This document shows, piece after piece, positions 1 through 64,000 of a DNA stretch of 64,000 nucleotides. A program made the translations under genes and the position numbers. The notes beneath the pieces were generated by a model. That model ran no database searches. It was not told the origin of the DNA and saw nothing but the letters and a program-made list of their open reading frames with translations. Positions within the stretch are counted from its first letter, which is position 1; every line of letters starts with the position of its first letter. This DNA comes from a virus. The stretch lies in IMG/VR virus record IMGVR_UViG_3300012971_000002, positions 1-64,000 of that record. One strand, given 5' to 3'.

Positions 1-75
1 CAAAGCAATCGAAGAAATTATGGAGAAACTTCCGGAGTATCTTACCGGAACTTTTCCAGCATTGGAGATGAAGCA

Positions 76-477
76 ATGCACATACGCGAATGGTTTGTAT
101 CGCGCCACACCAGATTTGTGGAAGCTGAACTCGCCGCGCTCAAACTTGAATTGGCTCGAGTTCGATCCGAAGAACGTGAACGTCTTGATGATCTAAAAAA
201 GACTCACGCCGAAGAGTTATCTCGTGCTATATCAGATGTCGCATACCACCGGGATGAGGTAGAACGGTTGCGCCGCTTCCTTCTTCCGGGTATGGCTCCG
301 GCTTACGATGTGGTGCGTGAAGCAAGCTCTCCCAGCGCACCGGAATTGGTCCCTGACAAGTACGCCGGATTGACACCATTTCAGCGGATGCAAGCCAAGG
401 ATCTGGAAGCACAGGACGAGGAAATAAAACGGCGCAAACAAGTTCCAGCACCACCGGCAGAATCCACCGCCGCATAA
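76..477 (+). CDS. hypothetical protein, Arg/Glu-rich coiled-coil-like
   Basis: 133-aa ORF at head of + strand gene train; GGAG 8 nt upstream of ATG; no family recognised. Confidence 0.55.
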   Translation: MHIREWFVSRHTRFVEAELAALKLELARVRSEERERLDDLKKTHAEELSRAISDVAYHRDEVERLRRFLLPGMAPAYDVVREASSPSAPELVPDKYAGLTPFQRMQAKDLEAQDEEIKRRKQVPAPPAESTAA

Positions 478-492
478 GTTTGGAGGAATCAA

Positions 493-942
493 ATGGCTGT
501 CACAGCGAAAGACGGAACGCGACACCACTCCGCAAGCCGCGCCGCATTCCATGACAAGATGGCCGCGGACAAAACCGCAGCGGGTAAAGGCGATGGTGGC
601 GTCGAAACCAAGCCCAAAGGTGAAGCGGCCGATGGAGCCGAAGACGGCGAAGATGTCAGCCACATGCCGATCCATGAAGTGGTGGAAAAGCACGGACCGG
701 CGCACAAGGTGGAACTCGATCACGATCACGAAGGCGGCAAGCACACCAAGACTTCGCACCATGGCGGGAAGAAACACGTCTCCGAACACGAGAACGCACA
801 CGAAGCGCACCAGCACGGCATGATGGCCGCGGGCGTGGAAGAATCGCCGGACGAAGAACAGGAAACTCCGGATGATGCGAACCGCGAACTCGAAGGAGAG
901 AACGAAGAGAACGAAGGGGCTTCGATCCCCGGCATGGCTTAA
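493..942 (+). CDS. hypothetical His-rich acidic protein
   Basis: 149-aa ORF with GGAGGA upstream; 17 His plus many Asp/Glu/Gly, no hydrophobic core. Confidence 0.6.
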   Translation: MAVTAKDGTRHHSASRAAFHDKMAADKTAAGKGDGGVETKPKGEAADGAEDGEDVSHMPIHEVVEKHGPAHKVELDHDHEGGKHTKTSHHGGKKHVSEHENAHEAHQHGMMAAGVEESPDEEQETPDDANRELEGENEENEGASIPGMA

Positions 943-1022
943 CGGTCTCAAAGCAACAGGGGAGTGGGCGAGCGCGGTCCGGCACTCACTCCCCACTTTT
1001 TCTATCTGAGGGAGATAGGGAA

Positions 1023-1322
1023 ATGTCAGAACCGAAAGAGATCACCACGAAAGACCGGGAAGGCTTCGAGAAAGAAGCGCACAAGCAGATCGTGCGCGGC
1101 CGTCACCGGCTCATCTTGGAAATGGCCAGCAAAGGCAAGACCAAGGATGAGATCAACGGCGTGGTGATGATGATTGACTGGAAGCAAGAACAGGAGTGGG
1201 TTGCGGAAGAACTCGAGCAAACGGAGAAGTTAAAACGTGCCACGGCCGCGGCCGCGGTAGATGCGAAAACTCCCGCTCCGGTTCCGGTCCAGATCCCGAT
1301 ACCGCCTTCGCAAAGCAACTGA
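1023..1322 (+). CDS. hypothetical protein
   Basis: 99-aa ORF, purine-rich RBS upstream, Lys/Glu-rich; no family recognised. Confidence 0.55.
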   Translation: MSEPKEITTKDREGFEKEAHKQIVRGRHRLILEMASKGKTKDEINGVVMMIDWKQEQEWVAEELEQTEKLKRATAAAAVDAKTPAPVPVQIPIPPSQSN

Positions 1323-1323
1323 G

Positions 1324-1512
1324 ATGCCGTACACGCGCCAACAGGTGAAGTTCCTTTTCTCTAGCGGATCCCCGCTGTCTCCGGAACAAAAAGAAAAAAT
1401 GCACAGCGAATTGCACGCCAATCCCGCGCTTGGCCACATGAAGAAAGGCAGCGCGGAGATGAAACGTCCTTCTCGAATGGCCCATGCCTTCCAAGCAGCA
1501 CGCAGGAGATGA
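1324..1512 (+). CDS. small basic hypothetical protein (62 aa)
   Basis: Internal ATG of track ORF 1261-1512, 1 nt after stop of previous gene; C-terminus RMAHAFQAARRR resembles that of the 2360-2548 product. Confidence 0.5.
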   Translation: MPYTRQQVKFLFSSGSPLSPEQKEKMHSELHANPALGHMKKGSAEMKRPSRMAHAFQAARRR

Positions 1513-1516
1513 AGCA

Positions 1517-1681
1517 ATGATTATTTACTTTTCTTTGCTCGTGGCCATCATTGGAGTTTTGATGTACGCGCTTTGCACGAATGCCAAGTTGCAGGAGATC
1601 GGCCGGTTGCTGTTCTTCGCCGGGATCTTGGCATTCCTTCTGGGGACCGGATCTTCGTTGCAGGTATTGAAGCCGCACTGA
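1517..1681 (+). CDS. small membrane protein (54 aa, two predicted TM helices)
   Basis: ATG 4 nt after upstream stop, AGGAGA SD; hydrophobic stretches IIYFSLLVAIIGVLMYAL and LLFFAGILAFLLG. Confidence 0.6.
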   Translation: MIIYFSLLVAIIGVLMYALCTNAKLQEIGRLLFFAGILAFLLGTGSSLQVLKPH

Positions 1682-1693
1682 AAAGGGTTGGTG

Positions 1694-2128
1694 ATGGAAC
1701 GTAGAAACTTTCTGGCATCGCTCGCAAGTATCCCGCTTTGGGCAAGACCGCCGCTTCCCTCTGAACAAAAAGTGAAGCCGTACATGACTGTGCCACCGGC
1801 ACCGGCTACGAACATCACGGAGATCAATGTCGGATGTTCCGCGCTTTTCCCGAGTACCTTCCGTGCCGCTCGAGACTTCTGGGGTGAAGACTGTGAAGTG
1901 ATCGGCCATCCGGCGCAAAAGTCCGCATGGAATATAGCGCGTCAATTGATGGGGAATCCGGCATACAGCACCGAATGGAACGAAGCCCAAGACGAATACT
2001 TCATGGGCAAAGAGTTTACGGCCGATTACACCATGCCGATGGATGAGATCCACTTTCGCCGGAATGGCAAGGTTGTGGGCAAGATCCGGCAACTGGCGAT
2101 TCCAATGTCCTACATGAGCGTGCGATGA
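1694..2128 (+). CDS. hypothetical exported protein with twin-arginine-like signal
   Basis: N-terminus MERRNFLASLASIPLWA fits the Tat S/T-R-R-x-F-L pattern; ATG inside track ORF 1688-2128. Confidence 0.55.
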   Translation: MERRNFLASLASIPLWARPPLPSEQKVKPYMTVPPAPATNITEINVGCSALFPSTFRAARDFWGEDCEVIGHPAQKSAWNIARQLMGNPAYSTEWNEAQDEYFMGKEFTADYTMPMDEIHFRRNGKVVGKIRQLAIPMSYMSVR

Positions 2129-2367
2129 ATAAGCCCACCTATCCAGCCGATCACAAACCCGGAATGCGCGTACCGAAGGGTGGCTCGATGTGCGCGAACT
2201 GTCGCTACCTGAAAGACGCCGAAAAAAGAATTTGCGGCAATAGAGACTTTGTGAAGTGGAATGGTTCAGAAGTTATTCCCGCTCCGGTCAATGAATACTG
2301 TTCTGATTGGTACGAACCTAAGCATAATGTGGTGACTTCGGCACTGAAGGGAGAAAGAAATGGCTAA
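2125..2367 (+). CDS. hypothetical Cys-containing protein
   Basis: 80-aa ORF, ATGA overlap with upstream stop; CANC...C...C pattern. Confidence 0.55.
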   Translation: MNKPTYPADHKPGMRVPKGGSMCANCRYLKDAEKRICGNRDFVKWNGSEVIPAPVNEYCSDWYEPKHNVVTSALKGERNG

Positions 2368-2548
2368 CCGCTGGATGCAGGACGAAGCAGAACGCGAAAA
2401 ACACGCGGGGACCAAAGGAAGCTTTACCCGTCTTGCTCATCGTCACGGTCTTTCCGTTGGCGAAGAGATTACACGCGATGAAGACAAGCCGGGGCACGAA
2501 GGTAAAATGGCACGGATGGCGAAAGCTTTCAGATCGGCACGAAAATAA
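2360..2548 (+). CDS. small basic hypothetical protein
   Basis: 62-aa ORF overlapping upstream gene by 8 nt; KGSFTRLAHRHGLSVGEEI and C-terminal RMAKAFRSARK. Confidence 0.5.
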   Translation: MANRWMQDEAEREKHAGTKGSFTRLAHRHGLSVGEEITRDEDKPGHEGKMARMAKAFRSARK

Positions 2549-2567
2549 AACTCTGTGACGGAGGATT

Positions 2568-2840
2568 ATGTCAATGGCAATCGCGCTTACATCTAGTCCG
2601 CTGTCCATCGCCAGTATCATGCGATGGAATGGCGTAGTCACGCTCAAAGTCCTGAACCACGGCTTTACACAAGGCGTTCATGTTGGCGCTTCGCTTCGCG
2701 TCATCAATGCACCGGATCCCAGCTACAACGGAACCTTTTCCATCGCCAAAGTGGTGGACGCTGACACGATCCAATATCTGCAGCCGACACAGAACGACAT
2801 TCACACCGAACTCAGGGGTGGCGCAATTTCCGTGGGATGA
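2568..2840 (+). CDS. hypothetical protein, stand-alone copy of a beta-rich module also repeated in large virion proteins
   Basis: 90-aa ORF; motif GVHVGASLRVINAPDPSYNGTFSIAKV resembles repeats inside 13304-17911 and 37213-37899 products. Confidence 0.55.
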   Translation: MSMAIALTSSPLSIASIMRWNGVVTLKVLNHGFTQGVHVGASLRVINAPDPSYNGTFSIAKVVDADTIQYLQPTQNDIHTELRGGAISVG

Positions 2841-2877
2841 GGTTATACTCATGCCGCGGTAGGACGGAAAACGGGCA

Positions 2878-2917
2878 GGGGAAGCATCACTAGGCGCGAG
2901 TCTGGGATGGCTTCCCC
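2878..2917 (+). terminator. stem-loop between small-gene cluster and portal-like gene (terminator-like, no clear U-tract)
   Basis: GGGGAAGCATC ... GATGGCTTCCCC, about 11 bp with one bulge, 17-nt loop, followed by AATAAATT. Confidence 0.35.
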
Positions 2918-2940
2918 AATAAATTACGAAGAGGGTTTAG

Positions 2941-5532
2941 TTGGCAACCGCAGTTGCGAACTTCACCGAAGAAGAAACCAAAAAGCAAGGCGATGCCGAA
3001 ACACCGGATGAAGAAATTAAGCCCGGAGTTTTAGCTGGCGTAGATGTTTCTTTCGAACCGGATTATTGCGAAGACAGCGAAGACTATCCCCTGACATCTG
3101 AAGAAGTGGCCGCACTCAAAGAGATGTGCCGCAAAGCACAGACTCGCGACACACCGGCGCGGCTGATCGAGATCATTCAGGCGTGGGAAGCGGCGCTGTT
3201 CTACCGCGGCTATCAATTCCTCATTCCCTTGCGTGGCGGTGGCTGGAAGATCCCGAGTGAAGCGACGGGCTACGGTCCGTCTATGCAGATTGATCTCTCG
3301 CTTTTGCCCACGAACATCTACTCGTCTTACGGCCAGATGATTATCTCCGCGCTTACCCGCTCCGTGCCGAACGTCCGCTTCCAAGCGAATCAGGATTCAA
3401 GCGATGCGGCCATCACGAGCGCACAATCCGCGGACAAGTTCGTGAAGGTGATCCGGCGCAACAATGATTTGATCGTGGTCCAGACCGATGCAGCGCGTTA
3501 TCTCTGGTGTGACGGCCGCGCTCTCTATTGGTCCAGATGGGAAGTGGATGGCCAGCGCTTCGGATGGCAGGAGAAGGATCAGCCCAGCAATATCGTGCCG
3601 GAGAACGAACCGCCAACGGAAGTGGAAGAAAGTATCGTCGCGGGCGAAGAAAAGAAGGAAGTCCAAGAACAAAGCACGCCGATTGTTTCCGAAGACGAGG
3701 AAGCGCAAGACAACGTTACCGGCGAAGAAGCGGAAGAGGAACTGGAAGAAGCCACCAAGGGCCGCACGCCGAACGGGCAAGAAGTCCGCACCGCACACGG
3801 CAAACTCGAATGCAAGATGGTGCCGATGGCCGCGGCGAATCTCGCCGCTTGTGATGCGTTGCAGTTCGAACTCGAAGTGGACGAATGCCGCGCCAAGGGC
3901 ATGTTTCCGAAGAAAGCGGATGAGATCCATGGCGGGCAACAGGGCCAGAGCGAAGCCACGATTGCGCGGCTGGCTCGAGAGAACGTCAAGCTTGGAATGC
4001 AATCCACCTACGTCACCGCGGACTCTTCTTCACGCGATGTGACGATCCAGCGGACGTGGTGCCGTCCCTCTGCCTTCATGTGGGTGGACAACGAAGCCAC
4101 GCGCAATTCGCTCATCAAGAAGTTCCCCGATGGCGTCTACATCTGTTACGCCGGGGAAACCTTCATCTGGGCGCGGAACGAAAACATTGACGATTCATGG
4201 GCTGAGATCCAAGCCTACTCCGGCGACGGCCAGAACCGGAACGCGCTGGGCACTTCGATGATGCCCGCACAGAAGCGCATCAACAATTGGCTGGATCTCA
4301 TCAACGATTACTTTGTCCGCGGGATCCCCAAGATCTACATGGACAACAAAGCGTTCGATGTTCAGGCGCTCCGGCAACAGTCCAACGTTCCCGGTGACCG
4401 CGTGCCGATGAAACGCCAAGGGATCCCGGTGGAACAGCTTGTGTGGGCCGAACCGAAGGTGGAAGCACCGGCTTCGCTGTTCGAGTTCGTGAAGGAATAC
4501 ATCGGACCGCTTTGCGAATTGCTCACCGGTGGCTATCCGGCTATCTCTGGCGGCCAATCCGATACGGATACCTTCCGCGGCATGGCGCTGCAGCGGGATC
4601 AAGCATTAGGCCGGTTGGGACCAACGTGGCACAACATCCAGAACGCCGAAGCCAGAGCCACCAAGAACGAAGTGCGCTGGGGATCCAAGATGCGGAAAGG
4701 CACGATCAACGAACGGATTCCCGGTGGCGAAGTCATTCGTCTCGAAGTGAACGATCTGAAGTCCAACATTGCTTGCTATGCCGAATCGGATGAGAACTTC
4801 CCCGAGAGCTACCCGCAAAAGCAACAGCGGCTTGTGGGCTTCATGCAAGACTCTGCGAAGAATCCGATGCTGGGTGAAGTGCTCTACAATCCGGCGAATC
4901 TCGTGTTCCTGAAGTCCATGGTGGCGTTGCCGGAACTCTACATCCCGCAAGTGCTCGCATGGGAAAAGCAACTGGGCGAACTCGAGCTACTGACGAAACA
5001 GAAGCCGATCCCGAATCCGCAGATTGCCGAAGCGCAAGCCATGCTCGAGAAGTTAAAGAAGATGCCCAATGTGGATCAGACTCAACTCTTGGCGGTCCAA
5101 CAGGAAATTGACCAAATGGCCAAGACGAAGCCACTCGTTTCCTCTGTCACCGTAGATGGCCAAGTGGAAGACAACGAAACAGAAGCCATGTGTTGCTGGA
5201 AGTTTATGATGGAGCGCGAAGGCCGGAAACTAAAGCGCGTGAATCCGGAAGCCTTTGAGAACGTGCGCTTGCACTTCATGGATCACCAAGAAGCCGGACA
5301 ACAGAAAGCGGCCGCGGCTCCGGCACCTTCGAAACCGCCGTCCGAGTCCATTAATTACAAAGATGTGGCCGCAAATGATCCGGGCGCTGCAGCGCAATTG
5401 CTTGGCAAAGGTGGGATGACGCCCACCACACCAGCTTCGCCAGCGGAACCGCAATCATCGCCGGGAGTCCCATCGGCAATGCCAGCGCTTCCCGGTCCGG
5501 GGCAAGCAAGTCCCACGACACCGGCGAAATAA
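2941..5532 (+). CDS. portal-like protein (assigned by size and synteny)
   Basis: 863-aa ORF with TTG start immediately upstream of scaffold-like and capsid-like genes; acidic insert and Pro/Ala-rich C-terminus; no motif-level proof. Confidence 0.6.
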   Translation: MATAVANFTEEETKKQGDAETPDEEIKPGVLAGVDVSFEPDYCEDSEDYPLTSEEVAALKEMCRKAQTRDTPARLIEIIQAWEAALFYRGYQFLIPLRGGGWKIPSEATGYGPSMQIDLSLLPTNIYSSYGQMIISALTRSVPNVRFQANQDSSDAAITSAQSADKFVKVIRRNNDLIVVQTDAARYLWCDGRALYWSRWEVDGQRFGWQEKDQPSNIVPENEPPTEVEESIVAGEEKKEVQEQSTPIVSEDEEAQDNVTGEEAEEELEEATKGRTPNGQEVRTAHGKLECKMVPMAAANLAACDALQFELEVDECRAKGMFPKKADEIHGGQQGQSEATIARLARENVKLGMQSTYVTADSSSRDVTIQRTWCRPSAFMWVDNEATRNSLIKKFPDGVYICYAGETFIWARNENIDDSWAEIQAYSGDGQNRNALGTSMMPAQKRINNWLDLINDYFVRGIPKIYMDNKAFDVQALRQQSNVPGDRVPMKRQGIPVEQLVWAEPKVEAPASLFEFVKEYIGPLCELLTGGYPAISGGQSDTDTFRGMALQRDQALGRLGPTWHNIQNAEARATKNEVRWGSKMRKGTINERIPGGEVIRLEVNDLKSNIACYAESDENFPESYPQKQQRLVGFMQDSAKNPMLGEVLYNPANLVFLKSMVALPELYIPQVLAWEKQLGELELLTKQKPIPNPQIAEAQAMLEKLKKMPNVDQTQLLAVQQEIDQMAKTKPLVSSVTVDGQVEDNETEAMCCWKFMMEREGRKLKRVNPEAFENVRLHFMDHQEAGQQKAAAAPAPSKPPSESINYKDVAANDPGAAAQLLGKGGMTPTTPASPAEPQSSPGVPSAMPALPGPGQASPTTPAK

Positions 5533-5596
5533 AAGTTTGAAGGAATAAAATTCCTTCGAAAAGTACAAATCGGGTAACTAAATCGGGGAGGAAGTC

Positions 5597-7015
5597 ATGG
5601 ACGATCCAAATGCTATTGCTGGTGCTGGTGCGGGTGGTGGCGGCGCTGACGGTGCCGGTGATGGTGGTGCCGCTGCAGCCGTTGCGGATCCGGAAGTAGA
5701 TCCCAATGCCGGTGGTGGTGCGGCTCCGGCCGATGGCGGGGAAGCTGGCGGTGGCGACGGCGCGGCCGCGGCTGGCGGTGCGGAAGAAGAACGTTTACCG
5801 GGAGATCAAAGCACGGACGATCACCCGGAACGTGAAGAGATCTCTACCGATGGCCGCACGATTGACAAAGCCACTCGTGACGCCATTTCCAGACTCGAGA
5901 AGACGGACAAGAACCTTGCGAAGTTCGTGCGCGACACCGCTTTCCGCAATCAGGCGGTGGCCAAGGAATTTCCGGAAGCCAAGAACTTCAAGGAAGTAGT
6001 CAGCAACATCCGCACACTCAAGGCCACGCTCGAAGCCGTGGGTGGATCCGAAGGAATCGAAAGTCTGGAAACCGAAGTAGGCGACTACCGGAACGAGATC
6101 CAGCAATTCGCCAGAGGGGACCGCTCCCTGATCGAACAGCTTTACGAAGCGAATCCCGAAAATACGATGGTGGCCGCTCGCAATGCGCTTGAAGTACTGG
6201 GCGAGAAAAGCGCGAAGTTGCTCGATGAAGCCATGCTTCCCAGCGTGGTGCGCCGGTTCAATCAAGCCCAACTTCCGCAAATTCTCGCTGCAGTTATGAA
6301 GTTTTGCGAAGAAGGCAAAGGCCAAGAAGCTTGGGATCAGGCGAAACGAGTTCACGATTGGATGACCAATCTTGCAACTCAGGCCGGTGAGATCTCGAAG
6401 AATGTCAAACAAGTGGATCCGCGGGAACAAGCGCTGACGGACCGCGAAAACAAGATGAACCAACGCGAAGCCGATCACTATGACCGCACGATCAGCAACA
6501 GCGTCACCAAGCGGAATAACGATGCGCTTGGCACCGTGCTCACGGCTTCGTTCTGGAAGTCCATCGGCTACGATGGCAAAGACATGGGTGAATCCCGGCG
6601 CGACTTCACGCAAGGCGTAATGAATCGCGTGTGGGCCGCGATGAAAGCGGACAAGACGTTCCAGAAGAATGCTCACGCGGTCAAAGCCAAAGGCGATGCG
6701 GATCGTAGCGCGGAGTTCATATCGGACAAGTTCGAGGAACTTCTTCCGGATATTTTCCGGAACTACAAGAATATGCGCTTCCCCAGCCGTGGCGCGGCCA
6801 AGCCAGCCGCACCGGCCGCGAAGAATGGTGCCGCACCGGCGAACAAAGCCGCGGCTCCGGCCGCTGCAGCGGCGGTTACGCTGAAGCCGAAGCCACAGGA
6901 AATTGACTGGGACAAGACCACGGATGAGATGTTCAACATCGGCGGCAAGGTGGGCAAAGCTTACCGCAAGGACAACGGCAAGCTGGTGCAATGGAACTGG
7001 GCCGATCAGCCATAA
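5597..7015 (+). CDS. scaffolding-like protein
   Basis: 472-aa ORF between portal-like and capsid-like genes; Gly/Ala/Asp low-complexity N-terminus, helical charged middle, Ala/Pro-rich tail; GGGGAGGAAG SD. Confidence 0.55.
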   Translation: MDDPNAIAGAGAGGGGADGAGDGGAAAAVADPEVDPNAGGGAAPADGGEAGGGDGAAAAGGAEEERLPGDQSTDDHPEREEISTDGRTIDKATRDAISRLEKTDKNLAKFVRDTAFRNQAVAKEFPEAKNFKEVVSNIRTLKATLEAVGGSEGIESLETEVGDYRNEIQQFARGDRSLIEQLYEANPENTMVAARNALEVLGEKSAKLLDEAMLPSVVRRFNQAQLPQILAAVMKFCEEGKGQEAWDQAKRVHDWMTNLATQAGEISKNVKQVDPREQALTDRENKMNQREADHYDRTISNSVTKRNNDALGTVLTASFWKSIGYDGKDMGESRRDFTQGVMNRVWAAMKADKTFQKNAHAVKAKGDADRSAEFISDKFEELLPDIFRNYKNMRFPSRGAAKPAAPAAKNGAAPANKAAAPAAAAAVTLKPKPQEIDWDKTTDEMFNIGGKVGKAYRKDNGKLVQWNWADQP

Positions 7016-7022
7016 GTTTTTG

Positions 7023-7052
7023 TTGACACTTTCCGGCAAGCGGCTGTACCGT
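7023..7052 (+). promoter_or_regulatory. candidate sigma70-like promoter in 237-nt leader of capsid gene
   Basis: GTTGACA-N18-TACCGT, same geometry as the candidate promoter at 55602-55631 (GTTGACA-N18-TACAGT); weak -10. Confidence 0.25.
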
Positions 7053-7258
7053 ATCGGCATTGCTCAGAGATGTCGTGGTCACGCCCACGCTAAAAATATG
7101 AAGCCTCTCTGGCCAAACCAACACAATCGGGAAAAGCACTGAACTCGCGTGATTGACTTCACGTTGAGCGCCAACGCTGAATAGGCAGCAAAGCACAAGC
7201 TGGCAGATCTCGGGAATCTGCAGAACGTGCGCGTTGAGCCACTGCTGAGGTTGTGTCC

Positions 7259-8599
7259 ATGCCAGCGAACCCGCTCGCAGAAGCCGCTGTTGAAGCCGTA
7301 GAGCTAGAGAATTTTGCAAAGGGCATTCCGGATTACGTCTACAAGGGCCGGACTGTCTACAATCTTTTCAAAAAGGGCAGCAAGACTTATCCCACCGCCA
7401 ATATCACACAGGCCGGTGGCGTAACCCGTCCGGCATTCCGTGTGCCGATGCGGATCCAGTCCGGCGCGGCAATCTTCCAAGCCACCGGCAACGGTGACGC
7501 TCTAGGCCGTGGGACCGGTTCGCAGTGGATTGCCGGAGATCTTTCTCCGGTGGGACTCTTCGCCGGTTGCGAGATCACCTACCTTGCTCGCAAAGCCACC
7601 GAAGGGCCGAAGCGCGGACTCATCGCACTCCGGGCTGAAGAACTCAAGAACTCGTTCGAAACCTTCATGCAAGGTGTGGACGCTCAGTTCTTGACGGACG
7701 GCTCCGGCGCGGTGCTTCAAATCCCATCCACCGCGGTTATCACGACTGGCGGTTCCGGCGCTCAGACTTCGATCATCTCCGGTCTGGGCGGTCAGGCGAA
7801 CCAGTTACAGGAACAGCAAGTTGTCCAGTTCTTCGCCGCGGAAGGCGGTTCACCGCGTACCGGTGGTGTGGCAACGGCCACGGTTTCCTATGTGGACGGC
7901 GCGGCCGACATCGTGTACTTCAGCACCGCGCTCCCGAACGGCACCACGACGGGCGACTTCATTATGATTCAGGGCAGCACCGGCGCTTTGAACTCCGGCG
8001 TGCTCGGGATCTATGCGTTCCAAGTGGCATCGAACACCGGCACGATCCTGAATCTGTCGCGTTCTTCGTTCCCCGGCCAGTTGTCCACGCCGAACATCAA
8101 CAAGAACAACGCGCCGATCAACCTGACGGACGGCTACAAGGCTGAGATCTTGATCGGCCGCGGGTTGGGCCAAGAAAACAAAGCAGTGGACGAGTTCACT
8201 TGGATCTGTGGGCCGGATCAGCAACTTGCCGTTGCCCAGCTTTACACCCAAGTACTTGCCCAGTACATGCTTCCGTCCGGCGATAAGGCGCTGGATATGG
8301 CCAAGAAGAACATGTCTCCCACTTATGCCGGACGCGAATTGCACGTTGCGTATTCGGCCAAGGCGGGGCGTCTGGATGCGGTTGTACCGCCGAACTGGGG
8401 CATCGTTGAGACGGTTGAACCGTCCATCTATGACTTCGGTGATGGCGTCACCACGATGCCGATTCCGGACTTTGCCGGTCAGGGCAGCTACCTGACTTCT
8501 TCGATCTTCTTCTACAACGCCTTCTTGAACCTGTTCAATTCGAACCTGAAGGCGGGTTGCTACATCTCGAGCGCGGCTGTTCCCAGCGTCACGAGCTAG
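7259..8599 (+). CDS. major capsid-like protein (by synteny and size)
   Basis: 446 aa from ATG 7259 (GAGG 8 nt upstream; track start GTG 7253); follows scaffold-like gene, followed by hairpin. Confidence 0.6.
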   Translation: MPANPLAEAAVEAVELENFAKGIPDYVYKGRTVYNLFKKGSKTYPTANITQAGGVTRPAFRVPMRIQSGAAIFQATGNGDALGRGTGSQWIAGDLSPVGLFAGCEITYLARKATEGPKRGLIALRAEELKNSFETFMQGVDAQFLTDGSGAVLQIPSTAVITTGGSGAQTSIISGLGGQANQLQEQQVVQFFAAEGGSPRTGGVATATVSYVDGAADIVYFSTALPNGTTTGDFIMIQGSTGALNSGVLGIYAFQVASNTGTILNLSRSSFPGQLSTPNINKNNAPINLTDGYKAEILIGRGLGQENKAVDEFTWICGPDQQLAVAQLYTQVLAQYMLPSGDKALDMAKKNMSPTYAGRELHVAYSAKAGRLDAVVPPNWGIVETVEPSIYDFGDGVTTMPIPDFAGQGSYLTSSIFFYNAFLNLFNSNLKAGCYISSAAVPSVTS

Positions 8600-8623
8600 T
8601 AGCTGACAGAAGAAAAACATTCG

Positions 8624-8645
8624 GGGAGCATCGCAAGGTGCTCCC
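8624..8645 (+). terminator. stem-loop after capsid gene (attenuator/terminator-like)
   Basis: GGGAGCA-tcgcaagg-TGCTCCC 25 nt after the stop codon; no strong U-tract. Confidence 0.35.
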
Positions 8646-8672
8646 TGAAACTTCAAACAAATCGGGGAAAAT

Positions 8673-9125
8673 ATGGAAACCATCACCACTCCGGCACAGG
8701 ATACTGTTCCGGCCAGCCGTAAATTCTACGAACTCAAAGCACGCGGTAAGTGGGTACTCATCCGCATGATTGCCCAAGAGGAACGCATCTCGGAAGGCGG
8801 CATCCGGATCCGTGAAGCCCAAGCACGCACGCAACACGGTCATGTAGTGGATGTGGACACGGCCGAAGTGCGCGGTCTCGCGGTGGGCCAGATCGTGGTA
8901 TTCACGAACTTTCCGAACGCGCTCGATGATGTGGAAGAACTCACCGGCGAGCGGGATCTGTATCTGGTGCGGGAAGAAGAGATCTATGCGGCCGCGGAAG
9001 AGATCACGGATCCGCTGAAGCTTGCCGTCATCAAGGGCCGCATCGCGCTCCGTGAAGCGAAGTATGTCATCAAGGATGAAGATGAGACGATTGAACAAGC
9101 GCTCGAGAAAGCGAAGCAATCGTGA
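8673..9125 (+). CDS. GroES/Cpn10-like co-chaperonin candidate
   Basis: KWVLIRMIAQEERISEGGIRIREAQARTQHGHVVDVD...VGQIVVF...DLYLVREEEIYA follows the GroES pattern (V-x-V-K...GGI-x-L...G-x-V-x-A-V...GD-x-V-x-F...I-x-x-x-D-I-x-A) by eye. Confidence 0.5.
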   Translation: METITTPAQDTVPASRKFYELKARGKWVLIRMIAQEERISEGGIRIREAQARTQHGHVVDVDTAEVRGLAVGQIVVFTNFPNALDDVEELTGERDLYLVREEEIYAAAEEITDPLKLAVIKGRIALREAKYVIKDEDETIEQALEKAKQS

Positions 9126-9835
9126 GTGAATCGCGCCAGTGTCCCAAGGAATTTCAGGACCGCATTGACCGGATGTTCGGCAAGAACAAATTCGGTGGTC
9201 CGATCTACAAGATTGCTTGGGCGCAAAGCGAAACCCAGAAGATGGCCTTCAGTCGTTTCACGGACCGCGGCGATGTCAGCGGTTATGAACAACGGCTGAA
9301 AGGATCCAACACACCATGCTGGATGATTATGCGGTGGAAAGATCCATCGCACTACGGTTCACCGGATCTCTTCTACTCGAACACGTTCATGGACGGGATG
9401 AATCTGTACTTCATGGGTGATTACCCATGGCAGGGACGCTACGAAATTCTTTACATGATGTGCCGGAAAGAATTTGTGAACGGGAAGCTGGAAGTCAACG
9501 CGCTTCCGCTCGATCACCTGTTCATTGACAAGATCATCCCGCTGCTCATCGAATGCCAGTACATGACGCTGTTCGAACGGCAAGCCGCGGCACAGATGGA
9601 GAAGGAATATCTCCGCAAGCAAGAAGTGAACGAACTCGCGGACAGGATGATGAACGATCTGCCCGCGTGGTACGGTCCGGTTTCCTATTCGAACCAAGGC
9701 TGTAGAACGTCGCTTCTCGATACGATGATGGACAAGATCCAGAAGCGCTGGGAAAAAATGTCAGGGTACGGCCGTCCGGTCTTTGCGAAGGGTATGGCGC
9801 AAGGCAACCGGCCGTCTGTGCTTTCACGAATCTAA
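9122..9835 (+). CDS. hypothetical virion-module protein
   Basis: 237-aa ORF, GTGA overlap with upstream gene; no family recognised. Confidence 0.6.
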   Translation: MSESRQCPKEFQDRIDRMFGKNKFGGPIYKIAWAQSETQKMAFSRFTDRGDVSGYEQRLKGSNTPCWMIMRWKDPSHYGSPDLFYSNTFMDGMNLYFMGDYPWQGRYEILYMMCRKEFVNGKLEVNALPLDHLFIDKIIPLLIECQYMTLFERQAAAQMEKEYLRKQEVNELADRMMNDLPAWYGPVSYSNQGCRTSLLDTMMDKIQKRWEKMSGYGRPVFAKGMAQGNRPSVLSRI

Positions 9836-9850
9836 AATCGGGAGAACACA

Positions 9851-10789
9851 ATGCCACTTGAAGCAACACATGATCTAACGAACGATTCAGCAAATGCAGT
9901 ACGGGCATCGCAAGCGAAGATGAACGAACAGAATAGTCCCAAGGGTGCAAGGCTCGAGGCTGGCGACGATATTCCGATGCCAACCTACAAGCTTTACATC
10001 TACAACATTCTCGAACTCGAGCACGAGATCAATCAGCCACCGGCCTTCCCGCGCTTCATCATTCCGGCCAAGCCGAAAGACAAGAAGTTTTCCGTGCTCA
10101 TGTTCCCCGCTTTCATCAAAGAACGTTACGAACGGCCGGGATCCACGGAGTACTATTTCAAGCATATTGACGGCCGCAAGTATGCCGGACAATTGCTGAA
10201 TCCCGCTTCGTTCCCCGGAACGAACTGGCAAGCGCAATTGCAGAACTGGCGCTCGAACGATCAGTTCGGGAATAACTACAACTCGCTGGGATGTTTTTGG
10301 TCCCTGACTACGCCGGACGATCCGAAGCTGGACGAAGAGATCGAGAAGTTCAAAATCGTGGCACGCAAGACGCTGGAAGCTTTGGTCCGGCAAGCCGAAT
10401 TTTTCTACAACTCGAAAAAGGAAAACGAGATCACGCCATTGATGCACTTCGCGATGGATTACCTTCGCAAAACTTCGCCGTGGCACATGCGTTCGGATCT
10501 CATGGTGGATTGCCCGAATTGCGGCGAAGCGGTCAAGGAAGGTGTGGCGTATCACCGGAACAGCTTTGGCGAGCGCTGCATCATTGACGTGGCACGTTGC
10601 GCGGAGATCGGGATCTTCCCGTTTGCCGCGACATCCGCGGCCGTGCCGGTGCCGGTGGTGCCGGTTGCGCGGGAAGGCGCGGGCATGGCGTCCGGAGATC
10701 CGGAAGAAGACGAACTCGAAAACTTGGCTTCGGCCGGTGCGGCGAAAGAAGTAGCTCGCGCCACGAAGGGAGCGAAGCGCAGAAGTTAA
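9851..10789 (+). CDS. hypothetical virion-module protein
   Basis: 312-aa ORF, GGGAGAA SD; CPNCGE...C...C patch and Ala/Pro-rich acidic tail. Confidence 0.6.
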   Translation: MPLEATHDLTNDSANAVRASQAKMNEQNSPKGARLEAGDDIPMPTYKLYIYNILELEHEINQPPAFPRFIIPAKPKDKKFSVLMFPAFIKERYERPGSTEYYFKHIDGRKYAGQLLNPASFPGTNWQAQLQNWRSNDQFGNNYNSLGCFWSLTTPDDPKLDEEIEKFKIVARKTLEALVRQAEFFYNSKKENEITPLMHFAMDYLRKTSPWHMRSDLMVDCPNCGEAVKEGVAYHRNSFGERCIIDVARCAEIGIFPFAATSAAVPVPVVPVAREGAGMASGDPEEDELENLASAGAAKEVARATKGAKRRS

Positions 10790-10917
10790 CACGATCTTCG
10801 CTGGGACGGTTCCGTACCCGCGTTGCTGCCTTTACCCGCCTAGCGCGGTGACGACCCGATTTGGGTAGTCAAGGCGACCCGCAGCCGTCCCGGCGATGCA
10901 AGTTTGGAAGGGAGCGT

Positions 10918-11736
10918 ATGCCTAACACACAACAATCCGGTTTCCCTACGCTCCAATCGTGCATGGATCTCGCTCGATCCATCGTCAACGATATGTATCC
11001 CGGCACTGGTGGCACGAACGGCCGAATCCTCACGAACAGCGCACCCTTCACGATTCACTACATCAATTCCGCACAGCGCACCGTGGCACGCGAACTTCGC
11101 ATTGAAGGTGTGACGTTCCCGATCAAGGACGGCATCATCCTTCCGAATCTGACGCCGGTGTCTACACCCAGCGTTGACGTGCAAACTTTTGTGGGCTTCG
11201 AAGGTTACTTCGATGGCTACACGCTTCATCCCACACCGAAACTTCCGAGCGATGCCTTGCAAGTTTTAGTGGTCTCGGAACAGACCGCGGGATCCGGATT
11301 GGGTTACAGCGAGATGATTCAACCCGAGAATGGATTGCCTTCCACGATCCAGACACAAGTATTGGGAATGTGGGAATGGAGACAGTACCGGATTTACATG
11401 ATCGGGAGCACCGCCACGAAAAACTTGCGGATCCGCTACCAGTCCGGCGTGGTGCCATTCAATACGCCACCGGCCGATTTTGATACCACCTACCTTTCAA
11501 TTCTCGATTCCGAAGAAGCGGTAGCTTCCCAGATTGCGATGCTGTACGCCGGTGCGCGTGGCGGCGGCAACGTTGCCTTCGCCAAAGAGATGCACGAAAA
11601 AGCGATTGATGACATGTCCAACGAATGGGTGCGCCGTCAACAGCAACAGAACTTCCGGCGTCCAGCTTACGAAGGTGCCGGTTCCCAGAACGAACAAGGA
11701 ACGCCGCTCGGACCTGTGGACAACTGGGGGACATAA
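10918..11736 (+). CDS. hypothetical virion-module protein
   Basis: 272 aa from ATG 10918 (GGAAGGGAG SD); ends in TAATG overlap with tail-fibre-like gene. Confidence 0.6.
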   Translation: MPNTQQSGFPTLQSCMDLARSIVNDMYPGTGGTNGRILTNSAPFTIHYINSAQRTVARELRIEGVTFPIKDGIILPNLTPVSTPSVDVQTFVGFEGYFDGYTLHPTPKLPSDALQVLVVSEQTAGSGLGYSEMIQPENGLPSTIQTQVLGMWEWRQYRIYMIGSTATKNLRIRYQSGVVPFNTPPADFDTTYLSILDSEEAVASQIAMLYAGARGGGNVAFAKEMHEKAIDDMSNEWVRRQQQQNFRRPAYEGAGSQNEQGTPLGPVDNWGT

Positions 11737-12740
11737 TGTCTTTCTTCCGTAAAGACGGAACGGTGAACACGGCGCTGGGTGTGGGGATCTCCGGCGCGTT
11801 CGTCTACGTTTGCAATCAACCGGCGAGCACCGGCTCCATTCCACCTTCACCACTGGCCACGATCTATTCGGACGCGAGCGGCACGCCGCTGGCGAATCCG
11901 GTGATTACGGACGGACTCGGAAACTTCTTCTTCTACGCGGCTACCGGAACGTACACGCTGGTTTACTTCGATCCGCTGGGCCGGATCCAAGAACAGATCT
12001 TTGCCGATCAGCAAGTAGTTTCTCCCGGTGGTGGATCCGTCACCAGTGTCGCCATGACGGTGCCCACTGGCTTCTCCATCTCCGGCTCGCCGGTCACAGC
12101 AAGCGGCACGCTGGGGCTGGGCTATTCTTCGGATTGGAATGCGAACACGTTCATCGCCGGTCCCACCGGTGGCGGTGCCGGAGCGCCATCTCGGCGCACA
12201 CTCGTTACCGCGGATCTTCCGGCCGGTGTCGGCACGGTCTCGAGTGTAGCCGTAACACATACGACTTCCAGCGCACTCTTGAGTCTCGGAGTTTCCGGAT
12301 CTCCGATCACTACAAGCGGCACCATCGGACTCACCGTCAACTTGGTGAATCAGAACGCAAATACTTTCTGGGCCGGTCCGGTTTCCGGCGCTGCCGGTCC
12401 GATCACGGCGCGTGTGATGGTGCCCGCGGATCTGCCCGCGGCGGTGACCGTTGCTCCGGCCGCTTCGTTCGCGCTCGATGCTTCGGTGACCGGCGCGTTC
12501 TACATCACGCTGAATCAAAACATGGTGCTCACGGCTTTGAATAACGGAGTGAAGGGCCAGCGTGTTATATTCCAGTGGACGCAAGACGGAACAGGCGGGT
12601 GGACGTTCACTCTACCCGCGGCATTCAAGGGATACACGGTGATTCCGACGAATGCGAACAGCGTCACACTTCAAGAGTTCATGTCCGATGGTGCGGGAAC
12701 TTGGCGGGCAACAGGACCGGGATCCAGCACACCTTCGTAA
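11736..12740 (+). CDS. tail fibre-like protein with tandem internal repeats
   Basis: 334 aa; two copies of SGSP(V/I)T-SGT-GL...NANTF-AGP...ADLPA, a pattern common in phage fibre proteins. Confidence 0.65.
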   Translation: MSFFRKDGTVNTALGVGISGAFVYVCNQPASTGSIPPSPLATIYSDASGTPLANPVITDGLGNFFFYAATGTYTLVYFDPLGRIQEQIFADQQVVSPGGGSVTSVAMTVPTGFSISGSPVTASGTLGLGYSSDWNANTFIAGPTGGGAGAPSRRTLVTADLPAGVGTVSSVAVTHTTSSALLSLGVSGSPITTSGTIGLTVNLVNQNANTFWAGPVSGAAGPITARVMVPADLPAAVTVAPAASFALDASVTGAFYITLNQNMVLTALNNGVKGQRVIFQWTQDGTGGWTFTLPAAFKGYTVIPTNANSVTLQEFMSDGAGTWRATGPGSSTPS

Positions 12741-12755
12741 ACATGAAGTTCGCCA

Positions 12756-12771
12756 TGTGGCCGCGGCCACA
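12756..12771. repeat. perfect 16-bp GC-rich palindrome in intergenic region
   Basis: TGTGGCCGCGGCCACA 16 nt after the tail-fibre stop codon; could form a 6-bp stem with a 4-nt loop in RNA. Confidence 0.6.
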
Positions 12772-12835
12772 GTTGCAAACAACACTCCGCGGATCGGCGT
12801 TCCCGAATGCGCCGATGCACGACTGAGGAACCATC

Positions 12836-13207
12836 ATGGCCGTTCTTGTTGTAGTCCAGTCCGGGTACATCACGTCCATAGATCAACGCCGGTTGATTAT
12901 TCAGGGGCAGTTGAAAGTCACCGGCACGCCGTATATTCCGGGTGGTGTCGCGCTCGATTCGATCTTGCTCGCGCTTCCGGAAGCCACCACGAACAGCGGC
13001 GTGCGGCGTTGCATTATGACGTCACTCACCGGCACCGGTTACATGTACCAGCGTCTCTCGAATGGAAAGTTGATGATCCTGCAGGTTCCCGTCAATGGTT
13101 CGCTGACTACCGCGGCACCATTGAACGAGATCCCGGCCAGCACCAACATGCAGGGCATCAATAACGATTTGATTGACTTCGAAGCTGAGTTCATTCGTAA
13201 CGCATAA
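12836..13207 (+). CDS. hypothetical virion-module protein
   Basis: 123-aa ORF, GAGGAA SD, followed by a strong terminator. Confidence 0.55.
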   Translation: MAVLVVVQSGYITSIDQRRLIIQGQLKVTGTPYIPGGVALDSILLALPEATTNSGVRRCIMTSLTGTGYMYQRLSNGKLMILQVPVNGSLTTAAPLNEIPASTNMQGINNDLIDFEAEFIRNA

Positions 13208-13214
13208 CGGATGG

Positions 13215-13250
13215 AAGCGGAGTACTTCGAGAAGGGTGCTCCGCTTTTTT
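13215..13250 (+). terminator. rho-independent terminator
   Basis: AAGCGGAG...CTCCGCTT stem followed by TTTTTT, 8 nt after stop of 12836-13207. Confidence 0.7.
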
Positions 13251-13303
13251 CCTGAAAGGTTCCTTCTGATCGGGAGACTTCCATCGGAAACTTCGCACAA
13301 CCT

Positions 13304-16300
13304 TTGGTCTCGCAAGACCTAGATGTTTTCGGTGGTCTCTACACGGAATCCAATCCGCAAGATCTTGCTCCGGGCGCTTCCCCTGTCGCTGTCAATTGTT
13401 CGTTCATCATCGGTTCGGTAGAAATTCGGCCGGGGCTTCAATCGAATTTCTACTACACGGACTTCTTCCAAGAAAAATTGGATGGCTTCGCCGGGAACAT
13501 CAACGCAGTGAATCAGATTGCGTGGACCAACCCGATGAATGCCACGCTGAACAATGCTTCGCTGTTTGCTACCGTCGCACTGAATAACTCCGCACCGGCC
13601 GTCAACGGCATCATCTCGTTCGATCAGGTAATCACCGCAACAGATCTCACCGGCACCAGTGTTCACATCACCACGCCACCGCTCACACCTTCTTCGGCTG
13701 ACGATTGGGCATTATTCATTTCCACGATCTCGCTGTTCGGCGCTGGTGTTACGGTCTCGCCCAATGGAAGTTGGGTGCTACCGGCACCACCATTCTCCAC
13801 GATCCAAGGTGGTGCGGCTTATGAACAAGTAGCGACGGCCGCGGTTGCGGGCGATGCGAGCATCAACAATACAAACTTCTGGGCCGCTTCGCTTTTGCTG
13901 TTCAACATGGCCGGTTCACTCGAACCAACATGCGTGGGCAGTGCGGGAACGAGTGGCGGGTTTGGAATCGGAGATCACTTCGTTCCCTTTTCCAATCCGA
14001 ACATTGCCGGAAACATTCTCTTGTGCATTGTGGTATCGCAAGATGCTGGTGAGATGGGGATCGTAATCAGCGATTCCCAACTCAACGCATGGCACCGGCT
14101 CACCAAGACCGTCACCGCTCCGGGTGGCTTCGGCATCACGCAAGAAGTGTGGATGGTGGATTCCTGCAAAGCCGGTTCGAATACGGTGGATTGCAATATC
14201 GCCAGTAGTTCGATCACATCCGGCAGCATCACGATTTATGAAATGCAGAAAGGCAGCTTCGCGCCACCTTCCGGCAACACTTCACAGTTTCTTGAATTTT
14301 TGAATTTCCCTTTTTCCATTCCCACCACGCTTTCCGTGTTCGGTTTCGAGATCGAGATCAGCGGCAAGCAAGACAATCTTGCGCCGGACGCCATCCTGAC
14401 GCTGCAACTGTTGAATCCCGGTCCCACGTCGCCAACGCATACCTTCCAGCTTCCAGCATCCACCGGCACCGTCACATTCGGAAGTCCTACGGATGACTGG
14501 GGACTGACGCTGACACCGGCTTTGTTTAACGATCCCAACTTTGGGTTTAAGGTTCAGGCCACGGCGTTAAGCGGATCTGTCGTTACGTTCAGTATCAACG
14601 CTGCCTTCATCAAAGTCTTTCTGTCTCCGAATCCCGCGCCTTCGATCAATTACCTGAAGACGTTCGCGGAAACAGATGGACAGATCAACAATCTCTTCTT
14701 GGGCAGCAACGGAATCATGTATCAGGAAGATCCCAACAATGCGGAGTTCGCGCTCACCGCGGTCTACACGGCCATCGAACCGGGATCCTTCGCACAGTCT
14801 TGCACCCAATCGGATCGGGAGTTCATCGCCATCTCGGATCTCTTGCAGGGTACGGACATTCCGTACACCTACAACGATACGAACTTTGACCGTTGCTCAC
14901 AGGTTGGTCCGGGCGCACCGCCTTCTTGCTCGAGTTCGGCCGTTGGCCAGAACATTGTTTCGATCACCCAGACCGCGGCACAAAGTGATCCCGAAGCGGC
15001 GGGGCATCTTTCCGGCTTACTGTGGAGTTCCGGTCCGGGTAGCACATCACCGGGGAACGTGGTCACCGTCTACTATGCCCGCACCGCGGCGCTGGCCAAT
15101 CCGGATCCGAATTTGCAACCGGGAGTAGGCGTAGCGCTCGCCGGTCTGGGTGGCGTCAACTCAATTCCGCAACTGGCCAACGGCGTCTACACCGTCACCA
15201 GCATCGGCCAAGGGATCCCACCGGGAGCACAGTTCTCGCGTTGGTATTTCACGATCCAGCAAACTAGCACGCTGTTCCAGAATGAAGCCGATCACATCGA
15301 AGGCCATGGACCGTTCGGCACTTATCAGGTGACCACGGCCACGATGACTACGGCCGCACAAGTGCCGAATCTGCAGGTAGGCAATCAGTTCCAGATCTCC
15401 GGCACCGGTGGCGCTCCTACGGCTGGCTACGATGGCACTTGGACAGTGCTCACCACGCCGAATGCTTCCCAGTTGCAGATCACCAGCACCGTGCTTTCCG
15501 GCAACCTTGCCACCTACGGCTTCACGCTCATCACCGGCACCGCGCCAGTAGTGGGTGAGTTCGTCACCGTCACCGGCACGCTGAACGGCAACGGGATCTT
15601 CAACGTTACGAACGTGGTCATTCAGGCCGCATCGCCGGGAAACTTCACGATTCAATTGTTCGGGGCGAATGTTCCATCGGCCGCGGAGACTGGATCCGGA
15701 ATTATTGCCGGTACGATCTTCACTTTCGATCCCATGGCGATTGTGGGGAACAAAGCGGGTGGATCTATCGTCACCACCGGCATCGTAGGTGCTGGTGTTC
15801 GCAAGTGTTGCTACTCGTTTCTCACTCGCGACGGCTATCTGACGCAACCTTCACCGATCACTACCTTCGATGTGCCTTCCGGCGCGTCTACATTGGTCAT
15901 TTCCAATTTGCTTACCGGTCCACCGAACGTGGTGGCTCGAGTCATCCACTTGACCGCGGCCAATGGCGGCAACTTCTACAACATTCCGGAGCCGGTGCCG
16001 GTGCTTTCGAACGGCGTGACGATCACGAACACGTCTACATGGGTGAATGACAATACTTCCACCAGCGCCACACTGAGTTTTTCCGATGGCGTGCTTCTTG
16101 CGGCCACACAAATTGACACACAGGGCAACAATCTGTTCGAAACCGCGGAACTCGGCAGTTCTTTGGGCTTCGTTCCCTATGCCAGCCGCATTTTTGCGAT
16201 TGGCGAACAGAACAAGATCACGAATTTCCTGAATTGGTCTTTCGATGGCGGGATTTTGGGTGGATCCGGCGCTTCGGCAACCTATCCGGCCGGTTGGACG

Positions 16301-17911
16301 GTGGATTCCACAAGCGGCGGTGGTGTCAGTGTCATCAATTCGCCAATTTTCGGCTTCGCGTACTCCGTAACGAACTCTACCGGCAGCACGCAAGCAAAGT
16401 ACGGCATGATTTACCAGAACGCCTTTCAGGATGAGTTCCAAGTTCCGATCATCCAGCCGTCCACCACCTACAGCGTGCGCGTGACGGCGAGTTTGCCCAC
16501 CGGAGCGAGCACCGGACAGTTCGTGGTGGATCTTTTCAGCCCCACTATCGGCGTGGCATCGGGAACGTTCACGCTGCAGTTCACACAACTCACTAGCACG
16601 ATGCAGATCTTCACCGGCACGCTGTTGACTACCGGTCTAGCACCGGTGCCGAACGATCTCCGGCTCCGGATCTACACCACCAACATCCTGAACACCGTGC
16701 AATTCGTTGCGGATCGAGTGGAAGTCTTCCCCACGAAGCAACCGAACCTTGCCACGCAAGTTACCGGCAGCTACATCAACAATTTTGAAGCCTTCGATCA
16801 GGTGACCGGCGTAATTTCCGGTGCGGTCCAGAATCAACAGCCAATCCGATCGGCTTTTGTGCTTTTCGATGTGTTGTATCTCGTGAAGTCCAAATCTTTC
16901 TTGGCAATTCGCAATGTTGACGGTCTCGAGCCGGTATTTTGGGGAACTCCGCGAGTGGTCTCCAATTCTGTCGGCACGCCTTCGATCTACGGTGTCACTT
17001 CGGGCATTGATACGCCGAACTCCGGCGAAGAATGGAGCATCATCGCTGGGGAAGCCGGTGCATACATCTTCAACGGCGGCGAACCGGTGAAACTCTCGGA
17101 AGAGATCCAAACCTTGTGGAACCGGATTAACTGGGCTTACGGCCACACGCTCTGGGTACAGAATGACATCGAGAACCGAAGAATCTTGTTTGGTGTGCCA
17201 CTCAAAACTGTGGACGAAGATGGAAACTTCTTCCAGTGGCTACCGCAAGGATTCATTGCCGCGGATCCCGCACCCACCAAGCCGAATGTGGTGCTCGAAT
17301 TGAGCTACAAGATGCTGAACACGGCCGGGGCTTTGATGAACAGCGTTGGCGTGCGGCCAACTTACAGCGGCAAGCTGATCCACACCGATTACACACGCAA
17401 ATGGTCCGTATGGACGATGAGCATTCCAGCCGCGGCGTTTATTTCACGGAAAGCGCTCGCGGACAGTCCTACCGCGCCGATCATGCTGGGCAATTCCGCG
17501 AATAACGGCAAGATCTATCAATTAGTGGAAGGCTTCAAACAAGATGATGGCGTGGCGATTCACCAGAGCTACTTCACTTACGCTTTCCCGTCCACCGATC
17601 AGGAACAGAATCTTCGGATTGGTCCGACACGCAAAACGTTCCACATGCTCTTGGCCATCATTGACGGAACCGGATCCGTCGCGGTCACTGCTTACCCGAA
17701 CACACTAGATACGCCATTCGCCACACCGCTCGTGCCGGATCTTCCGCTCCCCGGTTCGAACAATGGCGATACGGAAATTGTGGTCAACGTTACAGCGAAC
17801 CGGTGTCTCTTCGGCTTCGATTCGAATGCAGTGGATTCCGGTTTCGAACTTTCGCGGCTCAACTTGTCCATGACGCCGGATCCGTGGGCACCGGTGCGCG
17901 GGAGTAACTAA
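13304..17911 (+). CDS. giant virion/tail protein (1535 aa)
   Basis: Uninterrupted 4.6-kb ORF with TTG start; Thr/Ser/Gly/Asn-rich beta-type composition; three internal copies of the G-x-V-x-(I/V)-x-G...(Y/F)(N/D)G-x-(F/W/Y)-x-V module. Confidence 0.7.
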   Translation: MVSQDLDVFGGLYTESNPQDLAPGASPVAVNCSFIIGSVEIRPGLQSNFYYTDFFQEKLDGFAGNINAVNQIAWTNPMNATLNNASLFATVALNNSAPAVNGIISFDQVITATDLTGTSVHITTPPLTPSSADDWALFISTISLFGAGVTVSPNGSWVLPAPPFSTIQGGAAYEQVATAAVAGDASINNTNFWAASLLLFNMAGSLEPTCVGSAGTSGGFGIGDHFVPFSNPNIAGNILLCIVVSQDAGEMGIVISDSQLNAWHRLTKTVTAPGGFGITQEVWMVDSCKAGSNTVDCNIASSSITSGSITIYEMQKGSFAPPSGNTSQFLEFLNFPFSIPTTLSVFGFEIEISGKQDNLAPDAILTLQLLNPGPTSPTHTFQLPASTGTVTFGSPTDDWGLTLTPALFNDPNFGFKVQATALSGSVVTFSINAAFIKVFLSPNPAPSINYLKTFAETDGQINNLFLGSNGIMYQEDPNNAEFALTAVYTAIEPGSFAQSCTQSDREFIAISDLLQGTDIPYTYNDTNFDRCSQVGPGAPPSCSSSAVGQNIVSITQTAAQSDPEAAGHLSGLLWSSGPGSTSPGNVVTVYYARTAALANPDPNLQPGVGVALAGLGGVNSIPQLANGVYTVTSIGQGIPPGAQFSRWYFTIQQTSTLFQNEADHIEGHGPFGTYQVTTATMTTAAQVPNLQVGNQFQISGTGGAPTAGYDGTWTVLTTPNASQLQITSTVLSGNLATYGFTLITGTAPVVGEFVTVTGTLNGNGIFNVTNVVIQAASPGNFTIQLFGANVPSAAETGSGIIAGTIFTFDPMAIVGNKAGGSIVTTGIVGAGVRKCCYSFLTRDGYLTQPSPITTFDVPSGASTLVISNLLTGPPNVVARVIHLTAANGGNFYNIPEPVPVLSNGVTITNTSTWVNDNTSTSATLSFSDGVLLAATQIDTQGNNLFETAELGSSLGFVPYASRIFAIGEQNKITNFLNWSFDGGILGGSGASATYPAGWTVDSTSGGGVSVINSPIFGFAYSVTNSTGSTQAKYGMIYQNAFQDEFQVPIIQPSTTYSVRVTASLPTGASTGQFVVDLFSPTIGVASGTFTLQFTQLTSTMQIFTGTLLTTGLAPVPNDLRLRIYTTNILNTVQFVADRVEVFPTKQPNLATQVTGSYINNFEAFDQVTGVISGAVQNQQPIRSAFVLFDVLYLVKSKSFLAIRNVDGLEPVFWGTPRVVSNSVGTPSIYGVTSGIDTPNSGEEWSIIAGEAGAYIFNGGEPVKLSEEIQTLWNRINWAYGHTLWVQNDIENRRILFGVPLKTVDEDGNFFQWLPQGFIAADPAPTKPNVVLELSYKMLNTAGALMNSVGVRPTYSGKLIHTDYTRKWSVWTMSIPAAAFISRKALADSPTAPIMLGNSANNGKIYQLVEGFKQDDGVAIHQSYFTYAFPSTDQEQNLRIGPTRKTFHMLLAIIDGTGSVAVTAYPNTLDTPFATPLVPDLPLPGSNNGDTEIVVNVTANRCLFGFDSNAVDSGFELSRLNLSMTPDPWAPVRGSN

Positions 17912-18516
17912 TGGCACTGGACATCCAGCGACAGATTGACGAATTGCGCCAGCATCCGGAACTGGGCAGAGCATTCTCTACAATCTTTCAGCGCATCGAA
18001 GATGCCATCAATCATCTCGCCGTCAACGCCGGTGTGGATGCCAATGGCGCGAAACTCCCACCGCCGCGGCCGTTGCAAGCGTTCAATGTGCAATCCGATG
18101 GCAATGGAACATTCCATGCTTCGATCTCGCACGATGCTCAATTGAACCGCGGCATTGCTTACTTCGCGGAATACGACACAGATCCCAGCTTCGCGAAGCC
18201 GCATGTGGTGCCGATGCACACCAGCCGCACGATGATCCCGCAAACGTTGCCGCACAAAGACGGAAACGGAAACGTCATCAATTACTACTGGCGGGCTTAC
18301 GCGCAATATCCCGGCAGTGATCCCGGCGTGAAGATGAACTTCGGCGGCACTACGCCTACGCCGCTCAATGCCGGTGGTGGCGCACAGATGGATCTCTTTG
18401 CCAGTACGGGAAGCGGCACCGCACAGAACTCCGGCGAAGAAGGTGGATCGGGTTTCGGAAAAGTGTTGTATCGTCAGGCCAGCGGAGTGAAGCGCACCAG
18501 CGCACAGAACCAATGA
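17911..18516 (+). CDS. hypothetical virion-module protein
   Basis: 201-aa ORF, TAATG overlap with the giant gene. Confidence 0.6.
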   Translation: MALDIQRQIDELRQHPELGRAFSTIFQRIEDAINHLAVNAGVDANGAKLPPPRPLQAFNVQSDGNGTFHASISHDAQLNRGIAYFAEYDTDPSFAKPHVVPMHTSRTMIPQTLPHKDGNGNVINYYWRAYAQYPGSDPGVKMNFGGTTPTPLNAGGGAQMDLFASTGSGTAQNSGEEGGSGFGKVLYRQASGVKRTSAQNQ

Positions 18517-18902
18517 TCCGTTCCTACGAACCGAAAGACGAAGTTGCGATTCACGAGATCTATCTGGCCAACCAACTTCCCGCGGAATGTTTTCCGGACT
18601 TCACCGATCCTTTGATGCTGCATACCGGCGTAGTGGAAATTGAAAACAAAGTGGTGATGTCGTGCTCGATCCGCGGCACTTCGGAACTGTATCTGTTCGT
18701 GGATCACGCGGCGGGCACGCCGGAAGAACGCTGGCAATGGATGCAGGAATTGCGCGAATACATCGTGCGCGAAGCATGGCGACTGGGTTTGGATCAGATG
18801 TCTTGCTGGATCCCACCGGAAATTGAACTAAGTTTCAAAGACCGGCTCGAGCAAATGGGATTCCAGAAGTCACCATGGTCTTGCTACACGTTGAAGTTAT
18901 GA
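18513..18902 (+). CDS. GNAT-like N-acetyltransferase candidate
   Basis: 129 aa, ATGA overlap; IRSYEPKDEVAIHEIY start and length fit a minimal GNAT fold; weak by-eye call. Confidence 0.45.
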   Translation: MIRSYEPKDEVAIHEIYLANQLPAECFPDFTDPLMLHTGVVEIENKVVMSCSIRGTSELYLFVDHAAGTPEERWQWMQELREYIVREAWRLGLDQMSCWIPPEIELSFKDRLEQMGFQKSPWSCYTLKL

Positions 18903-18963
18903 TATGCTCTCTTCACAATCGGGTTGAAAGTACGATGGTTTTTCTTTAGAGGGGATTCCGCGT

Positions 18964-19632
18964 ATGGCAACCCGCGCCCATTCATTCACTGAATGCGCCC
19001 TAGCTGAACATCGAACTGAATCACTCCGCGGACTGTTCCATGTGGAACGTCACCCAGTCTACTTTGATCGTTCCATCCAAAGCCGTGCAAAGGGACAAGC
19101 CGATACATCTACGAATGTAGGAGCCGGTTACGGAGCTACAGCCGGACAGATCGGATCTTCGATTATCCCCGGACTCGAGCGGCAAGCACAAGGTGGCGTA
19201 GGACTCACTCCCACACAGAAGAACAATGCACTCGTGGCTGGTGCGGAAGCGGTAGGCGGTGCCGGAGCCGGTACACGCGGCGCGGCCACGCTCGAAGCGA
19301 TGCGAACACGGAATCCGGGTGGCTTCAGTGCGGCGCTCGATGAAGCGGCACGGCAACGCGGCCGTCAGACTTCAGCCAACGCGCTGGGTGTGGAGAATCT
19401 GGACACACAGATTGCGAACCAGAAACAGCGGGAAGCGCAACAGATGCTTGCCGGTCTCTACGGCACGGATACATCGCGCCAGTTGCAAGCGATGGGCTTG
19501 GCGAATGAAGATCTCAACACCGCGCTGAATGCCGGAAAAACAGGTTGGTTGCAGAACACCGAAGGTGTGCTGGACACGATCAGCGGTATGGGTAGTTCCG
19601 CGGCGGGTGTAAAGAAAGCGTTCTTCCCATAA
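18964..19632 (+). CDS. hypothetical internal-virion-type protein (Gly/Ala/Gln-rich)
   Basis: 222-aa ORF preceding two large coiled-coil/ejection-type proteins. Confidence 0.55.
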   Translation: MATRAHSFTECALAEHRTESLRGLFHVERHPVYFDRSIQSRAKGQADTSTNVGAGYGATAGQIGSSIIPGLERQAQGGVGLTPTQKNNALVAGAEAVGGAGAGTRGAATLEAMRTRNPGGFSAALDEAARQRGRQTSANALGVENLDTQIANQKQREAQQMLAGLYGTDTSRQLQAMGLANEDLNTALNAGKTGWLQNTEGVLDTISGMGSSAAGVKKAFFP

Positions 19633-19636
19633 GACG

Positions 19637-21229
19637 ATGGCACCGACACTTGAAGAAATTATGAAGTTGCCGGACACGGTAAGTGATGACCACCTTGCCG
19701 CGCTGGGAATTTTGAAGAAGCCCGCACAACCGGCACCGCCTACGCCAATCAAACCGATGGCACCGGCCAGCGCTCGCGATATAGATCTGGCGGTGACCGG
19801 CGCACATGTTGGTCATCCCACGAATATCTCAGAACACAACAAAGAAATTTTGATGAGCGGCGCGGATCCCGGTCTCACGCCAACGGTTGGCGACAAAGGC
19901 GTGCTCACGGCGCTCGCACCGCAACCGCCGAATCTTTCGTTCAAGGAAAAGATGGCATTGCCACAAATGTCCGCGGCCGTGCCGATGGGATCTTCGAACT
20001 ACTACGAAGGCCAGCTACAGCGGGAAGCACTTGCAAAAGAGAATCCATGGGGAAGCGCGGAGAATCATCCGGGCGTACTGGGCAAGATCGGGCATGTGCT
20101 CGGACGTGTCGGCAACATCGCATTCACCGCGGCCGCGCCGGGATTGGCTACGCTCACAGAAGGTACAGATCTCAACAAACTGGCCGTAGCTTCACAGAAC
20201 CGGGAAGCGCTCGAGCGAGCCAAAACTCAGGAACTCGCGGAAGAATCCGAAAAGACACGCGCCAAGCATGAAGAGAACGTTTCGAATATCAACCAAGAAA
20301 AATTGGAAGAAACCGAACGCACCAACCGCGCCAAAGATGAAGTAAATCTCGCGAACCATGGCTTGAAGCGTGATGCGGAAGGGAACATTGTCGCGGATAC
20401 AGAATCGCCGGTCTATCAACAGAATCAGGAGAAGATGAAGAACGCGGCCGCGCTTCGCGACAGCGCCGTTGCCTTGCGGAAGTCCCAAGAGAATTTGAAC
20501 GTGGCGAAGGAAGAGTTCGAGAAGTCCAAGAACGATCCCAATTCGCCACAATATCAGCTTGCGCTGAAGAAACTGGCCGCGGCGAATCTGGCGCATGAAG
20601 TTGCCCAGAAGAATCTCGAATTGCACGAACGCGAGTACGAAAACAAAATAAAGGAACAGGAATTTGTTAAGCCTAGCGGTCAGAGTCAGAGCCGTGGTAG
20701 CGCCGCGCAAGCGGTTCTTGATTTGATCCCAGATCTAAAGAATTTGGTCAACGAACACCGTGCGGACATGGGACCAATTATGGGACGAATCAACCGCGGC
20801 GAACTCGAGATCGGAAACGTGGATCCGGAAATTGCGAAGCTGTATTCCGCGATGAAGTCTTTCTATGCGTTGCAACCGGCCGTGCATGGATTCAAAAACG
20901 CGGAGTTCGTCAAAGACTTCGAGCACGCGCTGGGTACACTCGAGCGGAATCCGGATGCGTTCATCTCCGGTATGGAAGGCTTGAGACCAACACTCGAATC
21001 TGTGGCCAAGGAAGGCAAGACGTTCCACCGGAGAATTGTGGAAGGCCAGCCGACTACTCCGGCCGGTGGCGCTACTCCACCCGCTGGGGGGGGACAACCG
21101 CCACAAGGAAAGTCTTGGGTTTACGATACAAAGGGTGACCGGCACGCGGTCTTCACGAACAAGCTTGATGACTTCCTGAAGGATCCCCAGTATAAGGGCT
21201 GGACCAAGAATGCCCCCACAGTCCACTAG
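19637..21229 (+). CDS. internal-virion-type coiled-coil protein
   Basis: 530 aa; long Lys/Glu/Asn/Ala heptad-like central region; position typical of ejection or core proteins. Confidence 0.6.
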   Translation: MAPTLEEIMKLPDTVSDDHLAALGILKKPAQPAPPTPIKPMAPASARDIDLAVTGAHVGHPTNISEHNKEILMSGADPGLTPTVGDKGVLTALAPQPPNLSFKEKMALPQMSAAVPMGSSNYYEGQLQREALAKENPWGSAENHPGVLGKIGHVLGRVGNIAFTAAAPGLATLTEGTDLNKLAVASQNREALERAKTQELAEESEKTRAKHEENVSNINQEKLEETERTNRAKDEVNLANHGLKRDAEGNIVADTESPVYQQNQEKMKNAAALRDSAVALRKSQENLNVAKEEFEKSKNDPNSPQYQLALKKLAAANLAHEVAQKNLELHEREYENKIKEQEFVKPSGQSQSRGSAAQAVLDLIPDLKNLVNEHRADMGPIMGRINRGELEIGNVDPEIAKLYSAMKSFYALQPAVHGFKNAEFVKDFEHALGTLERNPDAFISGMEGLRPTLESVAKEGKTFHRRIVEGQPTTPAGGATPPAGGGQPPQGKSWVYDTKGDRHAVFTNKLDDFLKDPQYKGWTKNAPTVH

Positions 21230-24017
21230 TGATGATTACGGTCTCGAGAAAGCGCCCATCCCGGCCGTTCTCGATGATAAGTATGGGCTAGAAAAGTCCA
21301 CCGCTACAGCCGCGCCACCCAAGACACAGGCAGAGAAGAACGCCGAAGCACTGAAGACCGTTGGCCGCGTCACGGAGTTCGAAAAGAATCCGGAAGCCCA
21401 ACAGCCCAGCATCTTCCAGACGGCGAAACGAGTTCACGAAGCCGGACAACAGGAAGCGGAAAAATATCTACCGGAATCACTGAAACAGCCTTATCGGGAA
21501 TCACAGGATCTCACGCATCTCGCGATGGGACCGCTCGGAATGGTCTCACCGTATATTCACACCGGACTGGGTAAAGCGGGTGACGTCGCGGCTGAAGAAG
21601 CGGAACGGCAAAAGACTTTGCAGCAACAGGCCGCGGCTCAAGGCAAGCCGATAGATCCGCGTGCTTTCACTGGTGTCGGCGCACTTGGCGCACTCGCTGA
21701 TACCGCACATCTGGGATCTGAGATGTTCACGCCGAAAGGTATCGCCACCACGGCCGGTGCGGTGCTTGCCAATACGAATCCGGTGACCGCTGTTCCAGTA
21801 GATCTTGCTTTCATGGCTCACGGCGCTAAAGGTTTGAGCGAAGCGGCTCCCGAAGCTTTGAAGGGAGATCCGCAAGCGATTCAGAACGCTTTGCTGTCCA
21901 CTTCGGAAATGACCGGAGCCGCGGCCGGACTTCCTGAGAACGTACCGAAGTTTATCCCGGCAGCGAAAACAGCCATCGCCAAAGTTGGCGAACCGTTCCA
22001 CATCGGGATGACCGGCGAAGAACTCCTGAAGAAAGGCGTCTCGCCACGCGCACAAGCCACCGGCTGGGATGAAGCGGTAGCGCGTCCGGGTGTTCAGCGT
22101 GCGCTCGTGGAGCACAACAAAGCCACGCCGATCAACAGCGCCGCGGATCTCGATGAAGCCATCCCGGTGATGAAAGACAAGATCTGGACAGAGAAAGTTG
22201 AACCGGCACTCGAGCGGCAAGGCCAGCGGCCGGTAGACATGAAGCCGGTAGCGGATGCCATCCGTTCGGAAAAAGTAATATCGAAAGAGATGCAACGCTT
22301 TGAACCAGAAGAAGCCGCGAAGCTTAACAAGTTGGCCGATGATCTGAGTCACGCCGAAACCGTGGAAAGCGCAAATGGTCTCTTGAAGTATGTGAACGGA
22401 AAACTCGAAACCTACTTCCAGAAGTATCCCAGCGCACGCCGCGCCAACTTGATGAACAACCCGGAAACAGCCGGATGGGAAGCAGCACGCCAAACCATTC
22501 GTCAGCAATTTCTGAAGACGCTCGAAGATGCCGGGGAAACTCAGGTGCGCGATGCGCGTGGCGATTACGGTGCGCTCGAGACGATGGGCAAAGAAGTGGA
22601 GCGCCGCGTCAATGTGGCCGAACGTCAGAAGCCATGGAGTCTACCGCGGATCTTGGGTGTGACCGGTGCATTGCCTACGGCTGGGACAAGTCTTGCGCTG
22701 GGCGAACTGATTCATCACTTAAACAAGCCGGATGTGCTTATCCGTCGCGGTGTCGGACGGCTTGAGCCACCACCGGAAGCGCCGTTCACGGCACCGCCGA
22801 AGTTCACACCGGCCGCGCCACCGCCACCGGCCGCAACCCAGATCCCGATGAATCTCCCACCGGAGAACGCACCGCTGTTCAACATTCAGCAAACGCCGCG
22901 GCTCCGGCCGGACATGGAAGCGCCGCGGCTTGGTCCGATCACCGGCGAACAGACTCCGCTTCACCTTCCGGAATCGCCGGAGCAAGCGCCACTCTTCAGT
23001 ATTCCGCAAACTCGCGGCAACGTACCCGAGACGCCGAAGATCGGTGGAGAAGGTTTGAAGCTTGGTCCACCGCACAACGTGGAAGCGGAAACGGCCGGAC
23101 TTCCGAAGGTAAAGACCGGCGAAGGCACCGTCACCCGCGGCACAACAGCGAATTTCCAACCGGCGAAAGGCGCGGGCAGACAAGCCACCACGGCCGAAAC
23201 CGCGGAACTTCCCAATCTTCCTAATCCGAAGCCCGCGGATCTCAAGCCGGGAGAAACCGTTCAGGACCGCTTCTTCGATGAGAAGACGAAGCAATGGGCA
23301 CCAGAGCGGCAAGCGAACCACGCGGCTTATGTAGAACACAACCTGAAGGGCAAGGTAGCTCCTACGGATCGGCCACCGGAAGCCACGATCACGATTGGCG
23401 GCACCGGCGCTGGCAAGAGTACGTTCACGCGGAAATATCTCGATGAGAATCCGAACGCCGTGAACGTGGATCCGGATCGAGCGAAGCTATCGGTGCCGGA
23501 ATACGAAGGCTTGAAGAAGACAGATCCGGCGAAGGCGGCGTTCCGAGTACACGAAGAAGCTTCGTCCATGTCCAAGCAACTCCTGAAAGCGGCCGCGGAA
23601 AAGAAGATGGACTTCTTGTATGACACCACTACCGGTGGAAGTGATGCCGCGCTTTACCAGCGCTTAAAGGATGCCGGATACCACGTCCGGATCGTCTATG
23701 TGGATCTCCCGGTGGAAGAAGCCATCAATCGAGCGAAGCTTCGTGCGGAATCAAGTCCAGATCCGGCGAGCCGCGGCCGTGTCGTACCGGAAAACATCAT
23801 CCGGCAGAAACATCAAGAAGCGGCGAATACCTTTATGAAGTTCAAGAACGATCCATCCGTGGATGAGATCCAAGCCTACGATAACAGCGGCAAGAATCTG
23901 GAACCGTTCTATAATCGGAAAGGCACCACGGAAAAGACGTACAACCCGGAAACATTCGAACGTGTTCGCGCCAAGGCAGGAGCCAATGAACCCAAGCCAG
24001 CCGGAAAAGTCCACTAA
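21210..24017 (+). CDS. large virion-module protein with C-terminal zeta-toxin-like P-loop kinase domain
   Basis: 935 aa. C-terminal ITIGGTGAGKSTF...NVDPDRAKLSVPEYEGL...FLYDTTTGG...GYHVRIVYVDLPVEEAI...R...IQAYDNSGK parallels the zeta/PezT layout. Pro-rich linker upstream. Confidence 0.7.
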   Translation: MPPQSTSDDYGLEKAPIPAVLDDKYGLEKSTATAAPPKTQAEKNAEALKTVGRVTEFEKNPEAQQPSIFQTAKRVHEAGQQEAEKYLPESLKQPYRESQDLTHLAMGPLGMVSPYIHTGLGKAGDVAAEEAERQKTLQQQAAAQGKPIDPRAFTGVGALGALADTAHLGSEMFTPKGIATTAGAVLANTNPVTAVPVDLAFMAHGAKGLSEAAPEALKGDPQAIQNALLSTSEMTGAAAGLPENVPKFIPAAKTAIAKVGEPFHIGMTGEELLKKGVSPRAQATGWDEAVARPGVQRALVEHNKATPINSAADLDEAIPVMKDKIWTEKVEPALERQGQRPVDMKPVADAIRSEKVISKEMQRFEPEEAAKLNKLADDLSHAETVESANGLLKYVNGKLETYFQKYPSARRANLMNNPETAGWEAARQTIRQQFLKTLEDAGETQVRDARGDYGALETMGKEVERRVNVAERQKPWSLPRILGVTGALPTAGTSLALGELIHHLNKPDVLIRRGVGRLEPPPEAPFTAPPKFTPAAPPPPAATQIPMNLPPENAPLFNIQQTPRLRPDMEAPRLGPITGEQTPLHLPESPEQAPLFSIPQTRGNVPETPKIGGEGLKLGPPHNVEAETAGLPKVKTGEGTVTRGTTANFQPAKGAGRQATTAETAELPNLPNPKPADLKPGETVQDRFFDEKTKQWAPERQANHAAYVEHNLKGKVAPTDRPPEATITIGGTGAGKSTFTRKYLDENPNAVNVDPDRAKLSVPEYEGLKKTDPAKAAFRVHEEASSMSKQLLKAAAEKKMDFLYDTTTGGSDAALYQRLKDAGYHVRIVYVDLPVEEAINRAKLRAESSPDPASRGRVVPENIIRQKHQEAANTFMKFKNDPSVDEIQAYDNSGKNLEPFYNRKGTTEKTYNPETFERVRAKAGANEPKPAGKVH

Positions 24018-24100
24018 GAAGATGGATCCGGCCTTGAAAGAAGGCCACTACATTGACGAACAGTTGCCGGTGAACTGGACCGATGAAGATCTCGCCGGAA

Positions 24101-24583
24101 TTAAGTCCAATCACCAGAAATCACAACCGGCCGAGAAAAATCAGGATGAGCCGAAAGATAACCGATAACGTCCCACATATTTGACCAATCCATACTCGGA
24201 CTGAAGTGAACCAGCGCACCTTCGAATTTGTCCGCATTTGCTTTGTTCGGCCGGTCATCAATCAAGACGTCACCTTTCAAGATGCTCTTGTCACCAACCA
24301 TGACGATCTTTTCTTTTAGCTCCGGCAACCATCGCAGGATCCACAGAACTTTATCAGAGTAAGCATGAGCCACACCGGTTGGCGGTTTGGTGGCAATCCA
24401 CACATCATGGCCAAGTTCGATCAACCGATAAACTCCGGCGATGGCTCCGCGGATCGGCTCCATCTTTGCATACGCGCCTTCGATCTCCTGAAGCTGTTCG
24501 CCTGTGACTCGCCAGAGATCTTTTAAGGCATCGAAGTCAGCGAGTACACCGTCCATGTCAACGTAGATCCGCATCGTTTTCAC
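24101..24583 (-). CDS. 5'(3')-deoxyribonucleotidase (HAD superfamily, NT5C-like)
   Basis: 160 aa, GTG start; DMDGVLADF HAD motif I, ATKPP, VMVGDK...LIDD. Confidence 0.8.
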   Translation of the reverse strand: MKTMRIYVDMDGVLADFDALKDLWRVTGEQLQEIEGAYAKMEPIRGAIAGVYRLIELGHDVWIATKPPTGVAHAYSDKVLWILRWLPELKEKIVMVGDKSILKGDVLIDDRPNKANADKFEGALVHFSPSMDWSNMWDVIGYLSAHPDFSRPVVISGDWT

Positions 24584-24586
24584 CTT

Positions 24587-24760
24587 TTATTCCTGTGTGA
24601 AGTATGTGACGTTCGCCAGAGATAATGTCACAAGCTTTTTCTCTGTACGAAGAACCACTGTTCCGTTATCTGGCACCACGATCTCTAAGACTTCAGAGAA
24701 CACGGTATCCTGTTCTGGGTTTGTGAAGTGAACCACCACTTTTTTGTAGAAAGTATCCAT
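24587..24760 (-). CDS. small hypothetical protein (57 aa, below track cutoff)
   Basis: Hand-translated MDTFYKKVVVHFTNPEQDTVFSEVLEIVVPDNGTVVLRTEKKLVTLSLANVTYFTQE; AAGGAGAAAAAATG RBS; stop 3 nt before nucleotidase start. Confidence 0.45.
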   Translation of the reverse strand: MDTFYKKVVVHFTNPEQDTVFSEVLEIVVPDNGTVVLRTEKKLVTLSLANVTYFTQE

Positions 24761-24786
24761 TTTTTCTCCTTCTTTTCTTGAAACCC

Positions 24787-24815
24787 ATTATCGCGTATTA
24801 AACACCTGTGTTGAA
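24787..24815 (-). promoter_or_regulatory. candidate sigma70-like promoter for 24760<-24101 genes
   Basis: Minus strand TTCAAC-N17-GATAAT, then a leader with SD; abuts the AGTACTTCCGTACT element. Confidence 0.4.
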
Positions 24816-24829
24816 TAGTACGGAAGTAC
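24814..24829. promoter_or_regulatory. operator-like 16-mer AATAGTACGGAAGTAC (copy 1 of 2)
   Basis: Identical 16-mer at 55571-55586; 21 of 22 nt identical with flanks; both in promoter regions. Confidence 0.45.
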
Positions 24830-24835
24830 TTATTT

Positions 24836-25045
24836 TCAGCCAACTTCTTGCGGTTCGTAAGCGCCGGGAAGGATCCGGATAGGCTCTAAACCCTTGGCTA
24901 TTCGCTTGGGATTGGCCCACAGCACGCAAGCTTTGCAAATTGGCTCTTTGATACCATTCACCCGCACAGAAGGCACCAGATCGGGGTTAAAGCTGAATAA
25001 TTGCTTACAGTGGACGCACGGTGCGGTTGCCAGCATGTATCCCAT
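24836..25045 (-). CDS. small zinc-ribbon-like hypothetical protein
   Basis: 69 aa; CVHC...CKAC; TAATG overlap with upstream gene. Confidence 0.55.
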   Translation of the reverse strand: MGYMLATAPCVHCKQLFSFNPDLVPSVRVNGIKEPICKACVLWANPKRIAKGLEPIRILPGAYEPQEVG

Positions 25046-25818
25046 TAGTTTGCCCCTTTCTCGAGTAGATCCTTCACTTCGGCCGGAAGGCTTTCCTCTT
25101 TACCGGCCCAGCTTCCCTGTCCCCAGTAGAAGCCAGCGGCTTTGAGCGCGTTGAGAATGCTCCGATCCGGCTTCTCCGCGAAGGTAATCCGGCAGTAGCC
25201 ACTCTGGCATTTGGTGAACGTTACGCCGTTCGGAGCGGCTTCCGCGGCTTCCCGGCGAGTGTTCTGCATCTTCACCTGTTCGAGCCGCTTTTTGTCGCCG
25301 GAGATCCGCTGTCCCAAGTTCGATAGTTCATAAGGCAGGTGCGGAGCCTTGCCCCAGTAGCCACCAGCCGCGGCCAGCTTCTCTTTCAGCTTTTCGAGAT
25401 CAATTCCCAGCGCCGCAAGACCGGCCGCGTCTTGCTTCTTGTAGAGTTTATTTACCAGCTTCATCCGCTCGCGCTTGGCTTCGTTCTCCGCGATGCGTGC
25501 TTCCAACGCTTCCACCGCGTTGCTGTCATCCGAGAAGATGGAATTTTCTAGCTGATTCTCGATTCCACCAGCTTTCGCTTCGTGGTGTTCTGCAAGGTGG
25601 GCGAACTCAACACCTTTGTCCAAGTGGCCAGCGGCGCGGCCGCGGTAGTTCCTATCTCGCTTCTCGCTGTGATGGCCCACAAGGATCGGCTGTCCCATCG
25701 GGATCACGCTGAACATATCGTGGCCAGTCTTGAAGTGTCGTTCGGACTTCACTTCGGCTTTATCGGCCCACTCTCTACGCTTTTCCAGTTTCCGCTCGAG
25801 ACGTTCTCTCCGTGTCAT
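25045..25818 (-). CDS. DUF3560-like protein
   Basis: 257 aa; GQPILVGHHSEKRDR core and Arg/Glu/Lys-rich helices typical of DUF3560 as remembered. Confidence 0.65.
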   Translation of the reverse strand: MTRRERLERKLEKRREWADKAEVKSERHFKTGHDMFSVIPMGQPILVGHHSEKRDRNYRGRAAGHLDKGVEFAHLAEHHEAKAGGIENQLENSIFSDDSNAVEALEARIAENEAKRERMKLVNKLYKKQDAAGLAALGIDLEKLKEKLAAAGGYWGKAPHLPYELSNLGQRISGDKKRLEQVKMQNTRREAAEAAPNGVTFTKCQSGYCRITFAEKPDRSILNALKAAGFYWGQGSWAGKEESLPAEVKDLLEKGAN

Positions 25819-25820
25819 GT

Positions 25821-26078
25821 TTATGCTCCTAAGATTCGATCAGCGGCCCAGTTTTCAAAGCGAAGCGCGGGCTGGCCGTTCAGTTCTCCGCGCATTGCCC
25901 AAGTGAAGTTCGTGGCGTTGCGGTAAGGATCCAAATCCGGAAAGTCTTTCTTGGCTTCGGCTAGATCCGGGTATTCGTGGACATCCCAGCTATTTTCGTT
26001 TTTGATGACGATCTGGACTGGGATTGCGTTGATGTCTACTGAATCGAGCCAAGTGGGGTAGTGCTTGGGTTTGTCCAT
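25821..26078 (-). CDS. hypothetical protein
   Basis: 85-aa ORF, 2-nt spacing to flanking genes. Confidence 0.55.
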   Translation of the reverse strand: MDKPKHYPTWLDSVDINAIPVQIVIKNENSWDVHEYPDLAEAKKDFPDLDPYRNATNFTWAMRGELNGQPALRFENWAADRILGA

Positions 26079-26079
26079 T

Positions 26080-26289
26080 TTATGCTTTCTCCTGAAGTGC
26101 TTTTTCCCATGTCTCGCGGTGCGCCCAGCGTTTCATGTACTCTTTGCCGGGAACAGCGCAACGAAGCCAAACGATGCTTTTTCCTTCTTGGATCGGCGTG
26201 GCGAAGTAGGGGACGGTGTGGCCGTTATATCCGTCCGGCAGGTTGATGATTCTGTCTTGGGGATTCTTGGCTTTTTGTTGGTGTCTCAT
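26080..26289 (-). CDS. hypothetical protein, predicted leaderless
   Basis: 69-aa ORF; ATG lies 5 nt after the -10 of the promoter cassette at 26295-26336. Confidence 0.55.
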   Translation of the reverse strand: MRHQQKAKNPQDRIINLPDGYNGHTVPYFATPIQEGKSIVWLRCAVPGKEYMKRWAHRETWEKALQEKA

Positions 26290-26294
26290 GTTGT

Positions 26295-26336
26295 AGATTA
26301 CGCCTTAACCGGTACGTTGTCAACCTATTTGTTTAA
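26295..26336 (-). promoter_or_regulatory. promoter cassette P4: TTAAACA-N6-TTGACA-N17-TAATCT-N5-ATG
   Basis: Read on minus strand; TAA stop of upstream gene is embedded in TTAAACA; one of four aligned copies. Confidence 0.6.
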
Positions 26337-26701
26337 CTTTCTTTTGGGGTGAAGTCGCTCCGGACGGTGGCCAGTTGGGATCCCAGATCCAAGATGTAGA
26401 TCTCCGCGACACCGTTGGAATAGTGTCCACGGATGCCGTAGAAGCCCCATGGCGCGAGATCCGGGCTGGTGGCTACATGGGAGACTTTGGGGATCTTGTA
26501 GTCCCTGATAGCGGTCTCTATGGCCATTGCTTCAGCAATCCCCATCTCTAGGCCATGGTTGGGGACTTCTTGCCATTCCAAGTTCTCGATGGCTTTCACT
26601 ACCATGTCGCGGGATGTGATGACTCCCGGCCATTCGGCCGGATCTACCGGCTTGCCGATGAACTCTTCGCCGGTCTTGGTCCAGTTCTGTTGGGTGGCCA
26701 T
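26333..26701 (-). CDS. hypothetical protein
   Basis: 122 aa from internal ATG (MATQQNW...) that forms a TAATG overlap with the upstream gene; longer track ORF start rejected. Confidence 0.55.
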   Translation of the reverse strand: MATQQNWTKTGEEFIGKPVDPAEWPGVITSRDMVVKAIENLEWQEVPNHGLEMGIAEAMAIETAIRDYKIPKVSHVATSPDLAPWGFYGIRGHYSNGVAEIYILDLGSQLATVRSDFTPKES

Positions 26702-26907
26702 TACCGCACCGCCTTCACGAAGTTGCGTAGCGTGGCCACACCGGCTGTCCCATACTGTCCACCCATGTTCAATACCCAACCAGCCGGACCGCGCATGATG
26801 GCTCTGCCAGTCTTCTCTTTCCACTCCTGTCCATTCCGGCCGAAGCCATTGGGAACTAGGATCGTTACTTTGTCACCGTGCTTGATCTGATCGAATTGGA
26901 TCTGCAT
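26701..26907 (-). CDS. hypothetical protein
   Basis: 68 aa from ATG 26907 preceded by AGGAAGGGGAAAAGA. Confidence 0.5.
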   Translation of the reverse strand: MQIQFDQIKHGDKVTILVPNGFGRNGQEWKEKTGRAIMRGPAGWVLNMGGQYGTAGVATLRNFVKAVR

Positions 26908-27061
26908 TCTTTTCCCCTTCCTCATTGAATTTGATTCCGTGCTTTTTCAAGATCTCCCGCGCTTCGGCTTTGGTCATGCCACCCATGATTCGAGCGCCAA
27001 TGTCGGAAAGCTTCAGCGTGTCTTTAGCGATGCGGATCTGGTGTTTAGCGAAGATGTCCAT
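26873..27061 (-). CDS. hypothetical protein
   Basis: 62-aa ORF with GGAGAAAAC RBS. Confidence 0.5.
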   Translation of the reverse strand: MDIFAKHQIRIAKDTLKLSDIGARIMGGMTKAEAREILKKHGIKFNEEGEKNADPIRSDQAR

Positions 27062-27069
27062 GTTTTCTC

Positions 27070-27348
27070 CTACAAGAGCCGATAGTGTGCTGCTACTTCA
27101 CCGCGTTCGTCGCGGATGATGACTTCCGTGTATCCGTTCCCAGCCGGTGAGATCCCTTCGATCAAGCCACCTTTGATCCAGTCCATTCGGGAGACTTTGC
27201 CATCCGGCTTTAGCATGTCGAAACCATAGGATCTGTGCTCTTTGACCGTGCGCGGTTGCGGTTCCTTCATTGGTACATAGCATCCGATGAGTTCCAGTTG
27301 ACGGCCGATGTAGAAGAGAGTTTTCAGTTCGTTTCGTGTGAGTTCCAT
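27070..27348 (-). CDS. hypothetical protein
   Basis: 92 aa from ATG 27348 preceded by AGGAGAAAAACA. Confidence 0.5.
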   Translation of the reverse strand: MELTRNELKTLFYIGRQLELIGCYVPMKEPQPRTVKEHRSYGFDMLKPDGKVSRMDWIKGGLIEGISPAGNGYTEVIIRDERGEVAAHYRLL

Positions 27349-27358
27349 TGTTTTTCTC

Positions 27359-27796
27359 CTAGTCAATTCGGCTTTGCGCGTAGATTTTGATTCCCATGAT
27401 CTCGTGGACTACTTTGGCGAAACCGTGCGCCCATGCTTCGTTGCGCGTCATGGACTGTGTTCTCAGTGGGGACCAGATGTGGACACCGCCACCGTACCAG
27501 CTTCCCTTGCGTCCACCGCTTCGGCCGCGGCCGGTTTTTACCAGCCACTTGGCGAAGGCACAGTTGCCGGGATGAACTTCCACCCAGCCGAACCCGCAAA
27601 CGCCGTCCGCGACGTACCATTGTTTTTCGATGGGGGAATTATCATCGGCCATGTTCTGGTGCTGGGAGACAACCATCGGAACACAGACCGCTTCGCGTGC
27701 TGCCTTATTGCCCGCTTCCATGGCAGCGTTGAAGATGTCTAAATAGAGCGCTTCTTTCTTTTCTTGCTTGGTTTGGTATTTCGGTTGGTGTGTCAT
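27359..27796 (-). CDS. hypothetical protein, predicted leaderless
   Basis: 145 aa; conserved-looking core DGVCGFGWVEVHPGNCAFAKWL...QSMTRNEAWAHGFAKV; ATG 5 nt after the -10 of cassette P3. Confidence 0.6.
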   Translation of the reverse strand: MTHQPKYQTKQEKKEALYLDIFNAAMEAGNKAAREAVCVPMVVSQHQNMADDNSPIEKQWYVADGVCGFGWVEVHPGNCAFAKWLVKTGRGRSGGRKGSWYGGGVHIWSPLRTQSMTRNEAWAHGFAKVVHEIMGIKIYAQSRID

Positions 27797-27801
27797 GTTC
27801 T

Positions 27802-27842
27802 AGTTTACATGAAACCAGAACGTTGTCAACCCCTATGTTTAA
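27802..27842 (-). promoter_or_regulatory. promoter cassette P3: TTAAACA-N6-TTGACA-N16-TAAACT-N5-ATG
   Basis: Minus strand; TAA stop of upstream gene embedded in TTAAACA. Confidence 0.6.
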
Positions 27843-28099
27843 TAGCGGGTTGCCTTCGTATAATCTTCGCTTGGCACCAGCCACGCTTCGGATCCGTCAT
27901 CATGGCGCACGGAAAGCGCCGGAACCTTGAGGGATCCTTCCACCATGCCGGTCTGGAATACCGTTCCCAGTTGGCCGGTCTTGCGGTGGCGCACGCGGTC
28001 ATTCACTTTGATCTTCTCCGAGAGCGTGCGCTTGAAGTCATTCTCGAGACGGGCTTGATTCCCGCCGAAGATCTTCTGAAAGAACATAGATGCGGTCAT
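27839..28099 (-). CDS. hypothetical protein
   Basis: 86 aa from ATG forming an ATGA overlap with the NlpC/P60-like gene stop. Confidence 0.5.
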   Translation of the reverse strand: MTASMFFQKIFGGNQARLENDFKRTLSEKIKVNDRVRHRKTGQLGTVFQTGMVEGSLKVPALSVRHDDGSEAWLVPSEDYTKATRY

Positions 28100-28626
28100 T
28101 CGACACCTTCCTTGAACCTGCGAATTGTGACCGGACCGGTGAACCATGGATCCGTTTCCGGTTTGTCTGAAAGTTGAAACTTGGCGATATTGCCGCGCCG
28201 GTAGTCCGCATCAATCCAGCGGCCGGATCCGAGATAGACCGCCACATGCTGGCCATTGAAGTTGGCCACATCTCCCGGCTTTAACAGGTATTCTTTGAGA
28301 TCCGCACGCTGGGCAAAGACGCGGATCACATTCGTCTTGGTCTTCCAGTAGACGAAAGTGAGTTCGTCGCCGTGGGCATTGGCGATAAACTTGGCGCAAT
28401 CCAATTCTTCGGTGTTGGAACGGTAGCCTTCCAGCCACTCGAGACGGGTGAGATAGTTCGAAGGATATGGAAGGTAAGCGCGGTTGTCCCAGAGCCGGAA
28501 CAGCAAGACGGCCGCGGCCAAAAGGATCACAACGGCGAGCGCCGCGACGATCCGGCGCTTGGCATACTGGGAGACAAAATATATTAGAGATCCTAATGAG
28601 ATTCCTAATAGGATTGCCGTTTGCAT
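28096..28626 (-). CDS. membrane-anchored NlpC/P60-like cysteine peptidase
   Basis: LDCAKFIANAH (Cys), KPGDVANFNGQHVAVYLGSGRWIDA (His) fit C40 layout; two N-terminal hydrophobic helices; start 28626 has AAAGGGGAA SD, alternative ATG at 28665. Confidence 0.55.
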   Translation of the reverse strand: MQTAILLGISLGSLIYFVSQYAKRRIVAALAVVILLAAAVLLFRLWDNRAYLPYPSNYLTRLEWLEGYRSNTEELDCAKFIANAHGDELTFVYWKTKTNVIRVFAQRADLKEYLLKPGDVANFNGQHVAVYLGSGRWIDADYRRGNIAKFQLSDKPETDPWFTGPVTIRRFKEGVE

Positions 28627-28747
28627 GTTTCCCCTTTCAGGTATAAAGTATGCCAACTTCGCCATGCAAGGTTAATAGTACCTTTGCTCTAAAAGTGCTT
28701 AAAAAGTAGGTACGTTCGATTCGCCGGACTTTCGCCAAGGGAGAACC

Positions 28748-30610
28748 ATGAAGATCGGAATTGTGACGAATATCAGCGCGGGGATCGGCTTGGCCACCGA
28801 ATATGGGCTTCTTCGCGATTACCTTGAAAAGCTTGGCCACCAAGTAACCGGCTTCCAGTTCGATGAAGAAGCGCCGGAGAAGCTGGAACCGATAGATCTA
28901 ATGATCTCGCTGGAAACCGTGTGCCGTCATCTGGTGGACATCGCGCCGGTCAATTGGCTGATCCCGAATCCGGAATGGACCAAGCCGCACGATCTGGATC
29001 TGATCGGCAGAGCCTACAATAAGATCCTGTGCAAGACGCGGGAAGGCGAGCGGATCTTCAAGTGTTACTTTCCGGACCGGACGCATTATGTAGGCTTTCT
29101 GGCGCGTGACGTCTTCAATCCACAGATCATCCGGAAACAGCGCTTCCTTCACATTGGCGGCAATTCCTCTTTCCGCGGTACTCAAGAAGTGCTCGATGCG
29201 TGGAAGTGGCGCAAGGATGGCTTCCCGATTGGCGCAGAACTCCTGATCGTCAGCAAGGCATTGCGGGAGCGGCCGGAGATCCCGAACGTGAAGTACTTCG
29301 ATTGGCTACCGGAGAACGAACTCCGTACGCTGCAGAATGAATGCCTGTTCCATATCTACCCGTCCGGAACCGAAGGTTTCGGCCACGCTATCCGTGAAGC
29401 GATGAGCACGAACGCCATGGTGCTGACCACGGCCGCACCGCCGATGGATGAGATCCATAGCGCCAGTAAAGTCCAAGCCCACGGTTGGTCCACCTATAAC
29501 CTTGCGAAAGTCTACGAAGTTTCCGCGCTGGATATTCATGTGGCGTGCAAGGAATTTCTTGCGAATAGTTCGCTGTTCGGTTATGGAATCTTCGGGGATT
29601 CACGCGAAGAGTTTTTGCGCGGCAATGAGTTCTTCCGGACCGCTTTCGCGGAACATCTCGAAGACTTCGTGCCGCGCTCCATGCGGATGGCTATCGCTTC
29701 CCGGCAAGGAAAGATGCGGATCTCATTCTTGGGGAATTTCCTTGCGGCCGAAAGCACGGAGAACATGATCCGTTGGGCGCTCGAGCAAGCGCTCGATCAC
29801 AGCGTGGATCTCCTGCAGGAGAACGAAGCCACACTCCGGAAGATAGATCTATCGTGTCGGAACTCGGATCTCTTTCTCTGGGTACGAACTCCCGGCTGGC
29901 TCAAAGTAGAAGACCGGGAAATGTTGGCGTGGCTTGCGGATCGTGGCTACCGGACCGCGAGCATCCATCTGGACAAGTTCTGGGGAATCCCTGAACGGGA
30001 AGCGCTGATCGGCAAGATCCCATTCTGGAAGACGAACTTTGTCTTTACCGCGGACGGTTCACGCGACGAAGACTTCGAAAAAGCCGGTGTCAATCATCAT
30101 TGGATGCAACCGGCTGTCAGCGAAGTCTACGTCCATCCCGGCACACCGCGAGATCACTACCGGTGCGATGTGGGATTCGTAGGCGCAAAGGATTACCACA
30201 GCGAGTATCCCTTCCGGCGTCAGATGGTGGAATTTCTCGAACGGACGTATGGCAACCGCTTCAAGCACATCACCGGGATCCGCGGCCACGAACTGAACGA
30301 TGTCTATGCGAGCATGAAGATCGTGGTGGGTGATTGCATTTTTGCCGGAACGCCGCGGTATTGGTCAGACCGCGTGCCGGAAACAATCGGCCGTCACGGC
30401 TTTCTTCTTCACCCGGAAGTACAGGGCTTGGATCTCCCGGTAGCCACTTACCAGCCGCAAGATCTCAAGTCACTCAAGGAACAGATTGATCTGTGGCTGT
30501 TCAATGAGGGACCGCGGAAAGAAGTGATAAAACAAGGTGTGGAACAGATCCGGCGCGATGATACTTGGACCGTGCGAATGCGCCAGATCTTGGAGATTGT
30601 CACGGCATGA
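28748..30610 (+). CDS. two-domain glycosyltransferase (GT4-like plus CgeB-like C-terminal domain)
   Basis: 620 aa; FHIYPSGTEGFGHAIREAMSTNAMVLTT matches the GT1/GT4 E-x-F-G...EAM motif; C-terminal half resembles Glyco_trans_1_2/CgeB-type; AAGGGAGAA SD. Confidence 0.75.
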   Translation: MKIGIVTNISAGIGLATEYGLLRDYLEKLGHQVTGFQFDEEAPEKLEPIDLMISLETVCRHLVDIAPVNWLIPNPEWTKPHDLDLIGRAYNKILCKTREGERIFKCYFPDRTHYVGFLARDVFNPQIIRKQRFLHIGGNSSFRGTQEVLDAWKWRKDGFPIGAELLIVSKALRERPEIPNVKYFDWLPENELRTLQNECLFHIYPSGTEGFGHAIREAMSTNAMVLTTAAPPMDEIHSASKVQAHGWSTYNLAKVYEVSALDIHVACKEFLANSSLFGYGIFGDSREEFLRGNEFFRTAFAEHLEDFVPRSMRMAIASRQGKMRISFLGNFLAAESTENMIRWALEQALDHSVDLLQENEATLRKIDLSCRNSDLFLWVRTPGWLKVEDREMLAWLADRGYRTASIHLDKFWGIPEREALIGKIPFWKTNFVFTADGSRDEDFEKAGVNHHWMQPAVSEVYVHPGTPRDHYRCDVGFVGAKDYHSEYPFRRQMVEFLERTYGNRFKHITGIRGHELNDVYASMKIVVGDCIFAGTPRYWSDRVPETIGRHGFLLHPEVQGLDLPVATYQPQDLKSLKEQIDLWLFNEGPRKEVIKQGVEQIRRDDTWTVRMRQILEIVTA

Positions 30611-31479
30611 TTCCTGTTCTCTGGCACCACGCGGATAGTTTTTGGGATTGTGCAATGCCGCGGTACATTCTGGATTACGCGACGGAATGTGACCATCAAA
30701 TCCTCAAGCCGGAAGGCTACAACCCGATTGGCCGGATCGGCGTGATCGTGATTCCCGGCCGTCATTCATGTGGCGACTATGAAGTGCTGAACCGTGTGGC
30801 CAGTCTTTACAGCAAAGTAGTCTGGATTATCATTGGCGACGAAGAAGGGATCTTCCACTCCGATCAGTTGCAACATCCGAACCAGCGGCTCTGGTGGTTC
30901 ATGCCACCGATCAATCCCAAGCAAAAAGTGGATGTTCCGGCCATCAACGGCTGGACCACGAAAGCGCTCGATCTGATCTATGAACAGAAGAAGCGGCACC
31001 TTCCGCGTAAGTGGGATTGGTCTTTCTACGGACAGGTGACACACAGCCGTCGCGTGCAATGCGTAGATGCGCTGCAGAGTATTCCGAACGGGGACATCGT
31101 TGTGACGCCGGGATTCTCGCAAGGCGTGCCGCAAGAACAGTACTTTGAAACCATGGTGCAATCGAAGTTTGTTCCTTGTCCGGCCGGTCCGTGTACGGTG
31201 GATTCGTTCCGGTTCGCGGAAGCGCTTGAAGCCGGTTGTATTCCCATCGCAGACAACCGCACCCAGCACGAAAGCTATCCACCGGGATACTGGGAATATG
31301 TTCTCGGAAACAAGTTCTTTCCGTTCTGGGTAATCAACGATTGGGCCAAGTTGCCGGACGTGATCGAGACGTTGCTTCCGAAGTGGAAGGATGTCTCGGA
31401 AGAGTGTATGCACTTCTGGAAGTCCTACAAGAAGTCACTCGTGAGGCAAATGCGAAAGGATCTCGAATGCGAGATATAA
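30607..31479 (+). CDS. exostosin/GT47-like glycosyltransferase
   Basis: 290 aa, ATGA overlap; FVPCPAGPCTVDSFRFAEALEAGCIPI matches the exostosin-family C-terminal motif. Confidence 0.6.
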   Translation: MIPVLWHHADSFWDCAMPRYILDYATECDHQILKPEGYNPIGRIGVIVIPGRHSCGDYEVLNRVASLYSKVVWIIIGDEEGIFHSDQLQHPNQRLWWFMPPINPKQKVDVPAINGWTTKALDLIYEQKKRHLPRKWDWSFYGQVTHSRRVQCVDALQSIPNGDIVVTPGFSQGVPQEQYFETMVQSKFVPCPAGPCTVDSFRFAEALEAGCIPIADNRTQHESYPPGYWEYVLGNKFFPFWVINDWAKLPDVIETLLPKWKDVSEECMHFWKSYKKSLVRQMRKDLECEI

Positions 31480-32183
31480 CCGTGGTGATTCCCACTTCAC
31501 CGATCCCGGCGCATCCTTCCACGGAGATTATCGAGCGCACGATCCAATCCATCCGGAAACATTTACCGGATTCTGAGATCGTCATCATGTGTGATGGCGT
31601 GCGGCCGGAAGTGGAACATCGCAGCAAGCAATACCGGGAATACCTTGTCTACCTGATCGAACAGGTGAATTTCAGGTATGCCAACGTTTTAATCTGTCCC
31701 TTTGCGAAGCACCTACAGCAAGCCGGAATGATGAAGGCAACTATGGCGTGGTGCCACACGCCGCTTGTTCTTTTCTGTGAGCACGACGCCACGATTGATG
31801 ACAAGCCGATTGATTGGCTGGGAATCCGCTGGATGCTGGCTTCCGAAAAAGCCAATACAGTTCGCTTCTACTGGCACGAAACCTTGCACCCGGAGCACCA
31901 GCATCTCTTCGGGGAACGCGAAGGGGACTTCGTTAAAACGATCCAGTGGTCTTCGTGGCCGCACGTCTCCCGCACGGACTTCTATCGGCGCATTCTGGAC
32001 GAATACTTTTCCGGCGATGATTGCAAGATGATCGAAACCGTGATGTACTCGCCGGTCTTGGAATTGCCGTGGGAAAAGTTCAAGACATGGATTTACGCTC
32101 CCGAGCCGGACGCTATCCGCTTCCACCATCTGGATGCACGGCGAGATCCGGTAACAGGCGAAAAAGATCCGGGGAGTTGGTAA
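31467..32183 (+). CDS. GT-A fold glycosyltransferase (GT2-like)
   Basis: 238 aa; ITVVIPTSPIPAHPS...VIMCDG N-terminus; 13-nt overlap with upstream gene. Confidence 0.55.
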   Translation: MRDITVVIPTSPIPAHPSTEIIERTIQSIRKHLPDSEIVIMCDGVRPEVEHRSKQYREYLVYLIEQVNFRYANVLICPFAKHLQQAGMMKATMAWCHTPLVLFCEHDATIDDKPIDWLGIRWMLASEKANTVRFYWHETLHPEHQHLFGEREGDFVKTIQWSSWPHVSRTDFYRRILDEYFSGDDCKMIETVMYSPVLELPWEKFKTWIYAPEPDAIRFHHLDARRDPVTGEKDPGSW

Positions 32184-32938
32184 TGGCTGAATCGCAAGAA
32201 GATGTGATCGGCAAGATGCAAGTCTGGGCATGGAACGAGATTGCTCGAGTTCATCCGGAGATCAAACCGCACTTTTTCAGTTTCGATGATCCGTACATGA
32301 TAAGTGAGATCGTAGCGCGTGACACTTACCGCTTCCGTGCCAAGCCCGGAGATCGTGTCATGGACATCGGCGCGAACGTAGGAGTCTTCACAACGTTGTG
32401 TGCGGTGAACGGCGCACAAGTAACCGCCTACGAACCACACCCGGAAGCTTATCTCATCTTGCTGGACACGATTCAGCGGAGCGGCATCCAAGACCGCGTG
32501 ATCCCGAAACAAATGGCTGTGTGGACGCATTCCGGCCAGTGTGCATACCATCCGGGCAAGACTCCGGCGCATAGCCATCCCGGCCAGACATGGGATTCCT
32601 ACAATGGCGCTGTGGTGTGGCCGGACAATTCCGGACCGGCGAACATGGCATGTGTTTCCTTCGAAGACGCCATCGGACTCGAAGACTGGGATTGCGTAAA
32701 GATGGACATCGAAGGCGCGGAGTTTGAACTTCTCCTGACCGCACCGCTTGAAGCGTTACTACGGATCAAATACCTGACACTGGAACTCCACAACGGCTGG
32801 GCTGAGAAACCGGCTTATGATGCGCTGATCGAACTATTGGGCAAGTTCTTCAAGCTTGAAGGAACTCCGGACGGGGATCCCCGCTTCGCCGGAGAAGACC
32901 GTTTCATTTCCGTCTATGCAACACGAAAGGCACTTTGA
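32183..32938 (+). CDS. FkbM-family SAM-dependent methyltransferase
   Basis: 251 aa, TAATG overlap; VMDIGANVGVFT...AYEPHPEAY...KMDIEGAEFELL. Confidence 0.75.
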   Translation: MAESQEDVIGKMQVWAWNEIARVHPEIKPHFFSFDDPYMISEIVARDTYRFRAKPGDRVMDIGANVGVFTTLCAVNGAQVTAYEPHPEAYLILLDTIQRSGIQDRVIPKQMAVWTHSGQCAYHPGKTPAHSHPGQTWDSYNGAVVWPDNSGPANMACVSFEDAIGLEDWDCVKMDIEGAEFELLLTAPLEALLRIKYLTLELHNGWAEKPAYDALIELLGKFFKLEGTPDGDPRFAGEDRFISVYATRKAL

Positions 32939-33774
32939 TGACTACCTTGTTGATGACCGGCGCAACCGGCTTTGCTGGCCGCGCTGTAGTGAATGAAGTT
33001 CTCACTCGAACCGATTGGAATATCGCCTCATTTCAAAGAGAGTGTGGAAAATTCGAATCGGAAAGAGTGGTGGAAATTCCTTGGGACTTCAAACATCCGA
33101 TGCTGGAAGCGTATATGCGTGTTCCTGTTGATGCTGATATGTTTTTCCTTCATCTTGGTGCCGATGTCCATGCTCTGCGTTCCTTGAAGGATCCGGCTTC
33201 TTTTGTAGAAACCAACGTAATGGGGACCGCCAACGTGCTCGATCTTGCTCGCCGGATGGATGTGGATCTCTTTGCTTACGTTTCCACCGGCGAAGTCTTT
33301 GGTGGCCGCGACGATGGCTACAGCAACGAAGAGGATCCGCACCGGCCGTCCAATCCTTACGCTGCAACCAAAGCCGCGGGCGAACTCCTGACGTACAGCT
33401 ATCACCGCGCTTTTGATCTACCGGCAATCATCGTGCGGACACTAAACATCTTCAGTATGGATCAAAAGGATCCGTCCAAGTTCGTGCCGATTGTCCGCAA
33501 AGCGCTCGAGACCGGCGAGACGATGAAGCTTCATGCGAAAGATGGAAGACCGGGAGTCCGTCAGTGGCTCCATGTCACCGCTTTCGCCAATCAACTAGTG
33601 GATCTCCTGAAAACTGCAACCATCGGCAAGTCATACCATCTCTACGGGGAAGAACTGAACAACCTGCAGATGGCCCAGCGTGTGGCCACGGAACTGGGCA
33701 AGGAACTGAAGTACGAATTTATCCGGATGCCGAAGACGCACGAATACCGTTATGCGATGGCGAGAAACCGATGA
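32935..33774 (+). CDS. NAD-dependent sugar epimerase/reductase (extended SDR)
   Basis: 279 aa, ATGA overlap; MTGATGFAGRAV Rossmann motif and YAATKAAGE (YxxxK). Confidence 0.8.
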   Translation: MMTTLLMTGATGFAGRAVVNEVLTRTDWNIASFQRECGKFESERVVEIPWDFKHPMLEAYMRVPVDADMFFLHLGADVHALRSLKDPASFVETNVMGTANVLDLARRMDVDLFAYVSTGEVFGGRDDGYSNEEDPHRPSNPYAATKAAGELLTYSYHRAFDLPAIIVRTLNIFSMDQKDPSKFVPIVRKALETGETMKLHAKDGRPGVRQWLHVTAFANQLVDLLKTATIGKSYHLYGEELNNLQMAQRVATELGKELKYEFIRMPKTHEYRYAMARNR

Positions 33775-34724
33775 CAACTTGCCTTGTGACCGGTGGGGCT
33801 GGATTCCTTGGCTCGCACCTTGTGAAGCATCTTCTCGAGCACACGGATTGGAACATCAAGGTGTGGGACAGCTTCACCTATGCCGCGATGGGTGGCGAAC
33901 GGCTGAAAGGCTTGGCGAAAAATAGCCGCTTCGACCTGACTGTGATAGACGTGAACCATGCGGATTATCAGGAGCTGGATCCGTCCATCAAATACATCGC
34001 GCATCTTGCCGCGGAAACTCACGTCACGCGAAGTATCGAGAAGGCTAGACCGTTTCTCTATTCCAATATCTTTGGAACTTATTCCATGCTCGAGTTCGCC
34101 CGTCAGTTGCCGAACCTGAAAAAGTTCCTGTACTTCTCCACTGATGAAGTTTTTGGCTCGTCAGATCTAACCGAAGAGTATTTCGGGGAATGGTCTCGTT
34201 ACCGGAGCGGGAATCCCTATGCGGCCACCAAAGCGGCCGGGGAAGAACTCGCATTGGCATGGTGCAATACTTTCGGTGTGCCGGTAGTGATCTCGCACTG
34301 TTCGAACCTGTTCGGGGAAGGCCAGCATCCAGAGAAGTTCATTCCACGGATAATCTACGAGATCTCTCGAGATCGGGAAGTGGTCATTCACGCCAAACCA
34401 AACGGCGAGCCGGGGCGACGGATGTACGTCTACGTTGGCGACGTCGCGGCCGCAATTAAGTTACTTCTCGAGCAAGCGGAGATCCATTGCAAGTACAACA
34501 TCCCCGGCGTTACTTTTTCCAATCTTGAAATTGCGGAGAAGATCAGCGGGATGATTGGGAAAAAATTAAAGTACTCACTGGCTTATCCGCACAAAGAACG
34601 GCCGGGATGGGACTTCTCCTATAACATTTCCGGTGATGCCATCAAAGAATATGGCTGGGAGCGCGGGGACTTCGATACACAGCTTCAGCAAACGATCCAG
34701 AGTGAGTTTGTATGCCGCGGGTAA
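33771..34724 (+). CDS. NDP-sugar 4,6-dehydratase-like SDR (RfbB-like)
   Basis: 317 aa, ATGA overlap; VTGGAGFLGSHL, STDEVFG, YAATKAAGE, NLFGEGQHPEKFIPR. Confidence 0.75.
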   Translation: MTTCLVTGGAGFLGSHLVKHLLEHTDWNIKVWDSFTYAAMGGERLKGLAKNSRFDLTVIDVNHADYQELDPSIKYIAHLAAETHVTRSIEKARPFLYSNIFGTYSMLEFARQLPNLKKFLYFSTDEVFGSSDLTEEYFGEWSRYRSGNPYAATKAAGEELALAWCNTFGVPVVISHCSNLFGEGQHPEKFIPRIIYEISRDREVVIHAKPNGEPGRRMYVYVGDVAAAIKLLLEQAEIHCKYNIPGVTFSNLEIAEKISGMIGKKLKYSLAYPHKERPGWDFSYNISGDAIKEYGWERGDFDTQLQQTIQSEFVCRG

Positions 34725-35359
34725 ACACGAAGAGTGATTCCTACGAAGCACTATGCTGGGACGTCATCACCAACGTACACCGCTACATTCCGAAGCCAAG
34801 AGATCGTGTACTGGATCTCGGCGCTCACTTCGGCGTGTTCTCGCTGTACTGTGCGGCACGCGGTTGCTATGTCAAAGCTGTGGAACCGAATCCCGAAGTG
34901 CTGGTGGAACTTGTTCACTCCGCGGCCGTGGCGAACGACATCGGAAATGGAAAGATCGAGATCGTCAACGCGGCCGTTGCGGATAAATACAGAAAGGGTT
35001 TCCTTTGGCACTTTCCGGAAACCAGTGCAATCAATACCATCATGGGACGTTCCGGATCCGATGGCTGTATAGAAGTCCAATGCTTCTCGCTGGCCGATCT
35101 CTTGGGTGAAAGCTATTGGGATTGTGTCAAGGTGGACATTGAAGGTGCGGAATACGAAACATTTATGGCCGCGTCAGAAGCAACCTTGGAGCGGATCGGC
35201 TACCTGACCATGGAAATTCACACAGATCTCATTCCGCAAGGCCAATGCCAAGAACTCGTGAAGAAGCTGGAACAAAACTTCGATTCAACTTCCAAGCTTT
35301 ACCTGAAATGGAATGGCGAACAGACTGACATCGTGACAGCCATCTACTGTTGGAGATGA
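34712..35359 (+). CDS. FkbM-family SAM-dependent methyltransferase
   Basis: 215 aa; VLDLGAHFGVFSLYCAARG...AVEPNPEV...KVDIEGAEYE. Confidence 0.75.
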   Translation: MPRVNTKSDSYEALCWDVITNVHRYIPKPRDRVLDLGAHFGVFSLYCAARGCYVKAVEPNPEVLVELVHSAAVANDIGNGKIEIVNAAVADKYRKGFLWHFPETSAINTIMGRSGSDGCIEVQCFSLADLLGESYWDCVKVDIEGAEYETFMAASEATLERIGYLTMEIHTDLIPQGQCQELVKKLEQNFDSTSKLYLKWNGEQTDIVTAIYCWR

Positions 35360-35363
35360 ATTT

Positions 35364-35687
35364 TTGTCTTTCTTTATACATGGCCATGCCACTGATAATG
35401 GAAGAACCGCCGAGTACGATGCTTGGCATAACATGCTTCAACGTTGCACAAATCCCAATCGTCCGGGCTATAGAGATTATGGTGCTCGCGGGATAAAGGT
35501 GTGTGTCCGATGGCGTGTTTTTGTAAATTTTTTGATGGATATGGGAAGAAAGCCTTCTGAAAAACACAGCATAGATCGAATCAACAATAACGGGAACTAT
35601 GAACCAGAAAATTGCCGTTGGGCCACCCGATCTCAGCAACAATCTAATCAACGAAAGCGCCGAAAGAAAGGATCTATTCATGCGTGA
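35364..35687 (+). CDS. small HNH/AP2-like DNA-binding protein (family often annotated HNH endonuclease)
   Basis: 107 aa, TTG start; EYDAWHNMLQRCTNP...YGARGIKVC..W..F..FL.DMG.KP....IDRINNNGNYEPENCRWAT; visibly A/T-richer than flanks. Confidence 0.6.
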   Translation: MSFFIHGHATDNGRTAEYDAWHNMLQRCTNPNRPGYRDYGARGIKVCVRWRVFVNFLMDMGRKPSEKHSIDRINNNGNYEPENCRWATRSQQQSNQRKRRKKGSIHA

Positions 35688-36624
35688 ATTGGTATTGGTT
35701 ACAACCTATAAAAGAAGATTCTTGTTGTTTTCCTGCCTTGAGCGAATCCGTACTTATGGGAAGGATATTCCTATCTGTGTTTTTTCAGATCGTGGAGCCA
35801 TGGAAGGCATGGATGTAGCGGAGATGTTTAAGGCTAAATGGATCCAGATGCCGGATCACGATTATTACGGAAACAGCTACAACACCATGGAAGCATACCG
35901 CTTCGCTTATAACTCCGGCGCGGATCTAACGTATCTGATTGAAGACGATGTGATGATCCACCCGGACTTCTTCGACTGGCACCGCAAGATGCACGAAGAA
36001 TGGACGGATATTTTTGCGGCTTTAGGGTGGGTATTTAATCAACACGCTCCTATAGATCACGGTGATATGTTTCAGCCGTGGATCTATTCAATTGGTCTAA
36101 GCCTGACGCGGGAGAAATTGCGGTTAGTTTCGGAGCACGCATCGCCGCGGTACTACGCCGACATGCCGGGATATATCCGTGACACCTTTCCGGCGAGTAG
36201 CTTCAATGTGCCATTCCAGATGGCCCACGTCGAACAGGACGGACTGATCCAAAGGATCTTGGAGAAGGATCGAAGCCAAACGGTTTCATCCGGCATCGCG
36301 CACTGTAGTCACATCGGCATGGGTGGCTATAACCGCGGATGGTCCAGCTATGCGAAGTTTTTCCACGGCATAGATCACTACGAAGACGCGGCCAAGAAAG
36401 TGGATGCGCTACTTGCGGATCCGTACTGGCGCATCTCGCTGTTCGGCCGGGGAATTGTAGAGCGCGAAGTGGGACAGGAGATCCCGGCACGTCAGTTGGA
36501 TTACCGGATCCGGTTCGATGGCTGGGAATCCGAGTTCACGAGCGAGATGAGCCGGGATCACCTTCCGAAGCGGATCAACAGCGCAGAAATTCCGGAGCAC
36601 GCGGAAATTGTGCTAATATCCTGA
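35680..36624 (+). CDS. GT-A-like glycosyltransferase candidate
   Basis: 314 aa from ATG 35680; LVLVTTYKRRFLL...LIEDDV (DxD-like); weak by-eye call. Confidence 0.5.
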   Translation: MRELVLVTTYKRRFLLFSCLERIRTYGKDIPICVFSDRGAMEGMDVAEMFKAKWIQMPDHDYYGNSYNTMEAYRFAYNSGADLTYLIEDDVMIHPDFFDWHRKMHEEWTDIFAALGWVFNQHAPIDHGDMFQPWIYSIGLSLTREKLRLVSEHASPRYYADMPGYIRDTFPASSFNVPFQMAHVEQDGLIQRILEKDRSQTVSSGIAHCSHIGMGGYNRGWSSYAKFFHGIDHYEDAAKKVDALLADPYWRISLFGRGIVEREVGQEIPARQLDYRIRFDGWESEFTSEMSRDHLPKRINSAEIPEHAEIVLIS

Positions 36625-36673
36625 CCATCGCCAGAATCGGGCTGGCCTATTTCTCTTTTTTCAAAGAGAGGAT

Positions 36674-37195
36674 ATGTCATCCTATGGTTTTAGATTTGGA
36701 TTCGGATTTTCTGGTGGCGGTGCGGGCGTGACACCCCCCGGTGGCACGAGTGGCGAAGTCCAATTCAATGACTCCGGAGTATTCGGCGGGATTGCCACTT
36801 CCGTCTTCGATAAGAGCACCCAATCGCTGAGTTTCGCTTTTTCTGGCGCAAGTTCCGGATTTGAAATAAATCCGGATGATGGCGGCGCGAACTCCACAAA
36901 TTCAATTTTCAGCGGCGCTTCTATAGCTCTTTCTTCGAGTGGTGGAACTTCCCTTACTTTAGACAATTCCGGAGTAAGTACGGTTCTTGGAAGCATCACA
37001 TCTGTTTTCTCCGTGAAAGATTCAGGATCGAGTCCGATCATTCAAGCGACACACGATACCAAGCTGGGATTCTTTGCAGCACCGCCAATTGCCAAGCCAA
37101 CTGTTACCGGTGCGAAGCTTCCATCCGATGTGGTGATGGCCAGTTTGCTTACCGCTTTGAAAAATTTGGGACTGATTACGGATTCCACAACTTGA
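36674..37195 (+). CDS. tail fibre-like protein
   Basis: 173 aa; GTSGEVQFNDSGVFGG N-terminal motif and C-terminal ASLLTALKNLGLITDST, both common in phage fibre proteins. Confidence 0.6.
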   Translation: MSSYGFRFGFGFSGGGAGVTPPGGTSGEVQFNDSGVFGGIATSVFDKSTQSLSFAFSGASSGFEINPDDGGANSTNSIFSGASIALSSSGGTSLTLDNSGVSTVLGSITSVFSVKDSGSSPIIQATHDTKLGFFAAPPIAKPTVTGAKLPSDVVMASLLTALKNLGLITDSTT

Positions 37196-37212
37196 GATTG
37201 GGAGAATAATCT

Positions 37213-37899
37213 ATGCCACCTTACAACAGCAATCCGGGTAAAAACACCGCGATGCAATGCCTTACTCCCGGCGTTCCGGCATACGCTTTCGGTTCGAAGC
37301 CACTGAACCAACCCACCACGCTTCTTCAGGTGACGAACGTGGCGCTCACAAGCAACGTTGCCACGGTCACAGTTCAGGTGCGTGAAGGAAGCATCCCGGC
37401 CGTTGGTTCGCTTATTTCGATCACTGGAACTTCGAACACCGCTGGCCTGTTCAATGTCACCGGAAAAGCAATCACCGGCGTTTCCATCAATTCCTCAACT
37501 GGAATCGGCACGATTACTTTCGCACTTACTCATGCCGATGTGGTTTCCGCGGCCGATTCTGGACAAGGCTATGTTCCGGTTCCGGAGACGGCCGAAGCCG
37601 CTGTCGCTGCCACCAAGAGTCAGGCGTTCGCTATTCAAAACACGATTGGCCGTGGCTATGGGATAACTTGGGCATTCACCTATCCATCGGCACCGGCTTC
37701 CGCTTCGATCCAACTGGAAGGTGCGGTCAACGATGTGGATGGCGAATACACGATCATTGGCAGCGCTCAAACCGGCGTGAGCGGTTATGTGGAAATTCCT
37801 GCAACGCTTCCTACACTGGTGAATTTCGTTCGCTTGAATCTGACGGCTTTGAGCGGTGGCGCGAGTCCTACAGTAGTAGGCAAGATCTTAGTTTCGTAA
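37213..37899 (+). CDS. hypothetical tail-associated protein
   Basis: 228 aa; contains a copy of the beta-rich module (VGSLISITGTSNTAGLFNVTGKAI). Confidence 0.55.
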   Translation: MPPYNSNPGKNTAMQCLTPGVPAYAFGSKPLNQPTTLLQVTNVALTSNVATVTVQVREGSIPAVGSLISITGTSNTAGLFNVTGKAITGVSINSSTGIGTITFALTHADVVSAADSGQGYVPVPETAEAAVAATKSQAFAIQNTIGRGYGITWAFTYPSAPASASIQLEGAVNDVDGEYTIIGSAQTGVSGYVEIPATLPTLVNFVRLNLTALSGGASPTVVGKILVS

Positions 37900-37920
37900 T
37901 CGGATAGGAGTTCCGGCGAT

Positions 37921-39483
37921 ATGTCGAATCCTGTAGTGGTGTCATTTGGCGATTCCATGACACAAGGCGCGTCCGCAGCCGCGAATAATCTGTACGCGCC
38001 TTACCCGTATTTACTCGCCATGCCCGGACTTTGGAACACCTTTGACAAAGGTGTGAACGGAAACACCGTTGCCAACATGCTGACAACGTACACAACTCAA
38101 GTGAGTCCGTTGTTCGATGCCACGGCTCCGGCTAATGTCTGCATTGTTTTTGCTGGCACAAATGATTTTGCGATAAACGGTGCCACTGTCGCCACAACTT
38201 ACGCGAATCTTGTCACGCTTTGTCAGGCGATTCGAGCGGTTGGCTTCAAAGTGGTGGTGGTTCAGATGCCAAGCCGGACAGGGAACAATGCAATTGGTGG
38301 CGAATCACTGGACACCGATAAGACAGCATACAATGCGCTGATTGATGCCAACTGGACAACCTTCGCGGATGCGGAATTTGTTCTTCCTTCCACGATCACC
38401 GCGAACGGTTCCTTCTCCAACACCACTTATTTCCAGACCGATGGAGTTCATCCGAATCAGTTCACGCACAACACGATTTTTGGACCGGGGTTGACCACGA
38501 TCATCACTCCATACGGTCCTGCTGGAACTACCAACACGAACCTTCCGCTGGCAACGGATTCTTTTGTCCGCGCCGATGAAAACCCGCTGAATGCCAGCAC
38601 TTGGGGAATCCCCACCGGCGCTTCGGCTTTGAAATTAGTGAGCAATACAGTTCAGGCCAGCGCTGGTGGTGTGTTCGCTACGGAATATACGAAGCAAGGG
38701 CCAGCATCGTGGCCGGTAGACAATTATTCACAAGCTGTAGCGGTGTCATCTGCAAATAGCCAATTCCCCAGTGTTGCCACTCGCATTCAAACAGGGATTC
38801 GGACGTGGTACATCGCACAACTAACTTGCGGTGCTGGTGCGACGATTCCAACTGGGACTGGAACTACTCTAGGGAATACAACGCCTATAAATATCGTCAA
38901 AAACATAAACACCGTACAAACAACACTCGCCACCGGACAAGGAACAGCGTGGCAACCCGGAGATATTTTAGAAATTGAAACTGTAGGAACGACCATCAAC
39001 GCTTATCAATTGTGCGCTGGTGGTGTCACGAAGATTCTGCGAGCAACTGCCACTGATGCCGTAATCGCTTCAGGACTTCCCGGCATAAGCATCGTAAATC
39101 TTGTTGCTTCGTTTGGCGCGTGGACTGGTGGAGCGGTCAATGCCACCAGTGCCATTTCCGCTGGATCACCGCAAGCGGCAAAACTGAACACGACTTTCGC
39201 AACGAATCTAGCGGTGATCGTGCGCGATTCAAAAGGAAATGCAATTCAAGGCATCACGGTGACATTCACCGCACCGGGGAGCGGCCCAAGTGGAACGTTC
39301 GCCGGTGGCGTCAATACGGCTGTCACCAATGCGAGCGGCATTGCCACCGCACCGGCTTTCACGTCCAATGGTTTTGGTGGAAGCTATGCCGTTGTGGCGT
39401 CCGTACCGGGACTAGCCAATCTTTCTTTCAATCTAGTCAACGGTGGTGGCGACTTAGCGTTCGACTTCAGATTCAGGTTTTAG
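37921..39483 (+). CDS. SGNH/GDSL hydrolase with C-terminal Ig-like domain (tail-associated esterase candidate)
   Basis: 520 aa; VVSFGDSMTQG (block I), VFAGTNDF (block III), DGVHPN (block V); C-terminus ITVTFTAPGSGPSGTF...NASGIATAP resembles a bacterial Ig-like domain. Confidence 0.75.
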   Translation: MSNPVVVSFGDSMTQGASAAANNLYAPYPYLLAMPGLWNTFDKGVNGNTVANMLTTYTTQVSPLFDATAPANVCIVFAGTNDFAINGATVATTYANLVTLCQAIRAVGFKVVVVQMPSRTGNNAIGGESLDTDKTAYNALIDANWTTFADAEFVLPSTITANGSFSNTTYFQTDGVHPNQFTHNTIFGPGLTTIITPYGPAGTTNTNLPLATDSFVRADENPLNASTWGIPTGASALKLVSNTVQASAGGVFATEYTKQGPASWPVDNYSQAVAVSSANSQFPSVATRIQTGIRTWYIAQLTCGAGATIPTGTGTTLGNTTPINIVKNINTVQTTLATGQGTAWQPGDILEIETVGTTINAYQLCAGGVTKILRATATDAVIASGLPGISIVNLVASFGAWTGGAVNATSAISAGSPQAAKLNTTFATNLAVIVRDSKGNAIQGITVTFTAPGSGPSGTFAGGVNTAVTNASGIATAPAFTSNGFGGSYAVVASVPGLANLSFNLVNGGGDLAFDFRFRF

Positions 39484-39492
39484 GGAGAAGCC

Positions 39493-39765
39493 ATGTCCAG
39501 ATGGTTTAATAACCTGAAAGATGGGGATCGTGTCGCTTTGATCCTGATCGGTATCGGTTTAACGTTCGTGCTGATCGGATCCATGGCCACATTTGGCGCA
39601 ATTCTGTTCGTGAAAGAAGACGCACGCATTGACCGTTCCATCGTGGCGCTCGCCGTTCTGGGATCTCAAGGCGGTGGGCTTATCACGGCTGGCATGGGTG
39701 TTCTAAAATTAAGAGATAACGGTACGTCTCAAACTACTCCACCTGCAGGAGACGGGAAGGGATGA
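39493..39765 (+). CDS. holin-like membrane protein candidate
   Basis: 90 aa, two hydrophobic helices, AGGGAGAAGCC RBS, adjacent to peptidase gene. Confidence 0.45.
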   Translation: MSRWFNNLKDGDRVALILIGIGLTFVLIGSMATFGAILFVKEDARIDRSIVALAVLGSQGGGLITAGMGVLKLRDNGTSQTTPPAGDGKG

Positions 39766-40010
39766 TGGACACTGGCGGCAAGCATGTAATTCAGATACAG
39801 ACGATCCATGTAATCATGGGCGTGTTGGTCTGGGTTGCAACGATTATTTTTTTCATTGCGAATCTTCAGGCACAAGCAAACGACACGGCTCGCCGCGTGA
39901 AAGAACTGGAAGACCGGCAACCGGTCACCTATCAACAGATGCACGATGCCTTGCAACCCATCGAGCAACGTGCGGATCGAATCGAACGCAAGCTGGACAA
40001 CCTGAAGTAG
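39762..40010 (+). CDS. single-pass membrane protein with coiled-coil tail (lysis accessory candidate)
   Basis: 82 aa, ATGA overlap; IMGVLVWVATIIFFIANL helix then charged helix. Confidence 0.45.
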   Translation: MMDTGGKHVIQIQTIHVIMGVLVWVATIIFFIANLQAQANDTARRVKELEDRQPVTYQQMHDALQPIEQRADRIERKLDNLK

Positions 40011-40463
40011 TCAGACCGCAAAGGCAACGTGGTCAACCGGCGTGTACTTCTCCGCGTTGTGTGTCGCGCCTTCGAGCACGCTCCGGACTCCGGGCATGGC
40101 CACATTCATCGAGATGTGAAGGATCGAGAATCCGTTCGCATCATGCTCCAAGATCAATTGGTGAAACGGAAGCTTGGGATTCTCGCGGATCCAATCGAAG
40201 ACCGGCCGTGATTGCTGGTGGGGAACATAGCCATCCACGGCGCAATGTTCCGCGGTGTAAAGGTGTTCGCTGTTCGGCTGGCCGTGCGCTTCCGTGTTGG
40301 CTTCTTCGGTGCGGCGAGCGGAAGTGATCTTGAAGGCTCCGAACTGTTCGCGGATCGGCTCGAGCACGCTTAAACAAAAGCGCCTTACCACAGGGATACA
40401 TTCTTCCGGAAGCGGTCCATCCTGTTCGAACTCACTCTGATCGAAGTGCGGGCTGAGTAACAT
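40011..40463 (-). CDS. peptidase M15-like (D-Ala-D-Ala carboxypeptidase fold) endolysin candidate
   Basis: 150 aa from ATG 40463 (AGGGAGAA SD); FDQSEF...LEPIREQFG...ITSARRT...H...AVD pattern; longer track ORF would overlap the csp gene. Confidence 0.65.
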   Translation of the reverse strand: MLLSPHFDQSEFEQDGPLPEECIPVVRRFCLSVLEPIREQFGAFKITSARRTEEANTEAHGQPNSEHLYTAEHCAVDGYVPHQQSRPVFDWIRENPKLPFHQLILEHDANGFSILHISMNVAMPGVRSVLEGATHNAEKYTPVDHVAFAV

Positions 40464-40474
40464 TCGGTTCTCCC

Positions 40475-40504
40475 TTGACTGAAACCATGGCGAAGTTATA
40501 TATA
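40475..40504 (+). promoter_or_regulatory. sigma70-like promoter of the cold-shock gene
   Basis: TTGACT followed at 16-18 nt by a TATATATA run; about 35-nt leader with AAGGGAGAA SD. Confidence 0.55.
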
Positions 40505-40538
40505 CAGGATACCTGATAGGCAAGGGAGAACGTCCGCG

Positions 40539-40745
40539 GTGGGCAAAGAACAAGGTACAGTGAAGTGGTTTAACAGTTCCAAAGGGTACGGCTTCATTCA
40601 GCGCAAAGGCAACGCCGATATTTTCGTGCATTACTCCGGTATCATCACCGAAGGCTATAAGACGTTGAATGAAGGGGATCACGTTCTCTTCGAAGTGAAA
40701 GACACGCCAAAGGGTTTGCAAGCAATCAACGTAGAACCGGCTTAA
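40539..40745 (+). CDS. csp: cold-shock protein (CspA family)
   Basis: 68 aa, GTG start; GTVKWFNSSKGYGFI (RNP1) and DIFVHYS (RNP2). Confidence 0.9.
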   Translation: MGKEQGTVKWFNSSKGYGFIQRKGNADIFVHYSGIITEGYKTLNEGDHVLFEVKDTPKGLQAINVEPA

Positions 40746-40759
40746 CTTAGGAGACTTCC

Positions 40760-41137
40760 ATGCCGCATCGCATCTTCGCTGTGCTGACAATCCTCTGTCT
40801 TCTTTCTGGCGGTTGTCTGAAGGCTCCGATCCATCCCGGCGCGGTGGACAAGATTGATTCGCTCGCCTACGATGCGAATCTTCTTTACGATTCCGCTATC
40901 AAAGATGCGAAGGCAGATCTCGCGGCCGGTACGCTTCCTCAGACAGTGATCCCGTTTCTGAATAAAATGATTGCCGCTTACGATGTACTGAACGCCGCGA
41001 CGAAGGCTTACCACGCGGCTGGTGTTCCCGGTGGCACACCGGACATGCTCGCAAAACTGAATGAAGCGGAAGCTGCAGCGGCCGCGGCCTTTGCTGAATT
41101 TGTGAAGGTTTATCCGAAAGCAGGTACAAAGAAATGA
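40760..41137 (+). CDS. lipoprotein
   Basis: 125 aa; signal peptide with lipobox LLSGGC; Ala-rich helical body. Confidence 0.65.
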   Translation: MPHRIFAVLTILCLLSGGCLKAPIHPGAVDKIDSLAYDANLLYDSAIKDAKADLAAGTLPQTVIPFLNKMIAAYDVLNAATKAYHAAGVPGGTPDMLAKLNEAEAAAAAAFAEFVKVYPKAGTKK

Positions 41138-41391
41138 GCACAACACCGACACCGCCACCCAAGGGATCTCTACTGGATCGGCTTCTGTCCATTGCGGATT
41201 TGGCCGCTTCCGGTATTTCCGCGGTAACGACTGGCACACCGATTGGTGCCGGTGCATCCATGGCCGATATTCTTATTAAGATGGGCCAGCACGCCGCGGC
41301 CGCGTATGAAGCAGAAACTGGCCAGCCTTACGATCTGAGCAAGATCCCGCAAGAAGATCTGGTGCCGGATCCGAACGCGCCGAAGTCTTAG
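41134..41391 (+). CDS. hypothetical protein
   Basis: 85-aa ORF, ATGA overlap with lipoprotein gene. Confidence 0.5.
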   Translation: MSTTPTPPPKGSLLDRLLSIADLAASGISAVTTGTPIGAGASMADILIKMGQHAAAAYEAETGQPYDLSKIPQEDLVPDPNAPKS

Positions 41392-41496
41392 CGATACTCC
41401 ACCTACAATGCGAGCACGAAAGGGGAGCGTATAGCCAAAGATCTCACAGTCCAGTAACAGGAAGTTGCACCGCGTCCGCAAACGGCCGGATATCCT

Positions 41497-42036
41497 GTGA
41501 AGGAAAAGTGGACCAAGAGATCAGCGGCTTGTTTTTACGCTCCCTTAATTTTTGTCTGTGCTACCATCCGAGCCATGTTCGACCATCACGACACCGTGAA
41601 GGCGCTGAATCGTATTGCCGACGAACTAGCCCAGACGAATAGGATTCTCCGGCGCATCTATCGGTTGGAACTTCTCGAGAACCAGATCTACGACTTCACG
41701 CTCTCGCAACTTGGAGGAAATGACATGGCAATCAACGGAATTTTGGTTGGTGGAAGTGGATCGTTCCAGATCGGCTTTGTTCCACCGAACGGTGTTCCTC
41801 TACAAACCGGCCCATCGGTCTCTGTAGATGATCCGAAGGTGACACTGAGTCCGGTAGATCCCAACACGAATCAGTTCACCGCGGCCGTCGCATCCGATGA
41901 TACGGCAACATCTTTCAATGTGACGCTCTCCGGCGTCAATGGCGCGGGTACGGCTTTGAGCCATACCTTCAACGTCCCAATCTTGGCACCGCCACCGCCA
42001 CAGATCACGGACTTCACACTCGATCAGATCAGTTAA
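41497..42036 (+). CDS. hypothetical protein (possible Ig-like C-terminus)
   Basis: 179-aa ORF with GTG start (alternative ATG 41575); no SD at either; converges on 42033-42593. Confidence 0.45.
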   Translation: MKEKWTKRSAACFYAPLIFVCATIRAMFDHHDTVKALNRIADELAQTNRILRRIYRLELLENQIYDFTLSQLGGNDMAINGILVGGSGSFQIGFVPPNGVPLQTGPSVSVDDPKVTLSPVDPNTNQFTAAVASDDTATSFNVTLSGVNGAGTALSHTFNVPILAPPPPQITDFTLDQIS

Positions 42037-42593
42037 CTAGCTTGTGGTGGTTCCGGGGAGTTCCGGATTGGTTTCTGGAACTCCCTCAATTTTTCCTTCA
42101 CGACTTGAGCGATGTTGGCATGATTGCGGCGTAGTGTGTTCGCAAGCTTGTCACGCCGGACTTCCACGGAATACTTCAGCCCGAGACAGTACAGACAATT
42201 GTGAAGCGCTTCATCCACCGGCCGATCTGTAGCGCCACAGCCATCGCACCGATAGAGTCCTGCAGGAACCAAACGAAGCACCGGCACATAGTTGAAGATC
42301 GGCTTGCCATTCGAATCGGTGTGGCACGGTCCGGCCGGGGAACGCTGAAGGCGTAGCGAGATCTCTGCGAGCAAGGCTTCTTCCTTCGTTCCCATCTTTG
42401 AAGTGAGAATACGGGTGGCCAATTTGCCAACTTGCCGGTCCGTGTAGTGCTCGAAGGCATCGGACCACATGATGCTCTTGAAGAAGCTTTCCGCGAACTC
42501 TTCTTCTTTCTCTGGTGGATCGAACCACTTCGCAAAGCGCGTAATGAACAAGCCAGATCTACGAATTAGGTGGGCTATCTTCGCAGACTTCAT
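42033..42593 (-). CDS. hypothetical protein with CxxC...CxxC patch
   Basis: 186-aa ORF 6 nt downstream of the ATPase gene; YRCDGCGA...HNCLYCLG. Confidence 0.55.
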   Translation of the reverse strand: MKSAKIAHLIRRSGLFITRFAKWFDPPEKEEEFAESFFKSIMWSDAFEHYTDRQVGKLATRILTSKMGTKEEALLAEISLRLQRSPAGPCHTDSNGKPIFNYVPVLRLVPAGLYRCDGCGATDRPVDEALHNCLYCLGLKYSVEVRRDKLANTLRRNHANIAQVVKEKLREFQKPIRNSPEPPQAS

Positions 42594-42599
42594 GGATCC

Positions 42600-44330
42600 T
42601 CACAGTTCCAGAAACCAAGCGGCAATTTTGACGTGGCCTTGCCGCGGGTATGTCACAAGTCCTTTGGTCTTCAGAGCGCCAAGCGGATTCTTGAACGCGC
42701 TGCTAGTTTCGGAATAGCCCGAAGCCAGCGCCAGTTCTCTCCGTGCCAATTCCACACCACCGGTCAACGGTTCAAGGATCTTCCATTCTGGACCGCTGCA
42801 AATATGCTGGATCCGGCGCTCGATCTCTGTGCGGTCTACTGCGTTGACGTGTGGCGCTACCCGTTCGCCTTCATCCGTCAGATTGACATGGCCGGGATGC
42901 GGATAACCTACGAAGCCTTTGGTGTTGAGCGCTCCCAGCGGATTCTTGAATGCGCTACTCGTGGGCGAATAGGTAGACCATGCCGCAACCATGTCACGCG
43001 GCGGCGCTTCCTGTCCGATCTGCCGGAGTTCGGCCAGAGCCTTGAGAATCCGCGCTTCCGGTCCGGAGAGATCTCCGTTTACTTCCGTTGTGTGGACATG
43101 GCCAAAAGGCGTCTCTTTTACTTTGTGAGTGAAGGTACGCACCGATGATTCGATGGATTGCTTTATCACCTTTGGATCTATCTCGATCTTCGGGTAATCG
43201 GCCAGTGGTTCTTCCACATACTTCGTGGCCATCCGGATGATGGAAGTGAGCATATTCCGCGTTTCTACCAGTTGACGCCTGAAATGCTGGGCGCTAACGC
43301 GCCACGGCTCGATGTGCTGCGATAAAGCGGCTTGGATGGTGGAAGATGCCACGGTCAAACGTTCGGCCTTCTGGGGCACCGGCTGGGGCTTTCTGGCCAG
43401 TTCTAGGCGCAACCGGCTGATCTCGGCCTTCAATTTGACCGGATCGTTGGCTTCGGCTTCCTTCACAACGTGCTCGAGTTTGGTCTTCAGATCGGCCAGA
43501 TCCACACCGGCCCAGCCGTGCAACTTGGCGGTATCGGCCGGGGACTGTGGCCGGAAGGAATCGTAGGTCTTGAACATTGGGAAGTGGATCTGCTTTGGCC
43601 CAAAGTCAATCTCCGGGGACCAAGCCCACGCATCACCGCGCTTCATTTGAGCAAGCGAGTTCAGTACTTCCTTCCCCTTCTCGGAATCGCCACAGCCTTC
43701 GATCCAATCGCGCACAGCATCTCTGTCCCACTTAGTAGTGACGCGCATGGCGATAAGCGTTTCACATGAAGTCAAAAAATCATTGTGAACCTTCGAAGCG
43801 CGTTGACTGGCACCGATCAGCGTGATCCCGATCCCGCGGGCTTCCGCGGCCAGCTTATTGGACCAATGGAGCATCATCCCGGCTTTGTTATCCAGAACCT
43901 TACCCTTCGGCGCGAAGTTGTGGACTTCATCGATCACGAGATAGATCTTTCCCTGAAGCACGCGGAACAAGTTCGAAGCGAAGTCGATCCAAAAGGTAGT
44001 GCGCTCTCCCGGCATGAAGTCACGCATTTGAAGGATTGCGGATCGATTGCCGGTGCCTAGCAATTCGGCCATCACTTTGCCGGAGAGATGCGAAAGCGGA
44101 AGATCTTGGTGCTGGCCACCGAAGACCGGAACAGGGTAACCGGCTCGCTTGCCGTCTTTGTCCAGCTTCAGTCCCCACCAGTCCGCTTTCGGCGTGATTA
44201 CGATCACGCGCTTGTCGTGGTCCAAGAGATATTCCACAAGATCCCGCACGGCCGAAGACTTGCCCGCGCCGGTCTTGCCCAGTGTGATGATATGTTGCTC
44301 GAGCGCTTCAACTGGGATCGGTAGACTCAT
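42600..44330 (-). CDS. HerA/FtsK-superfamily P-loop ATPase with two tandem C-terminal winged-helix repeats
   Basis: 576 aa; Walker A LGKTGAGKSS, Walker B YLVIDEVHNF, GASQRAS; repeats SGPE-x-(R/K)IL...S-x-YS-x-TSSAFKNPLGAL-x-TKG-x-V-x-YP...GHV at aa 422-485 and 512-570. Confidence 0.7.
   Translation of the reverse strand: MSLPIPVEALEQHIITLGKTGAGKSSAVRDLVEYLLDHDKRVIVITPKADWWGLKLDKDGKRAGYPVPVFGGQHQDLPLSHLSGKVMAELLGTGNRSAILQMRDFMPGERTTFWIDFASNLFRVLQGKIYLVIDEVHNFAPKGKVLDNKAGMMLHWSNKLAAEARGIGITLIGASQRASKVHNDFLTSCETLIAMRVTTKWDRDAVRDWIEGCGDSEKGKEVLNSLAQMKRGDAWAWSPEIDFGPKQIHFPMFKTYDSFRPQSPADTAKLHGWAGVDLADLKTKLEHVVKEAEANDPVKLKAEISRLRLELARKPQPVPQKAERLTVASSTIQAALSQHIEPWRVSAQHFRRQLVETRNMLTSIIRMATKYVEEPLADYPKIEIDPKVIKQSIESSVRTFTHKVKETPFGHVHTTEVNGDLSGPEARILKALAELRQIGQEAPPRDMVAAWSTYSPTSSAFKNPLGALNTKGFVGYPHPGHVNLTDEGERVAPHVNAVDRTEIERRIQHICSGPEWKILEPLTGGVELARRELALASGYSETSSAFKNPLGALKTKGLVTYPRQGHVKIAAWFLEL
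42621..43067 (-). repeat. tandem duplication encoding the two winged-helix-like modules
   Basis: Protein-level repeat with 16 consecutive near-identical residues (TSSAFKNPLGAL.TKG); coordinates derived from aa positions. Confidence 0.65.
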
Positions 44331-44620
44331 TCCGTACTTCTCCGTGTGTATTCATCACAAACTTCTACTTCATAGGATTGAGTAATTGGAACTTTGCCAC
44401 CAAGCAACGTGGTGCTAGTCCGTGCTTCTTTGTGGCTTTTGGTACAAGACCATTCAGACTTTTTCAACGTGAACGAAGGTTGTTTTGAATCCCAATACAC
44501 AGCGGGGATGATGAAAAGAGACAAGAAGAATATGATCGAGCACACAACCTTGAAAAGAGAAATGATCGTGGATTCGTCACCCATTGCCCATCGTTCCCAA
44601 GCCATTATGAATTTACGCAT
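44327..44620 (-). CDS. small membrane protein
   Basis: 97-aa ORF, hydrophobic VVCSIIFFLSLFIIPAVYW; ATGA overlap with ATPase gene start. Confidence 0.45.
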   Translation of the reverse strand: MRKFIMAWERWAMGDESTIISLFKVVCSIIFFLSLFIIPAVYWDSKQPSFTLKKSEWSCTKSHKEARTSTTLLGGKVPITQSYEVEVCDEYTRRSTE

Positions 44621-45618
44621 CTGTTATCCGGAAATTCCCGATATTCCTTTCCATCGAGTTTGTGACCGGCTTCTTTCTTGCCCACGTGCTCGAGATAGTT
44701 CCCGTCTTTCGAATGCTGAATACATGCGCCGAGATCCCGCGTAAAGACCGGCTTGCCGTCCACCGCGATGCAATGCCGTTTCTCTACATGGACAAGTTCG
44801 CGTTGTCCCCATTCTCCCCATTGCTTGAAGAAGAACGGGATCTGATAGTCTTTGCAAAATTGCCGCGTGGATCTTGCCCAGTCCGGAGCCATCGGACGTG
44901 CATTGGTGCCGGATTCCCCACCGGCCACGATCCAGTTGAGCGCACACAGCCACTCTTGTTTCGGGAGCGCTTCTTTCCAGTCGATTGGCCCAAGCGCCGG
45001 TTCATAGCTCACCCAGCGCACGGCCGCGGGAGTTTGTACCAGGAGCGGAAGCCGTTCGTTCGCGGTCTTCTGATCTTCCACACTCACGCCAAGCCACACG
45101 TTTGGTAGCGGCCAAGCCCTAGTCATGTCACAGGTGGGATGTGCGCCAACTTCATCGAATAGCATAGAGATCCCGCTGTAAGCCGCGGCCGGATCGACGC
45201 CATGAAGTATGGACAGCATCCGCGCCGGACGCTTAGTTAGGATCTGGAAGGTATGACGCTGGGAGAGCGCCATCACGCCAAAGATCTTCCAGATCCACGC
45301 TTCTTCCACCGCGGCATGGAAAAGATCACTCATCGAGTTCACGAAGATCCGGCTGGGCTTCTGCCAGCGAAGCGGATCCTGAAGGTGTTCTTTCACGAAT
45401 GCGACTTTGCCCGTCCAGCGGGCTTCTTGGCGCTCTTTGGCTGTGCCTTGGCCGATGGTGACGAACTCCGCTAGGCCATGGTAGGGTTGGCCGGGATCAC
45501 TGAAGCGAGCCGCTACACTTTCGGCGTAGCAATTCCTACAACCTTCGCTCACTCTCGAGCACCCGCGGATCGGATTCCACGTTGCGTCTGTCCATTCGAT
45601 CTTTGTTTTCTTTCCCAT
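44605..45618 (-). CDS. phage Gp37/Gp68 family protein (DUF5131)
   Basis: 337 aa; canonical N-terminus KIEWTDATWNPIRGCSRVSEGCRNCYAE. Confidence 0.85.
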   Translation of the reverse strand: MGKKTKIEWTDATWNPIRGCSRVSEGCRNCYAESVAARFSDPGQPYHGLAEFVTIGQGTAKERQEARWTGKVAFVKEHLQDPLRWQKPSRIFVNSMSDLFHAAVEEAWIWKIFGVMALSQRHTFQILTKRPARMLSILHGVDPAAAYSGISMLFDEVGAHPTCDMTRAWPLPNVWLGVSVEDQKTANERLPLLVQTPAAVRWVSYEPALGPIDWKEALPKQEWLCALNWIVAGGESGTNARPMAPDWARSTRQFCKDYQIPFFFKQWGEWGQRELVHVEKRHCIAVDGKPVFTRDLGACIQHSKDGNYLEHVGKKEAGHKLDGKEYREFPDNRCVNS

Positions 45619-45937
45619 TGCTCACCTTCAAGTAATCGCGGCATCGGTCATACCACAATATCCAGAGATATACCGTTTCAGCGTTCGCATAATTCGCAAG
45701 ACAAGGCAAACGGTGATGCGTCCATCGAGCATAGATCCCGAACATACTCTTTCGCTGCAATCGCATCGAACAGTGACGGCAAAACCCTGAGTTCTTCCAC
45801 TTCGCGGATCCACACACTGGACATTTGTAGCTTTTCCATTCTTTCTGGAATTGCTCGAACACTGGAAGAAGAACTGGCGCTAGAACGACAAATCCAGCGC
45901 CAGCCGTTGGAGCGCTATTCTTCACCTTCATCATCAA
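45536..45937 (-). CDS. hypothetical Cys-rich protein
   Basis: 133-aa ORF; CPVCGS...CRHC; 3' end overlaps DUF5131 start by 83 nt, so its extent is uncertain. Confidence 0.35.
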   Translation of the reverse strand: MMMKVKNSAPTAGAGFVVLAPVLLPVFEQFQKEWKSYKCPVCGSAKWKNSGFCRHCSMRLQRKSMFGIYARWTHHRLPCLANYANAETVYLWILWYDRCRDYLKVSNGKENKDRMDRRNVESDPRVLESERRL

Positions 45938-46544
45938 AAAGCTTTTCTTGCGTGTTCTTCATCTCGAGCCACATGTGAACGTTGTAGTTTGCATCCGCGA
46001 ACTTTGCCATTTCCCGGCTCCATGGCACCTGAAGTCTGAACTGGTAGCGAATCACTTTCAGCGCCGTGCCTTCGCCTTTCTTCTGGATCACGGCGATGTT
46101 CGCATGGGTTACTTTCGCGGCCGGTAGGCGCATCTCTTCTTCTTTGACATCGTGCGCCAAGAAAAAAGCGACAGTCTGACCGGGGACTTCAAAAGAGACT
46201 TTCGGCCGGTGCGGCCGTTTCACCCACTTCCAATTTTCTTCTACGATCTTCGAGAAGAGACCGGCGTGGGCATCGGTGAGCGCCAGCGACACGCGAAAGG
46301 AAATGATCTTGTCACTAGTCTTCGGTGCGTTGGCGAAGACTGGCGGCATGATGAACGCTTCGAACCGATCCTTGACTACCACCAGTCTTTTTTCTTTCGG
46401 CGTCTCGAGAAGTTCCGCTTGTTCACCGGCCGCGGCTGACTTGCCGTCCGATGGTGAATCTTCTTTTGGACCAATCCCACGGCTCCCAGTTTTCTTTGGC
46501 GCATTCTTCTTCGAAGGAAGAAGGTGCGGCTTGTTCTTTGCCAT
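45915..46544 (-). CDS. hypothetical protein with acidic C-terminal tail
   Basis: 209 aa; basic disordered N-terminus, ends LFDDEGEE (SSB-like tail, speculative). Confidence 0.55.
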   Translation of the reverse strand: MAKNKPHLLPSKKNAPKKTGSRGIGPKEDSPSDGKSAAAGEQAELLETPKEKRLVVVKDRFEAFIMPPVFANAPKTSDKIISFRVSLALTDAHAGLFSKIVEENWKWVKRPHRPKVSFEVPGQTVAFFLAHDVKEEEMRLPAAKVTHANIAVIQKKGEGTALKVIRYQFRLQVPWSREMAKFADANYNVHMWLEMKNTQEKLFDDEGEE

Positions 46545-46570
46545 AAACGCTCCTGAATTGTGTTTTGATA

Positions 46571-46620
46571 CAGCGGGGAATGCAGCGGGGACTATACCCT
46601 TGTTCGCTATGCAAGGTCAA
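46571..46620 (-). promoter_or_regulatory. candidate promoter TTGACC-N18-TATAGT followed by two 9-nt direct repeats
   Basis: Minus strand; TGA stop of upstream gene lies inside TTGACC; TCCCCGCTG-CAT-TCCCCGCTG starts right after the -10. Confidence 0.45.
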
Positions 46621-46994
46621 TTAGGGATTAGCTGTGCGAGCACAAGGCAATTATCCTTCCGGTTGACATCTCCGGCCCAACCGTGAGGAAGCGGTTTGAC
46701 AGATGTACCATTCCAGCCGGTGAAGCCGAACAGTTGCGCGATAGTGAATGCGATGTACGGATTCGGAAGAAGCTTGCTTGGTACGGAGATGCTGAGATGT
46801 CGCCACAACCCGCCATCTTTCGTCTTCGAGATCGTGAAGACACAGCGGAACGTATCCAAGTGACAGACATAGCGTGGATCGTCGCCGGGAATAAAATTAG
46901 ATCCTACGATGAAGTGGTTCTCCGCTCTCTCTGCGAAGTCTCGCACTTCTTTCACCTTTGGCTTTGCGGCTTCTTCATCGAGTACGCGGATCAT
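46617..46994 (-). CDS. hypothetical protein
   Basis: 125-aa ORF in minus gene train. Confidence 0.55.
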   Translation of the reverse strand: MIRVLDEEAAKPKVKEVRDFAERAENHFIVGSNFIPGDDPRYVCHLDTFRCVFTISKTKDGGLWRHLSISVPSKLLPNPYIAFTIAQLFGFTGWNGTSVKPLPHGWAGDVNRKDNCLVLAQLIPN

Positions 46995-47412
46995 TTTTCA
47001 CCTTCGCTGATTCATTCAACGCTGTGAGAGCCTTGTTTATCATTTCTTGAGTGAAACCGATTCGAATGAGTTCGCCACAGTAACCGATATAGTCCCCACC
47101 GTAGATCTTTCGTTCCATCGGTGTTTTCATTGCGTGAATCCGCATTGACACACAGTATAAATTCTCGAGAATATGGGGATCCGCTTTCGGTATGAACCGG
47201 CGCACGAAACGTTCTGGTAACAAATGGTCCACCGCACGCTTCCAAAGCCATTTCTTCCGGCCGTCCGGATTGACCACGACATAAAGCCCAAGGCAATCGC
47301 CGGAGATCTCACACTTTTTACCGGCTCGCTTGAAGACTTTATCCCGCTGTTCGATCCAGTGCTTGCGCCGCGGATACTTCCGTCCCTGAGTGCGTGTTTT
47401 CGATCTGAGCAT
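46975..47412 (-). CDS. HNH endonuclease-like protein
   Basis: 145 aa; KKCEISGD...AVDHLLPERF...NLYCVSMRIHAMKT fits a C-x-x-C/D-H...N...H-x-x-K HNH layout. Confidence 0.5.
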   Translation of the reverse strand: MLRSKTRTQGRKYPRRKHWIEQRDKVFKRAGKKCEISGDCLGLYVVVNPDGRKKWLWKRAVDHLLPERFVRRFIPKADPHILENLYCVSMRIHAMKTPMERKIYGGDYIGYCGELIRIGFTQEMINKALTALNESAKVKNDPRTR

Positions 47413-47770
47413 GTCGTTTCACCAAGTGAATTATCGTAGTGTGGTGCTTATTCAAGAGCGCTCCAATACGCGGATAGGTATATCCGAACTGTCGCGCCAT
47501 GACAGAAACTTTTTGCCGCGCTTCCACTAGTCGCGGCGTATTGCCACCGCCGATGATCTGCGCGGTAGAGATCTTCATCTCTTCGGCTACACTTTCAAGG
47601 ATGTTCCACAAGCGCCGGTCCTGATCTTTCCGGATGTCAATGGCGTTGATAGATAGTTCGCGCCGGATTGCTGACATACAATCCGAACAGACATTCGAGA
47701 ACAGCTTCATTACCACCGACATCGGCACTACAATGTGATCTAATTCGTTTTTTCCACTCATATTCACCAA
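47339..47770 (-). CDS. DnaA domain IV-like helix-turn-helix protein
   Basis: 143 aa; RLVEARQKVSVMARQFGYTYPRIGALLNKHHTTIIH parallels DnaA C-terminal R...aRq.amyl...s...IG..f..dHsTV. Confidence 0.6.
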   Translation of the reverse strand: MVNMSGKNELDHIVVPMSVVMKLFSNVCSDCMSAIRRELSINAIDIRKDQDRRLWNILESVAEEMKISTAQIIGGGNTPRLVEARQKVSVMARQFGYTYPRIGALLNKHHTTIIHLVKRHAQIENTHSGTEVSAAQALDRTAG

Positions 47771-47926
47771 CTTTCCACATTTCTATCCACAACCTAAACG
47801 AAAGAGATTAAAACCACTTACCTTGAAACCGCTTAAATTTTCCACAGCACCACCACTTGACTTATGGTTTACGCTATCCTTGGGTTTCAAGAAAAAGCCA
47901 CAGAAAGAGTCATCACAACCGCAAGA

Positions 47927-48178
47927 TCAACCATACTTTCTTGTAATTTCTTCGCCCTGTCGCAAGAGCATTTGTCTTCGAGTCTCGAGATCCTTGGCGC
48001 TCATCTGTGCCGGAAAGATATTCATGCGTCTGGCCAGATCCTTGACACTTCGCGCCACCGGTCCAGTGAAGAACCACCGGCCTTCGCCGGTCTCTAGGTT
48101 TTTGAAGTGTCGCCAGTGTCCAACACGAACAACGCGCTCACCGTTCAATACTTCAGCTTCCACTTCGATGAACGTCAT
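47927..48178 (-). CDS. hypothetical protein
   Basis: 83 aa from internal ATG forming an ATGA overlap with the micro-ORF upstream. Confidence 0.5.
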   Translation of the reverse strand: MTFIEVEAEVLNGERVVRVGHWRHFKNLETGEGRWFFTGPVARSVKDLARRMNIFPAQMSAKDLETRRQMLLRQGEEITRKYG

Positions 48179-48273
48179 TTGATTCCCTTGTGGCCACAGC
48201 CACACGGACAGCCTTTCTTGAAACAATCATCGTGACGGCCGGTCTTGCACGGATAACTGATCTTCACTTTCAT
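48175..48273 (-). CDS. Cys-rich micro-protein (32 aa, below track cutoff)
   Basis: Hand-translated MKVKISYPCKTGRHDDCFKKGCPCGCGHKGIK; ATGA overlaps at both ends link it into the gene chain. Confidence 0.4.
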   Translation of the reverse strand: MKVKISYPCKTGRHDDCFKKGCPCGCGHKGIK

Positions 48274-48785
48274 ACCGTTATTCCTTTCTTTCTATCGAAT
48301 AGTCCGGCCCAGTTTTGGAGCGTGGCATCGTCCACGTCCGCATAGGTGGACAGGATGAACTCCCATAATTCTTCATGGGTGCGGATCTTGAGCACGCGCA
48401 TCAAGCGCGACTGTAAGGATTCCGTGTCTTCATACTTTTCCGGATCCGGTTTGACGGCCGCGGCGAGATCCATGGAGACACGCCACGAGATCACACACTT
48501 ATTCTCCGGTGCCGGTGCATCCTTCTTGCGGATCCGGCTCGATGCGGCCATGGTGCCATTTTGGCCAGTTTTGATGATCTGATCTTTGGTATGGCCAACA
48601 TTGCGACAGATGAGAATTGCTTCCACTTTGCGCTTCAGGTTCGCAACCGGCGCTTCGATCCGCTTGGCTAGTCGCTGGATCTCATCTTCGCGCTGATCCG
48701 GTGGACAAAGAAAGGCGAACTCCACAAGCGAGCGCCATGCTTGCTGGGAATGATTTACGAAACGATCTCGCGTGGTGGGTGTCAT
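48270..48785 (-). CDS. hypothetical protein
   Basis: 171-aa ORF, ATGA-coupled on both sides. Confidence 0.55.
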   Translation of the reverse strand: MTPTTRDRFVNHSQQAWRSLVEFAFLCPPDQREDEIQRLAKRIEAPVANLKRKVEAILICRNVGHTKDQIIKTGQNGTMAASSRIRKKDAPAPENKCVISWRVSMDLAAAVKPDPEKYEDTESLQSRLMRVLKIRTHEELWEFILSTYADVDDATLQNWAGLFDRKKGITV

Positions 48786-49087
48786 TTCACATCATAGAAA
48801 TTACCGGGAGAGATTTTTGCTTCCGGCCCAAGTTCTTCGAGCATAAGCTTCGCGCAATCTTGACAGAGGATGATGGTTTTGAACTTCAATACGTTCGGCA
48901 AGTTCATATCGTGAACCGCCACCATGGCCTTGCAACAAAGACAACTGATTTTCCGCTTGGAGATGTTTGCATTCCTTCCCGGCCAGATCGGGCAGATCAA
49001 TATGTGTTGCTCTGTCCCTTCCGGTGCATCCGGGTAGGTGGCAATCAGGTGGCGCACTAACTTCAGGCGTTCTTCGAGGTCCATCAT
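48782..49087 (-). CDS. hypothetical zinc-binding-like protein
   Basis: 101 aa with seven Cys, including CLCC and CQDC pairs; ATGA overlap with recT stop. Confidence 0.55.
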   Translation of the reverse strand: MMDLEERLKLVRHLIATYPDAPEGTEQHILICPIWPGRNANISKRKISCLCCKAMVAVHDMNLPNVLKFKTIILCQDCAKLMLEELGPEAKISPGNFYDVK

Positions 49088-50598
49088 TCGAACTTCAATC
49101 CTTCTTGGCCTTCACCAGCGGCGGGTTTCTTCGTCTTGATCGGCGTCTTACCGTCTTCCATGAACTCGATCCCGCCGATGTTCTTGAGTCCCACGATCTG
49201 TGGACCATACTTCTCGTCATCATGGACGAAGAACGCACAATCCACGCCGTGCTCTTTTGCTTTCACCAGCCAATCGAAAAAGTTATGATCCCAAGTGTTC
49301 ATCCAGACCGCTCGAGCGCCGGTTTTCACCATCAAACTCATGTACGGAACTTTCCTCTTCGTGCTAGTCTTCAGTTCGGTTAGCTTGATGACAGCGCCAG
49401 AAACTAACCGCTGAGTGGAAGAAGACGGCGAGCGGAACTCTCCAGAACCACCAGCCTTCCCCTTTCCACTCTCCGCGGTCTTCGTGTTCCGGTCTCCTTT
49501 CGCATTACCAGAATCTTGTTTCTTCGGCGGTTGCTTGGTGGGCAACGTCTCGATGTATTCGTAATTGTTTTCATCGCAGACTGTTCGAAGGATCCCCAGA
49601 TCCTTGCCGGTAGCGACGTGCCAGAACTCATCCTTGCCCCAGACAAGTATTGCCTTTGCTTGGATCTTCTCGAGCGCTTCCGTGCTGCAATGCACCGATG
49701 GCCGTCTTTGATCGTCAGCGCGGGAATAATCCACTTCCACTTCGCCGGAGTATGTTCGCTTGGTGTGTGAAGCTTCCTCTTTCTGCCGGTCCACTTCCGT
49801 ATTGATCTTGTGCTGGGCTTTGGCCGCGCCGGTGACTGGTACGCCATTCGCATCGAAACCCTTGCTGTCCACGATCTGACGGCCACCATCGGTTTCGAGT
49901 TCGCGGCGCTGGGCCATCTCTTGGATGAGGAACACATTGCCTTGGCCGGGGAAGTTGCGCCGGTACGCTTTCGCTTGAGCGCACTTCTCGAGTTGATTCG
50001 TAGGCATTCGGTTCCAGAAGTCCGCTTTCTTCTCCGTGAGATCCTTTGGCGCGAACTCTTCCCAGTACACAGAGATCTCTACCGGCTCGCCACCCTTGCG
50101 CTTGACGGTGACCGTTGCGGTCTCGGGAATCCGGCGCTTTGCTGGTGTGCGCCGATCCGGTTCGAACCAAGTGAACTTCGCGTCACCGATCCCGCCGAAG
50201 TCTTTGTGATCTCGAGCGGCCATCATGGCGAAGCCATCAATCCCGGTGATCTGAACCATATCTTTGGGACCGGTGCCTTTGCGGCTTTCATCGTTATTGA
50301 AGAAGATGGCGTAGACTTGCTTGCGAAAAGGATCGAGACCGTTCGCTTCACAGCAATGCAGAAACAGCGCCAGTTGCATATCGTCCGCTTCTTTACAGAC
50401 CGTGCGCTTGATGAGATCCACTTTCGCCCGCGGCATCACGCGGCCCTGATACATCGGCTGGACTGGTGCCAGCGGTGCCGGTGCGGCCGGAACTATTGCG
50501 GTGACAGGATTAGCCTTCGCCTTCTTTCGGCGCGTCTTCCGGATCCGGCCAGCCTTCGGCCGGTTTCGTTTGATCGTCTTCTTCTTTGCGTGTGGCAT
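49084..50598 (-). CDS. recT: RecT-family single-strand annealing protein with about 250-aa C-terminal extension
   Basis: LALFLHCCEANGLDPFRKQVYAIFF...ITGIDGFAMMAARD...NQLEKCAQAKAYRRNFP is RecT-like; start set at ATG 50598 (GGGAGAGA SD), track start 50613. Confidence 0.8.
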   Translation of the reverse strand: MPHAKKKTIKRNRPKAGRIRKTRRKKAKANPVTAIVPAAPAPLAPVQPMYQGRVMPRAKVDLIKRTVCKEADDMQLALFLHCCEANGLDPFRKQVYAIFFNNDESRKGTGPKDMVQITGIDGFAMMAARDHKDFGGIGDAKFTWFEPDRRTPAKRRIPETATVTVKRKGGEPVEISVYWEEFAPKDLTEKKADFWNRMPTNQLEKCAQAKAYRRNFPGQGNVFLIQEMAQRRELETDGGRQIVDSKGFDANGVPVTGAAKAQHKINTEVDRQKEEASHTKRTYSGEVEVDYSRADDQRRPSVHCSTEALEKIQAKAILVWGKDEFWHVATGKDLGILRTVCDENNYEYIETLPTKQPPKKQDSGNAKGDRNTKTAESGKGKAGGSGEFRSPSSSTQRLVSGAVIKLTELKTSTKRKVPYMSLMVKTGARAVWMNTWDHNFFDWLVKAKEHGVDCAFFVHDDEKYGPQIVGLKNIGGIEFMEDGKTPIKTKKPAAGEGQEGLKFE

Positions 50599-50821
50599 CA
50601 CTGTCTCTCCCATCCATGCGCTTGCAAGTAAACGCCGGTTTGATCTCGTGAAGGAAATGGCTCCCGATGGACTTTGCTTCCATCAATGCGGAATAGTTTT
50701 CCGGTTCCACGCCGCTGTATTGGTAGATCGAGCCGCGCTTGAACTCTACTTCCAGCACTTTGGTTGCCGGATCGTAGCCAATACTGGCTAAGAGTGATGA
50801 CTTGATAGCAATTCGTTCCAT
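50510..50821 (-). CDS. KTSC domain protein
   Basis: 103 aa from ATG 50821; SSLLASIGYDPATKVLEVEFKRGSIYQYSGVEPENYSALMEAKSIGSHF fits the KTSC pattern; acidic tail overlaps recT start. Confidence 0.6.
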   Translation of the reverse strand: MERIAIKSSLLASIGYDPATKVLEVEFKRGSIYQYSGVEPENYSALMEAKSIGSHFLHEIKPAFTCKRMDGRDSDATRKEEDDQTKPAEGWPDPEDAPKEGEG

Positions 50822-51051
50822 AGTTGCTCCGTTTTTTCCTGAAGACATTGTTCCAGTAAGATCATGCAATCTTCGTCTGACTTTTCTTCGTGTTGGTTCA
50901 ACTTCAGGCTGAACTCTGATAACTGAAGCGCGGCAATACCAAACTCAATGGGAAGGTTTTTTTTCTTGGCATACTCAAGTCCGGCTTTCAGCATCACTTT
51001 TGAGAGTTCACCAAGTTCAGTCTTAACCCATGCTTTGCTGATCGGATCCAT
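50788..51051 (-). CDS. hypothetical protein
   Basis: 87 aa from ATG forming a TAATG overlap with upstream gene. Confidence 0.45.
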   Translation of the reverse strand: MDPISKAWVKTELGELSKVMLKAGLEYAKKKNLPIEFGIAALQLSEFSLKLNQHEEKSDEDCMILLEQCLQEKTEQLWNELLSSHHS

Positions 51052-51920
51052 TAGATTGAATCTTCCCAAGTGACCGTGATTCCGGGGCACTTTGCTTCCG
51101 CGGCCGCTTTTACTTGCTCGAGTGTGGCATCCTTCGGCATCTGTCCCCGCATTCCGCGTACCATCTGGCCGATCAGAACTTCGTTGGCCATAAGATACTC
51201 TCGCGGGATGGCATTGGCCGCGGTGATCGTAAACTTGAAGTTGACGCGGCGTTGTAATCCAGCAACGGCCGGAACATTCGTGAGCACTGTCATCTTTTCC
51301 ACCGGCGCATTCTTGGCCGCTTCGGCATCGGCTTCCGCTTGTGCTTTCTCCGCTTCTGCGATGTCGCCGGTCTCTCTCAAGAGCCGCGCACCTTCACGCT
51401 TGCCGATCTTCCCGGCTTTCATGTCGCGCTTGATCTCCGCAATCTTTTCCTTGCGACGTTCTTCCGCTTCCGCGAGATCCGCTTTGCGCTTGGCTTCGGC
51501 TTGTTCGCGCTGTTCTTTCGCCTTGGCATCGTTCAGCCGCTTCTCTTCGAGTTCTTTCGCCAGTCGTTCTTCGCGCTGGTAGTTCGTCATCTTTTTCTCG
51601 AGCATGTCTTCGGTGGGAGTGACCAATGTTTCATACGCGGTGATCTTGTTTTTGATGTAGTCCTGTCCGCGCTTCAGTAGTTCCTTCCACTTCTCCATAC
51701 TCTTACCACCAATCTTTTTGGTGGCGCGGATCTCTTTCAAAAGGTTTCCGGCATCCAAGAACGATGCGGGAGAGTTCACGAAGATCTTTTCCGCTTTCGG
51801 TTTAAGTTCCATCGTGAAGTGATGTTCTGCATTGGCAATCTCTACCAGTGAGTTCTCGATCCCATCCAGTTTGGTAGATGGAATGATCTCTACGACTGGC
51901 TTCGCCGTTTTACTTGCCAT
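51051..51920 (-). CDS. hypothetical coiled-coil protein
   Basis: 289 aa; long Lys/Glu/Ala/Arg helical centre; no family recognised. Confidence 0.6.
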   Translation of the reverse strand: MASKTAKPVVEIIPSTKLDGIENSLVEIANAEHHFTMELKPKAEKIFVNSPASFLDAGNLLKEIRATKKIGGKSMEKWKELLKRGQDYIKNKITAYETLVTPTEDMLEKKMTNYQREERLAKELEEKRLNDAKAKEQREQAEAKRKADLAEAEERRKEKIAEIKRDMKAGKIGKREGARLLRETGDIAEAEKAQAEADAEAAKNAPVEKMTVLTNVPAVAGLQRRVNFKFTITAANAIPREYLMANEVLIGQMVRGMRGQMPKDATLEQVKAAAEAKCPGITVTWEDSI

Positions 51921-51953
51921 GATGGTTGGTTTCCTTTCGTTTCGTGCGGAGAG

Positions 51954-52454
51954 TTACTTTATACCGCGTCTGACTTTGCTATGCAAGGGCTTTGTTTTAT
52001 TGGGTAACTTTACTTGGCGCATGTAGCCTTTGGCGATAATCTCCGCGATTGCTTCGCGGAGTTCGGTGCTCTTTTCTACTGTCAGTTTTGGCAGGATCCG
52101 CATGAAGTGAAGTTCGGTTAGGATGTCAATCGCCATGTGCGTGGCGTTGCGCTGAGTCTTCTTCTCGCGGACGGTCTTCGCATTCTTCCAGCCGTGAAGG
52201 ATCACGGTGCCACCGGCTTCGTACCATTGCTGGTATGTCGGAAGTGACTTGATCTTCGCTTCGTGCGCGGCCATGTTCGAAGCATTGGTGGTTTGAACCA
52301 GTGCAATCTCTCCCGGCCGCATCGCTAGAATGTCACCGAAGCCAAAAGCGTCAATCCGGCGTCTGGCGAATTGGTTGTACTTCTCCACGATGTGGCACGT
52401 CCAGCCTTCGGCGCGGAGTTTCTTGAGAGACCATTGCGTTGGTTTAGTGGCCAC
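51954..52454 (-). CDS. hypothetical protein, possible PD-(D/E)XK-like nuclease/resolvase
   Basis: 166 aa, GTG start; RRRIDAFGFGDILAMRPGEIALVQTT loosely resembles a D...(E/Q)xK core; position next to recT module; functional call weak. Confidence 0.4.
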   Translation of the reverse strand: MATKPTQWSLKKLRAEGWTCHIVEKYNQFARRRIDAFGFGDILAMRPGEIALVQTTNASNMAAHEAKIKSLPTYQQWYEAGGTVILHGWKNAKTVREKKTQRNATHMAIDILTELHFMRILPKLTVEKSTELREAIAEIIAKGYMRQVKLPNKTKPLHSKVRRGIK

Positions 52455-52620
52455 GGATCAATTCCTTTTCCAACTTGTTCAACGCTTCCAAGCCTTTTTC
52501 AATTTCATCTAACGTGGCCTTTGTAATTGGATGTTCGCTTTCTTCATCCGCGGCGAGCACTGTATTGAATGCTCTGTTCAGCGCTTTGCGGATTATCAAT
52601 AGTTCCGGTTTAGTGGCCAT
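52444..52620 (-). CDS. small helical hypothetical protein (58 aa, below track cutoff)
   Basis: Hand-translated MATKPELLIIRKALNRAFNTVLAADEESEHPITKATLDEIEKGLEALNKLEKELIRGH; GGTGAAAAATG RBS; overlaps downstream start by 11 nt. Confidence 0.4.
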   Translation of the reverse strand: MATKPELLIIRKALNRAFNTVLAADEESEHPITKATLDEIEKGLEALNKLEKELIRGH

Positions 52621-52740
52621 TTTTCACCTTGAAGCGCCAAACCAGATGATAAGTACCGGCGAAGTTGGCGAAGACATTGAAGTAAGTTCTTCCCCGCCAC
52701 GTTCGCCGGTACGGTCTCACCGAGAATGGAGCCTTGATCT

Positions 52741-53427
52741 TCACGCTGCCTTATCGTTTGTCTCGTCTTCGTCTTCTTCTGGTTTGTCGTAGACAGAGCC
52801 GCGGTGATCCTTGTCATCATCCGGCACGAAGACCGGCGTGATTCCCTTCTCGATCAGATCCTTCACTTCTTCGCTGTCACGCTGGGACTCGAGCACTAGC
52901 TTTTCGATTCGCTGTGGACGCCACACCTTGAAGATCCCCGGCTTAAAGACGATCTTCTCATCCAGTCCGGGGACAAGCCCGCGCTGTTCGTCTTCCTTTT
53001 CGGCCGGAACATAAGTCCGGATCGTCTTGGGATGTGCCAGAAGGATCCAAGTAATCCCAACCTTGAAACCGCGTGGGATTGCTTTGATGCGCCGGGAGAT
53101 CCCCATCTCCGCGCCTTCCTGATCGAAGTCCGCTGGTGTCTTGTAGAACTTTTCCCCGATCCAGAGAAGACCGGCTTTGCCCATCTCCGAAGTAGCCATG
53201 CAAAGCGGGCAAGCGAAGTCATCTTTGCAATCCGGGTGAACGCCACCAACCAAGAGCGCGACATCAACCCAAGTCCAGCCGCGGGATTGCTTGATCCCTT
53301 GTGAACAGCACGGACAGACTTCGAGCGGGATCGGGAGCCGGTCACACTCCACGCCACCGCCACCGCTCACCAAGTACAGACCGCCAACTTTCCGGAAACC
53401 ACAACCGCGACGTTTTTCTATTGCCAT
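52741..53427 (-). CDS. hypothetical Cys-rich protein
   Basis: 228 aa from ATG 53427 (AGGGAGAAAAAC SD); RGCGFRKVGGLYLV...CPCC...CPLC. Confidence 0.6.
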   Translation of the reverse strand: MAIEKRRGCGFRKVGGLYLVSGGGGVECDRLPIPLEVCPCCSQGIKQSRGWTWVDVALLVGGVHPDCKDDFACPLCMATSEMGKAGLLWIGEKFYKTPADFDQEGAEMGISRRIKAIPRGFKVGITWILLAHPKTIRTYVPAEKEDEQRGLVPGLDEKIVFKPGIFKVWRPQRIEKLVLESQRDSEEVKDLIEKGITPVFVPDDDKDHRGSVYDKPEEDEDETNDKAA

Positions 53428-53441
53428 GTTTTTCTCCCTTT

Positions 53442-53795
53442 TCAAAAACTGAAATCGTAGTATTCATCACGCTGGCCCAATGCGAGACCGGTTCCATTCT
53501 TTGTTGAACTACCGGCTTCCACCCAACGGCCGTTTTTGCGGAGAGTGAAGATAAACTTCACGCCTTCGGGATTCGGTTCGAAGGTATAAGACTGGCATTC
53601 GCTCTGACCATTCTTATCGGTGCGAATTGCTTTGTCTTGCTGAACCACGATGCGCTTCTTATTTTCTGAGATCTCAATTACCGTCGCCGCATGTCTATCC
53701 GAGTGAAAACAAAGCGTTGCTCCCATTCCTACGGCCGGATCCGGCATCTTGGAACTTTCGGCAATCCGATTCATTAAACCGCCGTACAGTCTCAT
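53442..53795 (-). CDS. hypothetical protein
   Basis: 117 aa from internal ATG forming an ATGA overlap with upstream gene. Confidence 0.5.
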   Translation of the reverse strand: MRLYGGLMNRIAESSKMPDPAVGMGATLCFHSDRHAATVIEISENKKRIVVQQDKAIRTDKNGQSECQSYTFEPNPEGVKFIFTLRKNGRWVEAGSSTKNGTGLALGQRDEYYDFSF

Positions 53796-54031
53796 TGCTC
53801 CCTCTCTTTTCTCACGTTGTAGCGTGGTCCAACTCCCAAATAAGGCTGAGGAACGAACTCGAACTCTTTCGGCGTAACCCAAACCGTTTCGCAGAGCACG
53901 CCAAGTTCCGCTTTCTTCGTATCGTAGGATCCCGGCGCATCGCCGCATTTCCGGTCTGGGAAGTGTTCAGTCAGGAAGGCATCGCGTTCTTCGATGGTGG
54001 CGAAAGTGATCTTGATCGTCATTCGTGACAC
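53792..54031 (-). CDS. hypothetical protein
   Basis: 79 aa, GTG start directly after upstream stop, GGGAGA 6 nt upstream. Confidence 0.5.
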   Translation of the reverse strand: MSRMTIKITFATIEERDAFLTEHFPDRKCGDAPGSYDTKKAELGVLCETVWVTPKEFEFVPQPYLGVGPRYNVRKEREQ

Positions 54032-54214
54032 TCACAGTCTCCCTATCAGTTCGTTGTTTTCAAAGATCTCGATGAAGGAATAGCCGGTGCCTTTGGGATC
54101 GTGGTTTGGCCGGTATTCCCAGCCATCATTCCCGGCGTTCAGTTCGGCCGCTAGGGCTTCAGCCTTTTCCCTTGTCAGGAGTCTTGCCGGTTCGTTGATG
54201 ATCTTCTTTATCAC
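54032..54214 (-). CDS. hypothetical protein, predicted leaderless (GTG start)
   Basis: 60-aa ORF; GTG lies 5 nt after the -10 of cassette P2. Confidence 0.5.
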   Translation of the reverse strand: MIKKIINEPARLLTREKAEALAAELNAGNDGWEYRPNHDPKGTGYSFIEIFENNELIGRL

Positions 54215-54219
54215 AAGAA

Positions 54220-54261
54220 AGAATACTCCTAAACTTGGCGCTTGTCAACACCTATGTTTAA
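54220..54261 (-). promoter_or_regulatory. promoter cassette P2: TTAAACA-N6-TTGACA-N17-TATTCT-N5-GTG
   Basis: Minus strand; TAA stop of upstream gene embedded in TTAAACA in the same register as P3 and P4. Confidence 0.6.
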
Positions 54262-55292
54262 CCCCAAGCCACTGTGGCCAGTAGCTTTTTCTCTTGTGCC
54301 GCTTGTTTCTTCGCCAGTTTCGCTTTCGCTATTTCTTCTTCGGTCTGAGCCAGTGTGGCGCGTTTGAAGAAGCCGAACTTGGGATCATCCTTGCTCGCCG
54401 TAATCGTTGCGGTGAAGAAGACTTTATCGCCGCGGTCCACGTTGGCGAACCGGTTGCCGTAGATCTTGCTGCCATTCTCGAGTTTGATGAGAGCCTTGGT
54501 GTCAACTCCATCATCGTGGTAGTGGTAGGCTGGCCGATCCACTTCTTTGAGCGCCAGCACTTCGCCGGTCACTGTCACGCGGCCGGTAGGGACTGGGCCA
54601 GCCGCATCGGCTTCCGCTTTGCGCTGGGCTTCGATGATCGGCCGGTCTTGGATCTTTTGCAGAAGCTTGGCTACGAACTCCGCTTGTTTATCGCTGACGT
54701 TGCCATACTTCACTAGCTTGCCTACGATGTCGCGGATCGTGCGTTCTTCGAACCGGTCCCAATCGTGGAAGGCTTCAGCCTGTCCGCAATCGCATGTTCC
54801 CGGCATATAACCGGTGTAATCGTTGTAGACCGCTTTGCATCCTTCCGCGTGCTTCGGATATTCGGCCGTGTAGAGTTCCCAAGCGCCGATCAATCCCTTG
54901 TCAGCGAGAAGCGCGATGGCTTTCCGCTTGCCAGCTACCGCTTCGCGGGCATCGGCCACTTGCTTCCGGAACAGGTTCATTCCGTCCGCATCGTAGGAGA
55001 TCCCCATCTTCTGGGCGCAATTGACGCCCACCACGATGTATTCGTTGCTTTTCGCGTGATGGTAGAGAACCAAGTAGATGGCTTGGACGTTGCCACAGAT
55101 CCCGCAAGATCCGTTGCTGTAGTGACGAAGCTGGCCACCGGTGCGAGCCATGTGGGCTTTGGCTAGTTCGCGCTGGTGGAGCATGAAGTGGCAATCCCCG
55201 ATCCCGGTGATGTTCATCGTCCAGATGGCCACTTCCTGATAGTCTTCAGGGATGATGGCGCTGGGGCGGTGGATGTCGGTGCGTTCGTTCAC
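54258..55292 (-). CDS. hypothetical protein with Cys cluster
   Basis: 344 aa from GTG 55292 (GTGA overlap with upstream stop); NGSCGICGN...C...CDCG; no family recognised. Confidence 0.6.
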   Translation of the reverse strand: MNERTDIHRPSAIIPEDYQEVAIWTMNITGIGDCHFMLHQRELAKAHMARTGGQLRHYSNGSCGICGNVQAIYLVLYHHAKSNEYIVVGVNCAQKMGISYDADGMNLFRKQVADAREAVAGKRKAIALLADKGLIGAWELYTAEYPKHAEGCKAVYNDYTGYMPGTCDCGQAEAFHDWDRFEERTIRDIVGKLVKYGNVSDKQAEFVAKLLQKIQDRPIIEAQRKAEADAAGPVPTGRVTVTGEVLALKEVDRPAYHYHDDGVDTKALIKLENGSKIYGNRFANVDRGDKVFFTATITASKDDPKFGFFKRATLAQTEEEIAKAKLAKKQAAQEKKLLATVAWG

Positions 55293-55507
55293 AGTGCCAC
55301 TCCCAGAACGTATGTCTCCATACTGTAGAAGCCTTGGGGATTGTCGAAGTACTGACGGATGACTTGCTTGCCGAAGACTTCCTCTACCAGCCACTCACCC
55401 TTCCAGACTTCATTCAGGTTGGCCAGCGGTTTGACGGTTCCCAGAAAGTTATGGACGGCGTTGAATCCCTTGGCGGCGGCTACTTTCTTTGCATTCTCAA
55501 GAGTCAT
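55289..55507 (-). CDS. hypothetical protein, first gene of leftward operon
   Basis: 72-aa ORF with AGGAGA SD downstream of cassette P1. Confidence 0.55.
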   Translation of the reverse strand: MTLENAKKVAAAKGFNAVHNFLGTVKPLANLNEVWKGEWLVEEVFGKQVIRQYFDNPQGFYSMETYVLGVAL

Positions 55508-55530
55508 TTGGTATCTCCTGATTACATTTC

Positions 55531-55572
55531 ATTATGGGCTTAAAGCCGTCCGTTGTCAACATATATGTTTAA
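55531..55572 (-). promoter_or_regulatory. promoter cassette P1: TTAAACA-N6-TTGACA-N17-CATAAT
   Basis: Minus strand, in the divergent control region; the N6 plus flanks form the perfect palindrome AACATATATGTT. Confidence 0.6.
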
Positions 55573-55586
55573 TAGTACGGAAGTAC
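55571..55586. promoter_or_regulatory. operator-like 16-mer AATAGTACGGAAGTAC (copy 2 of 2)
   Basis: Lies between the divergent -35 elements; identical to 24814-24829. Confidence 0.45.
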
Positions 55587-55588
55587 CA

Positions 55589-55631
55589 GTCAACCGGCAG
55601 GTTGACAACTGGCATAGCAAAGGCGTACAGT
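55589..55631 (+). promoter_or_regulatory. candidate rightward promoter with overlapping inverted repeat
   Basis: TTGACA (55602-55607)-N18-TACAGT, ATG 7 nt later; GTCAACC-GGCA-GGTTGAC inverted repeat covers the -35. Confidence 0.5.
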
Positions 55632-55638
55632 CCGGACC

Positions 55639-55812
55639 ATGAAACCTATCACTCTGGAAGAAGCTGTAAAGAAGGCCGGTGGCGCTCGCAAGGTAGCGGA
55701 AGCCATCGGTGTATCCGTGCAAGCCGTTTACCGCGTCATCAAAGGGGACTTCCATCCCAGCGATGAACTACTGAAGTACGTCAAACTCAAGCGCGTCTAC
55801 GTTTGGCGATGA
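55639..55812 (+). CDS. Cro/YdaS-like HTH protein (57 aa, below track cutoff)
   Basis: Hand-translated MKPITLEEAVKKAGGARKVAEAIGVSVQAVYRVIKGDFHPSDELLKYVKLKRVYVWR; HTH AEAIGVSVQAVYRV; divergent from leftward operon. Confidence 0.6.
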   Translation: MKPITLEEAVKKAGGARKVAEAIGVSVQAVYRVIKGDFHPSDELLKYVKLKRVYVWR

Positions 55813-55904
55813 GAACTCACTCGCAAGAAGTTGTGTTGCGTGGCTTCAAGATCCTTGCGTGGCTTGTGGGGATCATTCTTTTGATGGCGTGGGCGAACCG
55901 ATGA
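55809..55904 (+). CDS. possible 31-aa membrane micro-protein
   Basis: MRTHSQEVVLRGFKILAWLVGIILLMAWANR; ATGA overlaps at both ends; could be coincidental. Confidence 0.3.
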   Translation: MRTHSQEVVLRGFKILAWLVGIILLMAWANR

Positions 55905-56128
55905 AAACTTTTCGGATCTTACGCGAAGGCAAAGAAGTTGCTCGAGTGACCGCGGAGAATTTGGAGTTCTCCAAAGTGAGCAAGCTGAACAGCAAGACCA
56001 TGGAAACGGAACGGGTGGATGACCGGTTCCTGTTCAAGATGGTGGATCCGGAAGACAAAGATGCGGTCTTCGTGGTGGCGCTGTCGCACAAGAAAGATCT
56101 AATGGTGGTGGAAGATGAGTCCGCTTAA
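55901..56128 (+). CDS. hypothetical protein
   Basis: 75 aa from ATG 55901 inside track ORF 55859-56128. Confidence 0.5.
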   Translation: MKTFRILREGKEVARVTAENLEFSKVSKLNSKTMETERVDDRFLFKMVDPEDKDAVFVVALSHKKDLMVVEDESA

Positions 56129-56291
56129 AAAAGTTCTTCGGTATATCCGCACACCACTTCCCAAGAAGTGGTCATTCGGCCATCCGCACGCGAGTAGCGT
56201 GGAACTGATCTTGGAATGCGGACATAGTAAGTTTCAAAAAGGTGCGGTGAAGATTCCGATCAAAGCACGGTGCCGGGATTGTCTTATTTAG
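56115..56291 (+). CDS. small hypothetical His/Cys protein (58 aa, below track cutoff)
   Basis: Hand-translated MSPLKKVLRYIRTPLPKKWSFGHPHASSVELILECGHSKFQKGAVKIPIKARCRDCLI; overlaps upstream stop by 14 nt. Confidence 0.4.
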   Translation: MSPLKKVLRYIRTPLPKKWSFGHPHASSVELILECGHSKFQKGAVKIPIKARCRDCLI

Positions 56292-56481
56292 GATTCTTCA
56301 AGCGCCAGTACGCCGCTTGCCTAGAGATCCCGAGTTTCTTGGCCAGCACGTTGGCTTCGCTGACGTGACCAGCCCACCGGCTCTTGGCACCGGCGCGGCC
56401 GTTGCGTTGGTTCTTTCGGCGAGCCAGTTCCCGGCATTGCTTGCATCGCGTTCTCTTGTGGCGTAGACACTTGCGAACCAT
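56284..56481 (-). CDS. small basic HTH protein in antisense orientation to its block
   Basis: 65 aa from internal ATG; C-terminal EANVLAKKLGISRQAAYWRLKN is HTH-like; TTGAAG-N18-TAGATT-N8-ATG upstream. Confidence 0.45.
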   Translation of the reverse strand: MVRKCLRHKRTRCKQCRELARRKNQRNGRAGAKSRWAGHVSEANVLAKKLGISRQAAYWRLKNPK

Positions 56482-56499
56482 GGAAAGGTAATCTAGCAA

Positions 56500-56919
56500 A
56501 TGGGACTCTATAACTTCAAGCAACGCTTCGCGCCATTCATTCTGGACGGCCGGAAACAACACACGATCCGGAAGGATCGGCTCGATGGCCATGTGGACAC
56601 TCCGGGCTTAGATATTTGCCATTGCTTCGTGGGACTCCGCACGAAGAAGTCTATCCTTCTGGGCCGATGGCCATGTCACAAGGTGGACCGGATCATCGTC
56701 CTGAATATGGATCCCAATTCTCCGCTCGTTCCGCGCAACACCGTGATCCGCGTGAACGATGAGAAGCTGACGGAAGACGAATGCGAACGGCTTGCTCGAG
56801 CCGATGGCTTCAAAGACTTCACGGAGTTCGTTTCTTTCTGGCGGGCAGAGCACAAGTTTCCGTTCTCCGGCCACATCATTCACTGGAAGTTTGAGAAAGG
56901 AAAAAATGAGCGAAGCTGA
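56500..56919 (+). CDS. ASCH domain-like protein
   Basis: 139 aa; FKQRFAPFILDGRKQHTIRK N-terminus and size fit the ASCH/PUA-like pattern. Confidence 0.6.
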   Translation: MGLYNFKQRFAPFILDGRKQHTIRKDRLDGHVDTPGLDICHCFVGLRTKKSILLGRWPCHKVDRIIVLNMDPNSPLVPRNTVIRVNDEKLTEDECERLARADGFKDFTEFVSFWRAEHKFPFSGHIIHWKFEKGKNERS

Positions 56920-57373
56920 TCTGGATAAAAGCATCGAGGAATTACCAATCTCTGTCCGAACCTACAATTGCCTGAAAGCTGCAAACTTATTGACGATCCG
57001 AAGCGTTGTGCTGAAGACTCGGAAAGAACTCCGTGAATACAGAAACTTCGGGAGAAAAAGCGTATTGGAATTAGAAGAAGAACTGGCGCGGATCGGCTTG
57101 TGTCTCTCTAAAAAACCAATGCACCGTTTCCATGTCACTACAAACCGCGAAGTTGGGGAACCAATTCTTGAACTGAGAGACAGAGAACAAGAAGCTGGCC
57201 ACACACTTATTGCAGAGTTCTATCCATCGGAAGCGTGGAATGCTCACCACGAGATCTTGAAGTTGGCCGCATCTTTGAATGGCATGGTGATGCCAAATGT
57301 AAGCGTCGCGAACGGAATGCGCTTGGAAGAACTCGAGCGCCGTGTTCATAAATTGGAGAAAATGATTCGATGA
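56906..57373 (+). CDS. RNA polymerase alpha subunit C-terminal domain (alpha-CTD) homologue fused to an unknown helical domain
   Basis: 155 aa; IEELPISVRTYNCLKAANLLTIRSVVLKTRKELREYRNFGRKSVLELEEELARIGLCL aligns by eye with E. coli [57 protein letters not shown]. Confidence 0.8.
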   Translation: MSEADLDKSIEELPISVRTYNCLKAANLLTIRSVVLKTRKELREYRNFGRKSVLELEEELARIGLCLSKKPMHRFHVTTNREVGEPILELRDREQEAGHTLIAEFYPSEAWNAHHEILKLAASLNGMVMPNVSVANGMRLEELERRVHKLEKMIR

Positions 57374-57864
57374 AACTTCATCCCGCACGGATCTTTGTTG
57401 GCGCGGCCGGTAGAGTCACGGAATGTCTACTGGAACTCGAGCCTTCGGATCCACCAGATGTCAAAGGATCCCTTGCCTCTTGGTTCTGTCAGTGTCCGGG
57501 CCAATCCGTAGCATGGCAGCACTACTCACTTACCATGATCCATCTTCGGCCGATTGAAGGCGTCAAGCCACCGATCATTAGACGGCAAGGCGCAACGCAT
57601 GAAGTCATGCTGTACGCGCTCGATCCCAAGCCGAATCCGGTTCCCGAAGATCTCAACACTTGGCACTTCTTGCGGCCGGTGAACTATGTGGGACAGATGA
57701 CACTTCCATCCGATCAAGCCGCGGTAGATTGTCTCTATCATCTTGCCCGCGGTGTTGCAGATGGATTGATCTGGGCTGAACCACCGCTATCCGGCCGAAC
57801 TCAAGAATGGGATCACCAGCTTCGCCAACTCGAAGACCATGCGGCTGGAAAGCACGCGAACTGA
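57370..57864 (+). CDS. hypothetical protein
   Basis: 164-aa ORF, ATGA overlap with upstream gene. Confidence 0.55.
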   Translation: MKLHPARIFVGAAGRVTECLLELEPSDPPDVKGSLASWFCQCPGQSVAWQHYSLTMIHLRPIEGVKPPIIRRQGATHEVMLYALDPKPNPVPEDLNTWHFLRPVNYVGQMTLPSDQAAVDCLYHLARGVADGLIWAEPPLSGRTQEWDHQLRQLEDHAAGKHAN

Positions 57865-57867
57865 ACC

Positions 57868-58140
57868 ATGGCATATTGCGTAAAAGTGGATCTTGGCGAC
57901 GGCACTACGGCATTCGTGCGGATGAGCGGATCCCGGCCGAAACGACAGAAGTGCGCGTGGTGCGATAAAGACGGAACCAAGCTTTGTGACTACCGGCTTT
58001 CACCAAACGCACGCAGATCTCAAACTTGCGATGCGCCCATGTGTGACGATCACGCGAAGAACATAGGACCAAACCGGGATCTCTGTCCGAATCACGCGAA
58101 CCGGCCGGAACAAAAAAGCTTAGGTCTAGTACCTGAATAA
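57868..58140 (+). CDS. hypothetical Cys-rich protein
   Basis: 90 aa; CAWCDK...C...CDAPMCDDH...CPNH. Confidence 0.55.
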   Translation: MAYCVKVDLGDGTTAFVRMSGSRPKRQKCAWCDKDGTKLCDYRLSPNARRSQTCDAPMCDDHAKNIGPNRDLCPNHANRPEQKSLGLVPE

Positions 58141-58178
58141 CACCGTTCACAATCCTGAAGGAAAAAGAGGCAGAACCA

Positions 58179-58424
58179 ATGTGTAGACACTGCGAGAGAT
58201 TGGTAGAAGACGCTGAACACAAGCAAGTTGTGCATGACTTCATGGCCATTCTCACGGCCGGGATCAATCGCAAACTCGGAGAACTCCATGCCGGTTTCAC
58301 TGTCACCGTGGATGAAGTGGAGTTCAATGCGACGATGCCGAACAAGAACGCACCAATTCCTCAAGCAACCCATCCGGCCGTGCTGCGTTTGCTTTACCGG
58401 GATTTACTTGATTCCGTGAAGTGA
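58179..58424 (+). CDS. hypothetical protein
   Basis: 81-aa ORF in + gene train. Confidence 0.5.
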   Translation: MCRHCERLVEDAEHKQVVHDFMAILTAGINRKLGELHAGFTVTVDEVEFNATMPNKNAPIPQATHPAVLRLLYRDLLDSVK

Positions 58425-58454
58425 TGTAATCTCTTCCCATCGGGTATCGTCACT

Positions 58455-58970
58455 GTGGCTAAAAAGAAGAAGCTTGCACCGCGAGCGCGGAAATTCGTCA
58501 AAGCTTTAGCTAAAGGCATGTCACAAAAGGATGCTGCTATCGCGGCCGGTTATCCCCCCAAAAATGCCCGCCAATCTGCCTACCAAGTCATGCAAGCTGT
58601 TCAATCCAAGATGCCGGATATTATGAACCGGTACGGTCTCACCGATGAAATTCTGATAGACAAGTATTTACTCCCTTTGATGAATGCCAAGGAAACGAAG
58701 TTTTTCCCGTTTCGCAAAGAAGAAACAAAGACCATCAAGATCGGCAAGAAAGAAAAATTGGTCACAGAAACGGTTCAAGTGATCGAGAAGCGTGAAGTCA
58801 CCGCATGGGGCGCACGCCGGGATGGACTGGATTTGGCCTTCCGCGTCAAGGGATCCTTCTCACCGAAGACGGAAGAAGAAGCGCGTGTCACTCAGCAATT
58901 CACTGGGCCAACCGTAATCGTGCTCGATCTCCCGCGGCCGAAGCGGCCGGTGCAAAGTGAAAGCGCGTAA
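58455..58970 (+). CDS. terS: terminase small subunit-like protein
   Basis: 171 aa, GTG start; RKFVKALAKGMSQKDAAIAAGYPPKNARQSAYQVMQ matches the Terminase_2-type N-terminal HTH; later RRDGLDLAFRVKGSF. Confidence 0.65.
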   Translation: MAKKKKLAPRARKFVKALAKGMSQKDAAIAAGYPPKNARQSAYQVMQAVQSKMPDIMNRYGLTDEILIDKYLLPLMNAKETKFFPFRKEETKTIKIGKKEKLVTETVQVIEKREVTAWGARRDGLDLAFRVKGSFSPKTEEEARVTQQFTGPTVIVLDLPRPKRPVQSESA

Positions 58971-58984
58971 CGCATACAATTGAG

Positions 58985-59030
58985 TTGACAGACGTAAAGA
59001 CAGCGAATACATTAACAACTGTAAAGACAG
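58985..59030 (+). promoter_or_regulatory. candidate promoter TTGACA-N17-TACATT with two GTAAAGACAG direct repeats
   Basis: Repeats at 58994-59003 (in spacer) and 59021-59030 (abutting the ATG of the RHH gene). Confidence 0.5.
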
Positions 59031-59501
59031 ATGAGCACAACTCTGATAAACCTTCGCGTGCCGGATACGGACGTGAGCGGATGGCGCAAAGAAGCGGATC
59101 TATCAGGTCTAACTCTGTCGGAATGGATCCGTCGCAAGTGTAACGATTCGAAGATTCCGGTTGCCAGCCCGGAAAGTGTAAATGGAAATGGGACGCAAAC
59201 TGATTCGACATCCTTACGGGTACGAAGAGATCCTGATCGTGGATCTCGCGGTGGTACGTCCACACGATCTTCCGCACGAAACAAAAATGCTGCCGGGGAT
59301 TCTGAAGTGGAACGAAATGATGCGCCGAATGGTGGAAATCGAAACGCGAGTCCTTCGGGAAGAGATGGAACGACTAAGACAGTCGCGCCTGAACTGGATC
59401 GGCAGCGGCATGTTCAGGATTCCAATGCGAATCGTGGCCGAGCCTGTCCGCACGGCATAAAGAAAGGCTATCGCTGTACGTTGTGTGGAGGGATTGTTTG
59501 A
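59031..59501 (+). CDS. ribbon-helix-helix (CopG/Arc-like) protein with low-complexity middle and C-terminal Cys knuckle
   Basis: 156 aa; INLRVPDTDVSGWRKEADLSGLTLSEWIRRK fits RHH; ends CPHGIKKGYRCTLCGG; next gene starts 1 nt after its stop; competing ORF 59182-59460 in another frame. Confidence 0.5.
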   Translation: MSTTLINLRVPDTDVSGWRKEADLSGLTLSEWIRRKCNDSKIPVASPESVNGNGTQTDSTSLRVRRDPDRGSRGGTSTRSSARNKNAAGDSEVERNDAPNGGNRNASPSGRDGTTKTVAPELDRQRHVQDSNANRGRACPHGIKKGYRCTLCGGIV

Positions 59502-59502
59502 A

Positions 59503-59691
59503 ATGATTCCTGTCTCAAATGCCGATAAACTTCGAATTGGTTTTGCTTTCGAATTGATCCGACAAGGAAATACGGTCACTGTTCTCAGTCTTTCGGAAAT
59601 GGAAGGAATAGTTCTCCGTGCTCTTGAGGGTGAATTTGACAGAGATATTTTGATTGGCCCATCAAGAACACCACTATCGGACATCAAATAA
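59503..59691 (+). CDS. hypothetical protein
   Basis: 62 aa from ATG 59503, GGAGGGA 9 nt upstream. Confidence 0.5.
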   Translation: MIPVSNADKLRIGFAFELIRQGNTVTVLSLSEMEGIVLRALEGEFDRDILIGPSRTPLSDIK

Positions 59692-60002
59692 TGCCCACAC
59701 TCTGGCACCAATCCGGAGTAAATAAAGATGGCGAACCATTTGTCCATCTGTTTATGGATGACAAGCCACTAGGTCAGTTCACGCCGGAAGAAGCGCGAGA
59801 TCACGCGAAGAATATGCTCGAAGCAACCGAAGCGGCCGAACAGGATGCGTTCCTGTTCCACTTCTTTATGAAGGAACTAAAAGCGCCGGTTGAGCACGCG
59901 ATGGGCATCATCGTAGAGTTCCGGAAGTTCCGCGAAGCGCGTGGGAAGAAGGGACCGCCTTCGGATCGAAGTGAGTTCATGGATCCGAACAAGATGAAGT
60001 AG
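59691..60002 (+). CDS. hypothetical protein
   Basis: 103-aa ORF, TAATG overlap. Confidence 0.55.
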   Translation: MPTLWHQSGVNKDGEPFVHLFMDDKPLGQFTPEEARDHAKNMLEATEAAEQDAFLFHFFMKELKAPVEHAMGIIVEFRKFREARGKKGPPSDRSEFMDPNKMK

Positions 60003-60100
60003 TCTCCGAACGAATTTCCGTGTACTTACACCCCACACGGAATTGGAAGAGTGAGCAACTGGGTGAGACCGCTGTTCACTCTTTCAAGTTTAGGAACGTG

Positions 60101-60232
60101 ATGCGACATAAGGGACATAGAGATCTATCCATGGACATGGGTTGTCTTGCCATGTTTTTGCTGTTCTCCGTGGTAGGTTTCGTGTGCCTTGTCGCGCTGG
60201 TACATCACATCTTGAAGGATGGTGGCTTATGA
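60101..60232 (+). CDS. possible small membrane protein (43 aa)
   Basis: ATG after AGGAACG; hydrophobic LAMFLLFSVVGFVCLVALV; track ORF begins earlier at GTG 60020. Confidence 0.35.
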   Translation: MRHKGHRDLSMDMGCLAMFLLFSVVGFVCLVALVHHILKDGGL

Positions 60233-60609
60233 AAGTTCGCAGACTCGCAACGCTCGCGGAAGCCTACCAATGGTTCAAGAACGGAGATCATCCGGATGAC
60301 TTCTTGAAAGATACTCAAGGCTTCGAGAATGGAGAATTGCGAGTGTTCACCGGCGCGGAACGTAAAGCCCGCGACTGGGAAGGATCTGTCGTTCGTTATT
60401 TCCGGCGTCCGGATATAGACGGCGAATCACTTCACGGCGAAATGGGTATGAACAACGGTTGCGGTTGCAAGATGAACGATCACGGATGGATAGATGATGG
60501 TGGCAATGGCCAAATGGTTTGTCCCGGCGATTGGATCGTGAAAGAGCACGGCCGGTACTTGGTTTTGCATCCATTTGAGATGACTTCCAGTTTCGAAACG
60601 GTGAACTGA
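60229..60609 (+). CDS. hypothetical protein
   Basis: 126 aa from ATG forming an ATGA overlap with upstream stop. Confidence 0.55.
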   Translation: MKVRRLATLAEAYQWFKNGDHPDDFLKDTQGFENGELRVFTGAERKARDWEGSVVRYFRRPDIDGESLHGEMGMNNGCGCKMNDHGWIDDGGNGQMVCPGDWIVKEHGRYLVLHPFEMTSSFETVN

Positions 60610-60610
60610 A

Positions 60611-60982
60611 GTGACGCAAGGTGATCTCTTCCCGAAGCCGAAGCTGGATCCTAAGTGGAAAGTTCGGGATGACTTTCCAAAGCGGAATGACTTCAAAGAC
60701 ATCACAGCCAATCGGCATGGCGGTAATCCGGAAAGCCAAGAGGCGAACGTCTCCATCGCCAAGAACAAAGAAGCGGTTCGCATGGAAGTCTTTGAGTGGG
60801 CCAAGAAGCAAGGATCCAAAGGAATAACCGCGGATGAAACCGCGGCACACTTCAATTGCACCCACAATCACGTTGCGCCACGCATCGCTGAACTGAAGGC
60901 GATGAAAGTCTTGGTGAGATCTGGCGAACGAAGAAAAACGCGCACCGGCCGAATGGCCGCGGTCTTAGTGGTGAAGCAATGA
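60611..60982 (+). CDS. winged-helix DNA-binding protein candidate
   Basis: 123 aa, GTG start; GITADETAAHFNCTHNHVAPRIAELKAMKVLVRSGERRKT fits HTH plus wing. Confidence 0.5.
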   Translation: MTQGDLFPKPKLDPKWKVRDDFPKRNDFKDITANRHGGNPESQEANVSIAKNKEAVRMEVFEWAKKQGSKGITADETAAHFNCTHNHVAPRIAELKAMKVLVRSGERRKTRTGRMAAVLVVKQ

Positions 60983-61203
60983 AGCGGCCGAAGTTCAAAG
61001 TTGGACAGGTTGTGAGTTATCGCGGAGACCGGCGCACACGTCGCACAATCACGGCCAGATATTGGGATCCCAGCTACCCAGCTTGGCGCTATCGTTTCAC
61101 GGAACCGGGAATGAGCCGTCAATTCCAAGCGGTGTGGGCTGTTGTGGAATCTGAACTTCGCGCTGTAAGTAGCAAGGGAAGGAGAGTAGCGAATGAAGAT
61201 TAG
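60979..61203 (+). CDS. hypothetical protein
   Basis: 74-aa ORF, ATGA overlap. Confidence 0.5.
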   Translation: MKRPKFKVGQVVSYRGDRRTRRTITARYWDPSYPAWRYRFTEPGMSRQFQAVWAVVESELRAVSSKGRRVANED

Positions 61204-61360
61204 CTACAAGCTATATGGCCACTGCACGATGATTGTCGAAGGCACGAATATGCGTTGTCCTTTGTGCAACACATTGGTTCTCTCTGGCCAGCGACATGAG
61301 TGTGAACGCAAAGAACCGAAGAAATTGGAACGCAAAGCGGGAAGGAGAGTAAAGGAGTAA
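61193..61360 (+). CDS. small Cys-containing hypothetical protein (55 aa, below track cutoff)
   Basis: Hand-translated MKISYKLYGHCTMIVEGTNMRCPLCNTLVLSGQRHECERKEPKKLERKAGRRVKE; TAATG overlap with downstream gene. Confidence 0.4.
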   Translation: MKISYKLYGHCTMIVEGTNMRCPLCNTLVLSGQRHECERKEPKKLERKAGRRVKE

Positions 61361-61860
61361 TGAGCGAGCGAGTTGAATACTATCGCGGAGCAAAGGAAGC
61401 GTTCCAGCGCGTGGTGAAGGAATGGAACGTTGATCTAACGCGCGACAAAGTTCAGAACTGGGCAAATAATTGCGATGTCTACGAGGAACAGCATCGTCAG
61501 GAAGCGGCCAACGCCCCTGCTGTTCCCGCCGACAGGAAGGATTGCCCGTATTGCAACGATGGCAAGAACGAGGATGGATGTCCTACGCATGGGCCTTTCT
61601 ATCTCAACCCTGTTCCCGTAGAGGCAAGCGGGGACTTGTCCCAACAGATTTGCCGAGCTACCAGCGCCGTACCGATTGACCATCGCAAGGGTGAGAATTG
61701 TCCGCGCTGCGATGCAATTCAGAACGTACTTGCCGCACAGCCTAGCGGGATCCGCGAAAAGCTGTGGGCCGCAATAAAGCAATGCAGAGACGAACGTGGG
61801 AATGAGAACGTGTACGACTTCCTGAACGAATACCTTCCGAATGAACTTAGGAAACCATGA
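61360..61860 (+). CDS. hypothetical protein with CxxC pairs
   Basis: 166 aa; CPYCNDG...CPTHG and CPRCD. Confidence 0.55.
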   Translation: MSERVEYYRGAKEAFQRVVKEWNVDLTRDKVQNWANNCDVYEEQHRQEAANAPAVPADRKDCPYCNDGKNEDGCPTHGPFYLNPVPVEASGDLSQQICRATSAVPIDHRKGENCPRCDAIQNVLAAQPSGIREKLWAAIKQCRDERGNENVYDFLNEYLPNELRKP

Positions 61861-62129
61861 GAGTGGAATGGATCGAGTTCTGTTCGATTGACGTGGACAT
61901 GCTTGAAGCCCATGGCTGGACAGGCGAGCCGCTTCCACACGCGAAGTACAGCGGCGAAGTCATCAATGCCATTCGCGCCTTCGGGGAAACGCGCTTGGTG
62001 GTCATGCTGGATTCAGGCGAAGTCAAAGAAGTGGAAATTTCCAAGGTGAAGCGTTCAGAACCACTTCGTTACTTGGATCCAGCACTTCTTGAACCACCGG
62101 ATATAGACAAAACTGGCAAAGCGAAGTAG
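61857..62129 (+). CDS. hypothetical protein
   Basis: 90-aa ORF, ATGA overlap. Confidence 0.5.
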   Translation: MRVEWIEFCSIDVDMLEAHGWTGEPLPHAKYSGEVINAIRAFGETRLVVMLDSGEVKEVEISKVKRSEPLRYLDPALLEPPDIDKTGKAK

Positions 62130-62152
62130 ATTGCTTCCCTGAGAGGGGAACA

Positions 62153-62560
62153 ATGAAAACACTTCGCCTAGCCTTGCCGCTGTTACTCTGCATTCTGTTC
62201 GGATCCGTTGCTTCAGCCCATCCGTTTGCTTTGCGTGTGCCGCTTCCGGCACCCACCGCCACTTACTACTACGTTGTGACCGGCGTGGATGCGAACGGAC
62301 TCGAGAGCGCGAACTCGAGCGAAGCAAAAGCTACGCTTGTCCAAGGCATGACCAAAGGTGTCACGCTGACTTGGGTGAATCCTTCACCGGCCGCGGGCAG
62401 CAATCAATCGGCTATCGTTTCGAACAACGTTTACCGTGGCACCATACAGGGCGGTCCGTACACGAAGATCAACACCGCGCCGGTGACGGGAGGGACGACC
62501 TATCTGGACCCTTTCGTAGCACCGCCTGTGCCTACTGGTACAACGGCAGCGGTAAACTAA
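62153..62560 (+). CDS. secreted fibronectin type III-like protein
   Basis: 135 aa; signal peptide MKTLRLALPLLLCILFGSVASA; YYYVVTGVDANGLESANSSEA and YRGT...GPY are FN3-like. Confidence 0.6.
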   Translation: MKTLRLALPLLLCILFGSVASAHPFALRVPLPAPTATYYYVVTGVDANGLESANSSEAKATLVQGMTKGVTLTWVNPSPAAGSNQSAIVSNNVYRGTIQGGPYTKINTAPVTGGTTYLDPFVAPPVPTGTTAAVN

Positions 62561-62582
62561 CAAACTTCAACTGTACCCAGCC

Positions 62583-62831
62583 GTGAAGATCCCAGCCACG
62601 CATCGCATGACGCCGGATGAGATCCGCTTGCTTCATGCCCTGCAAACATATACGGTGACGCCCTATGTCATGGAACAAAAGGCGTGGCGCAAGCTAGTTG
62701 AAAAAAAAGACAAAGACCGCGAACGAAAGAAGAGACAACGTGAAAACCGAAAAAACGCTGAACGCCGATGGAAGGAAGTGGGGAGCGCGGATCCGCTTAA
62801 AGCGCGGCTTCCGCATGTCATTACCGGCTAA
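62583..62831 (+). CDS. hypothetical basic protein
   Basis: 82-aa ORF, GTG start; Lys/Arg-rich centre. Confidence 0.45.
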   Translation: MKIPATHRMTPDEIRLLHALQTYTVTPYVMEQKAWRKLVEKKDKDRERKKRQRENRKNAERRWKEVGSADPLKARLPHVITG

Positions 62832-63069
62832 GGATCCGGCCGATCTGGCCAGCCGTCAGATCCAACGGGCTGATGTTCGCCGGTCCGCATGGCACAAGTG
62901 GCGGTGCTTTCGCGGTCCGATGGGAGAGATTGACCAAGCGCCGCGAGATGACCATGGCGTGATCCCGCGACGTGTGCGCCGGTCAATTGCTCGAGCCGTA
63001 GCCAAGCAAGCGTATAAGATCATGGGACGGAAAGGCTCTACCACGAATGTCGGATCAGCAAGAACCTGA
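62815..63069 (+). CDS. possible hypothetical basic protein
   Basis: 84 aa from ATG inside track ORF 62698-63069; fills an otherwise 215-nt gap; overlaps both neighbours. Confidence 0.3.
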   Translation: MSLPAKDPADLASRQIQRADVRRSAWHKWRCFRGPMGEIDQAPRDDHGVIPRRVRRSIARAVAKQAYKIMGRKGSTTNVGSART

Positions 63070-63412
63070 ATCGCATCTGGGCCACTATCGCACGCTGGAC
63101 GGCAAGACACTGTTCGTTTATGCCCGGACCAACCAACAAAAGGTGCTGATCGTTTCGGCCGATTGCATCGGCTTACTGAAGAAGGGCTGTGTGTTGATGA
63201 CGCCGGATGAAGAGTTTATTCTGGCGTTCTCTTACGACATCGAAGAGACCAACTCGCAAGCCGTGTCCATGATGGAATGTACCGGCAACAGTATTGATGG
63301 CGAGCTAATGAAGTTCATCATCAAAGACGGCGCGAAGCCAAGACGGAAGAAGAAGGCAAAGAATGAAAAAGCTGGGACCGAACGAACCGATAGATCCACG
63401 TCTGGCGCTTGA
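63047..63412 (+). CDS. hypothetical protein
   Basis: 121-aa ORF with Lys-rich tail. Confidence 0.5.
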   Translation: MSDQQEPESHLGHYRTLDGKTLFVYARTNQQKVLIVSADCIGLLKKGCVLMTPDEEFILAFSYDIEETNSQAVSMMECTGNSIDGELMKFIIKDGAKPRRKKKAKNEKAGTERTDRSTSGA

Positions 63413-63518
63413 TGTCTTCATTGTGTTTTTCCTGTTTTGGTATGTGATCCGGCAATATGGAGTTCCGTTTCTGGCCTATGTCTTGCATGGCCGCTTCAGT
63501 TTCGAATAGACTTCCGGT

Positions 63519-63618
63519 GGGCCGCTGGTGGAACTGGCAGACACATTCGCCTCAAAAGCGAACGGCGCAAAGGTTCATAGCCTCAGCTTTGTGAGTTCGA
63601 GTCTCACGCGGCCTACCA
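63519..63618 (+). tRNA. tRNA-Leu(CAA), type II, with unusually long (28-nt) variable region and encoded CCA
   Basis: Hand-folded: acceptor GGGCCGC/GCGGCCT (G-U first pair), 3-bp D stem GTG/CAC with AACTGGCAGA loop, anticodon stem TTCGC/GCGAA, loop CTCAAAA, T arm GTGAG-TTCGAGT-CTCAC, ACCA end. Confidence 0.7.
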
Positions 63619-63637
63619 AATCAAATTGGAGGATTCC

Positions 63638-63952
63638 ATGGCAGATCTTGAAAAGCATTACGATACTCGCCGCGCTGTTCCAGTTGGTGGCGCTACCAGT
63701 ATTACGCGAGAAGAACCAAAGTTCGGACTTGTAGAAATGGGCACGCAGAATGTGAGTTCGTTGATTGATCTGCGAAGCCGTTTAGTCGCCATCCTGAATA
63801 CGATGCGAAGTCCGGATGCCGGTGGTGCTCCCGGTCAAGATGCGCCTTACCCGAAGAACATCACGCTCGAGGATTCTTCGCGAATCATCGGAGAACTTAT
63901 TCAGAATTGCCACGATCTAACCGGCGTCATCAATAAAACGCTCGGGATCTAA
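63638..63952 (+). CDS. hypothetical protein
   Basis: 104 aa from ATG 63638 (GGAGGA 6 nt upstream), inside track ORF 63626-63952. Confidence 0.5.
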   Translation: MADLEKHYDTRRAVPVGGATSITREEPKFGLVEMGTQNVSSLIDLRSRLVAILNTMRSPDAGGAPGQDAPYPKNITLEDSSRIIGELIQNCHDLTGVINKTLGI

Positions 63953-64000
63953 GTTCGATGACACAAGCGGCCGTTGCGGAAGCGCCACAGTTCCGGATCT

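Follow-up and report, generated by a model that had tools for sequence, protein, structure and literature searches.

Nine phage genes as a candidate cytoplasmic cassette for the glycosylation of virion proteins

What would a tailed phage glycosylate with a contiguous set of glycosyltransferases (GTs), methyltransferases and sugar-nucleotide enzymes? In an uncultivated phage of ~67 kb, nine densely packed ORFs occupy positions 28748-36624 of the + strand of the window, the 64,000-nucleotide stretch analyzed here. The original prediction read them as one soluble glycan pathway with a cytoplasmic acceptor, probably the virion. We consider the block (g1 to g9, in gene order) best explained as a self-contained cytoplasmic glycan-assembly cassette that would put methylated deoxy-sugar glycans on virion proteins. 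The evidence for this reading is circumstantial, and we give it a probability of about 0.5.

As had been claimed, every junction in the block is an overlap or a gap of at most 4 nt. Direct reading of the sequence gave overlaps of 4 nt (ATGA) for g1/g2, 13 nt for g2/g3, 1 nt each for g3/g4 and g4/g5, 4 nt for g5/g6, 13 nt for g6/g7 and 8 nt for g8/g9, while the only gap, of 4 nt, lies between g7 and the TTG start of g8. Homologue alignments backed both this TTG start, with coverage from residue 4 of g8, and the ATG of g9 at 35680, with coverage from residue 1. Dense packing is ordinary for phage operons and is thus not remarkable in itself. It is compatible with a single transcription unit from 28748 to about 40010, which would run on the strand of the virion block into d1, d2, the SGNH esterase and holin-like genes. 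g9 is followed by a gap of 49 nt with a weak hairpin in it. Expression of the cassette is presumably late.

Four of the products are assigned as GTs. The 620-residue g1 (28748-30610, +) is a fused pair of GT-B (GT4-like) modules, an N module of approximately residues 1-305 (g1N) and a CgeB-like (PF13524) C module of approximately residues 320-620 (g1C), joined by a disordered linker (310-319). Pfam matches (PF00534, PF13692 and PF13524) and an AlphaFold2 model with two Rossmann-pair modules (mean pLDDT 89.7) agreed on the predicted two-domain architecture. Its Foldseek neighbors included PimA, SenB, the methylmannose-polysaccharide mannosyltransferase ManT and a chlorovirus NY2A GT, as well as PglA, WaaA, MshA and BshA. 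The second gene, g2 (30607-31479, +; 290 aa), encodes a GT47/exostosin-like protein resembling RXYLT1_C; it passed the cutoff for PF24785 (29.2 bits; cutoff, 27), fell under that for PF03016 (24.7 bits), and gave a weak profile match to exostosin-1 (E 0.12). For g3 (31467-32183, +; 238 aa), predicted to be GT2-like and in every case either paired with g2 or fused to it, the match to PF00535 (E 0.005, 17.2 bits) missed the cutoff of 23.3. Nevertheless, g3 is probably a GT-A enzyme: D43 and E105-H106-D107 are invariant, and a weak hhalign match aligned its N-terminal strand and EHD motif with the EDD motif of g9. No Pfam match was found in a scan of g9 (35680-36624, +; 314 aa), the conserved last gene of the cassette, which carries an invariant E88-D89-D90. 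Its AlphaFold2 model (mean pLDDT 93.6) best matched POMGnT1, GnT-I and GnT-II in Foldseek (E about 1e-11, TM about 0.5), so that the GT-A-like fold proposed for it can be assigned confidently from the model.

The remaining enzymes would make and decorate a deoxy sugar. Both g4 (32183-32938, +; 251 aa) and g7 (34712-35359, +; 215 aa) proved to be FkbM-family SAM-dependent methyltransferases, as proposed, with matches to PF05050 (E 9e-9 and 1.5e-14, respectively) and TIGR01444 (63.5 and 65.5 bits; cutoff, 37.7). The product of g6 (33771-34724, +; 317 aa) is an RmlB-like NDP-hexose 4,6-dehydratase with intact STDE and YAATK catalytic motifs; it scored E 1.2e-68 and 231.6 bits against TIGR01181, under the equivalog cutoff of 365, and matched PDB entries 6vlo (E 1e-47), which we take to be the mimivirus R141 dehydratase, and 2hun (E 1e-46). 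Its paralogue g5 (32938-33774, +; 278 aa) is also an extended SDR protein (PF01370, E 1.8e-33) whose best PDB matches were dTDP-glucose 4,6-dehydratases (E 2.7e-29). In the g5/g6 alignment, STDE is replaced by STGE and the C terminus is shortened. Because the catalytic Asp is missing, g5 is probably an NDP-4-keto-6-deoxyhexose reductase or epimerase rather than a dehydratase, in keeping with the earlier assignments of both SDR proteins. The HNH character suggested for g8 (35364-35687, +; 107 aa) was also borne out (phrog_374, E 1.6e-41), but its place in the pathway was not: it is a selfish HNH endonuclease that lies at other positions in relatives, or is absent from them, and we rejected it as a pathway enzyme. 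Overall, the family assignment held for seven of the nine products, weakly for g3, and through structure for g9.

The loss of a catalytic residue in g5, the selfish insertion g8 and the sub-threshold Pfam score of g3 might suggest an inactive or decaying moron cluster without current function. We regard this as highly improbable, since every ORF is intact and tightly coupled to its neighbors, the catalytic and DXD-type motifs show no variation over 30-35 homologues at about 50% identity, and the module is kept in more than 100 relatives.

Conservation among these relatives, whose contigs reach ~68 kb, sets the GTs apart from the rest of the cassette. The original prediction proposed a search for the same gene order in related phages; g1, g2, g3, g9 and the downstream gene d2 were kept in every relative examined, whereas the intervening methyltransferase and SDR genes varied. 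The four GT genes are thus core genes of the lineage, a pattern that points to a core glycan which stays the same under changing decoration. Full-length homologues of g1 number more than 200, on contigs no longer than about 68 kb. The 133 homologues of g9 lay nearly all on contigs of the size typical of the lineage, with one match on a 70.6 kb contig and the longest otherwise about 68 kb. The g2 family comprises 1196 representative clusters, and about half of its top matches are 500-600 aa long, the size of g2+g3 fusions. The view that a pathway of this size would be unusual in a phage was overstated, as the core GT families have hundreds or thousands of metagenomic relatives, many of them on phage contigs.

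The set of g1N, g1C, g2 and g3 also recurs in unrelated phages. There, g1N and g1C can be separate genes and g2 is often fused to g3, as confirmed in loci L015, L056 and L058; together with the g1N-g1C fusion, this argues that the modules act as one unit. The modules lie between prohead protease and capsid or cement genes in L015 and L056, directly after the prohead protease in L057, in which no capsid gene was identified downstream, and beside terminase, portal and capsid genes in a Nocardia prophage. Homologues also occur inside the structural regions of the Streptomyces phages Satis (gp53 with g1N, E 5e-57; gp54 with g9, E 8e-44) and Yara (gp28 with g1C, E 2e-59). Among 15 diverse IMG/VR relatives surveyed with Pfam, the commonest neighbors were FkbM and GT genes; portal genes were near three loci at most, capsid and prohead protease genes were found once each, and DnaB, DNA methylase and RNA ligase genes were near some loci. 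Structural genes were therefore close by in only a minority of these relatives. Only three relatives of g1, all weak, emerged when 185,579 bacterial species genomes were scanned with a pattern, and in two bacterial loci g1C and g1N stand next to VgrG/PAAR genes. Thus, the module is widespread, mostly phage-borne and almost absent from bacterial genomes.

The predicted absence of membrane steps was confirmed. None of the nine products contained a hydrophobic segment of transmembrane strength in a simple Kyte-Doolittle test, used rather than DeepTMHMM (highest 19-residue mean, 1.27; threshold, 1.6). Pfam scans of ~86 ORFs over the 64 kb window revealed no phosphoglycosyltransferase, flippase, polymerase, GtrA/B or nucleotidyltransferase. 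The absence of this machinery is consistent with the proposed cytoplasmic acceptor, but soluble GTs could still work on lipid-linked acceptors, as transmembrane segments are normally missing from the peripheral GTs of O-antigen and capsule synthesis that do not carry out the initiating step.

It is possible, therefore, that the soluble GTs and methyltransferases remodel the host envelope, acting at the cytoplasmic face of the membrane on undecaprenyl-phosphate-linked intermediates of O-antigen, capsule, teichoic-acid-like or S-layer glycans. Host export would display the altered glycan, and superinfection would be blocked or progeny kept from being trapped on cell debris. The conserved frame and variable interior of the cassette resemble surface-glycan loci under diversifying selection, the virion SGNH esterase encoded just downstream suggests an acetylated polysaccharide as the host receptor, and the lipid- or polysaccharide-directed GTs PimA, PglA and WaaA are among the fold neighbors of g1. 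We nevertheless consider envelope remodelling unlikely. The same Pfam scans, which covered 64 of the roughly 67 kb, found neither an integrase nor lysogeny genes, and no acyltransferase, Wzx or Wzy genes accompany the missing Gtr and phosphoglycosyltransferase functions. Moreover, close bacterial homologues of g1 and g9 are almost absent, which would not be expected of surface-glycan genes taken recently from a host, and placement in the head modules of phages with evidently different hosts is hard to square with a host-specific lipid-linked acceptor.

A cytoplasmic product need not be a virion protein, and the cassette could serve host takeover by making a polymethylated oligo- or polysaccharide, free or bound to a carrier, or by glycosylating a small molecule or a host protein. 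The likeness of g1 to ManT, a soluble enzyme of mycobacterial cytoplasmic polysaccharide synthesis, and to the small-molecule GTs SenB, MshA and BshA fits such a role, as do the pairing of GTs with FkbM methyltransferases in the window, the location of some relatives in early or replication regions, and the bacterial homologues beside VgrG/PAAR loci. Fold-level similarity does not define an acceptor, however; the cassette belongs to the gene core of the lineage, g9 regularly precedes d2, which looks structural, and the head-module placement of the modules in several phages would be unexpected for host takeover. This alternative appears quite doubtful to us.

Several neighboring genes are reminiscent of DNA hypermodification, known from T-even phages and from glycosylation clusters that depend on 5hmC or 5hmU, in which GTs put sugars on a modified base of phage DNA for restriction evasion. 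Mono- to trisaccharides are added to DNA by phage enzymes of the GT-A and GT-B types, and the clusters encoding them can adjoin structural genes (Pyle et al., bioRxiv 10.1101/2023.12.21.572611). A C5 DNA-methylase-like ORF lies within the cassette of relatives L004 and L007, a GT trio stands beside 7-deazaguanine DNA-modification genes in L061, and an NT5C (5'-deoxynucleotidase) gene is present upstream in the window. Still, Pfam scans detected no thymidylate-synthase-like hydroxymethylase or TET/5mYOX dioxygenase in the window, and no hydroxymethylase or dioxygenase was among the 25 most frequent neighborhood families of the relatives. The ORFs for DNA methylases, along with HNH genes, behave like inserted mobile elements. 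No known DNA glycan comes near to needing five GT domains, two to five O-methyltransferases, 6-deoxyhexose synthesis and, in L056, a pyruvyltransferase. A role in DNA modification is thus very unlikely.

Placement as a lineage core, near-absence from bacteria, head-module location and occurrence in Streptomyces phage structural regions favor virion glycosylation, while the scarcity of structural genes near the 15 surveyed relatives, the 7-deazaguanine neighbors in L061 and the VgrG/PAAR loci speak against it. The acceptor candidates are the capsid-like protein, d2 and the Ser/Thr-rich large virion proteins. Among 10 relatives compared for synteny, d2 directly followed g9 in most, with one small ORF between them in L002 and L009; d1 stands in this position in the window. 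The conserved d2 protein (37213-37899, +; 228 aa; 21.5% Ser+Thr) has an ~84-residue domain in common with a 1535-aa virion-block protein (13304-17911; 38% identity, E 1e-10 by BLASTP) and is probably structural. Although the cassette does lie upstream of an SGNH esterase gene, as noted originally, the suggestion that d1 and d2 are tail fibers was not borne out. The 448-aa capsid-like protein (7253-8599, +), presumably the major capsid protein, matched neither Pfam nor PHROG and showed the highest conservation among the lineage proteins examined (66-97% identity at 36 IMG/VR loci). Its supposed Ser/Thr-rich tail amounts to the eight residues AAVPSVTS, which were kept with at most two substitutions in 20 of 20 relatives read; the capsid C termini of unrelated carrier phages lack the AVPSVTS motif. 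The tail is a weak argument for an acceptor.

For virion glycosylation, we infer the acceptor, the sugar and the order of reactions as follows. g6 would convert host NDP-glucose (dTDP- or UDP-glucose) into NDP-4-keto-6-deoxyglucose; the activated sugar would come from the host, because the phage encodes no nucleotidyltransferase. g5 would then reduce or epimerize this intermediate to an NDP-6-deoxyhexose. A phage structural protein would serve directly as the acceptor on which the five GT domains (g1N, g1C, g2, g3 and g9) assemble a short oligosaccharide, and g4 and g7 would O-methylate sugar hydroxyls with SAM as donor, yielding a virion that bears methylated deoxy-sugar glycans.

Virion glycosylation by phage GTs has been described for Che8, Corndog and Myrna (Freeman 2023, as reported in PMC12363180, PMC12619734 and PMC11256854). 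Like the proposed cassette, the mycobacteriophage system uses soluble phage GTs to place glycans on capsid or tail proteins. Its genes lie in or beside structural modules, the Corndog GT gene gp38 being immediately 5' of the capsid maturation protease gene, and methyltransferases accompany the GTs in some actinophages. In contrast, the cassette GTs belong to other families (two GT-B modules, one GT47-like and two GT-A), and the g1, g2, g3 and g9 profiles gave no match to Che8 gp108-110 or Corndog gp37-38, so the tie to this proven system is by analogy only. The cassette also adds an NDP-sugar 4,6-dehydratase and its paralogue. The Satis and Yara proteins are true homologues, and Yara encodes a methyltransferase (gp30), but their GTs, annotated only as 'glycosyltransferase', are separate unfused genes without g2, g3 or SDR genes.

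Prophage O-antigen conversion systems such as GtrABC also represent a glycan-modifying function carried by phage, but they require membrane GtrA, GtrB and a type-specific Gtr and act from a lysogen. DNA sugar hypermodification clusters share GTs of the GT-A and GT-B types, in some cases with several in one cluster and in some close to structural genes, but lack sugar O-methyltransferases and deoxy-sugar synthesis genes; the T-even and 5mYOX- or ThyS-dependent clusters (Pyle et al.) need an enzyme that forms a hydroxymethyl pyrimidine. Mimivirus and chloroviruses such as PBCV-1 employ mostly soluble GTs, some of them multidomain, with sugar O-methyltransferases and an NDP-glucose 4,6-dehydratase. 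Their capsids bear methylated 6-deoxyhexoses, and in chloroviruses such enzymes build capsid glycans with methylated rhamnose (PMC9614988). These are eukaryotic giant viruses with N-linked glycans, and their genes are scattered in the genome rather than gathered in one operon. Their likeness to the cassette, which includes 6vlo as the best PDB match of g6 and the NY2A GT as a fold neighbor of g1, is at the level of fold and family only.

The nine open reading frames g1 to g9 (28748-36624, + strand) had been predicted to be coupled by overlaps or by gaps of at most 4 nt, and the junctions read from the sequence agree with this: in order, they are overlaps of 4, 13, 1, 1, 4 and 13 nt, a 4-nt gap and an 8-nt overlap, making seven overlaps and one gap. 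Homology backs the starts of g2 (ATG, 30607), g3 (31467), g4 (32183), g5 (32938) and g6 (33771). For g8 (TTG, 35364), the PHROG and relative alignments open at residues 4-11, and g9 (35680) has homologues of 314-320 aa that align from residue 1. Downstream of g9, a 49-nt spacer containing a weak hairpin leads into d1 (36674-37195, +), with which the unit continues, followed by d2 (37213-37899, +), a gene for a GDSL/SGNH esterase with an Ig-like domain found in the Pfam scan (37921-39483, +) and two + strand holin-like ORFs with one transmembrane segment each. This same-strand run stops at a convergent gene for an M15-type endolysin, which points only weakly to a Gram-negative host. The tight junctions would fit a single transcription unit; coupling is unremarkable on its own, because tight packing is typical of phage operons, and counts of promoter- and terminator-like sites equalled chance expectation from shuffled sequence. 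The cassette is flanked by the virion block upstream and by d2, the esterase and the lysis genes downstream, which places the glycosyltransferase (GT) genes in or beside the virion structural module. Divergent from g1, the ORF at 28096-28665 (-) encodes a 189-aa product that matches NlpC/P60 weakly (E 1e-3) and has one or two hydrophobic segments near its N-terminus; it is probably a membrane-anchored peptidoglycan hydrolase outside the glycan pathway.

We examined the GT assignments using profile searches and AlphaFold2 models. The N-terminal half of the 620-aa g1 product (g1N) matched the Pfam families Glycos_transf_1 and Glyco_trans_1_4, and the C-terminal half (g1C) matched Glyco_trans_1_2 (CgeB-like). 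Its model (mean pLDDT 89.7) shows a pair of distinct GT-B-type modules with a disordered linker (310-319) between them, and its structural neighbours are GT4-like, including PimA, SenB, the methylmannose-polysaccharide mannosyltransferase, MshA/BshA, PglA and a GT of chlorovirus NY2A. The g9 product had no Pfam match; its model (mean pLDDT 93.6) has a GT-A domain nearest to GT13 and GT16 enzymes (E ~1e-11), with Foldseek probabilities of 1.0 to GT13, GT16 and GT2 structures. E88 and D90 never vary in the homologue alignment, and D89 reaches at least 90% conservation. The predicted structure thus has the features of a GT-A fold, i.e. a single Rossmann-like fold with a DXD-type acidic motif after a beta-strand. 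The g2 product passed the Pfam gathering score of PF24785 (RXYLT1_C) marginally (29.2 bits, cutoff 27) and fell just under that of PF03016 (Exostosin_GT47), and a profile search recovered exostosin-1 weakly. For g3, the match to GT2 (PF00535; E 0.005, 17.2 bits) lay under the cutoff of 23.3, and a profile search gave no PDB match. One Asp and an E-H-D motif are invariant in it, and its profile aligned weakly to that of g9 with hhalign. These features would fit a GT-A fold, and this assignment is the least secure of the nine. Thus, in the original prediction, the calls of g1 as a two-domain GT4/CgeB-like enzyme and of g9 as a GT-A protein stood, as did, marginally, that of g2 as exostosin-like, whereas the GT2-like call for g3 did not reach the Pfam cutoff.

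The sugar-modifying products were for the most part as predicted. Both proposed FkbM methyltransferases, g4 and g7, exceeded the curated cutoffs of TIGR01444 (63.5 and 65.5 bits, cutoff 37.7) and PF05050 (36.1 and 54.9 bits, cutoff 22.7). Similarly, g6, proposed to be an RfbB-like 4,6-dehydratase, matched solved dehydratases at E 1e-47 and contains both the catalytic Thr/Ser-Asp-Glu (STDE) and Tyr-x-x-x-Lys (YAATK) motifs. Because it scored below the cutoff of the RmlB equivalog TIGR01181 (231.6 versus 365.1 bits), we name it only to the NDP-hexose level and leave the nucleotide general; it is a member of the broader NDP-hexose 4,6-dehydratase family. The closest similarities of g5 are to the dehydratases that are also nearest to g6, and it has YAATK, a shorter C-terminus and STGE, without the Asp of the dehydratase Asp-Glu catalytic pair. 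With this residue gone, g5 was dropped as a second dehydratase and is read as a putative dehydratase-derived 4-ketoreductase or epimerase. The gene g8, which had been counted in the pathway, was removed from it, since its product matched phrog_374 (E 1.6e-41), a mobile HNH endonuclease. From the remaining assignments we infer that g6 would convert host NDP-glucose to a 4-keto-6-deoxy intermediate, from which g5 would form a 6-deoxyhexose, and that five GT domains would act one after another, with g4 and g7 adding O-methyl groups.

The Pfam scans covered approximately 86 ORFs of the 64-kb window, while the genome record is 67,105 bp, so that ~3 kb lies outside them. As the original prediction held, none of the nine products appears to have a transmembrane segment: the highest 19-residue Kyte-Doolittle mean was 1.27, against a threshold of 1.6. 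Its claim that membrane and priming machinery is absent likewise held across the window, where no phosphoglycosyltransferase, flippase, polymerase or Gtr protein was found among the ~86 ORFs. The membrane components of GtrABC- or Wzx/Wzy-type systems (GtrA, GtrB, GT-C, phosphoglycosyltransferase, Wzx, Wzy, ligase) are therefore missing from it, and no nucleotidyltransferase family was found among the same ORFs. No integrase family was found either, and contigs with g1 homologues were at most ~68 kb, with none embedded in chromosomes; signs of the temperate lifestyle associated with surface-glycan conversion are thus absent from the 64 of ~67 kb covered. Remodelling of the host envelope is weakened by the lack of lysogeny genes and of membrane glycan machinery, and we consider it unlikely. 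Elsewhere in the window, a 254-aa product with no family match (232-996, -), encoded 28 kb from the cassette, has four hydrophobic segments, as does no other product of the gene set; that of 61435-61938 (-) has three.

The same scans detected no thymidylate-synthase-like hydroxymethylase and no 5mYOX/TET dioxygenase, and these families were also absent from the top neighbourhood families of relatives. The 64 of ~67 kb therefore contain none of the acceptor-base-forming enzymes of DNA sugar-hypermodification clusters, which counts against phage DNA as the acceptor. On the other side, in one 42.7-kb phage contig (L061, 10001-16873) a GT-FkbM-GT4 trio lies directly 5' of QueD, QueE, QueC and FolE, genes for 7-deazaguanine DNA modification; a link to DNA modification is possible there, or the placement may be a coincidence. 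Overall, modification of DNA by the cassette seems very improbable.

Comparison with related contigs indicated that the cassette is conserved in one lineage in outline and variable in detail. More than 200 homologues of g1 were found; the best 120 are nearly all full length with 47-83% identity, and the longest contigs among them cluster at 65-68 kb. The pattern for g9 is alike, and both genes are core genes of an abundant uncultivated phage lineage. The search for gene order in related phages, which had been called for, showed that the frame g1, g2-g3, g9, d2 is kept in ten IMG/VR relatives and one MAG contig, with d2 directly after g9 or separated from it by one small ORF, and that the interior differs. 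The relatives carry zero to four FkbM genes, together with Methyltransf_24 and Methyltransf_11 genes, an extra GT2/GT7C and a duplicate g3. Three of them have a single SDR gene where the window has two, and S-D-E and YxxxK are retained in the SDRs of relatives. That the GT frame stays the same while the methyltransferase/SDR interior changes suggests a fixed core glycan whose decoration varies. Genes for HNH endonucleases, a C5 DNA-methylase-like protein and a helicase-methylase have also entered the interior, which makes the cassette an apparent hotspot of mobile insertion. In two relatives (L004 and L007, both at 11748-12656), the C5 DNA-methylase-like ORF lies in the cassette alongside HNH genes, and in L004 a 746-aa helicase/methylase (16915-19155) is inserted within it.

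The virion proteins encoded at 2941-21229 (+; 863, 472, 448, 312, 1535 and 530 aa) matched no Pfam or PHROG family at E up to 5, yet relatives of the lineage number more than 100 in metagenomes, on contigs of up to ~68 kb, and it represents a deeply divergent, undescribed phage group. With family matches absent, the capsid identity of the 448-aa protein (7253-8599, +) is based on conservation and gene order. It is 66-97% identical over 36 loci, and its C-terminal AVPSVTS had at most two substitutions in 20 of the 20 relatives read; this end could serve as a conserved site of modification or have a structural role. The capsids of unrelated phages carrying the module share no common C-terminal acceptor motif. 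A domain of ~84 residues is common to d2 and the 1535-aa virion-block protein. The 935-aa virion-block protein (21210-24017, +) matched phrog_16619 'minor head protein' and, at residues 717-896, PF06414 (E 1.7e-31). This C-terminal domain is a Zeta-toxin-like (UDP-GlcNAc-kinase-like) P-loop kinase, and the protein may be an ejected effector.

Outside the cassette, the Pfam families of the window include the small terminase subunit, RecT, a HerA/FtsK-like ATPase, DUF5131 and an NT5C nucleotidase. The ATPase (DUF87) is encoded at 42600-44330 (-), and its counterpart in the relative L013 (11860-13587) lies directly 3' of g1, inside the cassette, which implies rearrangement between the two regions. 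The DUF5131 (Gp37/Gp68) protein (44605-45618, -; E 4.5e-91) is common to many actinophages and other phages, and the RecT-family protein (49084-50613, -), at 509 aa, is long for its family. Two small ORFs encode possible host-takeover regulators: one product contains the C-terminal domain of RNA polymerase alpha (E 3e-18), the other the C-terminal helix-turn-helix domain of DnaA (E 2e-12). No tRNA genes were found, and megablast of the 28748-36624 block gave no match among cultured phages.

We also searched for the module beyond this lineage. A scan with the g1-alignment pattern of 185,579 prokaryotic species, one genome each, gave only three weak relatives. One of these (L015) is a different phage, with genes for a terminase, a Mu-type portal, Mu F, an S78 prohead protease and a g1C-like GT, followed by a radical-SAM protein, FkbM, a fused g2+g3 ORF, a g1N-like GT, a 272-aa protein and the major capsid protein. 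At E <=1e-5, 2802 proteins belong to the stand-alone g1C-like family, which has at least 535 stretches in IMG/VR. In a Hainich groundwater phage (L056), head genes are followed by a GT, two methyltransferases, a g2+g3 fusion, a pyruvyltransferase, a GT4, a cement protein and a probable capsid gene, and L057 has the same head genes and then a GT. L058 carries a terminase, a GT, a methyltransferase, a g2+g3 fusion, FkbM, a GT2 and a fused GT4+PF13524 protein; a Nocardia prophage has a GT-FkbM-GT4 trio just 5' of its terminase, portal and capsid genes; and an Lsr2-encoding actinobacterial phage has a GT, Methyltransf_24, an SDR, g2, g3 and a GT4. Two bacterial loci (L055, 10001-12810; L063, 7693-10864) encode a g1C-like GT and then a larger protein with a g1N-like module. 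This pair adjoins divergent VgrG/PAAR genes (type VI secretion or phage-tail-like), and one of the loci was binned as Byssovorax.

The g2 family comprises 1196 representative clusters, and about half of the best 150 members are 500-600 aa long, a length that matches the confirmed g2+g3 fusions of three unrelated phages (L015, 10228-11946; L056, 13675-15444; L058, 11640-13889). In such phages g2 and g3 are fused while g1N and g1C are separate genes, the opposite of the fusion state in the window. A neighbourhood census by Pfam of 143 ORFs of at least 200 aa within 7 kb of the GT at 15 diverse IMG/VR loci counted FkbM 10 times, GT1-type families 8 and 6, GT2 7, portal 3, RXYLT1_C 3, DNA methylase 2, DnaB 2, capsid 1 and S78 protease 1. 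Methyltransferases and other GTs are thus the commonest partners of the module. Head genes often lie near it, yet location in the head module was dropped as a universal rule, since it holds for a minority of these loci. A pathway of this size had been thought unusual in a phage; in metagenomic families, such clusters are not rare.

The comparative pattern across carriers is coherent, and the module fusions indicate that the GT modules probably work together. Core status in the lineage, near-absence from bacteria, portability, fusions and recurrence in structural modules favour an acceptor that is specified by the phage and travels with the module, i.e. a virion protein. A host-specific envelope intermediate or a DNA acceptor fits these observations less well, and the DNA reading is weakened further by the missing hydroxymethylase and TET enzymes. 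That these soluble enzymes make some other cytoplasmic product we regard as rather improbable, and unforeseen functions take up the remainder. We give glycosylation of virion proteins by the cassette a probability of about 0.5. A wider proposal, tentative and somewhat short of even odds, is that g1N, g1C, g2 and g3 with FkbM form a widespread, mostly phage-borne four-module machine for cytoplasmic O-methylated (here also 6-deoxy) decoration of capsid or virion proteins in many unrelated lineages well beyond actinophages. If so, it would be a bacterial-virus counterpart of the chlorovirus system, and its variable methyltransferase/SDR interior would yield different virion glycan variants.

If this module, unrelated to that of the mycobacteriophages and far more widespread, does glycosylate virions, glycan-coated phage particles would be common in nature, with bearing on phage-host adsorption, environmental stability, grazing, immune recognition and the design of phage therapy. 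It would also supply compact, soluble, operon-encoded GTs, O-methyltransferases and deoxy-sugar enzymes of possible use in glycoengineering. Virion glycosylation can be tested directly, since true homologues are present in Streptomyces phages in culture (Satis, Yara and relatives). In tblastn searches of a phage collection with g1, g9 and the protein P0341, only Streptomyces phages were recovered, and g2 and g3 had no homologue among cultured phages. Satis gp53 matches g1N and gp54 matches g9, both encoded between capsid and tail genes; Yara gp28 matches g1C, is encoded after large tail proteins and has a methyltransferase gene two genes 3'.

Virus-encoded autonomous virion glycosylation is already known in chloroviruses, mimiviruses and mycobacteriophages. 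In the literature searched, virion glycosylation is attributed to Che8, Corndog and Myrna, with Che8 gp110 and Corndog gp38 named as essential (PMC12363180; also PMC12619734, PMC11256854, PMC13313380). In that literature, a few mycobacteriophages are the only phages with demonstrated virion glycosylation, which altered antibody recognition, and the search found no description of the present module. Profiles of g1, g2, g3 and g9 showed no homology to Che8 gp108-110 or Corndog gp37-38 (hmmsearch, best E 0.13). The cassette thus differs from the Che8/Corndog type in its GTs and resembles it in its location at the structural module; Corndog gp37-38 lie directly 5' of the capsid maturation protease gene, in parallel to the placement in L015, L056 and L057. 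Compared with the known virus-encoded systems, the present one differs in its GT families, in the fusion of two modules in g1, in the pairing of g2 with g3, in having a deoxy-sugar branch within the cassette and in how broadly environmental phages carry it.

Follow-up and report, generated by a model that had tools for sequence, protein, structure and literature searches.

Four near-identical 45-nt units on the minus strand of an uncultured soil phage of ~67 kb are best explained as promoters of the host's housekeeping type, three of them leaderless, that would be jointly controlled through a dyad operator bound by a phage-encoded dimer. A probability of about 0.55 is assigned to this reading. 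The analysis covered positions 1 to 64,000 of the IMG/VR virus record IMGVR_UViG_3300012971_000002, and this whole stretch of 64,000 nucleotides is referred to below as the window. The four sites lie inside two leftward gene blocks, made up of small early and replication genes, where they would be read by the sigma-70-type RNA polymerase of the host. Each carries the heptamer TTAAACA upstream of its -35 hexamer, and from the sequence this element is more likely to be one half of an inverted repeat recognized by a regulator than a contact site for the alpha subunit of the polymerase.

Architecture of the putative promoter cassettes

A preliminary description of this DNA had reported four copies of TTAAACA lying 6 nt upstream of TTGACA. 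A search of the window for TTAAACA-N6-TTGACA, with up to one mismatch allowed, returned exactly these, all four without mismatch and all on the minus strand, with 5' ends at 26336, 27842, 54261 and 55572, against an expectation of 0.04; four matches were not reached in any of 100 shuffled sequences. The -35 block extends to GTTGACAA in all four copies. Every cassette has a perfect -35 (TTGACA, 6/6), the spacers are of 17, 16, 17 and 17 nt, the -10 hexamers (TAATCT, TAAACT, TATTCT and CATAAT) all retain A2 and T6, and all four point in the same direction as their downstream genes. The assignment to sigma-70-type promoters was supported by all tests run.

The first of the left-hand cassettes (26287..26336) consists of TTAAACA at 26336-26330, the -35 at 26323-26318, a 17-nt spacer and the -10 TAATCT at 26300-26295, followed by ACAAC and ATG 26289. 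The second (27794..27842) has TTAAACA at 27842-27836, the -35 at 27829-27824, a 16-nt spacer, the -10 TAAACT at 27807-27802, then AGAAC and ATG 27796; it is also the only cassette that folds strongly as RNA. On the right, the third (54212..54261) runs from TTAAACA (54261-54255) through TAGGTG (54254-54249), TTGACA (54248-54243), a 17-nt spacer (54242-54226) and TATTCT (54225-54220) to TTCTT (54219-54215) and GTG 54214-54212. In these three, the upstream gene ends on the TAA inside TTAAACA (26335-26333 for ORF 26333..26701, 27841-27839 for ORF 27839..28099, and 54260-54258 for a 344-aa ORF, 54258..55292) and the start codon follows 5 nt past the -10, which bears out the embedded stop and the short distance described previously for these three sites. 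They would represent 'zero-UTR' intergenic units, in which the upstream element holds the preceding stop codon, the gap of ~43 nt is taken up by the -35, spacer and -10, and transcription would begin at the first base of the next start codon to give leaderless mRNAs.

The fourth cassette (55531..55572) is built from TTAAACA (55572-55566), TATATG (55565-55560), TTGACA (55559-55554), a 17-nt spacer and the -10 CATAAT (55536-55531). Its promoter matches the consensus at 11/12 positions and heads the leftward replication/recombination gene block, with no upstream gene to terminate. GAA and an ATG-TAA pair at 55527-55522 come next, then AGGAG (55519-55515) and ATG 55507, and the operon would be transcribed with a short leader that includes this Shine–Dalgarno sequence. 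The start-stop pair begins 3 nt after the -10, as had been claimed, and is probably incidental because a transcript starting at the usual 6-8 nt past the -10 would not contain the whole pair. When rechecked on the sequence, every coordinate and string given earlier for the 54261 and 55572 cassettes was correct. The heptamer is indeed placed upstream of the -35, but the numbers first given for it (about -49 to -43) need adjustment, to -48..-42 if the -35 hexamer is taken as -35..-30, or to -47..-41 if the first base of the start codon is counted as +1.

A fifth cassette on the same strand (24787..24829) has a different arrangement, with a GTAC palindrome at 24829-24818, TA, TTCAAC at 24815-24810 as the -35, a 17-nt spacer, GATAAT at 24792-24787, a leader with AGGAG, and then ATG 24760.

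Outside the window, the exact pattern TTAAACA-N5-GTTGACAA was found in at least 119 stretches of IMG/VR. Among the matches listed, none shares DNA with the window, each stretch has one match except L084, which has two, and one stretch (L060) shows a single weak protein match to the window (27% identity, an epimerase/dehydratase ORF). The listed stretches were treated as chance matches. A megablast comparison of the region with GenBank phages gave no match. The cassettes correspond to no Rfam family, contain no tRNA and have no RNA fold in common, and a reading of them as RNA elements was rejected on these grounds.

Predicted leaderless starts

Generic promoter-like matches are not commoner in the window than in shuffled sequence, so a match to the consensus by itself proves little. 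A promoter match of at least 9/12 ending 4-9 nt upstream was found for 8 of the 4,333 ATG and GTG codons in the window, and half of these eight are called gene starts, namely 26289, 27796, 54214 and 55639, the last of which belongs to the divergent promoter described below. From the first T of the -10 to the start codon there are 11 nt at 26289, 27796 and 54214, and 13 nt at 55639, while in the cassettes of related phages the distance is 12 nt. The TAnnnT signal of leaderless genes is likewise located ~12 nt upstream of the start codon (PMC3160421).

Most other genes of the phage have a GGAG-type Shine–Dalgarno 5-8 nt upstream. None is present at 27796, and there is only a distant AAGG at 26289 and 55639; two of the three flush genes appear to lack a usable Shine–Dalgarno and would depend almost wholly on their own cassettes for expression. 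At 54214 an AGGAG occurs 11 nt upstream of the GTG, inside the promoter spacer, so conventional translation from read-through transcripts is also possible for the 60-aa gene. The cassettes at 26289, 27796 and 54214 predict leaderless mRNAs that begin with AUG, AUG and GUG, respectively.

The 60-aa ORF behind GTG 54214 (54032..54214, minus strand) is a real gene. It belongs to a family of ~57-65 aa proteins, with 68 representative homologues that are mostly 57-65 aa long and align nearly end to end, and GTG 54214 is its only possible start because an in-frame TGA lies inside TTGACA. The leaderless-type GTG start proposed for this gene is upheld by these data. The accompanying remark that such a start would be unusual is correct for E. 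coli but not for mycobacteria, where leaderless GTG starts are established (PMC4633059). The left-hand genes were called by a codon-usage caller, and the ORFs starting at 26289 and 27796 are supported by coding potential and a weak PHROG match; exact look-ups of three left-hand proteins returned no match. Pfam scans of 57 proteins, and PHROGs-only scans of nine further large ORFs, revealed no sigma factor or phage RNA polymerase.

The upstream element and its possible readers

In an 18-bp inverted repeat, KTMAACM-N4-KGTTKAM, TTAAACA is the arm distal to the promoter and the extended -35 (GTTGAC) is the proximal arm. This degenerate pattern, which was defined after the sites had been seen, occurs six times in the window, in none of 100 Markov simulations, and not at all in ~490 kb of DNA from other phages. 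The six dyads have arms of 7+7 nt and a 4-nt gap, and their arms agree at 6, 4, 4, 5, 5 and 7 of 7 positions; in the four TTAAACA cassettes the agreement is 4-5/7, part of the symmetry being forced by the -35 hexamer itself. The AACA-N4-TGTT symmetry previously seen in two copies is present at 54247 and 55558, and there is a further one at 24801. The dyad at 24798-24815 (TTAAACA-CCTG-TGTTGAA, plus strand, arm symmetry 6/7) covers the -35 and spacer of the fifth cassette, and at this site, which was independently flagged as promoter-like by a scan tool, TTAAACA is in the opposite orientation.

The perfect dyad, GTCAACC-GGCA-GGTTGAC at 55589-55606, is part of a divergent rightward promoter (55589..55641, plus strand). 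Its right arm supplies the -35 TTGACA (55602-55607), which is followed by an 18-nt spacer, the -10 TACAGT (55626-55631) and, after a further 7 nt, ATG 55639, apparently leaderless. A GTACGGAAGTAC palindrome (55575..55586) sits at the exact midpoint between the dyads on either side of it in the divergent region, with successive centres 17 nt apart, and the 16-mer AATAGTACGGAAGTAC of the palindrome region recurs at 24814-24829. The gene that starts at 55639 encodes a 57-aa Cro/HTH_3-like protein (55639..55812, plus strand) and has a terminator-like hairpin on its 3' side (55850-55874).

The 18-bp dyad, centred near -39, would serve as operator for a dimeric DNA-binding protein of the phage, which would place these promoters under joint control. 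As the site overlaps the -35, activation is a less likely role for the regulator than repression or temporal switching. The strongest candidate would be the divergently transcribed 57-aa Cro-like HTH protein, which is the nearest potential reader of the dyads and the promoter of which carries the perfect copy; it has no homologue among 5.8 billion proteins. A 102-aa ORF (56284..56592) is a further candidate DNA-binding protein, and homologues of the candidate regulators were not found in the sampled relatives. The conserved 344-aa protein encoded between the right-hand cassettes has Cys-rich motifs and a C-terminal OB-like barrel, but was set aside as a regulator because its predicted structure resembles an OB fold only weakly.

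Related phages were located with the 344-aa protein as an anchor. Loci L149-L152, L156 and L164 contain cassettes of the form taGTAC-N4-GTAC-(t/c)a-TTGnnn-N17-(-10)-N6-ATG, in which exactly 6 nt separate the -10 from an ATG that opens an ORF of 40 or more codons (11 of the 14 distinct forward cassettes) and the stop codon of the upstream ORF falls within the GTAC palindrome (11 of 15 cassettes). Four other loci (L001, L143, L144 and L146) each have a private conserved element joined to TTGACA. The closest relative, from JGI sample 3300047160, shows 79% protein identity. A single-protein scan and a family-alignment scan of the genome collection found no prophage relative, and the one hint of a host is a homologue in a Candidatus Acidiferrales MAG. 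Since relatives have the same layout with GTAC-N4-GTAC in place of TTAAACA-N4, a phage-specific operator is favoured. The possibility raised earlier as a second choice, that a dimeric regulator reads the dyad, fits more of the data than an UP element does, including the six dyads, the perfect palindrome at the divergent promoter, the inverted copy at 24798, and the presence of another palindrome at the same position in relatives.

The first choice of the preliminary description had been an UP element read by alpha-CTD. TTAAACA would then be a proximal UP subsite, its A-rich minor groove at ~-46 to -41 contacted by the host or phage alpha-CTD so as to strengthen the promoters, and its resemblance to a dyad arm would be incidental, an explanation that is unlikely but deserves to be kept in view. 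The claim has partial support in that positions -46..-38 match AAAAAARNR (PMC4132738) at 7, 6, 6 and 6 of 8 positions in the four copies, which are not independent of one another, whereas a match of at least 6/8 is seen in 1.35% of the 9-mers of the window. Position -40 is always A and position -38 is a purine in all four copies, which likewise fits the UP consensus better than a free N4 spacer. Moreover, the phage encodes a free-standing 155-aa alpha-CTD homologue (56906..57373, plus strand; PF03118, E = 3e-18), an alternative candidate reader of the heptamer in which the DNA-binding residues are intact. It aligns without gaps to residues 255-316 of E. coli alpha, keeps the VR(S/T)YNCLK and GRKS motifs, and is found only in this phage among all sampled relatives; it has just five distant matches, and the structure model of its C-terminal half is of low confidence. 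The distal subsite NNAWWWWWTTTTN (-59..-47), however, is absent, only 6, 4, 3 and 4 of its 10 positions being matched; the A/T fraction over -59..-38 is 0.50-0.77, and two of the four copies are not A/T-rich upstream of -48. UP elements are degenerate A/T tracts, but the heptamer is invariant at 7/7 positions, its A-tract is broken by a C, it has a TT beyond what the consensus needs, and it shows mirror symmetry with the -35 arm. An UP element would also leave unexplained the invariant G at -36, the perfect rightward palindrome, the inverted TTAAACA at 24798, and the GTAC palindrome of the relatives.

It is improbable that the shared sequence simply records the recent duplication of one promoter, with TTAAACA having no function beyond its TAA stop. 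All four copies are in one genome, the motif was not found in any independent lineage, and TAA does act as a stop codon in three of the four. Invariance is nevertheless confined to two blocks, with 15 of 16 positions unchanged in TTAAACA and GTTGACAA(C), while the N6, spacer and flanks have diverged to 4/37 in the rest of the aligned region, and the blocks have therefore been conserved selectively and not simply inherited. At the background rate, a heptamer invariant at 7/7 positions has a probability of ~2e-7. A stop codon accounts for at most 3/7 of its bases, and at 55572 it would have no gene to terminate.

Very improbable is the suggestion that the cassettes are binding sites only, for example stoperator-like roadblocks or replication or packaging sites, in which TTGACA occurs by chance. 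Generic promoter-like matches are, as noted, no more frequent than in shuffled sequence, three of the sites adjoin stop codons, and every site points in the direction of transcription, a placement reminiscent of stoperators (PMC9283540). Against this, each -35 is accompanied at 16-17 nt by a -10 with A2 and T6, with a start codon 5 nt further on, the genes at 26289 and 27796 do without a Shine–Dalgarno, and this arrangement is seen again in 11 of the 14 cassettes of relatives. There are six sites and not dozens, and they are dyad-symmetric and not asymmetric; a stoperator function was rejected on this symmetry and copy number.

The least credible proposal is that an ECF-like or phage sigma factor uses TTAAAC as a -35 of the 'AAC' type, with the CGT that comes after TTGACAA serving as the -10: ECF -35 elements typically contain AAC, and CG(T/G) directly follows TTGACAA in three of the four copies, but the distance from AAC to CG in ECF promoters is 2-3 nt longer than the 14 nt of the cassettes, and the proposal was rejected on this spacing; in addition, the 54261 copy has GCGC at that point, GTTGACAA would be an unexplained invariant 'spacer', and no sigma-factor domain was detected in the scanned proteins.

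It could also be speculated, as a long shot, that the early operons of an uncultured soil-phage clade are composed of interchangeable stop-operator-promoter-start units of ~45 nt that give leaderless mRNAs, and that in the present phage an A-rich element has taken the place of the usual GTAC palindrome and plays a dual role, as operator half-site and as docking site of the free-standing alpha-CTD paralogue. If true, such docking on the A-rich element would be an undescribed form of phage mimicry of, or competition for, the upstream contact of RNA polymerase.

Should the preferred reading, of host-type promoters under a shared dyad operator, be confirmed, it would provide an annotation rule for abundant uncultured soil phages, consisting of an upstream dyad, TTGACA-N17-TAnnnT, and a start codon 5-6 nt on. 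Standard gene callers miss such starts, and the 57-aa HTH gene, for example, is missing from the gene calls of the public contig. The cassettes further point to a host in which leaderless AUG and GUG mRNAs are efficiently translated, which would narrow the range of likely hosts, and they may offer a natural set of promoters differing only in a swappable upstream operator, along with a phage alpha-CTD paralogue. Sigma-70 promoters, leaderless mRNAs and operators that overlap the -35 are each familiar already, so the result would be a refinement and not a discovery.

Comparison with known systems

The proximal UP subsite of the rrnB P1 type (AAAAAARNR, PMC4132738) resembles the cassettes in its position (-46..-38), its A-richness, and the 6-7/8 match. 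It differs in that the cassette heptamer is exactly conserved, including its C, has no distal subsite, and mirrors the arm formed by the -35. The stoperators of Cluster A mycobacteriophages are repressor sites scattered over the phage genome at which elongation is also terminated (PMC9283540), and, like the cassettes, they are repeated, phage-specific sites oriented with transcription in short intergenic gaps near stop codons. Stoperators, however, are asymmetric, numerous, bound by a monomer and mostly without a promoter, whereas the cassettes are few, are dyads, and each lies within a complete promoter.

In the Pm promoter of phage Mu (PMC4390567), the site of the Mor dimer is centred at -43.5, there is a proximal UP subsite, and alpha-CTD binds beside the dimer. 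Pm is like the cassettes in having a short inverted repeat directly upstream of the -35, or in its place, that is read by a small phage dimer (a predicted one in the present phage), and by the count made in the present study the GTAC palindrome of the relatives is centred at about -43.5, like the Mor site. At Pm the dyad takes the place of a poor -35 and transcription requires the activator, whereas the cassettes have a perfect TTGACA inside the dyad (centre ~-39), which favours occlusion over activation.

A further parallel is the PRM/OR2 region of lambda, with its leaderless cI mRNA (PMC1874639, PMC10491246). Both are control regions in which a Cro-type gene and a leftward operon diverge, a dyad operator abuts or overlaps the -35, and a small HTH regulator has a leaderless transcript (a predicted one in the present phage). 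Alpha-CTD has been implicated at the same lambda promoter (PMC1874639, PMC10491246). Unlike lambda, the phage has six dispersed sites and not a tripartite operator, the leaderless layout is also used for ordinary small operon genes, and no CI-type repressor or integrase was found in it.

The Cluster O mycobacteriophages (promoters PL1-PL6 and PR1-PR3; PMC4351075) have no detectable sequence relationship to the phage of the window, but the general organization is similar. In both, several strong promoters of the housekeeping sigma type are distributed across long leftward blocks, and a divergent pair is predicted to be leaderless, with +1 coinciding with the initial base of the start codon. Cluster O genomes also carry glycosyl- and methyltransferase genes, as here, and a separate palindromic repeat scattered through the genome. 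Those 17-bp repeats are not tied to promoters, whereas in the present phage the dyad is fused to the -35, with the upstream stop codon inside it.

The repeated unit and its setting

Four exact copies of TTAAACA placed 6 nt before TTGACA occur in the window, all on the minus strand (cassettes 26336, 27842, 54261 and 55572, named by their 5' ends), as the preliminary description had reported; its strings and coordinates were all correct when the sequence was re-read. With one mismatch allowed, TTAAACA-N6-TTGACA was found four times in the window against 0.04 expected, and four matches were reached in none of 100 dinucleotide-preserving shuffles. The match extends to GTTGACAA in all four copies. 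When these are aligned on the -35 hexamer, 15 of the 16 positions in TTAAACA and GTTGACAA(C) are invariant, against 4 of 37 outside both blocks (from 30 nt upstream of the hexamer to 22 nt past its first base), which argues that the two blocks are selectively kept and are more than remnants of recent duplication.

The window represents 64 kb of a 67.1-kb metagenomic contig. A 47.9-kb contig from another sample matches it at 100% identity over 19.3 kb, a region in which both right-hand cassettes lie. Judged by its gene content it is a phage genome, with a terminase gene (on the contig, just past the window end), an endolysin, a minor-head-protein-like domain and RecT, as well as a DnaA_C-type HTH protein, DUF5131 and a HerA/DUF87-type ATPase. 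There is no close relative among GenBank phages and none in IMG/VR that exceeds 48% protein identity. Among 57 proteins scanned against Pfam and 9 further large ORFs checked against PHROGs only, there was neither an integrase nor a sigma factor nor an RNA polymerase of phage type. A clue to the host is a single homologue in a Candidatus Acidiferrales MAG; about 13% of genes in Acidobacteria are predicted to be leaderless (PMC3160421).

The cassettes lie in two leftward blocks of small genes, one running from 28.6 to 24.1 kb (cassettes 27842 and 26336) and the other from 55.5 to about 40 kb, headed by cassette 55572, which 54261 follows after 1.3 kb. The likely head promoter of the left block, judged from its motifs, is GGTAC-TA-TTAACC-N17-CATACT (28640-28682, minus strand), preceding an NlpC/P60-like gene with a probable start at ATG 28626 and the Shine-Dalgarno sequence AGGGGA; its register, GTAC-TA-(-35), is that of cassettes in related phages. 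Elsewhere, a plus-strand module (28748-35359) carries a GT1-like glycosyltransferase (620 aa), a GT47-like protein, two NAD-dependent epimerase/dehydratases and two FkbM-type methyltransferases; its possible role is to add sugars to the virion or to a glycan of the host. A gene-free gap of 344 nt (46995-47338), containing a plus-strand TTGACA-N16-GAGAAT and adjoining the DnaA_C-type HTH gene (47339..47761), may be an origin or control region. A cold-shock-domain protein is encoded at 40539..40745.

Predicted promoters flush against start codons

All four cassettes have a perfect TTGACA, a spacer of 16-17 nt and a -10 hexamer whose second base is A and whose sixth is T (TAATCT, TAAACT, TATTCT and CATAAT). 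In three of the four, the TAA within the heptamer is the stop codon of the upstream ORF (26333..26701, 27839..28099 and 54258..55292), and exactly 5 nt separate the -10 from the next start codon (ATG 26289, ATG 27796 and GTG 54214), so that the promoter occupies the entire intergenic gap of 42-43 nt. In local codon-usage gene calls, most window genes have a GGAG-type Shine-Dalgarno sequence 5-8 nt upstream, and there is none before 26289 or 27796. A promoter match scoring 9/12 or better and ending 4-9 nt upstream is found at only 8 of the window's 4,333 ATG/GTG codons, and half of these are the called gene starts 26289, 27796, 54214 and 55639. Measured from its first T, the -10 precedes the start codon by 11 nt in three cassettes and by 13 nt at 55639; the published signature of leaderless bacterial genes is TAnnnT about 12 nt upstream (PMC3160421). 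The window shows no enrichment of generic promoter-like matches, and the case therefore depends on several features occurring together, not on agreement with the consensus by itself.

The RNA across cassette 27842 (27797-27850, minus strand) folds into two strong hairpins (z = -5.05), a fold not common to the other cassettes. The second, GUUCUGGUUUCAUGUAAACUAGAAC, stops directly before ATG 27796 and, if the modelled fold holds, would mask this codon on read-through transcripts while being absent from a leaderless transcript. The motif ACACCAAC follows leaderless ATGs at 26277-26289 and 27784-27796 (minus strand) and near 1160 and 2780 of the related locus L150, in differing reading frames (ATGAGACACCAAC, ATGACACACCAAC, ATGGACACCAACAC and ATGGAGACACCAA), and may be a CA-rich downstream element that helps leaderless translation. 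On the plus strand, a promoter-like TTGACA-N17-TACATT without the heptamer (58985-59033) has a direct repeat, GTAAAGACAG, in its spacer (58994-59003) and again abutting ATG 59031 of a NikA-like ORF (59021-59030).

At GTG 54214, the upstream frame is closed by the TGA within TTGACA and the ORF has no alternative start codon, so the gene, if real, must begin there. Its conservation marks it as a real gene: an exhaustive HMMER search gave 68 representative homologues of the 60-aa product (E <= 1e-3), mostly of 57-65 aa and aligning nearly end to end, and public gene calls likewise have a 60-aa product there. An AGGAG lies 11 nt before the GTG, inside the promoter spacer, and might allow conventional translation from transcripts reading through from the 55572 promoter. 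A leaderless GTG had been considered unusual, which is borne out in E. coli, where a 5'-terminal GTG initiates poorly, but not in mycobacteria, where it equals ATG (PMC4633059); such a start is thus uncommon but has precedent, and it is informative about the host.

Dyad operator or UP element

The favoured reading of the heptamer is as one arm of a dyad. T.AAC-N6-GTT.A occurs at six sites against 0.7 expected, namely the four cassettes, 24798 and 55589. All six fit KTMAACM-N4-KGTTKAM, a pattern drawn up after the sites had been seen, which has no occurrence in 100 Markov simulations or in roughly 490 kb of DNA from other phages. In the cassettes TTAAACA forms the distal arm, and the proximal one, (T/G)GTTGAC, comprises the -35 and an invariant preceding G, the arms agreeing at 4-5 of 7 positions. 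The dyad at 24798-24815 (TTAAACA-CCTG-TGTTGAA; agreement 6/7) has the heptamer inverted relative to the genes, lies within a promoter-like site independently flagged by the promoter scan, and adjoins the only GTAC-N4-GTAC palindrome of the window other than that at 55575-55586. At 55589-55606 the dyad is perfectly palindromic, GTCAACC-GGCA-GGTTGAC. Its right arm provides the -35 for a rightward promoter (TTGACA-N18-TACAGT, plus strand), which is followed after 7 nt by ATG 55639 with no Shine-Dalgarno sequence. This opens a gene for a 57-aa Cro/HTH_3-like protein (55639-55812, plus strand) with a terminator-like hairpin downstream. The divergent region is mirror-symmetric: dyad A (55555-55572), the palindrome GTACGGAAGTAC (55575-55586) and dyad B (55589-55606) are spaced 17 nt centre to centre.

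The 57-aa HTH gene is missing from the public gene-call table of both contigs, which has a 394-nt 'intergenic' gap instead, probably through its want of a Shine-Dalgarno sequence. Present in the public calls is a 102-aa ORF (56284-56592, minus strand) inside the rightward block, overlapping the start of an ASCH-domain gene (56500..56919); it has no Pfam match, and its HTH-like C-terminus (VLAKKLGISRQAAYWRLK) makes its predicted product a second candidate regulator.

The preliminary description had taken TTAAACA for an UP element read by alpha-CTD, with a dimeric regulator as the alternative. An UP element is partly upheld. Against the consensus (proximal AAAAAARNR, distal NNAWWWWWTTTTN; PMC4132738), the proximal subsite scores 7, 6, 6 and 6 of 8, within the top 1.4% of window 9-mers, and the invariant A(-40) and the purine at -38 agree with it; the distal subsite, however, scores just 3-6 of 10. 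An UP element, being position-dependent, also leaves unexplained the inversion of the heptamer at 24798, the perfect palindrome and the invariance of C(-43) and G(-36), all of which a dyad operator, as read from these sites, explains, in favour of the dimeric regulator. Partial UP function may coexist with an operator, in the way that alpha-CTD binds beside Mor at Mu Pm (PMC4390567).

The window does encode a free-standing alpha-CTD homologue of 155 aa (56906-57373, plus strand; PF03118, E = 3e-18), which aligns without gaps to residues 255-316 of E. coli alpha and keeps VR(S/T)YNCLK and GRKS. We take these to contain the equivalents of R265, N268, C269, G296, K298 and S299 in E. coli numbering. 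Residues ~8-65 are confidently modelled; the C-terminal ~90 are poorly modelled and without a homologue. The protein was not found in any sampled relative, and its presence together with the cassettes is a single co-occurrence. Among cultured phages, at least Bacillus phage Goe8 carries a gene annotated as containing an alpha-CTD.

Identity with stoperators was rejected, these being asymmetric, numerous and monomer-bound (PMC9283540).

Relatives, a possible mechanism and known systems

A comparable unit, taGTAC-N4-GTAC-(t/c)a-TTGnnn-N17-(-10)-N6-ATG, is repeated in six loci of related phages (L149-L152, L156 and L164; 51-62% identity). The -10 lies exactly 6 nt from an ATG opening an ORF of at least 40 codons in 11 of their 14 distinct forward cassettes, and the upstream ORF's stop codon falls within the palindrome in 11 of 15 (nine times as the TAG of taGTAC, twice as a TAA in N4), counts that overstate the independent cases, as some loci are closely akin with common cassettes. 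The layout is thus typical of the clade, the palindrome standing where the window has TTAAACA-N4. In other relatives, TTGACA carries different private elements, often spacer dyads (L146, L144), direct repeats on either side of the -35 (L143) or a conserved spacer (L001), and the candidate regulators of the window have no homologues in those loci. Elements attached to promoters that vary from one related phage to the next, together with private regulators, match the behaviour of operators. The 344-aa protein encoded between the right-hand cassettes (54258-55292, minus strand) has hundreds of homologues in soil metagenomes; it carries CxxC-type motifs and a C-terminal beta-barrel weakly like the OB folds of IF1, RPA and SSB (best E = 1e-3), and in L150 is itself expressed from a predicted leaderless GTAC cassette.

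We infer that a host sigma-70-type RNA polymerase would begin transcription with the initial base of the start codon, both in three cassettes and at the rightward promoter, and that two of these genes, lacking Shine-Dalgarno sequences, would depend for translation mainly on leaderless transcripts of their own rather than on read-through RNA. A dimeric phage protein could sit on the dyad, centred near -39 and covering the -35, and would shut off or time the leftward promoters in concert, and the perfect GTCAACC palindrome at its own promoter would have a different affinity for it. Repression is rated likelier than activation because the -35, inside the site, is already a perfect TTGACA, although the sign of regulation is a guess.

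The cassette layout is well organised and helpful for annotation, and each of its components is already known. Its nearest parallels in the literature are Cluster O mycobacteriophages, whose several SigA-like promoters include a divergent pair with predicted leaderless transcripts (PMC4351075), lambda PRM with OR2 and the leaderless cI mRNA (PMC1874639, PMC10491246), and Mu Pm with Mor (PMC4390567).
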